A stretch of DNA of 64,000 nt from Botryllus schlosseri (Eukaryota), in assembly GCA_051294905.1 (NCBI GenBank), contig CM119372.1:32056001-32120000 (forward strand), read 5' to 3'. Shown one piece after another: positions 1 to 64,000 of this stretch; position 1 is the first letter of the stretch; every line of letters starts with the position of its first letter. The translations under genes were made by a program, and so were the position numbers. The notes under the pieces are model-generated. The model ran no database searches. It was not told the DNA's origin and saw nothing but the letters and a program-made list of their open reading frames with translations.

Positions 1-241
1 GTATGGTCTTGAAAATACCCAATTATCATTAATTTGATGTAGAACTTTCGTTATATTCTTTGTGGTCGAATATTCCGAGATCTACTCATCAACGCTAGCT
101 AGTCACGAACACAGACAATGCTTTGAGATGTTTTTATCTAGCATTCTGTAAGTCCATAATTGCATGGGTTGGCGGATCTTTCAGTCTGATCAGGAACATA
201 CATATTCTCTTTGATGTATCAGAAAATTTAGCTCTACTTAC

Positions 242-346
242 GAACACAGAGGCCGTTAGATCTGCTGTATCCTCTCTCGCAAACGCACTCTCCGTCATCG
301 CAATCTTCGTTTTCTCCACAGTCGCTGTCTCCGCGACACCCATCGA
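242..346 (-). CDS. EGF/EB-like exon 10 (LDGCRGDSDCGENEDCDDGECVCERGYSRSNGLCV)
   Basis: 105 nt, TTTCAG/GTAAGT, phase 1-1; no stop, so the gene continues off the window. Confidence 0.9.
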
Positions 347-3300
347 CTGAAATATTATATTTTCAGAGAACACTCGTCAACGCTAGCATGCCAAGAAGTC
401 GCAAACACAATGATGTGTAATTTGTTGATCTAATACAGTGGCTCTTGGCACCTTGGTATCAGCGTTTGGCCGTTTGGAAGGGGACGGAAACGCTTAGGGG
501 GCGCTAGGGGGCGCTCGGACACCATGGGGCGATGAGAAAAAGTCGTGTAGCAGTAAAAGGTGTAGTAGTTCTAATATGGATATATACTATATAGTCCTAT
601 ATATTCCTGAATTCTCGTTACAAATTTACTTTCGACAAAAAACGTCCAAATTTTTCGTCGAATTCGCACAAAATATACTGACTATGCATGCAGTATGTTT
701 CCACGAATGTGTGATTGTCAAAATACGTGTAAAATGCGGGTTACGTGCTTCATGCGCGTACTTTCAGGTCACAAAGTCTGCAAGTCCACATGCACTTCCA
801 TCACACTAGATAGGGGGTTTCTCGACAAAATGCTTCGAACTTGGTATTGTATCAAAATCTGGCAAAGGGGCACAATGCCACTTCTGAGAGTGAGAGCCCG
901 TTATACAATGCATGCTTTGAAGCATTCTCGACAAAATGATAGACTAAACACAATACCAAACCTTCTATTTGAGAGCTACAAAATTAAATTGACTTTATCT
1001 TTCATCATCGTACCATAAAGAATGATTCTGTTTAGCGTTTCGGCCCACAAAACCTTACATGCACGCTATAAAATAAACGTTGCTTTGTTTGGAGTATATG
1101 CAATTATGCATGGCTAATTCTCGAACAATAGGTGCAGTAGGCTATTACCTCGATTTTACCGATGTAAATTCAGTGTGAGCATTGGTCAATACCACATTTT
1201 CAGTTGATTTCCTATTCACATAAGAAGCAATAAAACAAAACCCAATGCTGCAATACATCAATTGCAGAAGTGAAATCGTGGTGTGTGCAGGCGCTCGAAT
1301 CATTATGGTATGAGCCTGTATCCTACATTTGTTATAACAACTTTGATTTGATCCCGAAAATAATACGTTATATTATTAGATCGTTAATTAGCAGAGATGA
1401 GCATGGATTAGAATTAGGATTAGAAAAAAACGGATTTGTGAAATTTTGTCGGATTAGGATTAGATTCGGATTCAAGATTTTTTCTGAACGGATTAGGATT
1501 TGGATTGGATTTGCCGATTTTCTGGGAGATAGATATGTCGTGTGGCGAATGGCGACAAACTTTATTCAGATCAATTACACAGATCAACAAAATGAAAAAA
1601 AATTCTAGGCAGAACATCTGAGAGCCGTTTCTGGGGTGTTTGAGGTTGCTGATTCCGAATATCACGTTAGCTTTGTCAGATTGGCTCTTTGTGAGGAGAT
1701 ATGTATAATTGTATATACCCATAAAAAAGCCCAAAATTACTGTATTCACCCTTAAATATTTCACTTGGTAGGAAGAAAATTGTAGTTTTTTCTAATTTTA
1801 TACTGCGCATAAATGGATAATTGACTATGAAGAACCCTCATGTCGTTCTCAGTCATTCTATCAATATTAACATGACATGATGCGAAATATTTGTTTGTCA
1901 TAAAAGCAGTTTGTGAAGCCTAAAAATTGTACTTTTTCACAACGGAAATACATATTCTCCTCTATCAGTCGGCCATTTTCCCATGATTAATGAGGAGTAA
2001 AAAACAATAAAATTTTTCCTTCAAAAGCTTAACTACTATACTCATATGTGTCACATTTCTTTTGACTGGTAAATGGATAATTTTCCACTGAGTCAACAAA
2101 GTGGGTATACCTAGTTAGTAACCCTTTTAAACGAGAAGATAAAATCTGGTATATGGTATATTCGAATACCGATGAAAGATTCCAATTTCACATTGGGAAG
2201 GAGCTCACTGCATGTAATTTCTCCTAAGATGTAGTAAATGAAACTTTTTAGATGATCACAAAGCACCAAACTTCAAACAGTTGGTCCGAAAATTCGTATC
2301 TGCATATCGAAAACTTGAGCACAAACATGAGCATAAAAGTTCACGTCCTGTTCAGTCATCTTGATATATTTCCTGATCATCTTGTTGATTACCTATAGGG
2401 GAGAGGTTCTACCAAGACATCAGAACAACAAAAGAAAAATATCACGGCAGATGAGATAAAAAATTGAACATATTATGGCAGACCATTGCCGGAACCTTTC
2501 GAGAAACTGCCCTAAATTGCTTACAGGCGAAAATCGTACAAAAAACAATTGTGTCTTAAAATAAATTATTCATATTATATTCTAACTGATTATTTCAAAT
2601 TTACAATAGGTGGTTGACGTAAAACCGATTGAATTAATGTCACGTTATTTGATAATCTAGGTAAATAGTTATATACATGGCGGGAGTTTATTTATGCACG
2701 TACATGATACCCGTGAAAGTCTGTAACTATGATAAATCTATTACCCCAAATATAGTGCTGTTGCTATATTTTGATTTAAAAGGGTCTTCTGTGCGTAAAA
2801 ATTACAAGTAGATTGAATTTCTAAAGTTTAAGTACGACTGAGCCAATTTTATATCTAGTCATTTGGTCAAAATAGCCCCATGAGTTATCTCCACAACAAG
2901 AGCCAATTTGAAAAAAACTAAGGTCATATTCGAAATCAGTGCCCTTCCGAAGCCCCCAAACAACTCTTACTTTGTCTGCCTAAAAATATGTGTTGACCAA
3001 TCTTATTAATGTAGGTATAGTATACTACACCATGGTACATTCGGTGCCGATGAACATGAGAGGTGCAGCCCTATGCCAAGTTATCTTGAATCAACAGAAT
3101 TGTTGGTTGTGAAAGAAAAATTTCCAATTACCTCAAATTTTCTGAAATTCAAGTTAGAACCGGATTGGTATTAAACACGGATTTGAATATACAAAGGTTC
3201 TGGATTAGGATTTGGATTAGGCTTTGAAGCTTAGGATTTGGATTGGATTAGGACACATAAATTCCAAATCAGCTCATCTCTGTTAATTAGTCGAGCGGTC

Positions 3301-6300
3301 GTCAGACGCAATTCAAGCTCGTCATATTTACAACAGTACAGTTCAATCCCATTAAGACCGACCAGATTACGACCTCTACCCATAGTGTTTAATACTACGC
3401 TTAAAATATATGGGGGGGGGGGGCAGACTATGAAAATTTCTGAAAATGGGTGCTGGCGGGAGAAGGTTCAGGACCACTGATCTAACACTTTGTTAGTCAG
3501 TTCATTCAAATCAAAAAGCTATCTATTCGATATTTTGCATTATCAATTTCAGTATCTACTTACGAACACAGCGACCGTTAGATCGGCTATATCCTTTCTC
3601 GCAAACACATTCTCTGTCATCGCAATCTTCGTTTTCTCCGCAATCGCTGTCACTACGACACCCATCCACTAAAGTACAATATCGTCAAAGAGCGCTCGTC
3701 AACGGAAGCAAGTCACAAGATCTCGAACGCAATGTCAGATTTGTATATATAGCTGTTGATTCGTCGAAGTGCATGGGTTGGCGGACATCCGACGAAGAAG
3801 TTATATTTTTTATATTATGAGTCATGAAATTCGGCATCTACTTACAAACACAGCGGCCGTCAGATCTGATATATCCTCTCTCGCAAACACAGTCACCGTT
3901 TTCGCAATCTTCATTTTGTCCGCAGTCGCTGTCTCTACGACACCCATTCACTAAAATATGATAACTTCATAACAACGCTTGTCACACGGTATAATCAAAT
4001 AAATGGCTATTAAAAACCCCAATTTATCTTTAATTTGCCATAGAACTGTCACTATATTCTTTTCAGTCGCATAGAAAGTACATAATTGAGCTTCATTCAC
4101 ACTGTTGTGACGCTAATGAGTGATACCCGACTCTTATAACCTAATACTCGGTTCCCGATTGTGCCTAGCCCTACACAACAAGTATATAGCTATAGCGACG
4201 GATTCGTGAACTGAAAATAAACAAAGCTGTGGGATTTGTAAATCTAACATTCTACTATAGTCTTACGGTTACCATATTTTGGAATCGGGAAAGCAGGACA
4301 CTTTCATCACATCTTAAAAGTTAGTTTACCGAAATTGAAAACAGCTGATTTGGAAATATTTGCTGGAAATCTTGTTATGTTGACTAACAAAAGATGTCCT
4401 CACGCTGACTCGATTCCCTAATTACCAACTTTTTTCCGATACTTCTGTGGTGTTGACTAGAAATAAAAAAAATAAAAAAGTTATCAATCTGACTCGACTC
4501 CCTAATTACCCACTTTTTAACGATATTTCTGTGGTGTTGGATAAAAAGAATAAAAAAATAGGTCACCACTCTGACTCGTATAGCCTAATAAGGATTTCCA
4601 CGTCTCACACCCCCCCCCCCATGCTATCCCGATAATGCTTGGCGCCAAGCAGGGAAGCCATGGATAACGCTGTTACTAAAAAGGTCTTAGTCTGACCCGG
4701 CAGGGGATTGAGTCCACGACCTACCAATCAAGAAGCTGGACGCTCCGACACTACGCTATCTTGCCGGCCAATAAGAAGACAGCTATTCGATATAATGCGT
4801 CATTATCATCACACGCGTGGTGAGATATCGTAGTGGTATAATCCTCAGCTACAACACCGATGCATTGTGGGTTCGAGTCCGACCGAGGGCCACTCCAGAA
4901 TTCCTGCCTAAGTGTTGGAGGTTTATCTAGGCCCCTCCTCGCCACCTCATCCGCGTAAGCGGTGTCTTACAAAAAGCTTCGAAGTGAGCCGTGCTATAAG
5001 TCGGCAGTTACGGAAAACATGAAGAATATCGGCCTGGTGTAGATGACCATAGTAGTCGACAAACACCATAAATATCACAAACAACAACAACAATCATCAC
5101 ATGCAGTATCAACTTACGAACACAGCGGCCATTAGATCTGCTATATCCTCTCTCGCAGACGCATTCTCCGTCTTCGCATTCTTCGTTTTCACCGCAGTCT
5201 CTGTCTCCACGACACCCGTCGACTGCAAGATGATATATTCAAAGAACGCTCGCCAATAGGGCTAAGAACAGTGATCCGAATCGAGTGTTAATTATAACAA
5301 TTCGAGTGAGGTATAGTGAGAACTGATTTATTTCAGCCGCTAAATTATGCGCTGATTGTCAATATGACTTTAACATATCGACGATATCGATTTTATACCA
5401 TTTCCACAACTGAAGGCCGTAAGGCCAAAATCCTTGTATCGCAGCATAATACGAGACATCTAGTCCAAACACACGCACATTTGTTGGAATGACATATCAG
5501 TGAAGTTTCGATCATCAATCCGCAGCGTTGTCACAAAGTTCAACCAAATAGGTATGGTCTCAAAATACCAAATTATACTTAATTTGATGTAGGACTTGGA
5601 TTATATTACTTGTGGTCACATAATAAATGTTCGATATTTGAACTTTTCAAATCATTCATACTGTGGTGACGTCATCATGAATGATATTTGCAACATGATT
5701 GATAACCTATTTTGTAATTTTCTAAGCTACAGGGAAATCATAATCCAGTTTTGCTTCATAACTACGAAAAATCCAGGACTTGCATTAACGGAAGGGCCTT
5801 CTGAGATGAAATATCCTATACAGTGCACTATAATTTAGCTAAATTGGAAGCAAAAGTTATTTAGATTCCGCGTGCGCCATAACATTCAGCATATCCACTT
5901 ACGAACGCAGCGGCCGTTAGATCTGCTATATCCTCTCTCACAAACACAATCTCCGTTTTTGCATACTTCGTTTTGTCCGCAGTCGCTGTTTCGGCGACAC
6001 CCGTCCACTAAAATATGATATTTTAAAGACCGCCACTCAACGATAGCTAGCCATGAAATGGAGAATATAATGCTATGAGATTAATCCATCCAACATTCCC
6101 TAAGTCTTTACAAATGCATGCTCAAATTCGATGAAAAAGATATCTCTTATATATTATGCGTCGTAAAATGCGGGTTGTACTTACGAACGCAGCGACCGTT
6201 AGATCTGCTATATCCTGTCTCGCAAACACAGTCTCCATTTACGCAGTCTTCGTTTTGTCCGCAGTCGCTGTTTCTACGACATCCATCCACTAAAATATTA

Positions 6301-9300
6301 TGTATTCACGCTAATCAACAGAGCTGGTCAGAACGATTCGAGTAATCGAATCGAGTAGTGATTCTAATATTTCCAGCCGAGCATTAGTGAAACATGATTT
6401 ATTTGAGTTCTGACATTGTACGCTCATTTCCCGAGATAATTTAGCAGCGATAATTATACGTTTGATGCAATTTTTCGCCGTGGAAGGCCTATGCGCTATA
6501 TAGTTCACCAATTCGTCAGCACATTCAGCGAGATTTGTTTATATAGCATTCACTTGGTGTATAATTGAATGGATTATCGGAACTCTATCCTAGATCATGC
6601 GTTTATAAAATCCTGCATCTACTTACGAACGCAGCGGCCGCTAGATCTGACATATCCTCTCCCGCAAACACAGTCTCCGTTGTTGCAAACTTCGTTTTGT
6701 CTGCAGTCGCTGTTTCTACGACATCCATCTACTAAAATATGATATCTTCAAGGAACGCTCGTCAACGCTAGCTAGCCGTGAAGACTCGGACACACCGCTG
6801 AGAGATTTGTTTATCTAACATTCTATTATACTATTTTTGCTTGGGTTGGCGGTCATTTCAGTCCAATGAAGAACATATCAATTCTATATATATATAACAG
6901 TAACACCATGTCGACTGTTGTTCAGTGCTAGATTGTAAATTAAGTTGTACATACCTAATATTGATGTACAAATTCCCACCTATGTGGACTTCAATATACT
7001 CGAACTATCAGTTGGCCTATCCGTGTCCATTATTTATTTGTATTTATCGTCTGAACTATGATGCAAAATAATCTATGTGGAGTACATCTACTGGAAATTG
7101 CAGAATTCAAGCATTTTACGAAGGACCCAATGTATCCAATATGTGAATTCTTTGACATGTGCTTGTAAGTTATCATCTTTAAGCTATTTAGTAAAACAGA
7201 CATATAATTGAATGCATATAAAGTGCGAAGTTGTTTTCTAACTCTCATTATTGAGAAACATGAAGGCATATTTAGGTCGTCGCTCCAGTTTGTTTGTCTG
7301 TTTTGTGGCAGTTGTGGTGTTTGTCGACTACTATGGTCATTGGTCATTTACACCAGGCCGATATTACTCATTTTTATTCCGTAACTGCCGACTTGTAGCA
7401 GGGTTTTTTGTAAGACACCGCTTACACGGATGCGATGGCGAGTAGGAGCCTAGATATACCCCCAACACTTAGGTAGGAATTTTGGAGTCGAACCCGCAAC
7501 CCATTGGTGTTGCAGCTGTTGATTATACCATTACGCTATCTCGCCATAGCTCGTTCCAGTGAAAAAGTTTATTGAAAACTATTTCCGTCCATTTACTTTC
7601 ATTTAACTCTTTACGTCATCACATTAAGTGCAAAGAAGGTACACGCCCTACAGGCCTACATGCTAGAGGTTCATAAAGTAGGGTTCCGAACCAGTATCGG
7701 GGGGGGGGGGTCTGTGAGAAGTCGATGTTTAAATACATCATCATTCCGCCATCAGACAATCTGCTTCTCTAGATGTAAAACATTTTTCCAAATTACACGG
7801 TTTCACTGATTCAATTGTAAGGCTGCTTAAAAACGCTACGCGCGAATTTTGGCTCAATGCCGACCGGTAGAAGCCGCTCAAATCCAAATTTAACTTTTGA
7901 CTACTTTATTATTATTAGTATTTACGGAAAAATTCATTCACTACGCCATGACCCAACATCGTGTTACAGAAACCCATAAAGTGAAGGTGACGACGTAATC
8001 ACGAGATGTTATCTTGAGATTGACCTGTGATAGCGTTTGAATAAATGAATTGCCATTAATAAAAAAACAGTAATGAATATGATTGGCTGGAGATTCAACT
8101 ACTTTATTGATATAGCCTAGTTAAAACGACGGTGATATAACTGGCAAATGAAGTATACATTACCCACTGAAAGTGGTGATCGCTAAGAGGTTATAAACCA
8201 ACAGGCAGGTAAAATACAGATAAATATATTTCCCATACGATAGTCGATATCCGCATATAGTTATCCTTATTTTCGGTAATGAGACCGTGATTAGGACTGG
8301 ACGAAAATGAAGACCTCTTATGTTCATTTCCTTTCACATCACTCAATATGTCATGCCATTCAGGACATAGTGAAGGGGTGGGCAAACTTTTGAGCTCGCG
8401 GGCCGCATACAACATCTGAATTCATTTGCGGGCCGCACTTATAAAATTGGGATTATCAACCAAAACGCAATATTGGTATTTGATTATATGTGATGACATA
8501 GAGATATGCTTATTGAAACCAAACCAAACATTGCTTTGATGATATCGTACACGCGTCAGAAACAGTGGCAAGATTTCATAGGCTGGTCGACCTCAATAAC
8601 CAATTTGTCAAAACTATAGAAATGAATGTCGGTTGTCCCGATTCTTGGAACAGGATTGAAATTTGAATCTGTGAGCAGCGATCTGTTCATATATTTACTA
8701 ATTCCACTTTGGGTACAGTTCCAGGACACACATTGCTGACAGCATCGTAACCATGTTAGCTTCAAACACGCTTCTTCTACTATATGTAGATAAAATATTA
8801 ATACCCTAATTCTACGCATACAGAGAACGAAGCCACGCGCGAATCGTTTTTATAAGCACATCAGTGAAATAATGATAACTGGAGTGGGCAATCTGAAATC
8901 ACACTCGTAATCCGAATTATGTCAATCTCGTTTATCATTTGTGTGATGTTTAGCTGTTGAAACCTTTTAAACTGCGCGGGCCTTGAGATCGGGTTGTCGC
9001 GCCAGAAATTGAACATAAAAGTATTTACCTTACAACAGTGGTTCTCAAACTTTTTAAGACACGCCCCCCCCCGTATGATGGTGAAAGATTTCGACCCCCT
9101 CCCCTTATCGTCCCATCACAAAACGTAACCAGGTTGCTAGAATACGGATAGTTTGATGGCTTGGAAGGTTACGACTGTGGACGAGAGATTTCTAAATATG
9201 AAATTTAGACTAAATACAGAGCAACAATAATGAATTGTATATAAATCGCGCGGAGCGCGAAAAAAGTATTCAGTTGAGCTCAGCTTCGCGCCCTCTTCAG

Positions 9301-12300
9301 ATGCTTTCACACCCCAAAGCACTCAGTATGACAACTACCGCCATAGAATTATCATGATGGAATATACCAAGAAAAAGTTTAATCAAGTCTCTGCATTAAT
9401 TCGATTCAAGTACACATTTTATCAATATTTTTAAAATGTTTCTTCAGATTCTCGCGGGCCACACAGAACGCCGTTGCGGGCCGAATGCGGCCCGCGGACC
9501 ATAGTTTGGCCACCACTGACATAGTGGGTGTATGCCCAGTTTGATATTTAGAACTTAGGATTGATATACAATAGTCCAAGGTATATCTTACCAATACATT
9601 GACCATTGACGCGGATGAACCCATCTCTGCAAAGACATTGGCGGTTTCTGCAGAATGAATTAGCACCACACGTGCTACACGGATCTGCGAACAAAACTCA
9701 GCGTAAGAAGTATTGCATGGGTGATATCGATCTATCTATAAGATGTAACACATATGTTATTTATAGGCGATGATTCATGATCAGAATTAGTGGCGGCTGA
9801 GTAAATTTATGTTCACTCCACTGAGTTAATTTATGTTCACTCCGAATTGTGAATCAACAAAATGAACTGTCATTCTTGTCGAACAATTAAAGACTCAACG
9901 TTTGATACAGCTGCCGGACCATCACCGTGGCCAGTTTAATGATCTCATATGCGTTGGCTACCACCTCAACGGGCTACAATAGTACACTGCGTTACACTTC
10001 TAATAATTGCTCAAGTATAGTTTTGTTAACATATCATAATCACTTAAACATTAAATGGACAGGTTCAATTCAATATTATTGATGTCCAAATATCCATATT
10101 CATTTGTGATATCATATTCATGAGTCATGATGACTTACGCAGCGTTAATCATTAAAAAATATTTTTTTATTCGGGTGGAACGTCGGAAATTACAACATTC
10201 AAATATTTGTCGAAGTTTACCAAGGTCTAATAGGGGCATAAGTGTATAAGTCTTGAAATGACGGCAAGGTATCGTCAAACAGCTTTTTTTTTATAAGATG
10301 ACGTATAGTTGAATACATATAAAACACATCGGGCTTTACCGCAGCTTCTTTTTGAAAATCACAAATGTATATTTCAGTCTTCGTTCCAGTGAGAAACTTT
10401 TATTTATGACTTTCACGAGCCATTTCCGATCACATAACTCATTACGTTACCATATGTAGTAGCCTACGTAGAAGGTACAGGGCTAATAAGGATGGTGTGA
10501 ACGCGAGGTTCACGTTCGCGTTCTGTGTGTGAACCTCAGAAATTTAGAGGTTCGCGTTCACAAAGGAACTTTGGTAAATTCTGCACTATGAATCTTTTTC
10601 ATATATAACAATTTCACACGTCAATATAACATCTTTGGTTGAAATTTCTTGCATTTCAACTTCGGACAATTCTATGCATGGCACTGGCAGCATAAAAAAT
10701 CAACACTAACCGAGCATGCACCTTGCCAATCTCAAATATTTTACTTACTTTGTTACAAAGGCTTGCTCGTTTCCTCGTTTGTCAATATTTAGTGACTCTC
10801 TGATGTGAGCTTGACCCGCAATTACACATCATCGAGAACGAAATACACTACATGTAGGTAGTCAGCGAATGATGCTTATTCAACCAATCAATGGAATTGA
10901 TATAAAGAATACATCGTTTTCTAATATAAAAAATCTAACAGCCGTACGGAATCCATCTTGATTTAATTTCTTTATTGTATAATAAAACAATTGTATCATA
11001 ATAGAAACCCGTTTTACACTCTGCTCAACATCATTGTAGCAATAGTGAGAATCCGAATACATTGCCTGGTCTGGCCTAGACAGTTAATACATGAGCCTAT
11101 AATATGTTCCAAGTCCTCGTCAAAATTATTGGCAAAGTGACGGAAGATATTGATATTAGAGAAATATTAGAGCATTTCATTGCTGCAGTTCATACATTTG
11201 GTGACGATTAAAAAGTCAGCATGTACTTCAGCATTGTGGCATAATGTGGCCTGAGTCGTCGCTAGATATCATGTATATTAATAAATCACTTCACTGAAAT
11301 GCACTGAAATCGCGTTCGCGTTCACATATAACCTTTCAAAAAAATTCGCGTTCATGCGAACCTGAACCTTTCAGGGGTTCGCACCGTCCCCAGTAAATGC
11401 CCTCTCTATTTTCACAGTTGTGTAGATTTACAACACTACAAGAGAAGCCTTACCAACACATCGATTGTTTTTGCGGAAGAACCCGTCTCTGCAAACACAT
11501 TGGCGGTTCTTGCAGATTGAATTGGCTCCACACGATTTACATGGGTCTGTAAATATAATTCAGCGTGAGAAATAATGCATGGGCGACATCGAAGTATAAG
11601 TTGATTGATTGATTATTGGGAATATAATTCAGCCTATGAAATGAAGCACAGGCGAAATTGTTCTTCCAGACGGAAATATGGTCTTGATTAGCTAAGCGAA
11701 GATTGATGATAAAGCTATGTGACTGAATGCCTTCCCCATATGGATATCCCTCTCAACTCCAAGAACCTTCGACGTCGTGTCGACAGTCGACACATTGATA
11801 GTCATACTTTACGCACCGTCGTCCACGTTTTGCAAGAGCATGCAGAACCTCAATTTGAATATATCATTGATACCGTAATCATATCCAAATGTTTGGTAAT
11901 CTTGGGCGAATAACGGAAGCAAACAGTCTATCAAATCATTATCGTTTAATTGGAGATCTCCGCCTGGCCATGTCGCGGTCACATTGGAATTTCGACACCA
12001 TGAAAACCGCGTGCTACTCGCATAATACTTACTAAGGCATTCGTTCTTGAAAAGGAAGAATGGAAACTTGCAAATGCATTTCCCTAAAATGCATTTTCCA
12101 CCACTGCAGTTCCGGCACCGTTTACCTAAATAATGAAGTACTGATTATATTAGAGGTTCTTAACTCGAGGGTTGCTCCGACGACTTTCGAAGGGCGCGAA
12201 TCCTGGCGTGCTTTACAACTTAATCTCATCTCAAAACTCACACGCATATCACGCTATAATGTAAGTATTTATGTACAGAATCACGTCACTGAAGCTAGAA

Positions 12301-15300
12301 TTCGACACTAATCAAGTTCATTTGGTCGTAAAAACATGCACGTTTATCCGTGAAGGCTTGGTGACGAAGAGAAGGCAGGTTATAACCCCGGTTCCGGTTA
12401 CACAGACAGTGTGAAAAAGAAAGCAAATTAATCGAACGTGCCACTATCGGTGTCAAACAAATCGCCTATGTCGACATATGTCGATGTCAATCACTTAGTA
12501 TCAGGAACGATATTAGTCACCATGGACGTATCATCCCTGTATACAAGTATTCCTCATAAGGATGGCATGGAGGCTGTGGAGAGATCTCTTGCAGAAATTG
12601 GACATCCTTTAAAGAAAAGCATCATGGAACTTATCGGCTTCACGTTAACTCACAACACGTTCGAATTCAACGAAGAGATCTTTCTACAGCTTCAAGGAAC
12701 GGCAATGGGCACGAAATTTGCTCCGCAATACGCAAATCTTTTCATGCATCATTTTGAGGAGGATTTCATGGAGACACAAACATTGCGGCCAATATTTTAT
12801 ACGAGATACATCGACGACATTTTCATGATATGGACCCATGGAGAACAGTCACTGAAAAAGTTTCATGATTCAATAAACGACTTTCACCCTAACATTCGTC
12901 TGACCATGGAGAGCTCGATGACTGCAGTTTCATTCCTCGACACGCTTGTCAACATCGAAGAAGGTCGCATTTTCACGTCACTCTACCGTAAACCAACGGA
13001 CTCTGGTAAGATTTTAAACTACCACAGTTTCCATCCAGTACACTGTAAAAAAGGAATAGTCTACAGCAAAGCCCTTCGAATCCATAAAATTTGCTCGAAG
13101 AAAGAGGACAAAAATGAACATTTGGAAGTTTTGAAACACGAACTAATCAAATCTGGCTACGATCAACAGCTGATAAGGAATCAAATAAAAAGGGCCCTCA
13201 ATGTACCACGAGAGAAGCTCCTTGATTGCAGTCGAAATGAGGAAACACAAGATCGCAGAGTGCCGCTGGTCACTACATATTTCCCGGGAGCAGAAAAGAT
13301 CCGTAAAATTTTACGAAAACATCAGCGAATACTAATCAACGATCCGAAATGCAATGAAGTATTCCCGAGAAGACCTATTTTAGCCATCCGGCAACCACGC
13401 AACTTGCGTAACATTTTGGTAAATAGTAGGCTACCTCGGTCAAGACGAGAAAATGGCGTGGAAAATTGCGGACAGCCATCATGCAAGACGTGTGCTATTC
13501 TCAATCACAGCACCGTGATTACAAGAGGACCCGCCCGGCACAACATCAAAGGCCATTTTACTTGTAAATCAAGTAATGTCGTATATTTGATTCGCTGTCG
13601 AAAAGGATGTACGAATGCATGGTACGTAGGAGAAACCAGTCAACCTCTCCACAAGAGAGTAAATGGTCACCGACATGATATCTCGAAAGGTAACAAATCG
13701 AAGCCTGTCGGTGATCATTTTTCTTCCGCTGGGCACTCGGAGAGCGACATGACTATCAATGTATTGGTCGGGAACATGGAAGACGCTACTCTCCGCAAGG
13801 CTACAGAACAAAAATATATCGACAAATTTGATACTTTCCGACAAGGGCTGAATATAGATAGAGGATGTATGTCTCACTACACCATGAATGCTTGACTTAA
13901 CAAATTTTGTTCCTTTCAAATTAGCATATAAACACCTTATCCAATCCGATTTTAGGCACACAACTCACTATTTGCATTTCAAATCAAAACTTGATATTTG
14001 TGTCTATGACGTCATAGAGTACGCGACTTCAGTATCTAGAATTTCTCATTCCCTATGATGTCATAATATGCATATGTTCAAATTGAAAATATTTTTGCGT
14101 TGCTCTTTTTGCGTTACTTTCGCTTTGACACCTGATGAAGGAGCAGCGCTCCGAAAGCTCGTGTAACTAATAAAGTTATATTCATTCGCAAGTGGACGTT
14201 AAATAGAGTGTGAAAGCTACTAAGGTCTTACGTTTATATATATCGTCTGCTATCGGCGCAACCAAGTATTCAACTATGGATCACACCAGAAAATGCCGAA
14301 TTAAAGTGGAAAGAATCGCCAAGAAGATTGCTCGCAAAAACGCTGATATTTTTTTTCTATTGGAATGTAAAAAGCGCGACCTCATCCCGAAGGGTCTACG
14401 AATTCAAAACCCACTACGCAACACTTTCAAGACCACGTACTCAGAAAACTTGGCTCGGCGAATGTCGAAGAAATTGATGTCACATCTGACTGATATTCAC
14501 TATCGAAGCCGAGCAAAGTTCAGGTACGATATTGAAGGCACCATAAATCTAGTTGATGATCGCAAATTACAAGGAGATTTGCGTGAATTGGCTAAACAAA
14601 TTTCGACAAACGAAGTCAAAGGTATGATACTTCAAAAAGAGAAAAAAATCACGCAATTGGTAATGGAAAAGGAAAAATCCGAAATTTCACTGCCACCGGG
14701 CGCCACAGCTAAAAGTAATAAATCGGATATAGCCGTTGCTAACCTGTCTAGCAAAACCTTGACGCAGTCTCAAATCGATGTTCTCAGTCTTAATTTGAAA
14801 TTCTGCCCTACTCAAAAACTAGATCCTTACGTGTTAGCTGGAGACGCCGATGAATTCGACAGAAGAATGAGGAACAAGTACCATTTTTACGATGTCAATC
14901 CGGAAATTGAAGCTTCTCAGAATGGAAACGAGATAACTGAACAAATTATTAACAAGAAGCCCAAGAAAAACATAAGATGGAGGGCACCTCAGGGCGAAAA
15001 CAACAATTTGGACAAATATCTAGAAAGTTTCCACAACCAAATTAACGCTACATTCATTAGTAAGTCGAAACACCTCAACAGAAACTACAACGAAAATCTT
15101 ACGAAGGAGCAGAAAAAGGCAATCACAGAACTCAAACAGGAAGAGAGCATCGTAATCAAGCCTGCTGATAAAGGAGGAAAAGTAGTCGTCATGGACCTGA
15201 AAGACTATTTAGAAGAAGGCTACAGACAGTTGAACGACTCCGTGTCGTATCAGAAACTATATTGTGACCCAACGAAAGAACACACGAAACGATTAAAGAA

Positions 15301-18047
15301 AATTATAAAATCCTTGGATATGGAAGAAGACGAGAAATCAAAGATCAATATCCCGTCTGATCCCTCTCTTGGCCGCTTCTATCTTCTACCGAAGCTGCAC
15401 AAAGAGAATATTCCTGGACGCCCCATCGTGTCATGCAACAAAACTATAACGGAAGACATATCTGGATACGTGGAAAAACACCTTAAACCGTTGGTGAAAA
15501 GCACACCAAGTTTTTGTCGTGACACCACGGACTTTTTGAACAAACTCATGAATGTCAATCACTTAGTATCAGGAACGATATTAGTCACCATGGACGTATC
15601 ATCCCTGTATACAAGTATTCCTCATAAGGATGGCATGGAGGCTGTGGAGAGATCTCTTGCAGAAATTGGACATCCTTTAAAGAAAAGCATCATGGAACTT
15701 ATCGGCTTCACGTTAACTCACAACACGTTCGAATTCAACGAAGAGATCTTTCTACAGCTTCAAGGAACGGCAATGGGCACGAAATTTGCTCCGCAATACG
15801 CAAATCTTTTCATGCATCATTTTGAGGAGGATTTCATGGAGACACAAACATTGCGGCCAATATTTTATACGAGATACATCGACGACATTTTCATGATATG
15901 GACCCATGGAGAACAGTCACTGAAAAAGTTTCATGATTCAATAAACGACTTTCACCCTAACATTCGTCTGACCATGGAGAGCTCGATGACTGCAGTTTCA
16001 TTCCTCGACACGCTTGTCAACATCGAAGAAGGTCGCATTTTCACGTCACTCTACCGTAAACCAACGGACTCTGGTAAGATTTTAAACTACCACAGTTTCC
16101 ATCCAGTACACTGTAAAAAAGGAATAGTCTACAGCAAAGCCCTTCGAATCCATAAAATTTGCTCGAAGAAAGAGGACAAAAATGAACATTTGGAAGTTTT
16201 GAAACACGAACTAATCAAATCTGGCTACGATCAACAGCTGATAAGGAATCAAATAAAAAGGGCCCTCAATGTACCACGAGAGAAGCTCCTTGATTGCAGT
16301 CGAAATGAGGAAACACAAGATCGCAGAGTGCCGCTGGTCACTACATATTTCCCGGGAGCAGAAAAGATCCGTAAAATTTTACGAAAACATCAGCGAATAC
16401 TAATCAACGATCCGAAATGCAATGAAGTATTCCCGAGAAGACCTATTTTAGCCATCCGGCAACCACGCAACTTGCGTAACATTTTGGTAAATAGTAGGCT
16501 ACCTCGGTCAAGACGAGAAAATGGCGTGGAAAATTGCGGACAGCCATCATGCAAGACGTGTGCTATTCTCAATCACAGCACCGTGATTACAAGAGGACCC
16601 GCCCGGCACAACATCAAAGGCCATTTTACTTGTAAATCAAGTAATGTCGTATATTTGATTCGCTGTCGAAAAGGATGTACGAATGCATGGTACGTAGGAG
16701 AAACCAGTCAACCTCTCCACAAGAGAGTAAATGGTCACCGACATGATATCTCGAAAGGTAACAAATCGAAGCCTGTCGGTGATCATTTTTCTTCCGCTGG
16801 GCACTCGGAGAGCGACATGACTATCAATGTATTGGTCGGGAACATGGAAGACGCTACTCTCCGCAAGGCTACAGAACAAAAATATATCGACAAATTTGAT
16901 ACTTTCCGACAAGGGCTGAATATAGATAGAGGATGTATGTCTCACTACACCATGAATGCTTGACTTAACAAATTTTGTTCCTTTCAAATTAGCATATAAA
17001 CACCTTATCCAATCCGATTTTAGGCACACAACTCACTATTTGCATTTCAAATCAAAACTTGATATTTGTGTCTATGACGTCATAGAGTACGCGACTTCAG
17101 TATCTAGAATTTCTCATTCCCTATGATGTCATAATATGCATATGTTCAAATTGAAAATATTTTTGCGTTGCTCTTTTTGCGTTACTTTCGCTTTGACACC
17201 TGATGAAGGAGCAGCGCTCCGAAAGCTCGTGTAACTAATAAAGTTATATTCATTCGCAAGTGGACGTTAAATAGAGTGTGAAAGCTACTAAGGTCTTACG
17301 TTGACATATATAGGGTTACCATATTTCGGAATAGGAAAAGGAGGAAACTTATTTCAAATCATAAAAGTTAGTTTACCGAAATTGAAAACAGCTGACTTTG
17401 AAATATTTATTGGAAATCTTGTTGTGTTAACTAAAAAAATTATTTTTTCCGATCTGACTCCCGCGTATCCTGTCGTCTATGTTTTAGCCCAAAATATAAC
17501 GTCTTTCGTGGTCTTTTGGGGCATTTCAGGCTAAAAATGGAGGACAAATTTTCAACAAGAAGGACAATTGGGCGAAGGGAGGACAATTATTCTAATATGA
17601 GGACAAATCCTATACTATAGGAGGACGTATGATAGCCATAGACATATAGTCTTCCGCATGGTCTCATACTGCGCAAACCGAAGAAGTGGTAGTAACGGTA
17701 TATCAATCGTAGATACATGTTTCGCTCTACGTATAGTAATACTGCTTTTAATCCATGCAAATTACCAATCTATTGGCAATTTTTCAATCTTCAGCGACAC
17801 GGAACATATTACCTATAAGAAGAATGTGGTATGGAGGGTCAAGCTCGTTGTTTGCATTCAGGTATTCGGAGCTTCATTCAATCTCTGAGAGCCCGAAGCT
17901 TAGGTCACGATACATCAGCTTATACATTAGAGTCTGATCAGATCGTGTACGAATACATATTGTTAACATCTTACCGAAAATCGAGAAAAACGTCGCCTGG
18001 GACACCGACACCAATGCAACTAAAAGGAGTAATCTTGCCACCAACAT
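242..18047 (-). CDS. Spliced gene for a secreted tandem EGF/EB-like repeat protein (11 coding exons in window; 3' part continues beyond position 1)
   Basis: Exons read by hand, all with canonical AG/GT and phase 1-1: 17975-18047, 12033-12125, 11454-11546, 9592-9684, 6627-6731, 6185-6289, 5903-6007, 5118-5222, 3846-3950, 3564-3668, 242-346. The spliced frame is open: MLVARLLLLVALVSVSQATFFSIF-GKRCRNCSGGKCILGKCICKFPFFLFKNECL-NPCKSCGANSICKNRQCVCRDGFFRKNNRCV-DPCSTCGANSFCRNRQCLCRDGFIRVNGQCI-VDGCRRNSDCRQNEVCNNGDCVCGRGYVRSSGRCV-... Not visible in the ORF track. Confidence 0.88.
1392..3282. mobile_element. hAT-type MITE with subterminal GGATT(A/T/C)G repeats
   Basis: TIR CAGAGATGAGC...GCTCATCTCTG; perfect 8-bp TSD TTAATTAG (1384-1391, 3283-3290). 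Confidence 0.85.
1578..3002 (+). mobile_element. Internally deleted Chapaev3-like (CMC superfamily) DNA transposon
   Basis: Starts CAC, TTA on both sides (1575-1577, 3003-3005); decayed transposase pieces (KIVLFHNGNTYSPLSVGH; MSIKVHVLFSHLDIFPDHL; GERF-like); colinear with 20732-20933 plus 23839-25046. Confidence 0.7.
3564..3668 (-). CDS. EGF/EB-like exon 9 (LDGCRSDSDCGENEDCDDRECVCEKGYSRSNGRCV)
   Basis: 105 nt, AG/GTAAGT, phase 1-1. Confidence 0.9.
3846..3950 (-). CDS. EGF/EB-like exon 8 (LNGCRRDSDCGQNEDCENGDCVCERGYIRSDGRCV)
   Basis: 105 nt, AG/GTAAGT, phase 1-1. Confidence 0.9.
4625..4769 (-). mobile_element. tRNA-derived SINE fragment (second family)
   Basis: Minus strand GGCCGGCAAGATAGCGTAGTG...GGTCGTGGACTCAATCCC resembles pol III A and B boxes. 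Confidence 0.5.
4817..5092 (+). mobile_element. tRNA-derived SINE, about 275 bp, (ACA)n tail
   Basis: A-box-like TATCGTAGTGG, B box GGTTCGAGTCC, CAA tail, 12-bp TSD ATCATCACA(C/T)GC; further copies at 7285-7546 (-), 44760-45036 (+) and about 40975-41106. Confidence 0.85.
5118..5222 (-). CDS. EGF/EB-like exon 7 (LDGCRGDRDCGENEECEDGECVCERGYSRSNGRCV)
   Basis: 105 nt, TTGCAG/GTAAGT, phase 1-1. Confidence 0.9.
5903..6007 (-). CDS. EGF/EB-like exon 6 (LDGCRRNSDCGQNEVCKNGDCVCERGYSRSNGRCV)
   Basis: 105 nt, AG/GTAAGT, phase 1-1. Confidence 0.9.
6185..6289 (-). CDS. EGF/EB-like exon 5 (LDGCRRNSDCGQNEDCVNGDCVCETGYSRSNGRCV)
   Basis: 105 nt, AG/GTAAGT, phase 1-1. Confidence 0.9.
6627..6731 (-). CDS. 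EGF/EB-like exon 4 (VDGCRRNSDCRQNEVCNNGDCVCGRGYVRSSGRCV)
   Basis: 105 nt, TTTTAG acceptor, GTAAGT donor, phase 1-1. Confidence 0.9.
7285..7546 (-). mobile_element. tRNA-derived SINE (same family as 4817-5092)
   Basis: Reverse-complement similarity over the tRNA-like head, body and tail. Confidence 0.8.
8373..9518. mobile_element. Non-autonomous hAT (Charlie-like) element
   Basis: Subterminal GCGGGCCG motifs; perfect 8-bp TSD ACATAGTG (8365-8372, 9519-9526). Confidence 0.8.
9592..9684 (-). CDS. EGF-like exon 3 (DPCSTCGANSFCRNRQCLCRDGFIRVNGQCI)
   Basis: 93 nt, TCGCAG acceptor, GTAAGA donor; paralogous to 11454-11546 including flanking intron sequence. Confidence 0.9.
10487..11392 (-). mobile_element. 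MITE family with TAGGGATGGTGTGAAC termini and GTTCGC repeats (copy without the hammerhead insert)
   Basis: Inverted copy of 21326-22441; another copy starts at 43138. Confidence 0.75.
11454..11546 (-). CDS. EGF-like exon 2 (NPCKSCGANSICKNRQCVCRDGFFRKNNRCV)
   Basis: 93 nt, TTACAG acceptor, GTAAGG donor, phase 1-1. Confidence 0.9.
12033..12125 (-). CDS. EGF-like exon 1 (GKRCRNCSGGKCILGKCICKFPFFLFKNECL)
   Basis: 93 nt, TTTAG acceptor, GTAAGT donor, phase 1-1, six Cys. Confidence 0.85.
12484..13895 (+). pseudogene. 5'-truncated upstream copy of the Penelope ORF (C-terminal RT + GIY-YIG)
   Basis: Translation identical to the last ~470 aa of the full ORF; the first 16 codons of the tracked ORF lie in host flank. 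Confidence 0.92.
14127..14165 (+). ncRNA. Minimal type I hammerhead ribozyme (Penelope terminal repeat copy 1)
   Basis: ACAC-CTGATGA-A-GGAGC(AGC)GCTCC-GAAA-GC-TC-GTGT: full catalytic core, stem I ACAC/GTGT, 5-bp stem II, palindromic AGCT replacing stem III; AATAAA follows at 14169-14174. Confidence 0.9.
14276..16963 (+). CDS. Penelope-like RT-GIY-YIG protein, 895 aa from the first ATG, intact
   Basis: PLE motifs IKPADKG, LPKLHK, GRPIVS, MDVSSLYT, GTAMG, RYIDD, FLD, YRKPT; Cys-rich linker CGQPSCKTC; endonuclease VVY...YVGET...R...H...E...GLN. The ORF-track start at 14210 is a GTG; the first ATG is 14276. Confidence 0.96.
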   Translation: MDHTRKCRIKVERIAKKIARKNADIFFLLECKKRDLIPKGLRIQNPLRNTFKTTYSENLARRMSKKLMSHLTDIHYRSRAKFRYDIEGTINLVDDRKLQGDLRELAKQISTNEVKGMILQKEKKITQLVMEKEKSEISLPPGATAKSNKSDIAVANLSSKTLTQSQIDVLSLNLKFCPTQKLDPYVLAGDADEFDRRMRNKYHFYDVNPEIEASQNGNEITEQIINKKPKKNIRWRAPQGENNNLDKYLESFHNQINATFISKSKHLNRNYNENLTKEQKKAITELKQEESIVIKPADKGGKVVVMDLKDYLEEGYRQLNDSVSYQKLYCDPTKEHTKRLKKIIKSLDMEEDEKSKINIPSDPSLGRFYLLPKLHKENIPGRPIVSCNKTITEDISGYVEKHLKPLVKSTPSFCRDTTDFLNKLMNVNHLVSGTILVTMDVSSLYTSIPHKDGMEAVERSLAEIGHPLKKSIMELIGFTLTHNTFEFNEEIFLQLQGTAMGTKFAPQYANLFMHHFEEDFMETQTLRPIFYTRYIDDIFMIWTHGEQSLKKFHDSINDFHPNIRLTMESSMTAVSFLDTLVNIEEGRIFTSLYRKPTDSGKILNYHSFHPVHCKKGIVYSKALRIHKICSKKEDKNEHLEVLKHELIKSGYDQQLIRNQIKRALNVPREKLLDCSRNEETQDRRVPLVTTYFPGAEKIRKILRKHQRILINDPKCNEVFPRRPILAIRQPRNLRNILVNSRLPRSRRENGVENCGQPSCKTCAILNHSTVITRGPARHNIKGHFTCKSSNVVYLIRCRKGCTNAWYVGETSQPLHKRVNGHRHDISKGNKSKPVGDHFSSAGHSESDMTINVLVGNMEDATLRKATEQKYIDKFDTFRQGLNIDRGCMSHYTMNA
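17195..17233 (+). ncRNA. Minimal type I hammerhead ribozyme (Penelope terminal repeat copy 2)
   Basis: Identical to 14127-14165, 3068 nt downstream. Confidence 0.9.
17311..17640. mobile_element. hAT-type MITE (TAGGGTTACCATA termini, GAGGACA repeats)
   Basis: 8-bp TSD GACATATA (17303-17310, 17641-17648); related sequence at about 4265-4400 and 43520-43620. Confidence 0.8.
17975..18047 (-). CDS. First coding exon: signal peptide MLVARLLLLVALVSVSQA-TFFSIF
   Basis: ATG at 18047-18045 (context AAAATG), basic residue, hydrophobic core and SQA cleavage-like site; phase-1 donor GTAAGA at 17974-17969; acceptor TTTAG ending at 18079 upstream. Confidence 0.8.
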
Positions 18048-18181
18048 TTTGCGTTCGATATTTCGAATTCTTTGCCCGCTAAATTTAATATTTGAATCTG
18101 TAAATAAGCATGGTGCCTAGTGCTTTTATAGAGGGATGCGATAATCCTTCAAGTCGCACATATGCGCGACTGACCACTTAC

Positions 18182-18290
18182 AGCCAATATAGCCCAATTA
18201 AATTGATTAATTCCACTTTCGTATCCACTTGATATCCTGTATTAATTTGATGTTGTCGGTATTCGTGACTATTTGTGGTCTTATAAATTG
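18182..18290 (-). promoter_or_regulatory. Possible 5'-UTR exon and TATA-like element of the EGF-repeat gene
   Basis: Minus-strand GTAAGT donor at 18181-18176, about 100 nt upstream of the acceptor at 18079; TTTATAAG near 18279-18287. Confidence 0.3.
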
Positions 18291-18502
18291 CCCAATCATG
18301 CACTATGTTGTCTGTGCGAATGCTTTCCCTGGTCACGCTTTCCGGGCAATACAGTATTACTTTGGATTTTATGCGAAAGCGAATGCCGGGGGCACCAATT
18401 TCATTACGCTTAGGTAAGAATTTTAGTCATCTTCGATTATACGGCGATTACGAATTATCCAAACCACCTATCCAATGGGATGTAGATTGCTATAGTGTAA
18501 AT

Positions 18503-20388
18503 CAGTGGTTCCCAACCTTTTTCGGTGGCAGGGCCAAATTTAGAATGTCAGAGTACGGTCGGGGCCGCACGAATACCAGGGCAATGTAAGGAACCCAGAA
18601 TAGTCACCAAAATATGAAAATTCGCATCGTTCCGATCATTCGCTTGACGGCATTAGCCATTGTGTTACCGCGCTCCCGTTGTTCAGAACAATCAACCTTT
18701 GCTGGGCATTTCGGAGTAGTTTTATTGCCCTGGCGAGATTTCAATTCGTATTTTTGGAATCAGTGCGACACCTCCTTTCGATAAACACCGTCATATTAAA
18801 TTATTCGGACGCTTGGGTCGCGAGCTATAGGACTACCAATTATACTGTTTTTTTGCCGTCTAAGCAGTACGCATCTCGGCGTATTCAATCGTGAGTCTCT
18901 TGTTTCACACTTGCACACCTATCCGTAAATTAGTTATCAATACCCAGGGCCGTAACAGCACTTCGTCAGCCCTCTCCCCCCAACGTTGCTCTTGGCCCTC
19001 TCAGGCTAGATGGCTGTTTGCCGCTATTTATCATCTAAATCGGGTGTCCGTTTTAGGCAGCTTCACTCGACTAATCGCGCGAAGCGCGAAAAATTTCCAT
19101 AATTCATGATTGAATCGGTCAATATAATCGGGAATTGAAAATATATTGGTATCAATTTTTATCCTCTCACTCCTCACGTAATTAGATTGACCGGTTGAGC
19201 CGAGTGAATCGTGTTTGAAAAGGTAGGACCACTCAATAATAATTAAACATCTTCGGGCGTATACCCGTTGGCAGGAACGAAACAGCACTTCGTCAGGCCC
19301 CTCAAAACACTTAGGTCTTGAGCTCCCATAGGGTGATAAACCGACCCCGTCCCGTTGTTCGCTTCTGCCACGAAATCAGGATCACCGTTTAGTGAGCCAG
19401 CGTGGAGCGCGAAAATTTTCGATAATTCCAAATAAAATAGGTCAATAAGATCGGGAATTGCATATGCATTGCTATCAATTACTTGTCCTCTCTGCTAACG
19501 TAATTAGATTTACCGGTAGAGCTGAGTGAGGTGTCTTGGAAACTGTAGGGCCCGTAAATAATAATTAAACATATTCGGACGGGCGGACCCGTTGGTACGA
19601 CTTCGTTACATGATGTTATTTCGTGACCTCCAGTCTGCTATATCAAAAAATATAGAATCGCCCAAACGTACTAAACTAAAAGATGCACATATGATTTCAA
19701 ATTGGTAGTTCTTCACTGGCGTGTAATTCTTCCCTGCAGTTTTCGGTCAGCGTAAGGGCAGTCCTTTTCGGCCAAGGTTTTCTCGCTGTCGATCGTTCTG
19801 GCACACTTCTTGGAGTCGCATGTTATATGGCCTTAAACTTTATATGTCTTCGTGCGTCGTGACGCGGTAATGGCCAACGCCGATATGCCCACTTCTATGA
19901 ATCTTGCGTATTTTATCTTGGTGGAATAGTATCCAATAATGAAGGTACTTGGAAACGTGAAATTGCACGCAGCGCGAAACAATTTTGAAAAAGTTGCATA
20001 AAATTTCATAAAGTACTCTATAATTCATGCTAATTCACTAAATAATTTTGGGCCCCCTTCGAGCTCGTTCCCCCCAATTGAGGGACTTGGGGTGCGTCAG
20101 TTACGGTCCAATCAATACCTATATCCATACCTATATCTATAGGTACTGCTCGTTCAACTGGAAAGTTAGGGCACATTGCATTGAAACAGCTGTGACGTAA
20201 TCTTAGCAGTCTACTCACATCTTTTCTCCAATCCCAACTGAAAACTCCAGACTCCATGCCAAGCAAGAGTATTTTATAAATATATATTTTTTTTTTCATA
20301 AATCGATTTCTCAAAATTTTTGTGGGGGCCGCAGAAAGGCTAGCTGGGGGCCGCATGCGGCCCTCGGGGCCGTGGTTGGGAATCACTG
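18503..20388. mobile_element. Non-autonomous hAT element containing a nested hAT
   Basis: TIR CAGTGGTTCCCAACC...GGTTGGGAATCACTG; perfect TSD GTGTAAAT (18495-18502, 20389-20396). Confidence 0.85.
18945..20111. mobile_element. hAT-type element with CAGGGCCGTAAC termini and internal ~330-bp tandem units
   Basis: TSD TCAATACC (18937-18944, 20112-20119); family copies at 56834-59272 and about 53930-55020. Confidence 0.8.
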
Positions 20389-21325
20389 GTGTAAATGGTT
20401 CTTATCGATCAAGTGCATCCATTGAATCCATTCCAGAGCTAGGCATGAATAGGTAACGAAATAGGCTTTGTCTCCGTTCAGCCGAAACCGCAATAAACAA
20501 TTTCTACTTGTGATATTTTGGCGAATTCAAATTTTTTAAGCCTGCTCAGGTGCAGGGATTCGGCGTCACACAACGAATACTCACCAAAAAGTTTCTGCTG
20601 CCAGCAGACTGATGTCATAGAGATGGTCAAAATACACTGGTACGGTCATCTTTAGGAAGTATGTAGGCTAGTATTCGTGATCGAAGTTGCTTCATATAGT
20701 TATATGTCACGACTCTCACCTAAGAATATAACACCGGTCAATAAAATGAAAACAAATTTTTAGGTAGAACATATTAGAGCCGTTTCTGGAGTTTTTTAGG
20801 TTGCTGATTACGAATATCATATTAGTTTTGTCAGATTGGCTTATTGTCAGAAGATATTTATACCCCTAAAAAGCCTAAAATTACTGGACTTACCCTTAAA
20901 TATTTCACTTGATAGGAAGAAAACGGTAGTTTTCAAAGTAGTGGGCGTACTTACTCGTATAGACGTAAAATTCGTACGCTAAATCTCATCTAAATCACAA
21001 AGTAAGTAGCGATTACCAACGCCAGTCGAAACTACATAATGCGGCTGTAGAAAATGGAAGTACTCAAGTAAGCATTTTAGTTGTAACTTGCGGATGCTTT
21101 GTAGTCAATCGTAAAAAGGCTGATGTTGAAATTGCAAGATAAATATTCGCTACGAACACAAATTGATTAAAGGCCACCGCAAATGGGTGGCATTTTCGAA
21201 GGTATGTTTAGTTACTCTGCTAAAGTAGCTATTTCTCACGATTGTTATGTTAATGACTCGCATGAAAGTGATCCAAATCTAACCCAATGCAATTACTACT
21301 TTTTAAAATATCATGGTGTAAACAC

Positions 21326-22441
21326 TAGGGATGGTGTGAACTTCTGAAAGATTCAGGTTCGTGTGAGCGCGAACCTTTTTGAAAGGTTCTGTGTGAACGC
21401 GAACGCGAACCTTACGACGTCACGTGACGTCATATTGCTAATTCCAACCCTACATCTCAGTGAAGTGTGATATATATTGTTGATGAGCATAGTCATTCGA
21501 ACTCTCGCAATATTGCTGACGATATCCCCTGACGAGGGTCAGCCGAAAAGCTTCGGGAATAAATATGAATATTTTATTCAAATGTGTTATGATGTTCTGA
21601 TATATTAATGTAGAACACGATACCTAATGACGACTCGGGTCACATTATGCCACAATGCTGAAGTACATACTGACTTTTTAAACGTCACCAAATGTATCAA
21701 CTGGAGCAAGCAAATGATATATTAATCCCATAAAATCAATATCTTCCGTCGCTTTGCCAATAATTTCGACGATAACTTGCAAGGGAATATATGCTTACGC
21801 CTTAGCGGTCTAGGCCAGACCGGGCAATGTATTCGTAGTATTAGTAGTGTTGCTATGTTGATATTGAGCAGAGTGTAAAACGGGTTTTATCCCATTAACA
21901 AGTTATACAGCAGTAGCCAACACCCCCCAATCGCAGGGATTTGGTTTTTATAAATACAATAAACATATGAAATCGAGATGGACCCGTACGCTTGATAAAT
22001 TTTTTACATCAGACAACAATATCAATTTCAGTGATTGTTCGAATAAGTATCATTCGTTGACTACCTACATGTAGCGTATTTCGCACTTGATGTTGTGGGA
22101 TTACGGGTCATGCTCACAGCAGAAAGTCACTAAATATTAACAAACAGAAAGCTGGATATTTAGAGCAAACTTTTGTAACAAAGAAGGTAAAAATTTTGAG
22201 GTTGTCAAAGTGCATGCTCGTTTGGTGTAGATTTTTTATGCTGCCAGCGCCATGCATAGAGTGGTCCGTAGTTGAAACGCAATAAATTTCGACCAAAAAT
22301 GTTATAATGACGTGTAAATTGTAATATGTGAAAGGTTCACAGTACAGAACCTGCCAATGTTCGTTTGTGAACGTGAATCGCTAAATTTCCGAGGTTTACA
22401 CACAGAACGCGAACGTGAGCCTCACGTTCACACTATCCCTA
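21326..22441 (+). mobile_element. hAT-type MITE (TAGGGATGGTGTGAAC) carrying a 122-bp hammerhead-containing insert
   Basis: TIRs, and TSD GTAAACAC / GTAAATAC; repeated at 26738-27853 and 32151-33266. Confidence 0.85.
21525..21558 (+). ncRNA. Minimal hammerhead ribozyme motif, second family (copy 1)
   Basis: TCCC-CTGACGA-G-GG(TCAG)CC-GAAA-AGCT-TC-GGGA followed by ATAAA; core intact, stem II only 2 bp, palindrome AAGCTT in place of stem III. Confidence 0.75.
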
Positions 22442-23102
22442 GTAAATACTGTAAAAAGTAAATAGTTTCACCTAAAAACTATATAATATAAGCGGAAGTA
22501 ACCGAAACAAAGCCGTTTGTGTGGTCCGTGGACATATGATCAATGAAAAGGCGACATAATAGCATGAAACGCTTGGGCATGCGACATTTGTGCATTCGTC
22601 AAGTGAACAAGTGTGGGTTAAATTGCAGGTTAGGGTTGGGCACTGTCATTTCGTAAATGTATTTTACTCAAAAACTACAAAATATCAGGTAATTGATTTT
22701 CCAGAAAGGTTCCGAAATCGTGACATCGCAGCTGTACATTTCGACATTTCGTCTATGCGGAACAGCACTACGCATACTTACCAATTTCCGAAATTGTTCA
22801 GATCTCCATAATTAAAACATTTCAGTTTGGCGTGTACTGAGAAAAATCAAACAAATATTTCCGAGCATGACACGTGCTCGACGATAAGCATCGTCGTTTC
22901 GGATTCATTTTATCGACCCATTATTTTCTAATAAACGGGTTAAATATGCATGTTTACCCGCGAGTATACCGACATGTAACATGATAATTCTACTTGAAAC
23001 TTTGGTCAATACCTGATCTCATGTCATGTGTATGATCCCATAATTTCGCCGCAATGTCCATGTAATTCGGGTTTCGCATCGATTGCCGACATTCACATAT
23101 TA

Positions 23103-23835
23103 CACTAGCCAAAAAAATGTTTTTTGAGTGCCAAAAATATTTTAATGGTTTCTGGGTATTTCGGGCTGCTGATTCTGGAAATGACATCCGTTTTTTCGAA
23201 TTGGCTCTACTTTTTGAGATATCGATATTTTTTATTTATTTATGTTTTATTGATTTTATTTAATAAGTAGAATACTTGGAATTACGCAGATTTAGAATCT
23301 GCTCTGCGATCTGTGCCTCCCTCTGAGGAAGTACCCGACTCAAAGACAAAAACTGCCTTGGAAAGAGAGCTTGAATAACATTTTACCGTACATGAGAGAA
23401 AGAATTACTTCCGTATTTTAACCATCAAGATGAACTTTTTTACTGCAAAAACGTCGACGGGCTTCTGCTGAAAATGGAAGTTCAACAATATAGACCTCAA
23501 GAGTGGCGCTTATTCATGGACATTTCGAAAAGGAGTTTGAAATGTGTATTGGTACATAATTGTAACAGATATGCATCTGTGGCCCTGTGGCGCTTATTCA
23601 TAGACATTTCGGAAAAGAGTTTGAAATGTGTATTGGTACATAATTGTAACAGATATGCATCTCTTCCAATTGGCCACCAAATAAAACTACAAGAAGAGTA
23701 CAACTGCATTAAAACGGTATTACAGAAACTGGATTATGACTCTCACAAATGGTTATCTGTGTAGACTTGAAAATGGTGTATTTGTTGCTCAGTCAGGAAA
23801 GCGACTATACAAAATACCAATGTTTTATCTACTTG
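23103..23835 (+). pseudogene. Left part of a second Chapaev3-like element with decayed transposase (also at 28515-29247 and 33928-34660)
   Basis: TTA-CACTAGCCAA left end; QEWRLFMDISKRSLKCVLVHN...LPIGH...DLKMV...YTKYQCF, with an internal 81-bp duplication and a frameshift. Confidence 0.75.
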
Positions 23836-25395
23836 CGTGGTAGTTTTTTCCTAATTTTATACTGCGCTTAAATAGATATTTGACTATGAAGTACCCTCAT
23901 GTCGTTCTCAGTCATTCTATTAATATTAACATGACATGATGCGAAATATTTGTTTGTCAAAAAACAGTTTGTCGAGCCTAAAAATTGTACTTTTGCACAA
24001 CGGAAATACATATTCTCCTGTATCAATTGGTCATTCTACCAAGATTAAAGAGGAGAATAAAACTATTAAACTTGTCCTTGAAAAGCTTAAATACAATACT
24101 CATATTCGTCTCATTTCTTTTGACTGGTAAATGTATACAACAAAGTGGGTATACCTAGTACCTCTATCAAACGAGAAGTTTAAATCTGGTATTTGGTATA
24201 TTTGAATACCGATGAAAGATTCCAATTTCACATTAGGAAGGAGCTCGCTTCAAGTAATTTCTCCTAAGATGTAGTAAATAAAGTTTTTAGATAAACACAA
24301 AGCGCTCAACTACAAACAGTTGGTCCGAAACTTCGTATCTGCATATCGAAAACTTGAGCACAGACATGAGCATAAAAGTACACTTCCTGTTCAGTCACCT
24401 TCATATATATTTCCTGATCATCTTGTGATTAGCAAGGGGAGAGGTTCTACCAAGACATTAGAACAACAAATGAAAGATATCAGGGCAGATGAGATGAAAA
24501 ATTGAACATATCAGGGCAGACCATTACCGGAAGCTTTTGAGAAACCGCACTAAATAGCTTACAGGCAAAATCGTACAAAAAACAATTGAGCTTTAAAATA
24601 AATTAATAATGTTATATACCAACTGATTAATTCAAATTTACAATAGGTGGTTGACGTAAAACTGATTGAATTAATGCCACGTGAGTATCTAGGTAAATAC
24701 CTATATACATGACTGGAGTTTATTTATGTACATGATATCCGTGAAAGTCTGTAACTATGATAAATCTGTTGCCCCTAAATATAGTGATGTTGCTGTATTT
24801 TGATTTAAAAGAGTATTCTGTGTGTAAAAATAACAAATATATTGAATTTCGTAACTTTACAGTACGACTGAGCCGATTTTATATCTAGTCATTGCCGCGA
24901 AAATGGGAGGTTTTGGTAAAAATAGCTCCATGGGCTATCTGCACAATACGAGCCTGAAATAACTAAGGTCATATTCGGAATCAGTGCCCTTCAGAACCCC
25001 CAAAACCACTCCTACTTTTCTGCCTAAAAATATGTGTTGACCGGTGTAATCATTCTTTTATGAAATATTAATTTCTGACTCGATACATGGAAGACGCACG
25101 TGAAATGAGAAAAATGACTAATCCTTTTCTCGTTGATATATTGACTGTCATTGCTTTTGAAATGGGGCGATACTGAATAATGACTTACAGTTTTGATATA
25201 TTATGAGCTGAGAAGAGAACGAAGATTAAGTTAATAATCAATCGTTATGAGTATTTCTTACACGTCAACACGAGCGAAATAGCGGGATCCGAATGTCCAT
25301 GAGAAAATCTGGCGAGTCCGTGATTATTGGTCATAAGACGATGATCCAAATATCCATTAATATTAGTATTAATAGCATACAGCATGTCTGCAAAT

Positions 25396-25945
25396 AGGGT
25401 TGCATTTAAAACAAAAAACGATAGAAAACAAACATGTTTAAAACTTTGCCCTTTTGTAAAACATGTTTTTTCATCGTTTATTTTAGTCATGACGTCAAGA
25501 ATATTTAATTGCGACGTCACATTGGATCGGTATTGACGATTGGAAATATAGGGCAAATATGACTCCTGTAAAAAAGGCTTCCGACCCTGTCTTAAACGGA
25601 CCAAAACATATCGTTAACCAGGACTGCATCGTTATGCAGCATAGTCTGTTATCATCATCAGAACACATCATTCCGTACCATTGATCTATATCTATACGTG
25701 CTATAACTGTTGGAAACGACAACGATTTCGAGGGTTTCGACCATTTCATATCGTATACGTCGATTATATCGGGTGCAAATCGTCAGTAGGCTTATGCTAC
25801 GTCCTTTTCTAAGGTATTTTTTATAATTGTGGCATAATTATACTACTTAACAAACACAATTGTTTTAAATTGCAGTTTTAACGGTTTTTAAAACATGTTT
25901 TAAACGGGGTGTTTTACATAATCATTTGTTTAAATGCAACCCATA
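25396..25945. mobile_element. Fold-back MITE (also at about 30811-31360)
   Basis: GGGTTGCATTTAAA...TTTAAATGCAACCC inverted termini with AAAACATGTTT subterminal motifs; TSD not clean. Confidence 0.6.
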
Positions 25946-26936
25946 CTTACAAAGCGCATAATTTACAAAGATAGGTCTAACTGTATTAGTGATTATAAGA
26001 GAACGGGATTTCCTAGTTTCGCACATGAGGTGATTGGATATCGTGAATATACTTTAGTTTAGGGGCGAACATCTGCATGGCTATTGCAAGACACACCAAC
26101 ACCGCGCCAGAACACACCAAGACATAGGAAGTTTCGGTCCACATGCGACTCCGCAATGTATGCTTTCAAACATATCGGCTGCGATAAAACATTGGCCAAA
26201 AATCTCAGCCACATCTATAGCCGAAAATCTTGATATAGTGATATATCCAGTGACCTATCTCAGTCTCAAGGTACAGATGCGACCACAGTAAGATATTGCA
26301 CCCCACTAGGAAACGAGACATGGCACAGCTATACACAAATGTCGTCAAAGTAGTGGGCGTACTTACTCGTATAGACGTAAAATTCGTACGCTAAATCTCA
26401 TCTAAATCACAAAGTAAGTAGCGATTACCAACGCCAGTCGAAACTACATAATGCGGCTGTAGAAAATGGAAGTACTCAAGTAAGCATTTTAGTTGTAACT
26501 TGCGGATGCTTTGTAGTCAATCGTAAAAAGGCTGATGTTGAAATTGCAAGATAAATATTCGCTACGAACACAAATTGATTAAAGGCCACCGCAAATGGGT
26601 GGCATTTTCGAAGGTATGTTTAGTTACTCTGCTAAAGTAGCTATTTCTCACGATTGTTATGTTAATGACTCGCATGAAAGTGATCCAAATCTAACCCAAT
26701 GCAATTACTACTTTTTAAAATATCATGGTGTAAACACTAGGGATGGTGTGAACTTCTGAAAGATTCAGGTTCGTGTGAGCGCGAACCTTTTTGAAAGGTT
26801 CTGTGTGAACGCGAACGCGAACCTTACGACGTCACGTGACGTCATATTGCTAATTCCAACCCTACATCTCAGTGAAGTGTGATATATATTGTTGATGAGC
26901 ATAGTCATTCGAACTCTCGCAATATTGCTGACGATA

Positions 26937-26970
26937 TCCCCTGACGAGGGTCAGCCGAAAAGCTTCGGGA
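26937..26970 (+). ncRNA. Minimal hammerhead motif, second family (copy 2)
   Basis: Identical to 21525-21558. Confidence 0.72.
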
Positions 26971-29900
26971 ATAAATATGAATATTTTATTCAAATGTGTT
27001 ATGATGTTCTGATATATTAATGTAGAACACGATACCTAATGACGACTCGGGTCACATTATGCCACAATGCTGAAGTACATACTGACTTTTTAAACGTCAC
27101 CAAATGTATCAACTGGAGCAAGCAAATGATATATTAATCCCATAAAATCAATATCTTCCGTCGCTTTGCCAATAATTTCGACGATAACTTGCAAGGGAAT
27201 ATATGCTTACGCCTTAGCGGTCTAGGCCAGACCGGGCAATGTATTCGTAGTATTAGTAGTGTTGCTATGTTGATATTGAGCAGAGTGTAAAACGGGTTTT
27301 ATCCCATTAACAAGTTATACAGCAGTAGCCAACACCCCCCAATCGCAGGGATTTGGTTTTTATAAATACAATAAACATATGAAATCGAGATGGACCCGTA
27401 CGCTTGATAAATTTTTTACATCAGACAACAATATCAATTTCAGTGATTGTTCGAATAAGTATCATTCGTTGACTACCTACATGTAGCGTATTTCGCACTT
27501 GATGTTGTGGGATTACGGGTCATGCTCACAGCAGAAAGTCACTAAATATTAACAAACAGAAAGCTGGATATTTAGAGCAAACTTTTGTAACAAAGAAGGT
27601 AAAAATTTTGAGGTTGTCAAAGTGCATGCTCGTTTGGTGTAGATTTTTTATGCTGCCAGCGCCATGCATAGAGTGGTCCGTAGTTGAAACGCAATAAATT
27701 TCGACCAAAAATGTTATAATGACGTGTAAATTGTAATATGTGAAAGGTTCACAGTACAGAACCTGCCAATGTTCGTTTGTGAACGTGAATCGCTAAATTT
27801 CCGAGGTTTACACACAGAACGCGAACGTGAGCCTCACGTTCACACTATCCCTAGTAAATACTGTAAAAAGTAAATAGTTTCACCTAAAAACTATATAATA
27901 TAAGCGGAAGTAACCGAAACAAAGCCGTTTGTGTGGTCCGTGGACATATGATCAATGAAAAGGCGACATAATAGCATGAAACGCTTGGGCATGCGACATT
28001 TGTGCATTCGTCAAGTGAACAAGTGTGGGTTAAATTGCAGGTTAGGGTTGGGCACTGTCATTTCGTAAATGTATTTTACTCAAAAACTACAAAATATCAG
28101 GTAATTGATTTTCCAGAAAGGTTCCGAAATCGTGACATCGCAGCTGTACATTTCGACATTTCGTCTATGCGGAACAGCACTACGCATACTTACCAATTTC
28201 CGAAATTGTTCAGATCTCCATAATTAAAACATTTCAGTTTGGCGTGTACTGAGAAAAATCAAACAAATATTTCCGAGCATGACACGTGCTCGACGATAAG
28301 CATCGTCGTTTCGGATTCATTTTATCGACCCATTATTTTCTAATAAACGGGTTAAATATGCATGTTTACCCGCGAGTATACCGACATGTAACATGATAAT
28401 TCTACTTGAAACTTTGGTCAATACCTGATCTCATGTCATGTGTATGATCCCATAATTTCGCCGCAATGTCCATGTAATTCGGGTTTCGCATCGATTGCCG
28501 ACATTCACATATTACACTAGCCAAAAAAATGTTTTTTGAGTGCCAAAAATATTTTAATGGTTTCTGGGTATTTCGGGCTGCTGATTCTGGAAATGACATC
28601 CGTTTTTTCGAATTGGCTCTACTTTTTGAGATATCGATATTTTTTATTTATTTATGTTTTATTGATTTTATTTAATAAGTAGAATACTTGGAATTACGCA
28701 GATTTAGAATCTGCTCTGCGATCTGTGCCTCCCTCTGAGGAAGTACCCGACTCAAAGACAAAAACTGCCTTGGAAAGAGAGCTTGAATAACATTTTACCG
28801 TACATGAGAGAAAGAATTACTTCCGTATTTTAACCATCAAGATGAACTTTTTTACTGCAAAAACGTCGACGGGCTTCTGCTGAAAATGGAAGTTCAACAA
28901 TATAGACCTCAAGAGTGGCGCTTATTCATGGACATTTCGAAAAGGAGTTTGAAATGTGTATTGGTACATAATTGTAACAGATATGCATCTGTGGCCCTGT
29001 GGCGCTTATTCATAGACATTTCGGAAAAGAGTTTGAAATGTGTATTGGTACATAATTGTAACAGATATGCATCTCTTCCAATTGGCCACCAAATAAAACT
29101 ACAAGAAGAGTACAACTGCATTAAAACGGTATTACAGAAACTGGATTATGACTCTCACAAATGGTTATCTGTGTAGACTTGAAAATGGTGTATTTGTTGC
29201 TCAGTCAGGAAAGCGACTATACAAAATACCAATGTTTTATCTACTTGCGTGGTAGTTTTTCCTAATTTTATACTGCGCTTAAATAGATATTTGACTATGA
29301 AGTACCCTCATGTCGTTCTCAGTCATTCTATTAATATTAACATGACATGATGCGAAATATTTGTTTGTCAAAAAACAGTTTGTCGAGCCTAAAAATTGTA
29401 CTTTTGCACAACGGAAATACATATTCTCCTGTATCAATTGGTCATTCTACCAAGATTAAAGAGGAGAATAAAACTATTAAACTTGTCCTTGAAAAGCTTA
29501 AATACAATACTCATATTCGTCTCATTTCTTTTGACTGGTAAATGTATACAACAAAGTGGGTATACCTAGTACCTCTATCAAACGAGAAGTTTAAATCTGG
29601 TATTTGGTATATTTGAATACCGATGAAAGATTCCAATTTCACATTAGGAAGGAGCTCGCTTCAAGTAATTTCTCCTAAGATGTAGTAAATAAAGTTTTTA
29701 GATAAACACAAAGCGCTCAACTACAAACAGTTGGTCCGAAACTTCGTATCTGCATATCGAAAACTTGAGCACAGACATGAGCATAAAAGTACACTTCCTG
29801 TTCAGTCACCTTCATATATATTTCCTGATCATCTTGTTGATTAGCAAGGGGAGAGGTTCTACCAAGACATTAGAACAACAAATGAAAGATATCAGGGCAG

Positions 29901-32349
29901 ATGAGATGAAAAATTGAACATATCAGGGCAGACCATTACCGGAAGCTTTTGAGAAACCGCACTAAATAGCTTACAGGCAAAAATCGTACAAAAAACAATT
30001 GAGCTTTAAAATAAATTAATAATGTTATATACCAACTGATTAATTCAAATTTACAATAGGTGGTTGACGTAAAACTGATTGAATTAATGCCACGTGAGTA
30101 TCTAGGTAAATACCTATATACATGACTGGAGTTTATTTATGTACATGATATCCGTGAAAGTCTGTAACTATGATAAATCTGTTGCCCCTAAATATAGTGA
30201 TGTTGCTGTATTTTGATTTAAAAGAGTATTCTGTGTGTAAAAATAACAAATATATTGAATTTCGTAACTTTACAGTACGACTGAGCCGATTTTATATCTA
30301 GTCATTGCCGCGAAAATGGGAGGTTTTGGTAAAAATAGCTCCATGGGCTATCTGCACAATACGAGCCTATTTGAAATAACTAAGGTCATATTCGGAATCA
30401 GTCACCTTCAGAACCCCCAAAACCACTCCTACTTTTCTGCCTAAAAATATGTGTTGACCGGTGTAATCATTCTTTTATGAAATATTAATTTCTGACTCGA
30501 TACATGGAAGACGCACGTGAAATGAGAAAAATGACTAATCCTTTTCTCGTTGATATATTGACTGTCATTGCTTTTGAAATGGGGCGATACTGAATAATGA
30601 CTTACAGTTTTGATATATTATGAGCTGAGAAGAGACGAAGATTAAGTTAATAATCAATCGTTATGAGTATTTCTTACACGTCAACACGAGCGAAATAGCG
30701 GGATCCGAATGTCCATGAGAAAATCTGGCGAGTCCGTGATTATTGGTCATAAGACGATGATCCAAATATCCATTAATATTAGTATTAATAGCATACAGCA
30801 TGTCTGCAAATAGGGTTGCATTTAAAACAAAAAACGATAGAAAACAAACATGTTTAAAACTTTGCCCTTTTGTAAAACATGTTTTTTCATCGTTTATTTT
30901 AGTCATGACGTCAAGAATATTTAATTGCGACGTCACATTGGATCGGTATTGACGATTGGAAATATAGGGCAAATATGACTCCTGTAAAAAAGGCTTCCGA
31001 CCCCTGTCTTAAACGGACCAAAACATATCGTTAACCAGGACTGCATCGTTATGCAGCATAGTCTGTTATCATCATCAGAACATCCATTCCGTACCATTGA
31101 TCTATATCTATACGTGCTATAACTGTTGGAACGACAACGATTTCGAGGGTTTCGACCATTTCATATCGTATACGTCGATTATATCGGGTGCAAATCGTCA
31201 GTAGGCTTATGCTACGTCCTTTTCTAAGGTATTTTTTATAATTGTGGCATAATTATACTACTTAACAAACACAATTGTTTTAAATTGCAGTTTTAACGGT
31301 TTTTAAAACATGTTTTAAACGGGGTGTTTTACATAATCATTTGTTTAAATGCAACCCATACTTACAAAGCGCATAATTTACAAAGATAGGTCTAACTGTA
31401 TTAGTGATTATAAGAGAACGGGATTTCCTAGTTTCGCATGAGGTGATTGGATATCGTGAATATACTTTAGTTTAGGGGCGAACATCTGCATGGCTATTGC
31501 AAGACACACCAACACCGCGCCAGAACACACCAAGACATAGGAAGTTTCGGTCCACATGCGACTCCGCAATGTATGCTTTCAAACATATCGGCTGCGATAA
31601 AACATTGGCCAAAAATCTCAGCCACATCTATAGCCGAAAATCTTGATATAGTGATATATCCAGTGACCTATCTCAGTCTCAAGGTACAGATGCGACCACA
31701 GTAAGATATTGCACCCCACTAGGAAACGAGACATGGCACAGCTATACACAAATGTCGTCAAAGTAGTGGGCGTACTTACTCGTATAGACGTAAAATTCGT
31801 ACGCTAAATCTCATCTAAATCACAAAGTAAGTAGCGATTACCAACGCCAGTCGAAACTACATAATGCGGCTGTAGAAAATGGAAGTACTCAAGTAAGCAT
31901 TTTAGTTGTAACTTGCGGATGCTTTGTAGTCAATCGTAAAAAGGCTGATGTTGAAATTGCAAGATAAATATTCGCTACGAACACAAATTGATTAAAGGCC
32001 ACCGCAAATGGGTGGCATTTTCGAAGGTATGTTTAGTTACTCTGCTAAAGTAGCTATTTCTCACGATTGTTATGTTAATGACTCGCATGAAAGTGATCCA
32101 AATCTAACCCAATGCAATTACTACTTTTTAAAATATCATGGTGTAAACACTAGGGATGGTGTGAACTTCTGAAAGATTCAGGTTCGTGTGAGCGCGAACC
32201 TTTTTGAAAGGTTCTGTGTGAACGCGAACGCGAACCTTACGACGTCACGTGACGTCATATTGCTAATTCCAACCCTACATCTCAGTGAAGTGTGATATAT
32301 ATTGTTGATGAGCATAGTCATTCGAACTCTCGCAATATTGCTGACGATA

Positions 32350-32383
32350 TCCCCTGACGAGGGTCAGCCGAAAAGCTTCGGGA
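32350..32383 (+). ncRNA. Minimal hammerhead motif, second family (copy 3)
   Basis: Identical to 21525-21558. Confidence 0.72.
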
Positions 32384-35330
32384 ATAAATATGAATATTTT
32401 ATTCAAATGTGTTATGATGTTCTGATATATTAATGTAGAACACGATACCTAATGACGACTCGGGTCACATTATGCCACAATGCTGAAGTACATACTGACT
32501 TTTTAAACGTCACCAAATGTATCAACTGGAGCAAGCAAATGATATATTAATCCCATAAAATCAATATCTTCCGTCGCTTTGCCAATAATTTCGACGATAA
32601 CTTGCAAGGGAATATATGCTTACGCCTTAGCGGTCTAGGCCAGACCGGGCAATGTATTCGTAGTATTAGTAGTGTTGCTATGTTGATATTGAGCAGAGTG
32701 TAAAACGGGTTTTATCCCATTAACAAGTTATACAGCAGTAGCCAACACCCCCCAATCGCAGGGATTTGGTTTTTATAAATACAATAAACATATGAAATCG
32801 AGATGGACCCGTACGCTTGATAAATTTTTTACATCAGACAACAATATCAATTTCAGTGATTGTTCGAATAAGTATCATTCGTTGACTACCTACATGTAGC
32901 GTATTTCGCACTTGATGTTGTGGGATTACGGGTCATGCTCACAGCAGAAAGTCACTAAATATTAACAAACAGAAAGCTGGATATTTAGAGCAAACTTTTG
33001 TAACAAAGAAGGTAAAAATTTTGAGGTTGTCAAAGTGCATGCTCGTTTGGTGTAGATTTTTTATGCTGCCAGCGCCATGCATAGAGTGGTCCGTAGTTGA
33101 AACGCAATAAATTTCGACCAAAAATGTTATAATGACGTGTAAATTGTAATATGTGAAAGGTTCACAGTACAGAACCTGCCAATGTTCGTTTGTGAACGTG
33201 AATCGCTAAATTTCCGAGGTTTACACACAGAACGCGAACGTGAGCCTCACGTTCACACTATCCCTAGTAAATACTGTAAAAAGTAAATAGTTTCACCTAA
33301 AAACTATATAATATAAGCGGAAGTAACCGAAACAAAGCCGTTTGTGTGGTCCGTGGACATATGATCAATGAAAAGGCGACATAATAGCATGAAACGCTTG
33401 GGCATGCGACATTTGTGCATTCGTCAAGTGAACAAGTGTGGGTTAAATTGCAGGTTAGGGTTGGGCACTGTCATTTCGTAAATGTATTTTACTCAAAAAC
33501 TACAAAATATCAGGTAATTGATTTTCCAGAAAGGTTCCGAAATCGTGACATCGCAGCTGTACATTTCGACATTTCGTCTATGCGGAACAGCACTACGCAT
33601 ACTTACCAATTTCCGAAATTGTTCAGATCTCCATAATTAAAACATTTCAGTTTGGCGTGTACTGAGAAAAATCAAACAAATATTTCCGAGCATGACACGT
33701 GCTCGACGATAAGCATCGTCGTTTCGGATTCATTTTATCGACCCATTATTTTCTAATAAACGGGTTAAATATGCATGTTTACCCGCGAGTATACCGACAT
33801 GTAACATGATAATTCTACTTGAAACTTTGGTCAATACCTGATCTCATGTCATGTGTATGATCCCATAATTTCGCCGCAATGTCCATGTAATTCGGGTTTC
33901 GCATCGATTGCCGACATTCACATATTACACTAGCCAAAAAAATGTTTTTTGAGTGCCAAAAATATTTTAATGGTTTCTGGGTATTTCGGGCTGCTGATTC
34001 TGGAAATGACATCCGTTTTTTCGAATTGGCTCTACTTTTTGAGATATCGATATTTTTTATTTATTTATGTTTTATTGATTTTATTTAATAAGTAGAATAC
34101 TTGGAATTACGCAGATTTAGAATCTGCTCTGCGATCTGTGCCTCCCTCTGAGGAAGTACCCGACTCAAAGACAAAAACTGCCTTGGAAAGAGAGCTTGAA
34201 TAACATTTTACCGTACATGAGAGAAAGAATTACTTCCGTATTTTAACCATCAAGATGAACTTTTTTACTGCAAAAACGTCGACGGGCTTCTGCTGAAAAT
34301 GGAAGTTCAACAATATAGACCTCAAGAGTGGCGCTTATTCATGGACATTTCGAAAAGGAGTTTGAAATGTGTATTGGTACATAATTGTAACAGATATGCA
34401 TCTGTGGCCCTGTGGCGCTTATTCATAGACATTTCGGAAAAGAGTTTGAAATGTGTATTGGTACATAATTGTAACAGATATGCATCTCTTCCAATTGGCC
34501 ACCAAATAAAACTACAAGAAGAGTACAACTGCATTAAAACGGTATTACAGAAACTGGATTATGACTCTCACAAATGGTTATCTGTGTAGACTTGAAAATG
34601 GTGTATTTGTTGCTCAGTCAGGAAAGCGACTATACAAAATACCAATGTTTTATCTACTTGCGTGGTAGTTTTTCCTAATTTTATACTGCGCTTAAATAGA
34701 TATTTGACTATGAAGTACCCTCATGTCGTTCTCAGTCATTCTATTAATATTAACATGACATGATGCGAAATATTTGTTTGTCAAAAAACAGTTTGTCGAG
34801 CCTAAAAATTGTACTTTTGCACAACGGAAATACATATTCTCCTGTATCAATTGGTCATTCTACCAAGATTAAAGAGGAGAATAAAACTATTAAACTTGTC
34901 CTTGAAAAGCTTAAATACAATACTCATATTCGTCTCATTTCTTTTGACTGGTAAATGTATACAACAAAGTGGGTATACCTAGTACCTCTATCAAACGAGA
35001 AGTTTAAATCTGGTATTTGGTATATTTGAATACCGATGAAAGATTCCAATTTCACATTAGGAAGGAGCTCGCTTCAAGTAATTTCTCCTAAGATGTAGTA
35101 AATAAAGTTTTTAGAATAAACACAAAGCGCTCAACTACAAACAGTTGGTCCGAAACTTCGTATCTGCATATCGAAAACTTGAGCACAGACATGAGCATAA
35201 AAGTACACTTCCTGTTCAGTCACCTTCATATATATTTCCTGATCATCTTGTTGATTAGCAAGGGGAGAGGTTCTACCAAGACATTAGAACAACAAATGAA
35301 AGATATCAGGGCAGATGAGATGAAAAATTA

Positions 35331-35430
35331 NNNNNNNNNNNNNNNNNNNNNNNNNNNNNNNNNNNNNNNNNNNNNNNNNNNNNNNNNNNNNNNNNNNNNN
35401 NNNNNNNNNNNNNNNNNNNNNNNNNNNNNN
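35331..35430. other. Assembly gap (100 N)
   Basis: Run of exactly 100 n. Confidence 1.
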
Positions 35431-36100
35431 TCTACTTGTGGGATAGCCGTGCGCGCACTAATCACTGGCTGAAGAAAGGGTGGCCACCTAGAGATTCCAT
35501 GAGAGTAGGTGAAGCTAACATCATAAATGGACCTTCAGTTGATAGAGAGAAGATCATCATACCACCGCTGCACATAAAACTTGGCTTGATGAAGCAATTT
35601 GTGAAAGCATTGCCTACAACTGGGGATTGCTTCAACTATACTTGCAAAATATTTCCTGCTTTGACCATAAGAAGCAGGTATTTTTGATATCCCTCAGATT
35701 CGCAATCTCATAAAAGTCGTGTCTTTTGCGCAGACCATGTCTTACATAGAGTCTGCTGCTTAGCAATCGTTTGTTTTGGTCACACGGAACTTTCTTGGTA
35801 GCCGAAAAGCTGAAAATTACCAAGAGTTGGTCGAAGATATGCTTTCCGTCTTGAAAGATTCAGTTGTGAATATGAGTATCAAGGTTCACTATCTCTTCAG
35901 CCACCTAGATGGTTTTCCTGCAAACCTTGGTGTCTAAGTAAATAGCAGTGATAAAGATTCCACCAGGGCATTAAGGTCATGGAAGAGAGGTATCAGGGCA
36001 GGTGGGATGCAAATATGATGGCCGACTAGTGTCGGAGTCTCCAACGTGACTGCTTGCCTCTGCGTCATATTCCAGAAATTCGTACAAAGGAATATTTGTA
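35431..36100 (+). pseudogene. C-terminal part of a Chapaev3-like transposase
   Basis: YLWDSRARTNHW...KIIIPPLHIKLGLMKQFVKAL...MSIKVHYLFSHLDGFPANLG...RFHQGIKVMEERYQGRWDANMMAD, with stops and frameshifts; begins where 23103-23835 breaks off. Confidence 0.8.
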
Positions 36101-36359
36101 AACATTGACTAATTTCTTTTGTATTAGAGTTCAGGTATGTAGTGGAAGTCGGCAAACTCCACACTATCCACAGGTATTCCGGAAAAGTAGAAGTACTTCG
36201 TTACAGACCACACATATATATATAATAAACGAAGAAATAACGAACATAATCATTAACTTGAGTCTTGGCATTGCGCCAAGGTTTACCATGGCTTAATTGG
36301 TTCGCAATTTATAGTGAATAAGCTTGCGACATGATGTCCAATCAACGGTACCAAAACTT

Positions 36360-36840
36360 CATTTCACTTTCATTTCGTAAATGTGTTTTGCTGAAAACCG
36401 ACAAAATATTCAGGTAATAATTACTGTTCCAGGAATATTGATAAATCGTGACATCGCAGTTATTAAATTCTACATTTCGCTCATACGGAACAGCACTACG
36501 CATATACTTAACAATTTCAAAATTGTACAGAATACAGATCTCTGTGATTAAAACATTTCAATTTGTCTGTACTGAGAAAAACAGGGTAAAAAATATTCCA
36601 AAACATGGAACGTGCTCGATAATAAGTATCGTCGTTTCAGTTTCATTTCATCGACCCATTATTTTCCAAGTCACGGGTTTAAGTGAGGCATGTTTAACCG
36701 AGAGTATATCGCGGTGTAACATATGAGAACTCTGCTACAAACTGGTCAATACCAGATCTCCAGTTATGTGTATGATCCCGACATTTCCCCGTGGTGTGCA
36801 GATCAATCTGGTTTCGCAACGACCGAAGACATTCACATTT
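36360..36840 (+). repeat. Dispersed ~470-bp repeat, diverged copy of 22645-23100
   Basis: Colinear blocks TCATTTCGTAAATGT...GGAACAGCACTACGCATA...TGTGTATGATCCC...ACATTCACAT. Confidence 0.7.
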
Positions 36841-36982
36841 TATTGCTGTGTAGCCTACTTCCTATACATAGTAATCCCGAGAATATAGTATTATAAAGCC
36901 CGCTGCACACTGACCTCGCGACGCAACATTGCGAGTTGCGCGTTGTGAGTTGCGAGTCGTAAGTCGCGACGCAATGCACACT

Positions 36983-38760
36983 TTAGGGTTATGACTAGAA
37001 GAAAAAAAATTCGAAATTTTGTGTGTCCTGTGGTCACAAACAATGAACTTTTGTGTCCTGAGTTCAAAATTAATAAAAGTTAGGACTGGTTAAATAAAAA
37101 CCTCCCGCAAATTTTTTTTCCAGTTTTCACTGTATGAAGGATAGGCTTTTTTTTGTAAATACAGACTATATAATATATATAACGACTGATTTGAATTTAA
37201 CTGACACAATTCTAATTGCGAAGATTTAGAATAGTATTTTGGTAAATTGTTATTGCCCAGATTGAATTATTTCGATCGTTTTCTTGCTTACAGTAAAAAT
37301 TAAATAATTAATATATAATGATTAATTTCGATTTTCGATGTAGACTGTATATATCGTATAATTTCAATTTTTCTGACACAAATCGAACTGGTTGTCCGAA
37401 AAGGCGAAACTAGAACAACTCAACATATTTTCAGCGGTAGGAAACCGATTAGAGGAATATGATGAAATTTGAAAATGTCATATCATATGTGACTCAGCAT
37501 CTGTTGATACTGGGCGGCGGAATGGCGTTGTTGTGAAACTGCAAAATGCAATGATGAGCAAGGGTTTTCATAAACCACAATACATTGGTTGCCAACATAA
37601 TATTATCGATTCTTAAAGCATATATCAGAGTTCTTCAATCCAACATCCTCAACAAATCCAACTCTCAGCTACAAATTTGGAGATGGATATGGTAAAACAC
37701 CATGAAAACTTTGTACAATCCACCAAGCCAGAATTTCAAATGAAAATATTAGAAAACCGAGTATGGAGGGAAGATTTTAAGTTTATCTATGTGCTGTGCA
37801 GAGCATTAGATTACCACTAATCAAATGGCATAAACTTCCATCTCTACGCAATGCGAGATGAAGCTCAAGGGCTATAATTCCGTACTTCCAAGTCCCCAGA
37901 TGAAGAATAACTCTTGAGACATCATGCTTATTCATCGCAAATGCGTGTCAGGAGGCCTGGTATTCTAACCAGATGTCTATAGACAGAATATACTGGAGCC
38001 CGACCGATTATCGGTTCGCCGATAATATCGGGACGTTATCACACTTTGAAAGAATTATCGGTAATTTTCGTGACGTCACAACATGGCAGTGGGAAGTCAG
38101 AAAACTATATTATTTGACCGCTAGACTGAGAATATTGATGTATTTCATATAGCTTACACTTTACAGGTGTCCAGATACAGCCTTTCTATAAACTATAGTT
38201 TATTTCATGTTCAAGTATAACAATGGCTGTAAAGATGTTCAAATAAATGCCCTGAAGATTTGAAAATGTGCTTATGTATCCATCCAACTTCTTTTGAATA
38301 TCGGCTGAATGTATTGGGGTTATCGGTCAAGGTGTGAGATATCGGTATGGACCCAAAAATCCAATATCGGTCGAGCTCTAGAATATACCAAAGATTATTT
38401 GCTGATATCTTTGCGGTCGAATGTCCTGCAGTGATAAAGTACCTCAAAACCCCATTGGAAGTCGGATATTTCCGTCGTAGATGTCCCTCGCACTAACATA
38501 ATAACAGAAAGGGAAGTCAAATTGATGGAAGAACTTTACAAGAAGTGCAAAAGGACATATATTTGAAGATTAAATTTGTAGCAAAGAACATCTTTGAATT
38601 TTAAATTTTTTCTATATTTGGACCAGTGTCGAAAATTGAAGTTAATTTGTGCGGGACATTTTTTTCGATTTGAACAAAATGATTATAATTTTATTAATTT
38701 ATACCAAAATGTTCATCAATTCCTGCTACAGGCAAAATATTTTTTTAGTCATAACCCTAA
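36983..38760 (+). mobile_element. Decayed hAT (hATm-like) element nested in the Harbinger
   Basis: TIR TTAGGGTTATGACTA; perfect TSD TGCACACT; transposase remnant IICDSASVDTGRRNGVV...PQYIGCQH at about 37480-37610. Confidence 0.8.
37994..38380. mobile_element. hAT-type MITE (third nesting level)
   Basis: TIR T(G/A)GAGC(C/T)CGACCGAT; perfect TSD GAATATAC. Confidence 0.85.
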
Positions 38761-40029
38761 TGCACACTGGTCCCGGCAGTGCCCACAAGCGGTGACTACA
38801 GCTCTCGCGCGTTCTATCCGAAGGCTCAAAATGGATACACATTGCACAGCTCCTGATAGACCGCAAAATGAATCTTTTGATGGGTACATGGTTTTGTCAA
38901 TGAATAAGGTGACGTCTTATATGCACACACTTTTCCATTAACGAACCGATATCATATTTCAATGCTGAAAACGCAGAATCTGCGTGACCCAGTCATAGGC
39001 GCTATTTCCGGTTGCTGATCCAAGTTTCTGGAGTTCTAGATGTAGCCTACTATGCTACGCACACCAAGCCTTTCTGTATTCCATCGCCTCAGTGACTGCA
39101 TCAACTGTCAAGCACTCATACACCAATTTCTCCATATGATAGAGAACAACATTCAAATGCATTATAATTTTATTGTAAATGAATTAAGCCTTAACAATAT
39201 TCAAATATACCTCTGGGATTGTTTCCTTTTTAATCTTCGATTCGCCCTCAGGTATCAAGCATTGAAATTGATCCCTGGGTCTGGTTGATTTTCTAGTTTT
39301 AGCTCTCGGGAGCCTCAATAATGATGCATATTCCATTTTTGACTTTTATAATAATCGCCACTACATTTCGTACCGAAATCTGATAAAGAGGAAAATAGAC
39401 GAAATCTAACATCAAGAATTACACTGGTGCTACCTAACCTAGTCAACAATAAGATTTTCAGACGTCGTACACCGAGATGTACCGGTATCGGAAATATATA
39501 TCAGTGAACCCATGACATATCTCGATTAAAAGTAACTGCTTAACCCAGTTTCCAACCAATGTACAGTTGTACACTGTACAGGTTAAAATGGAACAGACAA
39601 GGCATAATAATTCCACTGGTAGACATACAAAGACTTCCGCGGTATCGGTACTCCCGGTACTGGTTTGTCTTTGTTAATTACCAAGTACCGTTACTGCTTA
39701 CAGTAGAATGCGTTCTTGCAGTTAAGCTTCAAGTTTTAAAATGGCCCCAAATCAGTCCAAATCCAATGAGGAAACAATTATAGATACCAAAACACGCAAT
39801 ACTCGGACAAACTATGACGGCGACATAGAGCTAACGATCAGTAACTGCTGACAAGTTGCTAGCAACTCGCGAAAAAGTTGCCGAGTTGCGCAACCCTGTC
39901 TCAGACGGCAAGTTGCCGGCAACTCCGGTCTGCATGGCCCCATCGTAGACAGGCGCGATTCTCTCGTTTTATCGGGTCGCGAGCTCAGTGTGCAGCGGGC
40001 TTAACTGAGAAGATCGTTTGAACGAGTGG

Positions 40030-40170
40030 GGCGAAAACCACGGGCATAACTCCAATTACAAAAATCTCTCAAAACGCTAATGTAGTACTATAGCAGCGGT
40101 GGGATTCGAAGTCAGGCCAGCGAAATGAGTTGCGACTGAAATCAGCAACTTGGACCGCTACGTCCGCTGT
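40030..40170 (-). mobile_element. tRNA-Leu-derived SINE or pseudo-tRNA remnant
   Basis: Minus strand ...GCGGTCCAAG...TTCGAATCCCACCGCTGCTA. Confidence 0.5.
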
Positions 40171-41106
40171 CACAGATCGGGCAAGTTTACCTGACCCTAA
40201 TTGCACGAATATACCGATTCTTGATAATAAATCAAGGGGTTTCAGGATGTGACCATAGCAATCAAGATTATATTACCGTTAGCATTTGGTATGTGAATAT
40301 GGATAGGCTATTCTGATTTGACTGAATCTGAGAGGAAACTAGGCTATTTTTGTATTTGGCTACGAAATTAATTGGTGTAAACGGAGAGAATTGATGACCA
40401 AATTCATTTACATTTGTCAACAATACAATCTCACTTCAGTAGTATATGTTTGTGTAAACAAGCACATCCATCGCATTACCATGCAAATATAAATAATTTT
40501 GAAGTAACTTTTTTAACTGTTTATTCCGCGTGTTCGTGAATCGCCTACTTACTGGAAGTTGTTCGCTGCGGAAAGAGTATTTTTAGTTGTAGATCCTAAT
40601 TTTATCAAAGACAGCGACGAAATGAATCCTTGAGCATGATTTGATCATCCCGTTGGGTAGGGGTAGGGGGAGGGAAACACCGGCGTTTTCAGTGGTGGTT
40701 CTGTTCCCGTCAATCTGGTAGATAAAAAGTGGACCCTGTTCATGGAGCGATATCATAAAACCACCTTTGTTGCAGTTGGTGGGCTGATATTCTACTAATA
40801 AATTTGAATACATTTGATTCAACACAGGACTAGCAATGACTTATTTCTATCATACATGTATGACAGTGCCGGGATTCATAAGTATCACTGCTTTTCAAAT
40901 AGCCGTTACTTCAAATTATTAACCGTATGTGCAATGTACTGAAGATATTAAACACAGACTTCAGATTGTGTAAAAGTGTTGGATGTTTATCCAGGCTCTT
41001 CGCCGCCATCCGATCCATATAAAGCGGTGTATTACAAAAATCGAGCTAGAACAAAAGTTACTAATGAAATAAGACCGGGTTGGTGTAAATCGGCATTGAT
41101 GTAGAC

Positions 41107-41865
41107 CAGGTGCGGGCAACTACTCCAGTCGGTGGGCCTCATATGAGAAAATGAATTACTTGGTGGGCCAGATTACTGAATCGATAAATTAATCTCATTT
41201 CTATCCACCTATATACAAGGAGTAAATCGTATATAGTTCAAAGTTTACGCAGAGAGACCAATACATGTATGTAATGAACTTAATAACGTAATGTACTCCA
41301 ATAGCTGTTGAAGTCAAAGACACATCTGTGGTCGATCAAAGTTGTCAACAACTTCTTTAAACACTGGCTGCATGTCGTACACAGAAACGCTCAGGAAAAA
41401 CTGCACGTGAAAATCAGTAAGGTTGGAACGCAGCTTTGTCTTGTTAACGTTCATGGCCGAAAATGCTTGCAAATGTAAATGCAGTTGTAGACTCAAACAG
41501 AGCGAGTAGTTTAGTGGCCATCTTTCGCAGGTTAGAAAACTTGGATTCATTCAGTTACGATAACTAATAATCACTATTATATGTGTCCTTTCCGACTTCA
41601 AATAATATACTAATCAGCCCAAATGTCCCTTTGATACATTTTTAAGGCTTGAGACAAGGCATGCGACTGAAGAAAAAAAGGATAGACGCTTTGTGACGCA
41701 ACAGAACATGCTTGTCACGTGAGTAAAAAGGTAGAGCAAAGAATCGAAAAACACAAAGAAGGCAAATAACCATTATTATCATGAAATACCGGAAACTGTC
41801 TGCAGGCTGCTCAAATTCCCGTCGTGGCCAGACTCGGCCCGCGGGTGGTATGTTGCCCGCTCGTG
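41107..41865. mobile_element. Non-autonomous hAT element inserted in a SINE tail
   Basis: GCGGGCAAC / GTTGCCCGC termini; TSD ATGTAGAC / ATGTATAC. Confidence 0.7.
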
Positions 41866-42071
41866 ATGTATACGAAAAACAACAATCTATATTAGAAGAT
41901 ATTTGGTAAAAGGAAATCTGATTAATTTAAATTCATTAACTTTCCTTGCTGAATACTGATTTTTCAAATGCATAATGTGATTGCTGCATTTGGTCATTGT
42001 ATTCTATTCGGTCTATACCACAATACTCCTATGCCAAACAATGTGGAGGAAATTAAGCAACGCAGCGATAT

Positions 42072-42210
42072 GCAAGCGTGGCCGAGCGTTCCAAGGCGCT
42101 GGTTAAATGCTCCAGTCATTTCGAATCTCACCGCTGCCAAAGATTTCCCGTAATTTTATAATTCGATCACCATATCACAAAGATTTTATGGTCGTTTCCG
42201 GGACTTCGTA
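42072..42210 (+). mobile_element. tRNA-Leu-derived SINE or pseudo-tRNA
   Basis: AGCGTGGCCGAGCGTTCCAAGGCGCTGGTTAAATGCTCCAGTC...TTCGAATCTCACCGCTGCCA matches tRNA-Leu with the variable arm and part of the T stem deleted. Confidence 0.65.
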
Positions 42211-42317
42211 GCTGCACTGCAATTGATTTAATTTTCCTAACTATTCTAACAAGGTCATGATGAATGTAATAGTTATAGACATGACTAAAATATTGGGCGA
42301 CATATCGTATCGTAACC

Positions 42318-42520
42318 AGGGCTGTGTAGTCGGCAAATTTTACCACTGACTCTGACTACGTCTCCAACTCCATACATTTTCATTATACCGACTTCAACTC
42401 CGACTCCGACTCCACACATTTTCAATATTCCGACTCCGACTCCGACTCCTGAGTCTTTAAACGTACCGATTGCAACTCCGGCTCCGACTATTTTTTCAAG
42501 TGAACTCCGACTCCAACAGT
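42318..42520 (+). repeat. (CCGACT)n subterminal array of a hAT-type MITE end
   Basis: CAGGGCTGTGTAGTCGG followed by many CTCCGA hexamers; complementary GGAGTCG motifs near 45728-45790. Confidence 0.6.
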
Positions 42521-43751
42521 ATTACCACTTTACTTCGAAAATTATATGCCACTATGACGTTTAAATGACTATCATATAACCATTAGACTTATACAAACAT
42601 ATGATTAACGATGGCATGCAAAATTGTTTCGTTGTGGCACTGCTCGAATTATTCACTATGCAATTAAAATGAAAGAATGCCTTTCTAAATATCCTTCATT
42701 TTTTCATATTTTATAAGTTTTTATAAATTACACTATCTAATATCCTAATATGTAAGAATCATTCAAACATGACATATATCCAATCCTGTATAATTAAAAT
42801 GCAGATAAAACAATCGGAGTGTAGCTTCTTGTGTATGAGTCAGTAACTAATACAGAGATGTAACTTACAAATTTTCTCACCACACACTGTAATGATTACA
42901 AGCGCACACTCTCACTACTAATAAACATTGACCAGAAACGAAATTAACGAGTGAAATAGCATATGTCTAGTCTATGCACTTACTCCAGTATTCGAGGACT
43001 AGGACATGCAGTCTTTCTGAATCATTTGTTCGACCCAAGCGACTGAAGCTACACTGGGAATATTTTAAATTTCGTCACGTGGAAGCAGCGTTTGGTTATA
43101 ATTACATCAATTTTACCAAACGAGACGATGTATTTACTAGGGATGGTACGAACCCCCGAAAGGTTCAGGTTCGTGTGAACGCGAACCTTTTTGAAAGGTG
43201 TGAAAGCGTACGTGAACCTTAAGGCCTAGCCAGACAGGACGCGTAGAGCCTAAAGCGTAGCGGTTTGCGCACCGCAGCGTATTGCCTAAAGGGTGTCGGT
43301 TTTACGCTTTCCGCTTCATTGGTGTGTATCGCAACGTCAGCTCATTATCGGACCAGCTCAACTCCCGAAATACAGTTTTTCTTTCATATTTTGCGTTTGT
43401 GTACTAATAAAAAGGTCGTCGCTTACGTTTGAAATCACGAATTTCCTGTTTAGCGGCATTTATGACCATTTTGACTCGAAACTATCCATTATCTTAACTC
43501 TAAAAGCTGTAAAGGAGGAAAAATTGCCAAAAAGGAGGACATTTAAGGGAAGGACATTTATAAAAACCTCAAAAGGTTGGAAAAATACTCCTAAAGGAGC
43601 ACGTATGGTAATCCTATCGTAGAAGTGATCAGAGATTTACCTGTGCTAGATCTCACTCCTCAAGATAGGATTTAGAATGATTTCGTTAAAATAACGCAGG
43701 AATTTCTGGGTAACGTGGCGGATTTGTACAAACTACTGGATTTTCGAAAAG

Positions 43752-43970
43752 CGCAACTACAACTAGAACTAGAACTACTCAAATTTTAAAACTCGCAACT
43801 ATAACTAGAACTAGAACTACCTAATTTTCAAAATCCGCAACCTGAATTAGAACTAGAACTACCCAATTTTTAAAATCCGCAACTATACATAGAACTAGTC
43901 ACTTTTAAAAATCCGCAACTAGAACTAGAACTAACTACCTTTGAAAATCCGCAACTAAAACACAACTATT
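43752..43970. repeat. Minisatellite, ~40-45-bp unit (CGCAACTAGAACTAGAACTAC...TTTTAAAAATC)
   Basis: About six diverged tandem units. Confidence 0.8.
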
Positions 43971-44759
43971 AACTGAATCAGCGTTTTTGACCGGTGTTTC
44001 CGGACGCACAATGAACGTAATATTAAATGTGTAGTTATTGTCTAATGTGGTAGACTTTTGTTTTTTTGACTCACTGAAAATTAGTGGTTCCCCGAAGGCA
44101 TGTAGATTAGCGTCGTGCAGAACTGGGCATTTTACGGCCCGCGGGTCAACTACGGAGCGTGAAAAGTTCCACAAAATCGCTTTGCCAACAATTTCGACGA
44201 GGAATCGGCTATAGACCGGACAGAGGTTTTCTTAAGAGTGAAACTCGGATTTCTATACTTTCACCAGATATTATCCCAAACACAAGTTTTACAGTAACAG
44301 TAGCCAACGCCCCAATCGGACGAATTTTGTGTTTTATGATGCAGTACCGTGATCAAATCAAGATAGATCTCTTACCTCTGATAGACTTTTTACATTAGGC
44401 ACCGATGCGTTCTTTATATCAATTTCGTTGATCTAAATAACTGATTGGTTGTGACTTCTTGTATGCAGTGTGCTTCGTTCTTGCTATTGCTTGATTGCTG
44501 GCAGAGTCACGAGCACGACAGAGATTTACTAAACATTCGCAATCGGAAAGCTGAACATTCCGAGCGAACTGTCGAACAAATAATTTCTTGAAATTGGCAA
44601 GGTGCATGCTCGTAGTGCTGGATTTCTTTTCATGTTTCCAGCACCATGCGGAGTGTGTTCTCAAGTTGAAATGTAAAGAATTCCAACCGAAGACGTTATA
44701 GCAACGTGAAAAATTGTATTACATGAAAAAGGTTCTCAGTGCAGAACCTACACCAAGGT

Positions 44760-45036
44760 AGTGGCGAGATAGCGCAATGGTATGATCCGCGGCTGCAACA
44801 CCAATGGGTTGCGGGTTCGAGTGCGACCGAGGTCGACTTCAGAATTCCTATACCTAATTGTTGGAGGTTTATCTAGACTCCTCCTCACCACCTCATCCGC
44901 GTGAGCGATGTCTTACAAAAAGCCTAGAAGTGGGCCGTGCTATAAGTCGGCAGTTACGGGAAAAAATGAAGGATATCATCCTGGTGTAAATGACCATAGT
45001 AGTCGACCAACACCATGAATACCACAAAACAAAACA
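44760..45036 (+). mobile_element. tRNA-derived SINE (family of 4817-5092)
   Basis: A box TAGCGCAATGG, B box GGTTCGAGTGC, AAAC tail, 15-bp TSD AACCTA(C/T)ACCAAGGT. Confidence 0.85.
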
Positions 45037-46355
45037 AACCTATACCAAGGTTCGTTTGTGGAAGCGAACCTACAAATTCTAGAGGTTCACACACGTAACG
45101 CGAACGTGCACCCCATGTTCAAACCATTATTACCAATAACTTGCAACCTATGCTGGCGAAGACGTAGGCCTATCATCACACATCATATATAGCAGTTGGG
45201 AATATGTCTCTTGATCTCCGCGGAACCCCTGAGACTGGCTCGCGAAATTCCTAGTGTATCATGGAACATGAATTAATAAACACTGTTCTAGAGTCACCGA
45301 CCATTTCTCTGCCCCCCCCCCAAAAAAAACACCCTGAATGTACCAGGTATTCTAATAACAATGTTGCTTTTTTGGATAAATGTTTTCTAGTCAGCGACTT
45401 ATTATCTTCCGCCCGTCTATACCCCGAGTATATTTCATTAGTGTTCCTGTTTTTGGGTTATTTTCATTGCCGAATTGGTCATGGAACGTCAACTGCGTAT
45501 TGATATATGCCGTTCGCTATAGTTAGTCGCTCGTCGGTATCTCGTCATGACACTTTCTTTGTTTGCAATATGGTTGACAGCATTTCCTGACCTTCGCTAA
45601 GCTCGAAAGTGGAATTGATTTGGTTATATCAACGCATTCCTTGAGAAAATACAAAGTTTATAAAGTGTGTAGCTGACTTTCAATACCGAGAGTCGATAGA
45701 AACCGGACTAAAACTTGTTATGACATGGTCGGAGTCGTACCAGAGCCAGATTCAATTTTTAAGAAACGGGACCGGAGTTGGACGGTGCAACCCCCTCAAA
45801 CCGCCATGGAATGTGAAATTTGGCTTTGTTATGTACGGTGACAGCGCAGAAAAACAATAAGCAAGTGAGACATAGGAATACGCCTCACTCATTGTTGGCT
45901 AACAACGATCACAGCGCATACAATGCGCTATCGATTTCGCAAACGGATTGCGTAATGAATAGTGTAGTTGCAGCGGCCATCACGTAGTGGATAGAAAATC
46001 ATTTCCTTACTGATGTTATTTCCATTCACATCACCTACCTTCAATCGTGGACATTATAGTAGAATCTTACGCAGCCTGCACGGGAGGAGTGCGAACGTCA
46101 CGAGAAACAAGTCCTCAACGCAGTCGACTACCATTTTGGGTTGAAAGATTTGTAAATCATACTCTAAACCCGGTCAGTGTCTTACCAACAATGAGCCTCA
46201 CTGCACACCACTGCTAAAGGAACATCAATAAACAATGGAATGCTATTAGTGATCGGTTTACTGGCGACAAAGGCAAGGTGAAGTGATTGAAGGATCACTC
46301 GAAGGAAAGTTCATAAATCAGCACAACATCTCGGTTAAGTTAACAAGACAACCGA

Positions 46356-46726
46356 TTACATATTCACACAGGCGTCCTCCCGCGCCGGGATGCGTTGACC
46401 ACGTTGACCGCGATACACTTTGAGAACGTAAGCCCTTTTATTTACATCTTCCCCAATTCCATACCGCTGAAGGTAATCTTTCACTCTTGGCAGAGCTTTC
46501 ATGTTATGGTAGTGCTCCCTTATATGTTGAAATCTATTGATGAAGCCTGGATGTTTACGTTCATGTAACTCCATCAAATTGAAAAGGATGAAATCGACGT
46601 AACAAGGAAGGCTGGAATCCAGATAATAACGCGAAAATAAATGTGAAGTGATCGTGCGAAAATTACCCTCCAGGACATCTTGGCCTTTTTTTGCATAGAA
46701 GTCGACTCGAGCCTTTTCGAAGGTTT
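46356..46726 (-). CDS. GST-fold gene, last exon (all-helical C-terminal domain)
   Basis: TTCAG acceptor; FEKARVDF...CYVDFILFNLMELHERKHPGFINRFQHIREHYHNMKALPRVKDYL matches the GST C-domain pattern (TxVDF...PxxLxxFP.L..Y...M.ALPxVKxYL). Confidence 0.7.
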
Positions 46727-47794
46727 CTGAAGATAACAATATAGATTGATTTGCCGAAATTGGCGATCATTAGCTGATTCGGTATTCAACTTCGACGTGT
46801 GCATGAAAGTATCACTTCTTACCGTACAGCCTGAAGTAGAACGGATTCGGTTTGGGATATTGGGATATTCAACTTCCCGGCTTACCAGTCAAACACGACC
46901 ACCGTTTCTACTTGCACTACTTACCCACTTGTTTACGTTCAAGACTACATCACTCAATTGGTTATGATTCGACTAGGCCTAGATCTACTACTTAAAACAA
47001 TTCAGCTTTTTAGGAAAGACCAGGCCATAATGCCGAGTGTAAGTTTTCACTTACTTCTACTTGCACTGCAATTGAAAGTCAGGACGTTACTTCTCCTTAC
47101 TATACTACCTATGATGAGTGCTACGTTCTAAACTTACGTCTTAGAATTATTTCATCTGTCATTGCAAACACTAATCAATGTGGTAGGTAGGCCATAAACC
47201 AGCGATTGTAAAAAAGTCTTCGCTAGCGCCCCTTAGGGCGTTAACCTGCAATCTGGAACCTACAACGTACGATTAACTACAAACCGGGCGACTGCGGGCG
47301 TTCAGTAAAATGCGGTGATATGCACTACTGCAATCCGTAAATCGATTGTTTGCGCTTGCGCACCGAGTGAGAACAGATATATGAAGACGTGGTGGTCACG
47401 TCGTTCGCGATCGTACCAGACGCATTCTATTGGATGTCGTTGTCAACGTTTCCGTACATTTTCATTGTTATGCAACAATCAATTTTCTTACCAATCATCA
47501 ATGAATGAACATAAATTATTTGCAAGCGACGTCTATTGACCGTAGGTCCTGAACACCTGTATCGCGAGGATGGGGTTTCAAGTTGGTCAAGTGGTTCCGG
47601 ATTCGTTACCCTGGGCCGACCTGCGCACACAGAGCGTGAGAAACACTGCTACACTATAATCAGACGTATTTTAGTACAGAGCATTAGATGCACTCGAACA
47701 ATACCTAACCATATACATATCAAACATCATACATATATCATCAGCCACGATGTTCTTGGAACAATTGAAAATTGCATGTTACCTTCCAACTCAC

Positions 47795-48102
47795 GCACTT
47801 TTTTGCATTCTGGTAGGTACTCTGGTCGGTAAAAGTCCTAGTTTCGCCGCAACGAAACGATAAATAGGCGAAATGTTTTTCGTCCTGCTTTCTTCATCTT
47901 TGACGTAGGGTAAACGACAAGTTTTACAGGAGCCTTCGTTGTATTTACATCTTATCTCTAAAAAACACCCTCCATCAGACCCGGCACGAGTCGTATCTAC
48001 ATAATAGTGAAGAAATTCACTGGTCGCGCAGACGTACTCGATCATGAGCTCTACGGTGCGCAGCATTTCGTATTGCGACCATGTGGCTAGCTCGAAAATC
48101 AT
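47795..48102 (-). CDS. GST-fold gene, exon 1 (thioredoxin-like N-terminal domain, divergent)
   Basis: MIFELATWSQYEMLRTVELMIEYV...RLPYVKDEE...ISPIYRFVAAKLGL aligns by eye with the Mu-class GST pattern LGYW...IRLLLEY...NLPYLID...SNAILRYIARKHNL; GTGAGT donor at 47794. Confidence 0.65.
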
Positions 48103-48899
48103 TATGTTTAATATATGGATAACTGTTCAAGGATTAACAACAGACTGAAACTAGACGGATGTTTACTGTAAAGATGATTGAAGACTGTACTTGGTGGATA
48201 ATGGAAAGTATAGGAGACAGTATCCAAGCGCTATTTGAGCCAGCGGAAGTAAAAACGCTGTAAATGAGCGAGTTGAAATATCATTTATTTGCAAAGTTGC
48301 ATCAAAGCTTAGAATGCAAAACGAGGCCGTCGGCACCGGCACTCTCTAGTACCGGATTCAGGCTTTCACACCTATTCAAATCGGGGAAACCGTGTGAAAT
48401 ACATATATATACCAGATAGCCTACATGTGGACTATTTTCTGCGCCTTTTGGTGGTGGTACACCACAACCGAACCTACTCCTCCCCTGGAACATATCTTCA
48501 TAAGACTTGGCGGATTTGACTCGTTTTAACCAATTGGAATGGGCGTGAAAGCAAAATTGAACGCTGTTTACCTGATTTGCATCCTACTCTATGATGGAAA
48601 CAGGATATCTAGAACTATATACTTAATAGCTCTGGAAAATATATGGGTGCATACCGCCGAAATTTACGATTATCCTAATGGTACACGAGCTAGGAGCCTA
48701 TATGGACCACCAAGCTTCATATTTCGATTCGTCTGATGACGAGTTCCAATGATACTTTGCACAATGCAGATGATTTAATCTGTGTAGCCGACTTGCGAAT
48801 GTACAATATCGATTTTACAAGTGTGGGACACTTCGCTACTGCCAACTTATCCACTCATCCACTCGTCGGTCACTCACAAATTTGTTAGTCTCAGATCAA

Positions 48900-51640
48900 T
48901 ATCATTCGGACTACGAAAAGTCCATGCTGCGTTATAGTCGGGAGTGGGTCCATACCATAGGTGTATGAATACCCCTGCACCTTCCACGTTTTGTTACGTT
49001 AACAACACAACATACATCTTACCTAAGCACAACTGATGGCGATTTACTGATGCAGCCCGCACATAATACTTATCCCACCTCCTCGCCACAGAACCTCTCA
49101 CTGCGGTTAGATAGATAGATAATTATATTTGTGTGTAGCGATTTACGCTTTATACACAGTATGACTAGGATGATGTAAGCATTGGGCACATTCATAATAT
49201 GCGCCCGGTTTTCCTGACAAATTCGTAGATTTCGGCATCTAGCAATTGTTCGGATAAAATGTCCTTAATAGTGAACGGAATATGGATGCATGCGGCCTCT
49301 TCTATTAGTTTACGTCTGTAGTGCCCGTATTGGGGGCAGTGTAGCAAGAAATGGGACAACGTTTCTTGGCAGCCACAGCTGTCGCATAGTCCCGTAGTGT
49401 GTAGGTTGAGACGATGAAGGTGTCCATTTAACCGGCAATGACCGGTTCTTAGGCGGAAAAGGATTGTGTCAACTTCGCGTCTTTTTGACGGAGGATATAC
49501 GGACGAGGCTTCGAAGAGTGTCTTGTATTGCTGCGCAGAGTCCGAGGTGGCATAAATTTCTCTCCATTCTTCCATGTATGTTGTGGACAATGCGGACTTT
49601 GCTTCGGCCGGGGTCACCGGTATCACCGAGTCGATTGTTGTCCTCTCAGTCGCATGCCTAGCATGCTTGTCGGCACATTCGTTACCGGCTATTCCAACGT
49701 GGCTAGGAATCCACATGAATTTTATGGTAAGTCCCTGGCTAGCTAGCGTGTTGAGCATGTGGTTAATTTTCAGTGGTAGAAGGTCTTTATAGAGACTTGA
49801 CGAGGAGATGCAACGCAATGCTGATAAGGAATCGCTCATGATCAAGGATTTGTCTGGCCGAAACAAAGCTATCCAATAGAGGGCTCGAAGGATAGCATAT
49901 AACTCCGCTGACATAACTGACGATATGTCTGTTATGCGGAAATATTGAATTGCGTTTAAATCTGCTACATAGAAAGCCGATGCAGTCCCCGAACGGCTCT
50001 TGAAGCCGTCCGTAAAAATTTTGGTGTATTCAAGGTACGAGGTTGCTAAAGTTTCATTAACCCTAGATACAATCACCGCGGGGAGGGTCTGATCCCGGTT
50101 GACCTCGGTCATCTGCACATCTACAGCGATGGGCGATGCGAGCCATGGTGGTGTTGCGAGTACATTTGCGGTACCAATGTGAAAACTGTCGAAGAGTGGA
50201 TTGCATGTAAAGGAGTTGAATGAAAGGAAACTTGAGCGACTTGGGAAGACCTCCTGCCACGACCAGGTAATCGATTTCCGTCCCGGATGGGGATGCGGTG
50301 ACGAGAGAATGCTGCATTTGTGCGACTCGCATACCTTCTTCCGTCTCAGGGATAAGGGAAGTTCATTGCAGCAATGTTGCAGAGCAATTATAGGGGTGCT
50401 GCAGAGAGCGCCACAGCTGATTCGCAGGGCAGAATGTTGCAATACCTCCAACCTTTTCATTTGTGCGTTGGTAGCCCCGAGTGCATAAGTTTCGATGCCG
50501 TATTCAATAATACTCCGTATCTGGCAACGATAGATTTTCAGCAAGGTCTGCTTGTTTGCTCCCCAGGTTTTACACGCTATCAATCTGAGGAGACTCAGTC
50601 GGTTGGCGCACTTTTTGAGAATTTGGTCAATGTGGGTTTTATACGAGAGTTTGGAATCAAACATTATACCAAGGTACTTGACAGTCTTCTTGACAGGAAT
50701 TTTAGTGTCTTTTATTTTCTGGTTTATGTTCGGAATGATCCTCCTATGTGTAAACCAAACCACTGTGGACTTGGAAGGAGACACCCGGAAACCCCACTTA
50801 TCACACCAGCGCGTTATCTTCTCCAGCGACAGCGCTAGTCGTGATACGGCGTCAGAGATTTGGTACGAGGCTTCGTGAATAGTGCAGTCAGCATCAGCAA
50901 AAATCTCAACTTCGGATAGTAAATGATTTGGGAAATCATTCATCATGATTGAAAACAGCACAGGAGATATCACACTACCTTGTGGTATCCCATTCTGGGG
51001 TGTCCTGATCGAGGAAAATGCGCTGCCAATTCGTACTTGGAATGACCGATCCGTTAGAAAAGATTTGATCCATCTGTACATGCTTCCCGAGATTCCAATG
51101 GTACGAAGTTTGTGAAGAAGGCCTTCTTTCCATACCATGTCATAGGCTTTATTCATGTCTAAAAATACTGCTACTACCGAATACTGGTTCGCTAGTGCTT
51201 TGTCGATTGAATCGTGGAGCGACAGTAAATTGTCTCGGGTAGACCGGCGTGGTCGGAAACCGTTCTGATGTTCGTATAGAGGATTTGGTGTTTTGCGAGG
51301 AACCATTGAAGCCGAGTCACCACCATCGATTCCATTATTTTGCATAGACTATTCGTGAGTGCTATGGGGCGATATGACGATGGGGTGTCTTGTGGCTTAC
51401 CGCCCTTCAATACGGGGATTATTGTCGCATGTCGCCAGGATTTTGGGACCAACCCGCATTGCCATGATTGGTTTAGTATTTGCAGGATTATTCTAAAGTT
51501 GTTTTGGAGGAAGTCGGTTTATCATTTCGTAGCAGAGGTCATCGGGACCAGGCGAGGACGACTTTCTGCTATTCATGGCTCGCATCAGTTCTTCCTTCGT
51601 GAATGGGGCATCCATAGGAGCCCCAGATAATTCGTTAGAG
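48900..51640 (-). mobile_element. 5'-truncated I-group (I/Nimb/Ingi-like) non-LTR retrotransposon, frameshifted
   Basis: Three overlapping frames give SPGPD, WRHATIIPVLK...SYRPIALT, QNGFR, FLDMNKAYD, GIPQGSVISP, YLG; RNase H IFTDG, AELYAI, SDSLSAL, WIPSHVGIAGNECAD; C-terminal CxxC...H...C. Boundaries approximate. Confidence 0.9.
49192..51300 (-). pseudogene. LINE ORF2 remnant (RT + RNase H + CCHC)
   Basis: 717-aa tracked ORF whose N-terminus is out of frame; catalytic motif reads FADAD instead of (Y/F)ADD. Confidence 0.85.
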
Positions 51641-53177
51641 GAGCATAAGTTCCATCTCACTGCGGTTACAACTATGTGCAGCATACAGTGAGACAGACTG
51701 GCTGGCTGTAAAACGGGTAATACACACTGCCGCGACGTAATTGGATGAACGTGTCTGCAACTGATTATAATTATTAAAGTGGCGAGCACACATGTCTTTC
51801 TGGCATAAGGGATCTGCAACACGAGTGTCAGATGTTAGGAATGGCGACGCTGCTCCTTGATTTTACGATTTCTGTGCGTGAAGCAGACTTGGACAACTAG
51901 AGAATTCTCAGCTTTTCTGAATTAGATTAGAATTAAAATTGGAGCTCCACAGTTTATTCCAAAGCTATACAGCTTTTTCCAAATTAGATTAGAATTAGAA
52001 TTAGAGCTACACATAGTTGTTCATGTGTATTGTAGCCTAATTGGAATAAAGGTTTGATGCTGATCATGGACCTTCGGAAGAAACTCAATATAAATTCGGG
52101 GCTCCACATCAAGACACTTTGCTTACCATTAGGCCTTAGCTTTATGGAATGGTAGAAGGGTCTTTTAAACCGAAGGAAGATGCTATTCAACCCCGAATTG
52201 GAAGAAATGTAAAGTGGGGTCGCGGGATGGTTCTCAATATAATTCATAACTTGAGCGATACGAAATCTCTCCTGAACACGAAATACACCGCATACGACAT
52301 ATGATTTTCAACCACTTTTCAAACGATTTTCTCAGTCGTAATACAATACTATCTAAGTTATTATATATAATCGGAAGTGCAATAAAAAGTGAATGACGCC
52401 AATCGAGGCAAACCCGACTACCCTCGACAGAAGCAGAAATAGGCTTCTGGGCCGTTACACATGACAACAGATCAGGTATATAGACCCATTCTTATAGTGG
52501 AGTTCACAGATATTACGCTATATCTGGTAATCTCGGCTACACAGACCTGGATTAGGTGATGGGCATTTCGATACTTATTGGATAATAAATCGATGAAACG
52601 AAACTGAAAGCCAGAGTCACGTTCGAAATTATTTGTATCCTCGATTTTTCTTAGGATCGGCCAACTTTAAAAGTTTTAATTACGAATATCTGTGCAATTT
52701 TGAAATCGATAAATGTGCGTAGTGCGGGTTTGCATAAGCGAAATGTCGATGTGCGAATGAATTGTTACGATTACTGAGCTTCTCGAAAATAATAATAATT
52801 AGGTAAATATGTTGTAGTTGTTCAGGAAACATACATTTATGGAATAAGAGCAGTGGTCGGATTCATATTTTTGTGAAAAGAATGTATCACATATGACATA
52901 TTTGTCAGATAGAACATTAAACATTATGATTGTAGATTCCAGGACCTTCAAATGAAAAAAGAACTGCCGTGCGCAACAACGGGAAAGTTACGCTCACTGT
53001 AATGTAAGCCTATATCGCATTCAGGATTGGATATGTCTGTGATCAATACTATTTTAGCACATATTCCTCTGCAACCTATCCCAGGACATGTTCCTTTTAA
53101 AGGTAAAACCATATACTTATATCCCGAACAGCAATGTGAACTCGGTCATACTGTCGAAAATCTAAACCCCATTATAA

Positions 53178-53700
53178 CACTGGTAAACACAATTTTTGTT
53201 GACTTTGATCAGACAATTGATTTCGACTAACTTTCAGGCGCTGAATTCAAAAATGATTTCCGTTTTCTTGTATCATGTCACGTTTTAGGGGTAGGCACCC
53301 TCCCCATTGTCTTATAACCCACATGAAAGTACTACTTTTAGTATTTTGTTTTTACTGTATTAAACGTTCCAAAAACCACAAGCAGTCGAAAGTAAATCAA
53401 TAGACGCCCAATAAACATTTGCACTGCTTTATTTGGTTGATTTAAACTGATACTGATTCTGCAGGACAAATAAAGTGTGAGTTTCCGGGTCCAAATTTAC
53501 GCTTATAATTCTGCGGGTTGTCTCGATTGATATTCGAGCAACAGTCAGATAACATATGTGAGATCTAATCTACTCTGGTATCTTACCCCCATTATTTTCA
53601 GATATTGGGAGATGATTTCTCTCTGTTCATCGCTGACTATGCCAAAGTTTTCCGGGAAATTATTTAGATAATTTCGCTTTTCTGCTGTTCGACATAAACT
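53178..53700 (-). mobile_element. Chapaev3-like remnant (one terminus plus transposase C-terminus)
   Basis: TAA-CACTGGT terminus; minus-strand NNFPENFGIVSDEQRE...RYQSR. Confidence 0.6.
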
Positions 53701-53813
53701 GTGGCAGTCCCAATCGTGCTTGTGATATTGCAACAATTCAATGTTTCTGTATTATTCTCATTGTTTCTGTATTACTCACGAAGATGAGTGTGCAATTGTT
53801 ACTCCGTCTAAGA

Positions 53814-55216
53814 CAGTGGTTCTTAACCTTTTTTCTTCCAGCGCCCTCTTTCAAAAATTATCGTGCTCCAGCGCCCCCCCCCCTCAGCTTCATATTGTAA
53901 GGAATGTAATAAAGACAATGAGTAAGAGGGAGGGCCGTAACAGCACTTCGTCAACCCCCCTAAAAACGATTGCCTTGCGCACCCATAGCGTGATAAACTG
54001 AACTTCTGAGGGCTTCGCCCCCACGAACCCCATATCGTGATTTTGATGGTCAGCAAAGTTTGTGTGGCCTGGTCGCCCTAGGAACCAAAATTTTTCTATA
54101 ATTCGCGAATGAATAGGTGGTAATTACATAAATAAGTCCCTATAAACTTTTCATCCTCTCAGCCCACGTAATCAGATTTACCAGTAGCACTGAGTGAGCT
54201 GTTGTATAGGCAAATAAAGGGCAGGTAATTAATAATTAAACATATTCGGGCGTGCCCGCAGGTACAATTATTCGTTACCAGGGCCGTAACAGCACTTCAT
54301 CAGCCCCCCCCCCCAAAACAAAAAACGTTGGTCCTGGGCCCCCATCGGGTGATAAACCAAACTTCCGGGGGGACTTCACTCCCAGACCCCCATTAGGCTG
54401 TCCGCTATTTGCTATTAGGTATCTACATTGGGTGTCCATTTGCTGAGGCAGCTATTCTCGCCTAGTCGCGCGAAGTGCGAAAAATTTCACTAAATAATGA
54501 TTGAATTGGTCAATATTATCGGGAATTGCATGTAAATTGAGATCAATTTCTATCCTCTCTCTGCTCACGTAAACACATTTACCGGTAGAGCTGAGTGAGA
54601 TGCAATGTTCCCTCTAAGCTGCGCACGTGCGCAGTGCTGACACGGTCTCTGCGCACAGAAAATCTACGTTGCGCACAACAAATCCGGAGTTATTACCTTT
54701 TTTTAGTCGTTACGCACTGTTGTCCAAGGGTCAGCGCAGTGAGTTGCTGAGTGTGCGCAGACTCATCAAAACTTAAAGCGAACATTGTGAGGTTTCTTGG
54801 AAACTGTAGGGCCCGTTACTAATAATTAAAAATATTCGGGCGGGCGAACCCGTTGGTATGACTTAGTTGCCTGATGTTATTTCATGACCCCTGTCTGCAA
54901 TATCAAAAAATATAGAATCGCTAAACGGGGATATCGCCCAACAGGTGTCAGTCATTTAGGCGCCAATGGACAATTAAACCTATATGGATTTTGAAGGCTA
55001 TATGTAACGAAGTTTGCGGTGTTAATTTGCTCTGAATACTCATTAAGGATATGTCCTATCACCACATCATCTACTGTGAAGCCGTTTTTCTCCAGCGCCC
55101 CCCATACCGCCCCCCTGAGCCCAGCGCCCCCCATATCGCCCCCTGAGCGTTTCCGCCCCCCTTCAAAATCGCCAGCGCCCCCTGGGGGGCGATGGGGGCA
55201 AGGTTAAGAACCACTG
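53814..55216. mobile_element. Non-autonomous hAT element with nested repeats
   Basis: TIR CAGTGGTTCTTAACCT; perfect TSD GTCTAAGA; internal small TIR element at about 54603-54788. Confidence 0.85.
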
Positions 55217-55599
55217 GTCTAAGACGTTGCCATTTTGGAGAATCTCACACTTTAGGATCATTTTTGAGCTACCAATAGACATTTGCCATTCACTTGAGTT
55301 GTAAATCGGGATTCCTATCACGACAATAAACAAATCTACCAAATGTATAGCTCTACGATGAAAACGCCGTTTCGCATGATCGAAAGAGGGATATCTTCGC
55401 TCTCTTGTCAAGTAATCTTTTCTTAATTCGCAAGGATGCTAAAAGTTCCGAATATTTATCTTCTAAGTCCCAAAGCCTATGTCAGATCATTCAACTCGTA
55501 TTGACGGACATACGGTCTGAATCATCTTCAATTTCAAAATCTTCATCATTAGACCTGTCATCCCTATAAGATCTTCATCCTGATGCAGATTATCTAGCC

Positions 55600-56428
55600 C
55601 AGTGGTCGGGAACCTTTTCTGTCCGAAGAGCCATATTGGCCCTATTTTATCCATCTCAACTCCCAAAGAGCCATACATGCCAATCAACTGTTACGTCACA
55701 ATTGAAAATTCGTATTAACGTATTATAAAAACTGGTATTTATTGTTCGAAAATAAAGCTCGAAACGAGAGGTAAGGCAAAGACGGGCCAAGTCTCACCAT
55801 TGATAACGGAATTAATCGAAAGTTGCTTAGAATTGATTAGGACTGATATTAATCGAATGGGACTGTCACACTGATTCCGAAAATCTAAATACTTATCGAC
55901 TTCTCAGTTCTCAAAGTATTCGGCGGTAACATAACGTTGCGCTACGCGCCTACATTTTATTACCGGTACTACACGGAGCTATACTTACCAATCAAGAACG
56001 TGGATAGCTATGACGTTGTTTATAATTCGAGTTTGTAATACTCACATCCACCACAGTTCATTTCGCGCCGAAGATCAGGAAGACAATGCGTATTTTAAAA
56101 CTGCGTTTTGAAATGGACGTCGCCATGTCTGCTATGCTCTTTGATCAATCAACGTATCGCACAATTCAAGGTTTCGAGCCGGGTACATAGAATTTGCGAG
56201 TGATGTTGGCCGCCGGCTTGCAACAGAAATTTGATGATTTTGAAAAGAGGGGGTCCGAGCCTATAAACCTGAAGACGACATTGCCTTTACCTCTCAAATA
56301 CATGTTTATACTGCCACGAGAATAATTATTCTGGCCGTGATGAAAATTTACCAACAAGTCGCTGAAATATTGATTAATTTAGTACAATAATAAATATTTG
56401 GCAAAGAGCCATAGGTTCCCGACCACTG
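55600..56428. mobile_element. hAT-type MITE
   Basis: 16-bp TIR CAGTGGTCGGGAACCT; AAGAGCCATA subterminal motifs; TSD not evident. Confidence 0.7.
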
Positions 56429-56833
56429 ACTTATAGGCTATGGTCCAGTGGCGGCTCGTGACAATATCGGGTGGTGGGGCAAGGGGTGCATGCGATGTTA
56501 ATAATCAAAATGACGTCACAATAGTGTATTCTGACGTAGAAATGTGACTTCGTGGTCGTCACAAACAGTTTGTATGGTGTATAGATATTAGGCATTGTTA
56601 ACTAGGCTTACGCATTTCAAATTTTAATAATATATTCATGACAGAAATATATTAAAACCCGAAGCTTTTCGAGCTGACACTCTTCAAATTATTCGGAAGA
56701 AAATATGAAGTACAGTAGTTCATGCCTGCATATTTTAACGTTTGTATCAGTAGGCGTATTGCGCGCGGCGTGATTTCATAGTTGCAAAATGTTCAAAGAC
56801 GAATTCATTGAAATCTGGAATACTCATAATGAC

Positions 56834-59272
56834 CAGGGCCGTAACAGCACTTCGTCAGGCCCCCCCCAAAACTTTGGTCTTGGGCCCCCCATAGGGTTAC
56901 AGACCGAACTTCTGGGGGGTTTCGCCCCCCAGACCCCCCCTCCGGCGATACACTATTTACCGCTATTCATCACAATAATCGGGAGTTTGATTCTTGAATG
57001 AGCTATTGTCGTCTAAGCGCGCGAAGCGCGCAAAATTTCTAGAATTCATGATTGAATCGGTCAGTATGATCGGGAATTGCATATATTGTTATCAATTTTT
57101 ATCTTCTCTCTGCTCACGTAATCAGATTTGCCGGTAGAGCTGAGTGAGGTGTGTTTGAAAAGGTAAGACCACTCAATAATCTTCAGGCGTATACCCGTTG
57201 ACAGGAACGAAACAGCACCTCGTCAGGACCCCCAAAAACGTGCGTCTTGGGCTCCCATAGGGTGATAAAACGACCCCATGACGTTGTTCGCGTTTGTCAC
57301 GAAATCATCCGTACTGAATTGTGAGCCAGCGCCAAGCGCGAAAATTTTCGATAATTTATGATAAAATCGGTCAATCAGATTGGCGATTGCATATATATTA
57401 TGCTATCAATTTATTGTCCTCTATACTCACGTAATTAGATTTACCGGTAGAGCTGGGTGAAGTGTCTTGAAAACGGGAGGGCCCGTAAATAATAATTAAA
57501 CATCTTCGGGTGGGCAGACCCGTTGATATAACTTCGTTTCATGATGTTATTTCGTGACTTCCAGTCTGCTACATCAAAAATATATAGAATCGCCCAAACG
57601 TAGGCTTCTAAACTAAGACACGCACACGATTTCAAATTGGTATTTCTTCACTAGCATAAATTTTTTCCCAGCGGGATGATATTTGTCTTGTGAGGTTCAG
57701 ATTGCAAAGACAGGAACATTCGGTGCCAGGCATTTAGGCGCCTATGGACAATTAAACCTATATGTATTTTGTATATATAACGAAGTCTTCGGTCAGCATA
57801 AGGGCATAGACCAGGGGTCGCCAACTCAAAACGGGTCGCGGGCCACTTTTTCAAAATTCGTCGAGGCCGCGGACCGCATGACTTCTTTATCGAGATAAAA
57901 ATAGGCAACGCTGTTTAATATCCATGTTTTGATAACTCTACGTCACTACAACACCAATATGGGCAACGGACAAATCGTGATTAGTCATGTTATGAATAAG
58001 CACCGGGGTTCGTATTCCAGTCGCGCAAGGCGCGAATTTTTTTTCATTTTCTCGAGTGAATTTTGTCATTAATATTAGTAAATTTCCACACATTACCATC
58101 AATATTTATCGTTTCTCAATCCATGTGATCAAATTCATCGGTAGAGTTGATGCAGAGGGTGTACACGAAAATTTAGGGAAGTTATTAATGCTGTGCTGCA
58201 TCTTTGGGTAGGTAAATTGTTATTAGTCCCTTTTGTTGCATGTTGTTATTTCTCGACATCTCAGCATTTTCGGTATAGTGGGAATATATTGGATTCGCCC
58301 AAACATAGGCCTGCCAGAAACAAATTTTCTTCGTGGTGAGGAGAACACGATTACAAAATGGTATTTATTTATCGAGCGCATCATTTTCCTCTGCAGTTTA
58401 CATCTGTACTGTGGGGATCAGATTACAAAGAACACTACTATACAAATATCGAAAATCAACTCGCACTGAACCGCGCGTAGAGCGAAGAAAATTTCAAGAA
58501 TAATGCAAGCCTCTTAATAATTAGGGAGTCAATTCGTAAATTCAATTTGCGTATTGACGGCCACCAACACATTCTATTCAAAATAAGTGTCGACGGCCGC
58601 ATCATTTTTGTTCTACTGCTGTAAACTCGCCACCGCTGAACTAAAGTGGTTAGCTAGACACTGTACTTTTGGGGAGCCCGACGTCGTTTTCTAAGCGTCC
58701 CGGTCTGGGCAGTGGTGGGCCATTGCACCTCAAGGCAATATGCCCATTCATATCATCAAATTTTTCCTCTGTGGAATGATATTACAATCGCCGAAGCCGT
58801 AACAGCTAGTGAGGAATAGTGACATTGGGTACAGGAGAATTGCTTTTACTTTGAACAACAACAACAATATGTCTGTACTAAAATCAATTTCAGCATTTCA
58901 AAATGCTTTACTAAGCGTTCTTCCTAAATTTCAAATCAGGTCGCGGGCCGCAAAATAAGACTTCACGGGCCGCGTGTTGCTGCCCCCTGGCTTAAACCTT
59001 TTCGCCCAAGTTTTTCTCGCTGCCGATCGTTCTGGCACACTTCTTGGAGTCGCATGTTATATGGCCTAAAACCTGATTGTATGTCTTGGTGGGTCGTGGC
59101 GCGGTAACGGCTACTTTAATTCGCGCGTAGCGCGAAAAATTTTTCAAACAAATTGCATAAATTTTCAAAAAATACTCTATGATTTATGCTAATTCACTAA
59201 ATAATTTTGGGCCCCCTTCGAGCTCGGGCCCCCCCCAATTGGGGGGTTTGGGGTGCGGCAGTTACGGTGCTG
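56834..59272. mobile_element. CAGGGCCGTAAC-family hAT element
   Basis: Perfect TSD ATAATGAC (56826-56833, 59273-59280). Confidence 0.85.
57812..58989. mobile_element. Charlie-like hAT MITE (third nesting level)
   Basis: CAGGGG...CCCCTG termini, GCGGGCCG motifs; imperfect TSD GCATAGAC / GCTTAAAC. Confidence 0.65.
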
Positions 59273-60519
59273 ATAATGACAGCGCTGAGAATCCTGAGCA
59301 CATCTATTATAACTCATCCAGCCTATATCTTTACACATCCCGATTCTAAGAGAGGTCTCGATGCGTTTTAATGTGCTGAAACCACGCTTGGATTCTGCGG
59401 ATGAAATCGGGTGGTCAATATGATATTAAAAAAGCTAGTTGCTGCAGCAAAGTTGATAGAAGCGATTTTTCAACTATTATAATTTTGAAAGTTCACCACT
59501 GCATGGTTACTACTTCGAAACAAAGATGCATTGTAATATAAGCCAGTCAACTCTAACCGAGTAATGTCGACGATCGGGTAATATCGAGACACCGTTTGCA
59601 GTAGAGACCACATTCTCCAGATCACGATTGCCAATTTTGTTCCAACTAGATAGACCGCCTCTGGCACCAGCAGTGTAAAAGTGTATAACAAGGCGTCCTT
59701 ATCCTCGCTTGTACCTCAGCTATTCATTGTTATCGAAATATGTTGGGAAAAGGGTAAGAGTGCGCTTTCCTCACACGTACGATTAGATCAATGGACAATT
59801 TCTACGCTGATAAGGACCAAGTCTCTTGACCTCTAATCACTGCTTTAAAGGAAACTGCATAAACGGCGTACGGAGCAGAAATTCAACACGATTCATGTTC
59901 GCAATTGACCTGGCTAACAATCTGCAGACATAAGACTCGAGATAACCGGAAAGGTCAACGAGTTCAGACACAAACGCCATTGTTATCTCATAGATTTGGC
60001 CTGTCATATTGAATCCAACCAACACATCATTTCAAATTTGAAGAAGACGAAAGCAGCCTCGGAATTTGGGTCTCGGAACAACATAGGAGATTTTGGCCTT
60101 GAAACTGGAGACTGTGACATAACACAAATGGCTTACTGTCTAGAAGTCTGCTGCTAAATCGGCATTGGAAAATATATTACCGAATAAATACGTGAATGAA
60201 AGCTGCAAACTTAGTACACTGTTACATGACATCATCGACAAGTAGCCTCAAGACCCTTTTCGATATGGTACTGTCAAAATTAATACGAACAGCCTGTTCG
60301 GAACACACCAACACAGAATTTTGCGTAAAATTTACTGAGGAATAGGCTGATCAAGTGATCAGCTGTTAGCCGTCATCGAAAACGAAATAGCTTTCGCGCT
60401 TGACAGGGGGCTGTAAGCAAATGGCTTGAAGGCCACAATTTTACGGTGAAATGGACATTGGAGAATATAAAGTAAAAGTAAATATTTGAATGCAAAACGA
60501 GAATGTTAGTTAACTGTTT

Positions 60520-61200
60520 CATGATATCATCGTCTCATCACCTATCTCAGTATGGAACACAGTTAACGTTAGCACAGACACACCGGCTTTTTCGTGAAAT
60601 CCGCAATGCGTCAGGTAGGCTATAGTGTCAGATCGGCGCACATCTTCATACAATACTCGACCTTGATAACGAAATTACTGCCCTAATCACTGAGTGTCAA
60701 CCTTGAGACTTGACACAGCGTTCGATACTAAAATCAAGACACATCGTGCAAAAGCTCATGACAGATCTAGGTAAGGAGCATCGTTAAAATCAATATGAGA
60801 CCACTACCGGCTTTGCGTAAAATCTGTTAGCGATAAATGACGAGTCTGCTCTCACTCGACTTAGGAAACGAAATTACCACTAACATAGTTCAGTGACAAA
60901 CTTAAACTTGGTTCGGCGTTCGATACTAACATTAAGACTTACCGTGCCAAATTTCATGACCGATCTCGGTATGGAACATCGTCAAAATCAATGGATACCA
61001 ATACCGGCTTTTGAGTAAAATCTGTTTGCGATACATGACGGATCAGCACACACTCAATTTCGGAAACGGAATTACTACCCTAATCTTTAAATACCAACCC
61101 TGAAACTTGGGGCAGTGTTAAATACCACCATCACGACATAACACACCAAGTTTCAAGAGTTATCATGGTGTGAAACACCGTCAAAATGGACCTATACCAG
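60520..61200. repeat. Diverged ~200-bp tandem repeat inside the hAT element
   Basis: Recurring GGAACATCGT.AAAATCAAT...ACCGGCTTT...AACGAAATTAC...GCGTTCGATACTAA blocks at about 60553, 60775, 60973 and 61172. Confidence 0.7.
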
Positions 61201-62270
61201 CAAAGATCGACTCAACGCATATGACGGTAACCGAGTTCAGATATAGATATGATTGTTACATCACACCTTAAGGGCAACCATGCTATGTTGCCCCACCTGC
61301 TCAGCAATTTTATGAATAGGAGAGAGTAAATCACCGTTTCTTTATTGTTCGCGACTTTGAGAGAATAGACAGTGAAAGCTTGTTTTGAGCGCTACCGGGG
61401 CATGCCCCGGCTAGGCATTCGCAAAGCGAAAACACGGAAGAGAATTCGATTTTCGCAGAGACGTCGCTACATATGGGCATTTACAAGCGAAAGAACAAGA
61501 AGAATACGATTTTCGCTGTGATTTCGGTATATATTGATTGCTGTACGTCTATAAATGATAAATAAATTGTTATTGAGCCGAATTTTAGGTGGGGCAATGC
61601 CCCAGTTGCCCTATAGGACGAGCCGCCACTGCTATGGTCTTGCGTACTGGTGTGGTTGTGTGTCTTGTGTACTCAAACAAGCAAATAGCTGCTCGGTAAT
61701 GACAAAAGTTGAAAGGAAATACGACGATAGTTTTGGGTAATGGGGAATGAAGACTCGGAATAGATCTAAAGTGGGGAATGAAGACAAAAAGGTTGGGAAC
61801 CACTGCTTTAGACCGTTCGGCCACGCTACCACTTTTTTCTCCCGTGAATGTGTCCCCTGCATACCCATCGAATACTTGTTCATAAGAACAAAATTGGCTT
61901 TCAGGTTATTTCTAAATTCGCATTAATTGCGCCTTAACAGATTTGATGTCGATTGCGCATAAAATACTTTTGTTAGTGAATTCTCGTATAATCTATGCCG
62001 GTTACTTTTATCGCCAATTACATTTCAGTAACGCAGTAAGTGTGGCGTGAATACACTACTCAAATTTGCCTCGCGTTTATTCGCACCCGTGAATAAATCA
62101 TTTTTGATTATCGTAGTTCCGCTTCGAACGTATTTGATGAACAGCGATACGCATATATGCTACGTCCATCCTTCCCTTTGCGTACATCCGAAAGAGCTAT
62201 GGAAACCGCTTTCGCGTCTCAAATCATAACGTATTGCGACGAGCTGCTGCTTAGCTTATAGTACGGAACA

Positions 62271-62364
62271 ATGAAGATTGTTTTTATTTCGGTAGCGATT
62301 TTTCTTACTGCCTATGGACTCGAAGACAGAATTACAGAGGAAGATGATATTTCTGCTAAACCAA
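62271..62364 (+). CDS. Probable first coding exon of a secreted protein (MKIVFISVAIFLTAYG-LEDRITEEDDISAKP)
   Basis: ACAATG start, MK + hydrophobic core + AYG cleavage-like site, acidic segment, phase-1 GTGAGT donor at 62365; lies in non-repetitive sequence. Downstream exons not established. Confidence 0.5.
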
Positions 62365-64000
62365 GTGAGTTGCAACGTATATCTATATCGTAGTCCGCAG
62401 GACCGACATATTAGGTTTGTCAACTGCACGAAATCTGTGAACGAAATAGAATTCATTTTTATCTTACAACCGAAAAATGCAGATATATTCCACATATCTT
62501 CATGAGATATGATAGGCGATAACCGTAAAATACCGCACTGATGTCGACAATTAATGGAATGTTTAATGTTTTTCAGATATCGACCTCAATTGTGCAAATT
62601 TGTAGTATTCGATATTGTGTCTTAATTTTCGCGAAGTCAGCTACATAAGAGCCCGTTTAAAATGTACCTATAGCTCGGGTAACCAAGACGGCAATTAGTA
62701 GGGCTGGGCAAAATCTAGTACCTGAGTGACTCGATTCTGAATCACGTATTTTGCTTCGAGTCGAGTCGAGAATTCGAGTATCAATCATTATGACGTAATA
62801 TCAGTATATAAGACAGAGGTCTCAAACTCAAATGTGCTCGCGGGCCATTTCCTAGTTTTTGATGACGCCCCGGGTCGCAGCATCAATCTTAGGGATATGG
62901 ATATTCAATGTATAAATTTCAAGTAGGCCTTATTCGACGGGACCTTGTAGACAGGCATTCCACAAACATCGTGGAAATATAATTTACTATTGCATTATTC
63001 ACGATTGACACGAAAAAAATCACATTTTCAAATATTTGAATAAAATTGTTTTTGTGCCGGGCATGAGTTTTCTAATTAATGAGTTATAGACATCATACGA
63101 GAGGATGCATCATGATATTGTAAAACTGTCGGGTTATAATATTGCAGCTAGTGGACCTTTGACGTGCCACAATTTCGTGTAGAGTATTTTAAAATCTACT
63201 GAAGATTGATCTGATATCAGAGCATTTGAGCGTTGTAGCCTAATCCGGGTTTTGATAAAGTGGTGATAAGTATAGGCTATTGTTATTGTCATTGCCAAAG
63301 TCAAATTAAACCAGCGTTCGATTTTCCGTTGATGATTATTGGAACATATCAATAACAACTTGAATATAATCATTATTGAGCCATAGTAATAGAATTGCTT
63401 CTTAACCTTTTTATCGATCGTACCCCTTGTGCTTCCAATGAGATACCTCGTAGCCCCTATCCATTTTCAACACAATTTCTGATGGTACCTAATACCTATT
63501 TTAAAATCAGAAAGCCCATGCACATAAAATCCCTCCTAGCGCGAAGACTATTTTCCAGTTGAATAAATTGGCCAAGAAAATATTCCACAGCATATCGGCC
63601 TAATTCCACAATGCATCTCGCATGTGGTGCTTCGTACCCCGATGGGGTCTACGGACCCTGGAATATAAATGTCCAATCGTCGAATAATTCATGGGTGTTA
63701 CAGCTGTAGAGCGTACTACTACGCTACTCGTCACCGATAATAACATGGATAAAGAGAACAAACAACACCCAGCATGTAACCATGCAACTATACGTCACGG
63801 GGGTCATAGAATGCCAATGGTTGCCATACTGACCTGATTATATAGCTATATAGGGCTACCCAACGCAACGCAAGATACGACCTTTTGATATATTAAGGCT
63901 GCTCCACACTGGCTTTGCGACACGACTAAAACAGGTAATTCCCTGATCATGTCGCGCTCACGATCGCGGTAGTTGCGTTCTGTTGCACACTGGGACACCG

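What the first reader, a model, noticed from the sequence alone, without database searches (positions are those of the whole stretch)
242..18047. Hidden secreted protein built from at least 10 one-exon-one-module EGF/EB-like repeats
Seen: a signal-peptide exon and ten 93- or 105-nt phase-1 exons splice into one open frame with invariant Cys spacing (C-x5-C-x5-C-x4-C-x-C-x10-C in the 105-nt type). The ORF track misses it. Known: phase 1-1 symmetry is typical of shuffled EGF-class modules. Inference: a lineage-specific extracellular matrix, adhesive or immune-type protein; I do not recognise an orthologue.
Basis: partly seen in the sequence, partly recalled or inferred. Interest (0 to 1): 0.72.

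Follow-up and report, generated by a model that had tools for sequence, protein, structure and literature searches.

The report
Secreted EGF-repeat protein, one-module exons
This is a real, spliced animal gene (probably of a sea squirt) for a protein made of a string of tiny EGF-like modules, one per exon, most likely a secreted matrix or cell-adhesion protein; the design is common, though this protein has no known counterpart and its job is untested.

Summary
Confirmed. Ten minus-strand exons (three 93-nt, seven 105-nt; all AG/GTAAG, phase 1-1, six Cys) and a 73-nt signal-type first exon join into a stop-free 362-residue frame. RNA shows 7 of 9 predicted module junctions in up to 3 of 4 runs, and a further module beyond position 1. 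Correction: exon 5903-6007 is missing from the transcripts seen in all three expressing runs (skipped, or absent from their alleles), although it looks intact and constrained. The signal-exon junction was not tested. The modules are minimal EGF-like units, not full EB modules: they match only the C-terminal part of Pfam EB, below cut-off. The same module type occurs in Styela clava EGF+TIL proteins, but also in a bacterial and unnamed proteins; no orthologue was found. Two modules carry RGD (probably one origin; 7% chance per module) and charge runs from +6 to -7 along the chain. Best reading: a secreted disulfide-rich rod of the matrix or adhesive class, possibly an integrin ligand; C-terminus unknown. 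The scan has no look-alike note on other DNA. New member of a known kind.

The parts
18124..18130 (-). TATA-like box (TATAAAA) about 80 nt upstream of the ATG
   Evidence: consensus match only
17975..18047 (-). Probable first coding exon: ATG, hydrophobic signal-peptide-like 24 codons, phase-1 GTAAG donor, no AG acceptor directly upstream
   Evidence: 9-residue hydropathy 2.5-3.2 over the first eight windows; of 3 hydrophobic ATG/phase-1 candidates on this strand between 12125 and 64000 it is the only one with a TATA box and the only one nearer than 49 kb; junction not tested by RNA; SignalP not available
12484..17311 (+). Young Penelope-like retroelement inside intron 1, antisense to the gene: 918-codon RT frame (14207-16963) preceded by a 1760-nt 99.9% identical copy of its 3' part; intron 1 would be 1021 nt without it
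   Evidence: (RVT_1 E 1.9e-12); 'Penelope-like' and the GIY-YIG-like tail are recognised by eye and from memory, Pfam listed only RVT_1
12033..12125 (-). Module 1, 93 nt, Cys spacing 2-4-4-1-10, net charge +6; most diverged, no Pfam match
   Evidence: joint 11546>12033 in X4 and X10 (9 reads); E 3.4e-4 to a profile of 33 short-EGF units from five relatives
11454..11546 (-). Module 2, 93 nt, spacing 2-5-4-1-10, net +6
   Evidence: joints
9592..9684 (-). Module 3, 93 nt, spacing 2-5-4-1-10, net +3
   Evidence: joints (X4 and X10 upstream; X1, X4, X10 downstream)
6627..6731 (-). Module 4, 105 nt, spacing 5-5-4-1-10, net +2
   Evidence: joints in X1, X4, X10
6185..6289 (-). Module 5, 105 nt, net -2; spliced directly to module 7 in the RNA seen
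   Evidence: joint 5222>6185, CT..AC, X1, X4 and X10 (6 reads, 4 starts)
5903..6007 (-). Module 6, 105 nt, net +1; intact, canonical splice sites, 3 private synonymous and 0 private non-synonymous changes, but missing from the transcripts seen
   Evidence: bin depth 0.57 and 0.94 observed, 0.57 and 0.94 expected without this exon, 2.89 and 4.75 with it
5118..5222 (-). Module 7, 105 nt, net -5, RGD between Cys1 and Cys2
   Evidence: joints
3846..3950 (-). Module 8, 105 nt, net -3
   Evidence: two contig variants per run at its joints in X1 and X4
3564..3668 (-). Module 9, 105 nt, net -5; with module 8 forms a two-exon block 75% like the block of modules 5 and 6 (both introns 177 nt)
242..346 (-). 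Module 10, 105 nt, net -7, RGD between Cys1 and Cys2; RNA contigs carry a further close copy next to it, so the gene runs on beyond position 1
   Evidence: joints 346>3564 (X1, X4, X10 6 reads) and 345>241 'goes back 105' (X1, X4)

Best explanation
A functional, spliced gene, probably of a stolidobranch ascidian, for a secreted non-enzymatic protein whose known part is a rod of at least ten minimal EGF-like modules (31-35 residues, three disulfides, two short beta hairpins). It grew by tandem duplication of phase 1-1 exons with their flanking intron, singly and in pairs, so modules can be added, lost or skipped without breaking the frame; module number differs between this genome and the mRNAs seen. 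It most likely works as a structural or adhesive extracellular-matrix strand (tunic, vessel or epidermal matrix): the disulfide-locked modules give length and protease resistance, the basic N-terminal modules could bind polyanionic matrix, and the acidic C-terminal modules display RGD in the exposed Cys1-Cys2 segment as possible integrin sites. Shown: exons, splicing of 7 of 9 junctions, purifying selection, continuation beyond the window, absence of module 6 from the mRNAs seen, charge gradient, RGD. Inferred: first-exon linkage, secretion, EGF disulfide pattern, lineage, matrix role, integrin binding.
For: Exon anatomy and null test. Spliced RNA in 3 of 4 runs from 4 studies (X1 and X4 were picked as holders and their RNA status is the tool's guess, X10 is recorded RNA). 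dN/dS 0.28. Pfam EB partial match in 9 of 10 and EGF_2 in 7 of 10 modules at E<=0.01. AlphaFold model of module 10: pLDDT 92, hairpin at 13-22 plus a short second hairpin; top VIA row is an EGF domain of Pfs25, Z 3.4, rmsd 2.3, 34 of 34 aligned; a tandem relative (P0024) ranks EGF arrays first. Same module type in secreted-looking Styela clava proteins XP_039266246/XP_077966975, XP_077967184, XP_077974245-8 (hhalign probability 91%), two isoforms of which differ by a 50-residue module pair. No Ca-binding or O-glycosylation consensus and no catalytic domain in the part seen. Integrins and RGD-bearing molecules act in ascidian phagocytosis (PMC5465252, passage); EGF-repeat proteins are part of the Oikopleura house (PMC3390340, passages). 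Charge falls from +6 to -7, Spearman -0.96 over ten non-independent modules.
Against: No functional or tissue data. The C-terminus is unseen and could carry a transmembrane, ZP, TIL or lectin part that changes the function. First-exon junction untested. RGD is weak evidence: 7.3% of Cys-fixed shuffles of a module contain it, the two RGD modules are each other's closest copies (88% identical; sister in the tree at 63% support), five of seven 105-nt modules lack it, and the RGDs of Styela P0016 lie in a different loop. RGD peptide injection into Botryllus gave inconsistent results (PMC5541839, passage). Expression is low (2-9 reads per joint in 12.9 million X10 reads; none on the exons in X14), less than expected of a bulk structural protein in those samples. 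Fold scores are low (Z<5) and knottin/TIL rows lie within about 1 Z of the EGF row. Closest single-module matches are about 50% and include non-tunicate proteins. RNA differs from the window by 3-6% in the exons quantified, so it may come from other alleles or a close paralog.
Confidence: 0.45

Rival explanations
1. The array is only the stalk or spacer of a larger mosaic protein whose working head lies beyond position 1: TIL repeats as in the Styela relatives, a ZP domain as in the egg-coat precursors HrVC120 and CiVC57, a lectin domain, or a membrane anchor.
For: The gene continues beyond the window. All Styela relatives found mix these modules with 4-6 TIL stretches.
Against: No TIL exon in the window (TIL profile hits only the EGF exons, best E 9e-4), whereas in the Styela proteins TIL starts within the first 160 residues. 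The modules lack the O-fucose consensus reported for HrVC70 (0 of 10). The first sequence seen beyond the window is another EGF module.
Confidence: 0.25
2. A secreted developmental signal of the Hemps / Ci-meta1 kind, acting in settlement, metamorphosis or budding through a cell-surface receptor.
For: [quoted passage not shown] Low, sample-dependent expression fits a regulated gene.
Against: No sequence comparison with Hemps or Ci-meta1 was possible (no tool returned them; the original paper is not held). No calcium-binding EGF pattern. Recent serial duplication and variable module number suit a scaffold better than a receptor ligand (inference).
Confidence: 0.13
3. A bridging opsonin, DEL-1/MFG-E8-like in function: the basic, aromatic N-terminal modules bind anionic microbial or dying-cell surfaces and the acidic RGD modules engage phagocyte integrins, with the number of modules tuned by splicing or allele.
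For: Charge gradient and RGD placement. DEL-1 carries RGD in an EGF domain and binds phosphatidylserine through another part (PMC11350114, passage). RGD-dependent phagocytosis in ascidians (PMC5465252).
Against: No discoidin domain seen; purifying rather than diversifying selection; RGD within chance expectation; no blood-cell expression data.
Confidence: 0.1
4. The copy in this window is a silent or decaying allele or paralog (disturbed by the fresh 4.8-kb retroelement in intron 1), and the RNA comes from a sister locus with nine modules here.
For: RNA differs by 3-6% in the exons quantified, with shared differences across three studies, and lacks module 6; the one listed run that holds the stretch (X7, kind not recorded) has only 0.21 of the sampled words; the insertion is 99.9% intact.
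Against: All 11 exons, donors and acceptors are intact with no stop; X10 reads match module 10 without the four listed differences and some match the window's letter at 6255; intronic insertions are usually tolerated (general knowledge).
Confidence: 0.07

Closest known systems
Styela clava predicted EGF+TIL proteins: XP_039266246.1 / XP_077966975.1 (LOC120341751), XP_077967184.1 ('zonadhesin-like'), XP_077974245-8.1 (LOC120347030)
   Same: Signal-like N-terminus, then short six-Cys modules of the form C-x(2-5)-C-x(4-5)-C-x4-C-x-C-x(8-11)-C; isoform models that differ by a module pair; one has four RGDs.
   Different: They interleave TIL domains from early on; none in this window. RGD in a different loop. 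About 31% identity over the joined frame, Cys-driven; first exon does not align. Uncharacterised automatic models; orthology not shown.
Pfam EB module (PF01683) and short EGF-like domains (EGF_2 PF07974, MSP1/Pvs28 EGF, teneurin EGF)
   Same: Best Pfam match for 8 of 10 exons, a match for 9 of 10; C-x-C between Cys4 and Cys5; two-hairpin model with EGF domains at the top of fold searches.
   Different: Only EB positions 21-52 or 27-52 of 52 are covered; six Cys instead of the eight recalled for EB; every score is under the curated cut-offs.
Ascidian secreted EGF-repeat proteins Hemps (Herdmania) and Ci-meta1 (Ciona); egg-coat precursors HrVC120 and CiVC57
   Same: Signal peptide plus tandem EGF-like repeats in an ascidian (PMC3760835; PMC9265791; passages).
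   Different: Hemps has only 4 EGF-like repeats plus 3 other Cys repeats; Ci-meta1 has calcium-binding EGFs; VC proteins have ZP domains and O-fucose sites. Sequences could not be compared here.
DEL-1/EDIL3 (and MFG-E8, recalled); mussel EGF-repeat adhesive proteins (Pvfp-5b, PDB 7QAB, rank 19; Mfp-2 recalled)
   Same: RGD displayed on an EGF module (PMC11350114, passage); tandem EGF modules used as an extracellular or adhesive strand.
   Different: No discoidin domains; RGD between Cys1 and Cys2; only one Tyr per 105-nt module and none in the 93-nt modules, so not a DOPA-rich glue.

Membership tests
EGF-like domain superfamily | Six Cys in 30-40 residues with Cys4-x-Cys5 | tested here: met
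   10 of 10 modules
EGF-like domain superfamily | Two-hairpin EGF fold | tested here: inconclusive
   Confident model (pLDDT 92); best VIA row Pfs25 EGF Z 3.4, rmsd 2.3, 34 aligned, but knottin and TIL rows within about 1 Z; Foldseek no E<=0.001; tandem relative P0024 ranks EGF arrays first
EGF-like domain superfamily | Disulfides 1-3, 2-4, 5-6 | not testable with these tools
   The structure tool returns no coordinates or bonds
EGF-like domain superfamily | Encoded by phase 1-1 symmetric exons (typical of shuffled class 1-1 modules, recalled) | tested here: met
   10 of 10 exons; 7 of 9 junctions seen in RNA
Pfam EB module PF01683 | Score at or above the curated cut-off of 24.3 bits | tested here: not met
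   18.3-23.8 bits for 9 exons scanned singly, none for the tenth; the joined protein was not scanned
Pfam EB module PF01683 | Full 52-position module with eight Cys (Cys count recalled) | tested here: not met
   Only profile positions 21-52 or 27-52 matched; six Cys per module
Calcium-binding or O-glycosylated EGF (Notch, fibrillin, Ci-meta1, HrVC70 type) | O-fucose (C2-x4-S/T-C3) or O-glucose (C1-x-S-x-P/A-C2) consensus; EGF_CA match | tested here: not met
   0 of 10 for each consensus; no EGF_CA family listed at E<=1
Styela-type short-EGF + TIL proteins | Short six-Cys module of the same spacing class | tested here: met
   Profile of 33 such units from three Styela proteins and two unnamed relatives hits all 10 exons, E 7.5e-12 to 3.4e-4; next best of 2215 frames E 0.38
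Styela-type short-EGF + TIL proteins | TIL domains in the same chain | tested here: inconclusive
   None in the window; the C-terminal part is unseen
ZP-domain egg-coat precursors (HrVC120, CiVC57) | C-terminal ZP domain; gonad expression | not testable with these tools
   C-terminus outside the window; no genome held; run tissues are coded
Hemps / Ci-meta1 | Sequence homology and larval papilla expression | not testable with these tools
   Sequences not returned by any search; original paper not held
RGD integrin ligands (DEL-1 type) | Exposed RGD that binds integrin | tested here: inconclusive
   RGD in 2 of 10 modules, in the N-terminal coil-to-helix segment of the model; chance 7.3% per module; binding not testable
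Secreted proteins | Cleavable signal peptide on the same transcript and no membrane anchor | tested here: inconclusive

The most novel reading that the evidence does not exclude
A head-to-tail polarised bridging protein built only of minimal EGF modules: a cationic N-terminal end that grips anionic surfaces (tunic polysaccharide, microbes, dying cells) and an expanding anionic end in which an RGD arose in one module and is being multiplied by exon duplication, with length and integrin valency set by exon skipping or allelic copy number. That would be a tunicate solution to the DEL-1/MFG-E8 or fibronectin job, caught while evolving.
Probability: 0.12. Interest if true: 0.62.

Novelty: new member of a known kind. 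Interest (0 to 1): 0.3.

Why it matters
As it stands it adds an unannotated, expressed gene and a clean example of growth by phase 1-1 exon duplication with variable module number. If the RGD modules bind integrins, it would supply a candidate endogenous ligand for the RGD-dependent phagocytosis reported in ascidians, and a small disulfide-locked RGD scaffold. It also points to an unstudied short-EGF(+TIL) family in sea squirts.

Tried and rejected
No whole genome is held, so the C-terminus and paralogs could not be read. Word-indexed homolog searches found nothing useful: module alignment, 217 candidates, none at E<=0.001 (weak evidence); a neighbouring GST exon searched to fix the lineage, 54 candidates, none; P0012 region 385-520, only itself and three weak TIL_2 hits. 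ESM Atlas: best 0.86 for a module and for P0012, leads only. PDB sequence search: best E 0.017. Foldseek of the module: none at E<=0.001. No RNA holder on record was listed (no evidence either way). A bacterial promoter scan of the 5' end does not apply. Chance ORF or artefact: rejected. Full EB module, calcium-binding EGF, DOPA-rich glue: rejected on the features tested. Module 6 as a long-dead pseudo-exon or a fresh haplotype-specific copy: unlikely, as it is only 81-87% like the other modules and has 3 synonymous, 0 non-synonymous private changes (small numbers). RGD in the extra module beyond position 1: my reconstruction from four listed differences kept it, but one search lists differences only away from contig ends and hides 449 rows, so its state is undetermined and I do not count it. 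A 1-72 repeat shared with 4003-4073 and 5552-5622 was considered as a sign of the next exon and dropped, since one copy has no exon beside it. Paper searches found no description of this protein or of the Styela family; subscription journals are largely missing and no supplements were read, so a listing in a proteome or transcriptome table is not excluded.

Full report
Observation. A scan of both strands for AG..GT-bounded, frame-open, Cys-rich exons in all three phases gives ten phase-1 exons on the minus strand between 242 and 12125, three of 93 nt and seven of 105 nt. A six-frame Cys-spacing motif has 9 matches in the 64 kb, all inside these exons, and 0 in each of 20 simulated windows. Every donor is GTAAG, every acceptor ends in AG after an A/T-rich tract; joined to a 73-nt ATG exon at 17975-18047 they read as 362 residues, 60 Cys, without a stop, ending in phase 1 at 242. 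Spacing is 5-5-4-1-10 in all seven long modules and 2-5-4-1-10 or 2-4-4-1-10 in the short ones. None of the ten is a long frame by itself, which is why an ORF track misses them.

Selection and history. The 105-nt exons are 78-88% alike, with pS 0.32 and pN 0.11 (dN/dS about 0.28; 21 non-independent pairs). Flanking intron is still 56-60% alike, and 3548-3969 aligns with 5885-6308 at 75%, a two-exon block with the same 177-nt intron. So the array grew by tandem duplication of exon-plus-intron units, singly and in pairs. The tree of exons with flanks is weakly resolved (44-79% support) but groups the four downstream, acidic modules and pairs the two RGD modules.

RNA. Twenty-four runs were listed; four, from four studies, were laid on 1-12400 at 90% likeness. 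X1 and X4 are assembled contigs chosen as holders (RNA status guessed by the tool); X10 and X14 are recorded RNA, 6% and 13% read. Seven of nine predicted module junctions appear: 11546>12033 (X4, X10 9 reads), 9684>11454 (X4, X10 3 reads from one start), 6731>9592 (X1, X4, X10 2), 6289>6627 (X1, X4, X10 8), 3950>5118 (X1, X4, X10 6), 3668>3846 (X1, X4, X10 1), 346>3564 (X1, X4, X10 6). Five were printed shifted by a few letters; each has the predicted length and GT-AG ends with 1-2 mismatches. X14 shows no joint and no depth in the bins of the 105-nt exons. The two missing junctions both involve 5903-6007; a direct 5222>6185 joint is seen in X1, X4 and X10 (6 reads, 4 starts), and bin depth in X1 and X4 equals that expected with no cover on this exon. 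Three further joints were not shown by the tool, so rare inclusion is not excluded. A 'goes back 105' joint in X1 and X4 shows a further module, with four listed differences over 99 letters from module 10, so the gene runs past position 1. The RNA differs from the window by 3-6% in the exons quantified, so it comes from other alleles or a very close paralog.

First exon. It has an ATG, a hydrophobic core, a phase-1 donor, and TATAAAA about 80 nt upstream. Of three hydrophobic ATG/phase-1 candidates on this strand up to 64000 it is the only one with a TATA box; the others lie at 49 kb, beyond a GST-like gene. The 5849-nt intron shrinks to 1021 nt without a young Penelope-like element at 12484-17311.

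What the modules are. Pfam EB matches 9 of 10 and EGF_2 7 of 10 at E<=0.01, all below cut-off and, for EB, only over positions 21-52 or 27-52 of 52. The AlphaFold model of module 10 (9-row alignment) has pLDDT 92, a short helix and two hairpins. Fold searches are weak at this size: top VIA row Pfs25 EGF, Z 3.4, rmsd 2.3 over 34 residues, with knottin and TIL rows close behind; nothing at E<=0.001 by Foldseek. A relative with several such modules in tandem, P0024, ranks EGF arrays first (Pvs25 E 5.9e-4; EMR2 Z 4.6). No O-fucose or O-glucose consensus in 10 of 10. They are best called minimal EGF-like modules.

Relatives. A profile search of 1.84 billion representatives gave 293 proteins at E<=0.001, 150 listed. 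I looked up 28 different ones. Named ones include a Myxococcota CAP protein (top score), a fish tenascin, nematode EB proteins and three clusters of Styela clava models that mix the same short modules with TIL domains. A profile from 33 such units of five relatives hits all ten exons and nothing else in the window; a TIL profile finds no TIL exon. Best single-module identities among 187 fetched proteins are 11-17 of 30-34 residues and not specific to Styela; the first exon does not align to the Styela N-terminus. So there is a shared module type but no orthologue. Two Styela isoform models differ by a 50-residue module pair, a parallel to the missing module 6. The ascidian assignment rests on these hits and on unchecked earlier notes on this genome; my own test with a neighbouring gene gave nothing.

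Features that bear on function. Net charge runs +6, +6, +3, +2, -2, +1, -5, -3, -5, -7. RGD stands between Cys1 and Cys2 of modules 7 and 10; a shuffled module has it 7.3% of the time and the two are probably one origin. In ascidians integrins and RGD-bearing molecules take part in phagocytosis (PMC5465252, passage), though RGD injections in Botryllus vessels gave inconsistent results (PMC5541839, passage). EGF-repeat proteins occur in the Oikopleura house (PMC3390340, passages), the ascidian egg coat (PMC9265791, passages) and metamorphosis signalling (Hemps, Ci-meta1; PMC3760835, passages; PMC5831862, passages, added nothing). DEL-1 shows an RGD on an EGF module (PMC11350114, passages).

Mechanism and rivals. 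Most likely (0.45) a secreted, disulfide-locked matrix or adhesive strand whose length can change by whole modules, possibly engaging integrins. Rivals: stalk of a mosaic protein with an unseen head (0.25), Hemps-like signal (0.13), bridging opsonin (0.10), silent copy (0.07). The gene's reality (about 0.97) is far more certain than any function.

Novelty. Tandem EGF proteins built from phase 1-1 exons are a textbook kind (recalled). This one is unannotated in the collections searched, and ten paper searches found no account of it or of the Styela family; supplements were not read. The scan's index has no look-alike on other DNA. Verdict: new member of a known kind, interest 0.3; the variable module number, charge polarity and RGD are the points worth following.

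Noticed in passing
window 12484-17311 (+): Very young Penelope-like retroelement with an intact 918-codon RT frame and a 1760-nt 99.9% identical partial copy in front; a short GACATAT-like word lies at both junctions (possible target duplication).
   Followed up: partly
window 20933-35430: A 5.4-kb unit repeated about 2.7 times at 99.8-99.9% identity, ending exactly at the only N gap (35331-35430): a very recent tandem duplication or an assembly artefact. It contains a transposase-like fragment (23396-23764) with no Pfam match.
   Followed up: partly
window 46356-48126 (-): GST-like gene: C-terminal frame matches Pfam GST_C_3 (E 4e-7), a probable N-terminal exon near 47791-48126; no homolog found by the word-indexed search.
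   Followed up: partly
window 49192-51834 (-): Non-LTR retrotransposon with RT, RNase H and a zinc-binding tail, broken into several frames upstream.
   Followed up: no
window 1782-2998, 4817-5090, 7288-7546, 10484-11394: Dispersed repeats fill the gene's long introns; they have copies elsewhere in the window and attract most RNA reads.
   Followed up: no
P0016, P0047/P0171, P0003/P0162 (Styela clava): An unstudied family of secreted-looking short-EGF + TIL repeat proteins; P0016 has RGD in four repeated modules (Cys5-Cys6 loop) where its paralog P0047 has IGD.
   Followed up: partly
P0001, P0002 cluster: The top-scoring carriers of the same module are a Myxococcota protein with a CAP domain and unnamed metagenome proteins; whether by convergence or transfer was not examined.
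   Followed up: no
P0024 (UPI000007B0B4): An unnamed 148-residue fragment with an early UniParc number made of the same modules; it may be an old ascidian cDNA fragment already mentioned in print (guess).
   Followed up: partly

Follow-up and report, generated by a model that had tools for sequence, protein, structure and literature searches.

Background

Minimal hammerhead ribozymes in Penelope-like elements (PLEs) were described by Cervera and de la Pena in 2014 (PMC4209133), with a palindrome, in pairs about 3 kb apart and in many solo copies. These motifs cleave poorly even as dimers. The authors proposed that the tandem arrangement comes about by cleavage, ligation of the RNA to a circle and reverse transcription over more than one unit; a review (PMC6765202) repeats the circle proposal. 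As a published scheme, dimer cleavage followed by a circle and more-than-unit copying is still unproven, and the model of an earlier note on the DNA studied here (double cleavage that releases a unit-length RNA with the entire ORF and, if this is circularised, rolling reverse transcription) is in print in the same 2014 paper. A promoter resides in the upstream pseudo-LTR (PMC2377424), and its rebuilding in new copies has been treated differently by different authors: PMC2377424 sees no obvious mechanism, PMC4209133 invokes the circle, and in the purified PLE system of Frangieh et al. (2024, PMC11167929) the ribozyme is dispensable in vitro, hammerhead mutants inserting normally. The last paper also reports that no RNA-seq reads end at the cut, that two internal starts define the tail, and that both strands are cut and extended. 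In retrozymes, the monomers that type I hammerheads release are joined into circles by RtcB (PMC7229834).

The element analysed here lies in a 64-kb window of Botryllus schlosseri DNA, the whole stretch that was analysed; unless another locus is named, coordinates are those of the window, and signed positions count from the predicted ribozyme cut. Its hammerheads share with those of PMC4209133 a 4-bp stem I, a bulged base before stem II, G10.1-C11.1, the palindromic positions 15.2-16.2, the occurrence in pairs about 3 kb apart in two pseudo-LTRs and the many solo copies. Stem II has 7-8 bp in that study and 5 bp here; in the present work the positions of the solo copies were determined as well, and there is a definite limit to their 5' ends. 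With Poseidon PAc of Anolis carolinensis (PMC11167929) the element has in common two internal starts, cutting and extension of both strands, AT-rich targets and, apparently, uncut RNA as a template. It differs from PAc in clade, in having a linker finger, in starts that lie in the 5' UTR before the ATG and not inside the ORF, and in 0-6 letters of junction homology (raw counts) in several insertions. The likeness to Neptune and Nematis (Craig et al. 2021, PMC8557442) extends to the C-terminal GIY-YIG with CCHH, the CX2-5CxxC linker and DKG, and also to partial tandems, an inverted 5'-truncated arm, a 30-40-nt tail and a hammerhead in the pseudo-LTR. Non-LTR retrozymes (PMC7229834; Li et al. 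2026, 10.64898/2026.07.22.740005) likewise consist of units in tandem, each with its own type I hammerhead, and copying of their circles by a PLE enzyme has been proposed; they are non-coding units of 170-400 nt with canonical hammerheads and demonstrated circles, whereas the present unit is 3 kb long and coding, with a minimal hammerhead and a putative circle.

Element type, motif and circle hypothesis are known already. The lineage adds a young intact element with base-precise predictions (an RNA start near 14116, a cut at 14160/14161, and copying starts at 14234 and about 14273) and natural products of multi-pass copying, and the unproven circle model becomes directly testable. If the circle is real, a eukaryotic retrotransposon that codes for protein would use as its template a circular RNA made by ribozymes, which would link PLEs, solo hammerhead copies and retrozymes mechanistically. 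Our literature search found no published 5'-end census or multi-unit two-arm PLE insertion, and older subscription papers and supplements may describe multimers.

Results and discussion

The window insertion and its hammerhead motifs

The segments 12484-14234 and 15552-17302 are the same letter for letter over 1751 nt, at a period of 3068 nt. The insert as a whole (12484-17302) measures 4819 nt, or 1.571 units, and consists of a 5'-truncated repeat followed by one full unit. A 7-nt duplication brackets all 4819 nt, so the tandem arose in a single event. The two hammerhead copies of the window are not independent of each other and count as a single evolutionary event. The features are as follows.

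12473-12479, no strand: left target-site duplication, 7 nt, identical to the 7 letters at 17303-17309
12480-12483, no strand: 5'-junction filler of 4 nt whose letters complement the flank, as in a fold-back; not part of the element; differs from the matching place in unit 2
12484-14234, + strand: upstream repeat, 5'-truncated (3' half of the ORF plus pseudo-LTR), 100% identical to 15552-17302
14128-14164, + strand: minimal type I hammerhead 1, descriptor match, predicted cut after C14160
14161-17228, + strand: predicted cut-to-cut unit RNA of 3068 nt, by arithmetic from the sequence
14276-16963, + strand: intact 895-aa ORF with reverse transcriptase (RT), CX4CxxC linker finger and C-terminal GIY-YIG-type endonuclease
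17196-17232, + strand: minimal type I hammerhead 2, descriptor match, predicted cut after C17228
17302, + strand: 3' end of the insertion, at the +74 reverse-transcription start, 74 nt past the second cut
17303-17309, no strand: right target-site duplication, 7 nt, letters matching 12473-12479

At the 5' junction a 14-nt palindrome surrounds the target duplication, and the 4-nt filler at 12480-12483 is probably of fold-back origin. Diverged inverted repeats (81-86%) flank the insertion at 10484-11394 and 21324-22444 and are likely copies of a non-autonomous element of the host.

Stem I of hammerhead 1 is formed by 4 bp between 14128-31 and 14161-64. CUGAUGA begins at 14132 and GAAA at 14153, and the 5-bp stem II, closed by a 3-nt loop, is preceded by one bulged A. 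In both copies GC-UC with a palindromic AGCU takes the place of stem III next to a UH cut site, and the CUGANGA/GAAA core, stems I and II, the UH site and the palindrome together make up a minimal type I hammerhead. The earlier note had read CUGAUGA...GAAA-GC-UC with both stems and the AGCU palindrome in each repeat and had placed the cuts after C14160 and C17228, 3068 nt apart, some 115 nt before the ATG and just before AATAAA. All of these coordinates proved correct and the geometry holds, with the ATG at 14276 and AATAAA at 14169 and 17237.

A structural descriptor comprising stems, core and palindrome matches exactly two sites in the window and has no match in 200/200 dinucleotide shuffles; genome-wide, a 35-nt hammerhead pattern has 167 exact matches compared with 0 for the reversed control. 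An Rfam scan of the window returned no hammerhead family at E<=1, and the call is therefore based on the descriptor and the published minimal-hammerhead consensus. Even in subfamilies as little as 76% identical, the core and both stems, I and II, are fixed while loop II and N7 vary; among the subfamilies compared over that range, stems I and II contain no compensatory pairs, only invariance. We are close to certain that the locus is a Penelope-like element with the known kind of minimal hammerhead.

Open reading frame and class of the element

Pfam places RVT_1 at aa 382-567 of the 895-aa protein (E 1.8e-12) and finds no RNase H domain in the ORF. Further motifs are DKG at aa 295, YIDD at aa 531-539, the linker finger at aa 754 (window 16535) and LIR..YVG at aa 791-810. 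GIY-YIG is not scored by Pfam on this protein and the endonuclease is assigned by motif positions; homologues of the protein carry PF01541, and 947 homologues have a like architecture. A single ORF with RT and GIY-YIG-type endonuclease, a partial tandem with pseudo-LTRs, inverted 5'-truncated arms and a 30-40-nt tail characterise the element as an EN+ PLE. It has the CX2-5CxxC linker between RT and endonuclease, CCHH and DKG of Neptune and Nematis, a combination that excludes Penelope/Poseidon, Hydra and Naiad, so that, judged by the motif definitions of PMC8557442, it classifies as a Neptune- or Nematis-type PLE. A unit of 3068 nt with an 895-aa ORF is not the small non-coding unit of a retrozyme.

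Many full-length homologues (P0001, P0002, P0010, P0022, P0025 and others) come from contigs that measure about 2.9-3.3 kb, the length of one unit. Contigs of this length result from collapsed repeats and are no evidence for circles. Elsewhere in the window, 49192-51345 on the minus strand holds a 717-aa ORF that, read by eye, encodes a non-LTR-type RT with an RNase H-like C-terminus.

Copy census and the starts of copying

The census patterns, which span the cut and the 19 nt after it, match the genome at 201 places, 192 with C at the cut and 9 without it. From these, 192 matches were used and reduced to 164 events by merging amplified copies that share flanks; after removal of 5 internal deletions and 12 internal passes of tandems, 147 events were analysed. 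Their 3' ends fall near +74 in 73 events and near +113 in 61, with 13 elsewhere. The segment between the two starts is the following.

14235-14273, + strand: "tail" between two reverse-transcription starts (about +74 and about +113), defined by the 3' ends of 73 and 61 of the 147 events

Two-arm inverted insertions have one end of each kind. A target duplication of 10-14 letters is present in 9 of 13 two-arm insertions, with end-finding having failed in the 4 others, which are diverged; of 46 short copies with a single arm, 21 have one of at least 7 letters. That +74 and +113 are fixed starts of copying is shown by the ends of the copies together with their target duplications. The 3' end of the window insertion, at a start used by 73/147 events, is therefore not a stop of rolling synthesis. 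The earlier note had explained the 1.57-unit insert, ending 74 nt past the cut, by rolling reverse transcription; more-than-unit copying is real in the lineage (see below), and it is the reading of the +74 end that has to be given up. In the two-arm insertions L032-L047, the target duplication and the RNA at the start sites share 0-6 letters (raw counts).

A limit of the template upstream of the cut

If linear RNA cut at the first ribozyme were a main template, 5' ends should gather at the cut. Only 6/147 lie within 2 nt of it, compared with 4.4 expected from neighbouring positions (P=0.27), and we rejected a pile-up there; the lack of an excess indicates that such RNA is not a main template. 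Three independent events start at the cut without the preceding C, in a census whose patterns include and omit it.

The 5' ends gather instead from -26 to -55 and then cease: among the 147 events, 24 end at -42 to -46, 3 at -47 to -55 and 2 at -56 to -85. This cliff was first seen on contigs C1-C7, where 28/60 stop at -26 to -55 compared with 1/32 in the next 30 nt. Contigs C8 and later, which served as a replication set, gave 35/67 and 1/32 (pooled P=4e-12). The limit falls at the same template position in +74 and +113 arms, with like maxima, and hence belongs to the template. A limit on cDNA length would let +74 arms extend 39 nt beyond +113 arms, which they do not (medians -41 and -32), and it was rejected. 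That the cliff stems from deletions after insertion or from failed alignments is countered by the removal of the 5 internal deletions and by the target duplications at 21/46 short copies. A spliced leader was also rejected, as the upstream flanks all differ.

14116, + strand: putative transcription start, an A at -45, marked by the 5'-end pile-up and an initiator-like context

A14116 stands in a YYANWYY context, which we take to be initiator-like, and the sister family has the same context. The uncut linear RNA would begin near this nucleotide, 12 nt before the ribozyme. The census points to a template uncut at the ribozyme and ending some 45 nt upstream of the cut as the source of about half of the insertions. 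Starts so near the RNA 5' end, followed by run-off, would yield many solo hammerhead copies. An uncut template agrees with the use of unprocessed RNA reported in PMC11167929.

More-than-unit copying

Arms that come to the -45 zone again mostly continue through it, in 11/12 internal passes (P=0.006), which are not mutually independent, and in 8/9 arms (P=0.036). The first passes with which they are compared are a poor and inflated baseline, because on the short RNAs of truncated copies synthesis has no way to go on.

The clearest case belongs to the sister family, which has a unit of 3059 nt and 897-aa ORFs. A head-to-head insertion at G000:C2:26986078-27006541 (L056, L071, L072) lies, as assembled, in one target duplication. 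One arm, of 13,767 nt or 4.5 units, ends at +74; the other, of 5,138 nt or 1.68 units, ends in the tail. In all passes 10/3059 columns carry fixed variants that are absent from other loci; the 5 internal differences are all singletons, and there is no indel scar. One unit of the longer arm is interrupted by an unrelated 1558-nt insert with terminal inverted repeats. Three other tandems have private variants common to their own repeats, at 6/1672, 2/925 and 9/2974 columns. We tried and rejected a single linear master recognisable by shared differences between repeat 1 and repeat 2: none are shared among four family-B loci. The 4.5 and 1.7 near-identical units need a circle or seamless template jumps, and the same DNA would result if the enzyme jumped without a seam, guided by homology, between the redundant ends of a linear RNA.

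No longer master array was found with 40 of the 41 candidates scored. Among the same 40, the window locus is the only full-length copy above 99% identity. Locus L035 is 99.9-100% identical to the window copy and has a tailed arm that reaches 1870 nt upstream of the cut, whereas the longest stretch that precedes a tail at the window locus is 1677 nt; a lost or unassembled master locus could be its source. For some long copies a plain linear template is explanation enough: L060, a full-length copy, begins at -55 and ends at the tail, as a linear template predicts, and L040, which has a target duplication, exceeds one unit by about 15 nt.

Long and short arms tend to occur with their like. At 45 junctions, 18 pairs are short-short, 21 long-long and 6 mixed (P ~1e-6 with mixed pairs split evenly, some of the long pairs coming from length-biased searches); three rows were read by hand on account of reference wrap-around, one of them assigned mixed. 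Equal synthesis time could couple the two arms instead. Among 58 long arms, with few informative sites, we saw no clear chimera breaking at -45 or at the cut.

RNA reads and predicted folding

Four raw RNA runs, three of them single-cell, were mapped to 12200-15551 at 3-6% of each run. The 192 reads obtained come mostly from diverged copies within host transcripts and leave the 5' half of the ORF almost uncovered. At this very low depth they contain no joints, no pile-up of starts or ends and no end at 14160/14161. Sense-strand depth in the single-cell runs, weak as it is, is highest 60-280 nt ahead of the cut and comes mainly from diverged copies. The junction of a circle has the same sequence as tandem DNA, so that reads of this kind cannot reveal a circle.

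14161-14181, + strand: predicted hairpin with AAUAAA (14169-14174) in its loop, including the 3' strand of hammerhead stem I, pair probabilities 0.68-1.0

The equivalent hairpin of the sister family (L058) has 7 bp, two-sided changes and pair probabilities of 0.72-0.98. In these models the hairpin competes with hammerhead stem I, whose predicted probability is at most 0.03 because its 3' strand is occupied, and the loop may hide the upstream poly(A) signal. Stem II is predicted to be lost in the downstream context, where upstream sequence is present. Two-molecule folding puts the double hammerhead at -21.5 kcal/mol compared with -33.8 for the best fold, making the active fold 12 kcal/mol higher. 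The predicted energies thus disfavour spontaneous ribozyme activity without help, which matches the weak, dimer-dependent or protein-assisted cleavage described in PMC4209133 and PMC11167929. A conserved 13-bp helix blocking stem II in the downstream repeat was considered and rejected, its upstream strand being absent from the sister family.

A proposed pair of templates and the alternatives

We propose that two forms of the same RNA serve as templates. Transcription from the pseudo-LTR promoter would begin some 45 nt before the hammerhead cut. The RT-endonuclease makes a staggered cut in AT-rich DNA and primes both strands at the RNA sites +74 and +113, as copy ends and target duplications show. 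On uncut linear RNA, synthesis would run off at the 5' end after 120-160 nt, leaving short hammerhead-bearing copies, about half of the insertions; the pattern of these copies is plain in the genome, and run-off is its probable cause. In a fraction of the RNA the two weak hammerheads would pair up as a dimer and cleave, probably assisted by protein, and ligation would close the unit to a circle of 3068 nt. There the enzyme would meet no end and could produce long arms, partial tandems such as the window copy, and multimers, and copying of the circle would regenerate the pseudo-LTR promoter. Copying through several passes did occur, in this model by way of cleavage, ligation, a circle and rolling. 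The passage of later rounds through the -45 zone, the likeness of the arms within insertions, the array of 4.5 and 1.68 units, the reach of L035, the conserved hammerhead core and the RtcB circularisation of retrozymes speak for the mechanism; the 5' ends, which show no excess at the cut, the low-depth reads, which have no ends there, the disfavoured ribozyme fold and the normal insertion of hammerhead mutants in the purified system speak against it. Our confidence in the whole mechanism, ribozyme-made circle included, is evenly poised between acceptance and doubt. Extended to autonomous PLEs in general, the idea would be that capped uncut RNA gives short copies while a unit circle is copied by a dimeric RT rolling from both strands; this we advance tentatively, with slightly less than even confidence. 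If true, the two-template reading answers how the pseudo-LTR is regenerated, and the genome preserves the footprints of both templates, including the insertion of 4.5 and 1.7 units.

The circle could be dispensed with if strands were transferred, in the manner of retroviruses, on a linear RNA. Such an RNA would span from -45 to the poly(A) site after the second AAUAAA, or to +74, and would for that reason be terminally redundant, the hairpin hiding the first AAUAAA. Synthesis starting at +74 or +113 would reach -45 and either be integrated as a short copy or transfer by homology to the 3' repeat, repeatedly, while the hammerhead would have another job such as decapping, translation start or RNA turnover. 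The cliff of 5' ends at -45 does resemble a strong stop, the AAUAAA hairpin is conserved, homologous transfer is expected to leave seamless junctions, and the weak sense-strand depth peak before the cut, mostly of diverged copies, can be counted on the same side. So can the dispensability of the hammerhead in vitro (PMC11167929) and the finding that self-cleavage can drive cap-independent translation (PMC13725137). This reading is nevertheless unlikely in our judgement: the stop at -45 is rare in later passes (1/12), the 4.5-unit arm would require four successive transfers, long and short arms are seldom mixed in one insertion (6/45), the ORF is without an RNase H domain, and the 58 long arms, at their few informative sites, include no -45 chimera.

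Linear read-through RNA from tandem masters might also be the sole template, with multimers arising later by unequal crossing-over, gene conversion or adjacent insertion and partly by assembly error. This is the scenario of PMC11167929 and, as regards tandem insertion, the older view of PMC2377424; L060 and L040 are compatible with a linear template, and unequal exchange can expand perfect in-register repeats. We find it improbable, given that whole tandems and the 20-kb two-arm locus lie within single target duplications, that 0/5 internal differences are common to units while private variants are common to inverted arms, that the 5' ends of upstream repeats, which vary and lie in mid-ORF, cannot have been copied from an RNA with its start at -45, and that the 40 scored of 41 candidates include no longer master array. 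It would take still more to regard the hammerheads as catalytically vestigial, with the motif kept as a promoter, 5'-UTR or protein-binding sequence and the -45 cliff caused by a structural block. The disfavoured active fold, the mere invariance of stems I and II in place of compensatory changes, and the lack of RNA ends at the cut among 192 low-depth reads would all accord with such a loss of activity. Yet the catalytic core is invariant while free positions (loop II, N7) vary, related PLE hammerheads cleave in vitro (PMC4209133 and PMC11167929), and the 5' ends accumulate beyond the structure and not at the side where the enzyme first meets it, which makes this explanation very improbable.

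Other copies of hammerhead motifs

Short copies of the element have in places been multiplied together with their surroundings. At G000:C4:28362148-28389056 (L073-L076), a two-arm insertion of about 190 nt that includes the hammerhead recurs 10 times at uneven distances, apparently as a passenger of a tandem repeat of the host; arrays like those of retrozymes could originate in this way. One short PLE copy occurs ten times with shared flanks (L123, L129, L130, L133, L140, L150, L188, L195, L200, L201), and another, which begins exactly at the cut, occurs five times, also with shared flanks (L112, L115, L117-L119). Both sets are amplified passively inside other mobile elements.

The window also contains a second hammerhead-like motif at 21529, 26941 and 32354, with a CUGACGA core, GAAA, an AGCU palindrome and a weak stem II. 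These motifs sit in a host segment of 5.4 kb that is present in three repeats, the first beginning at about 20933; there is no long ORF nearby, and they are probably remnants of another PLE family.
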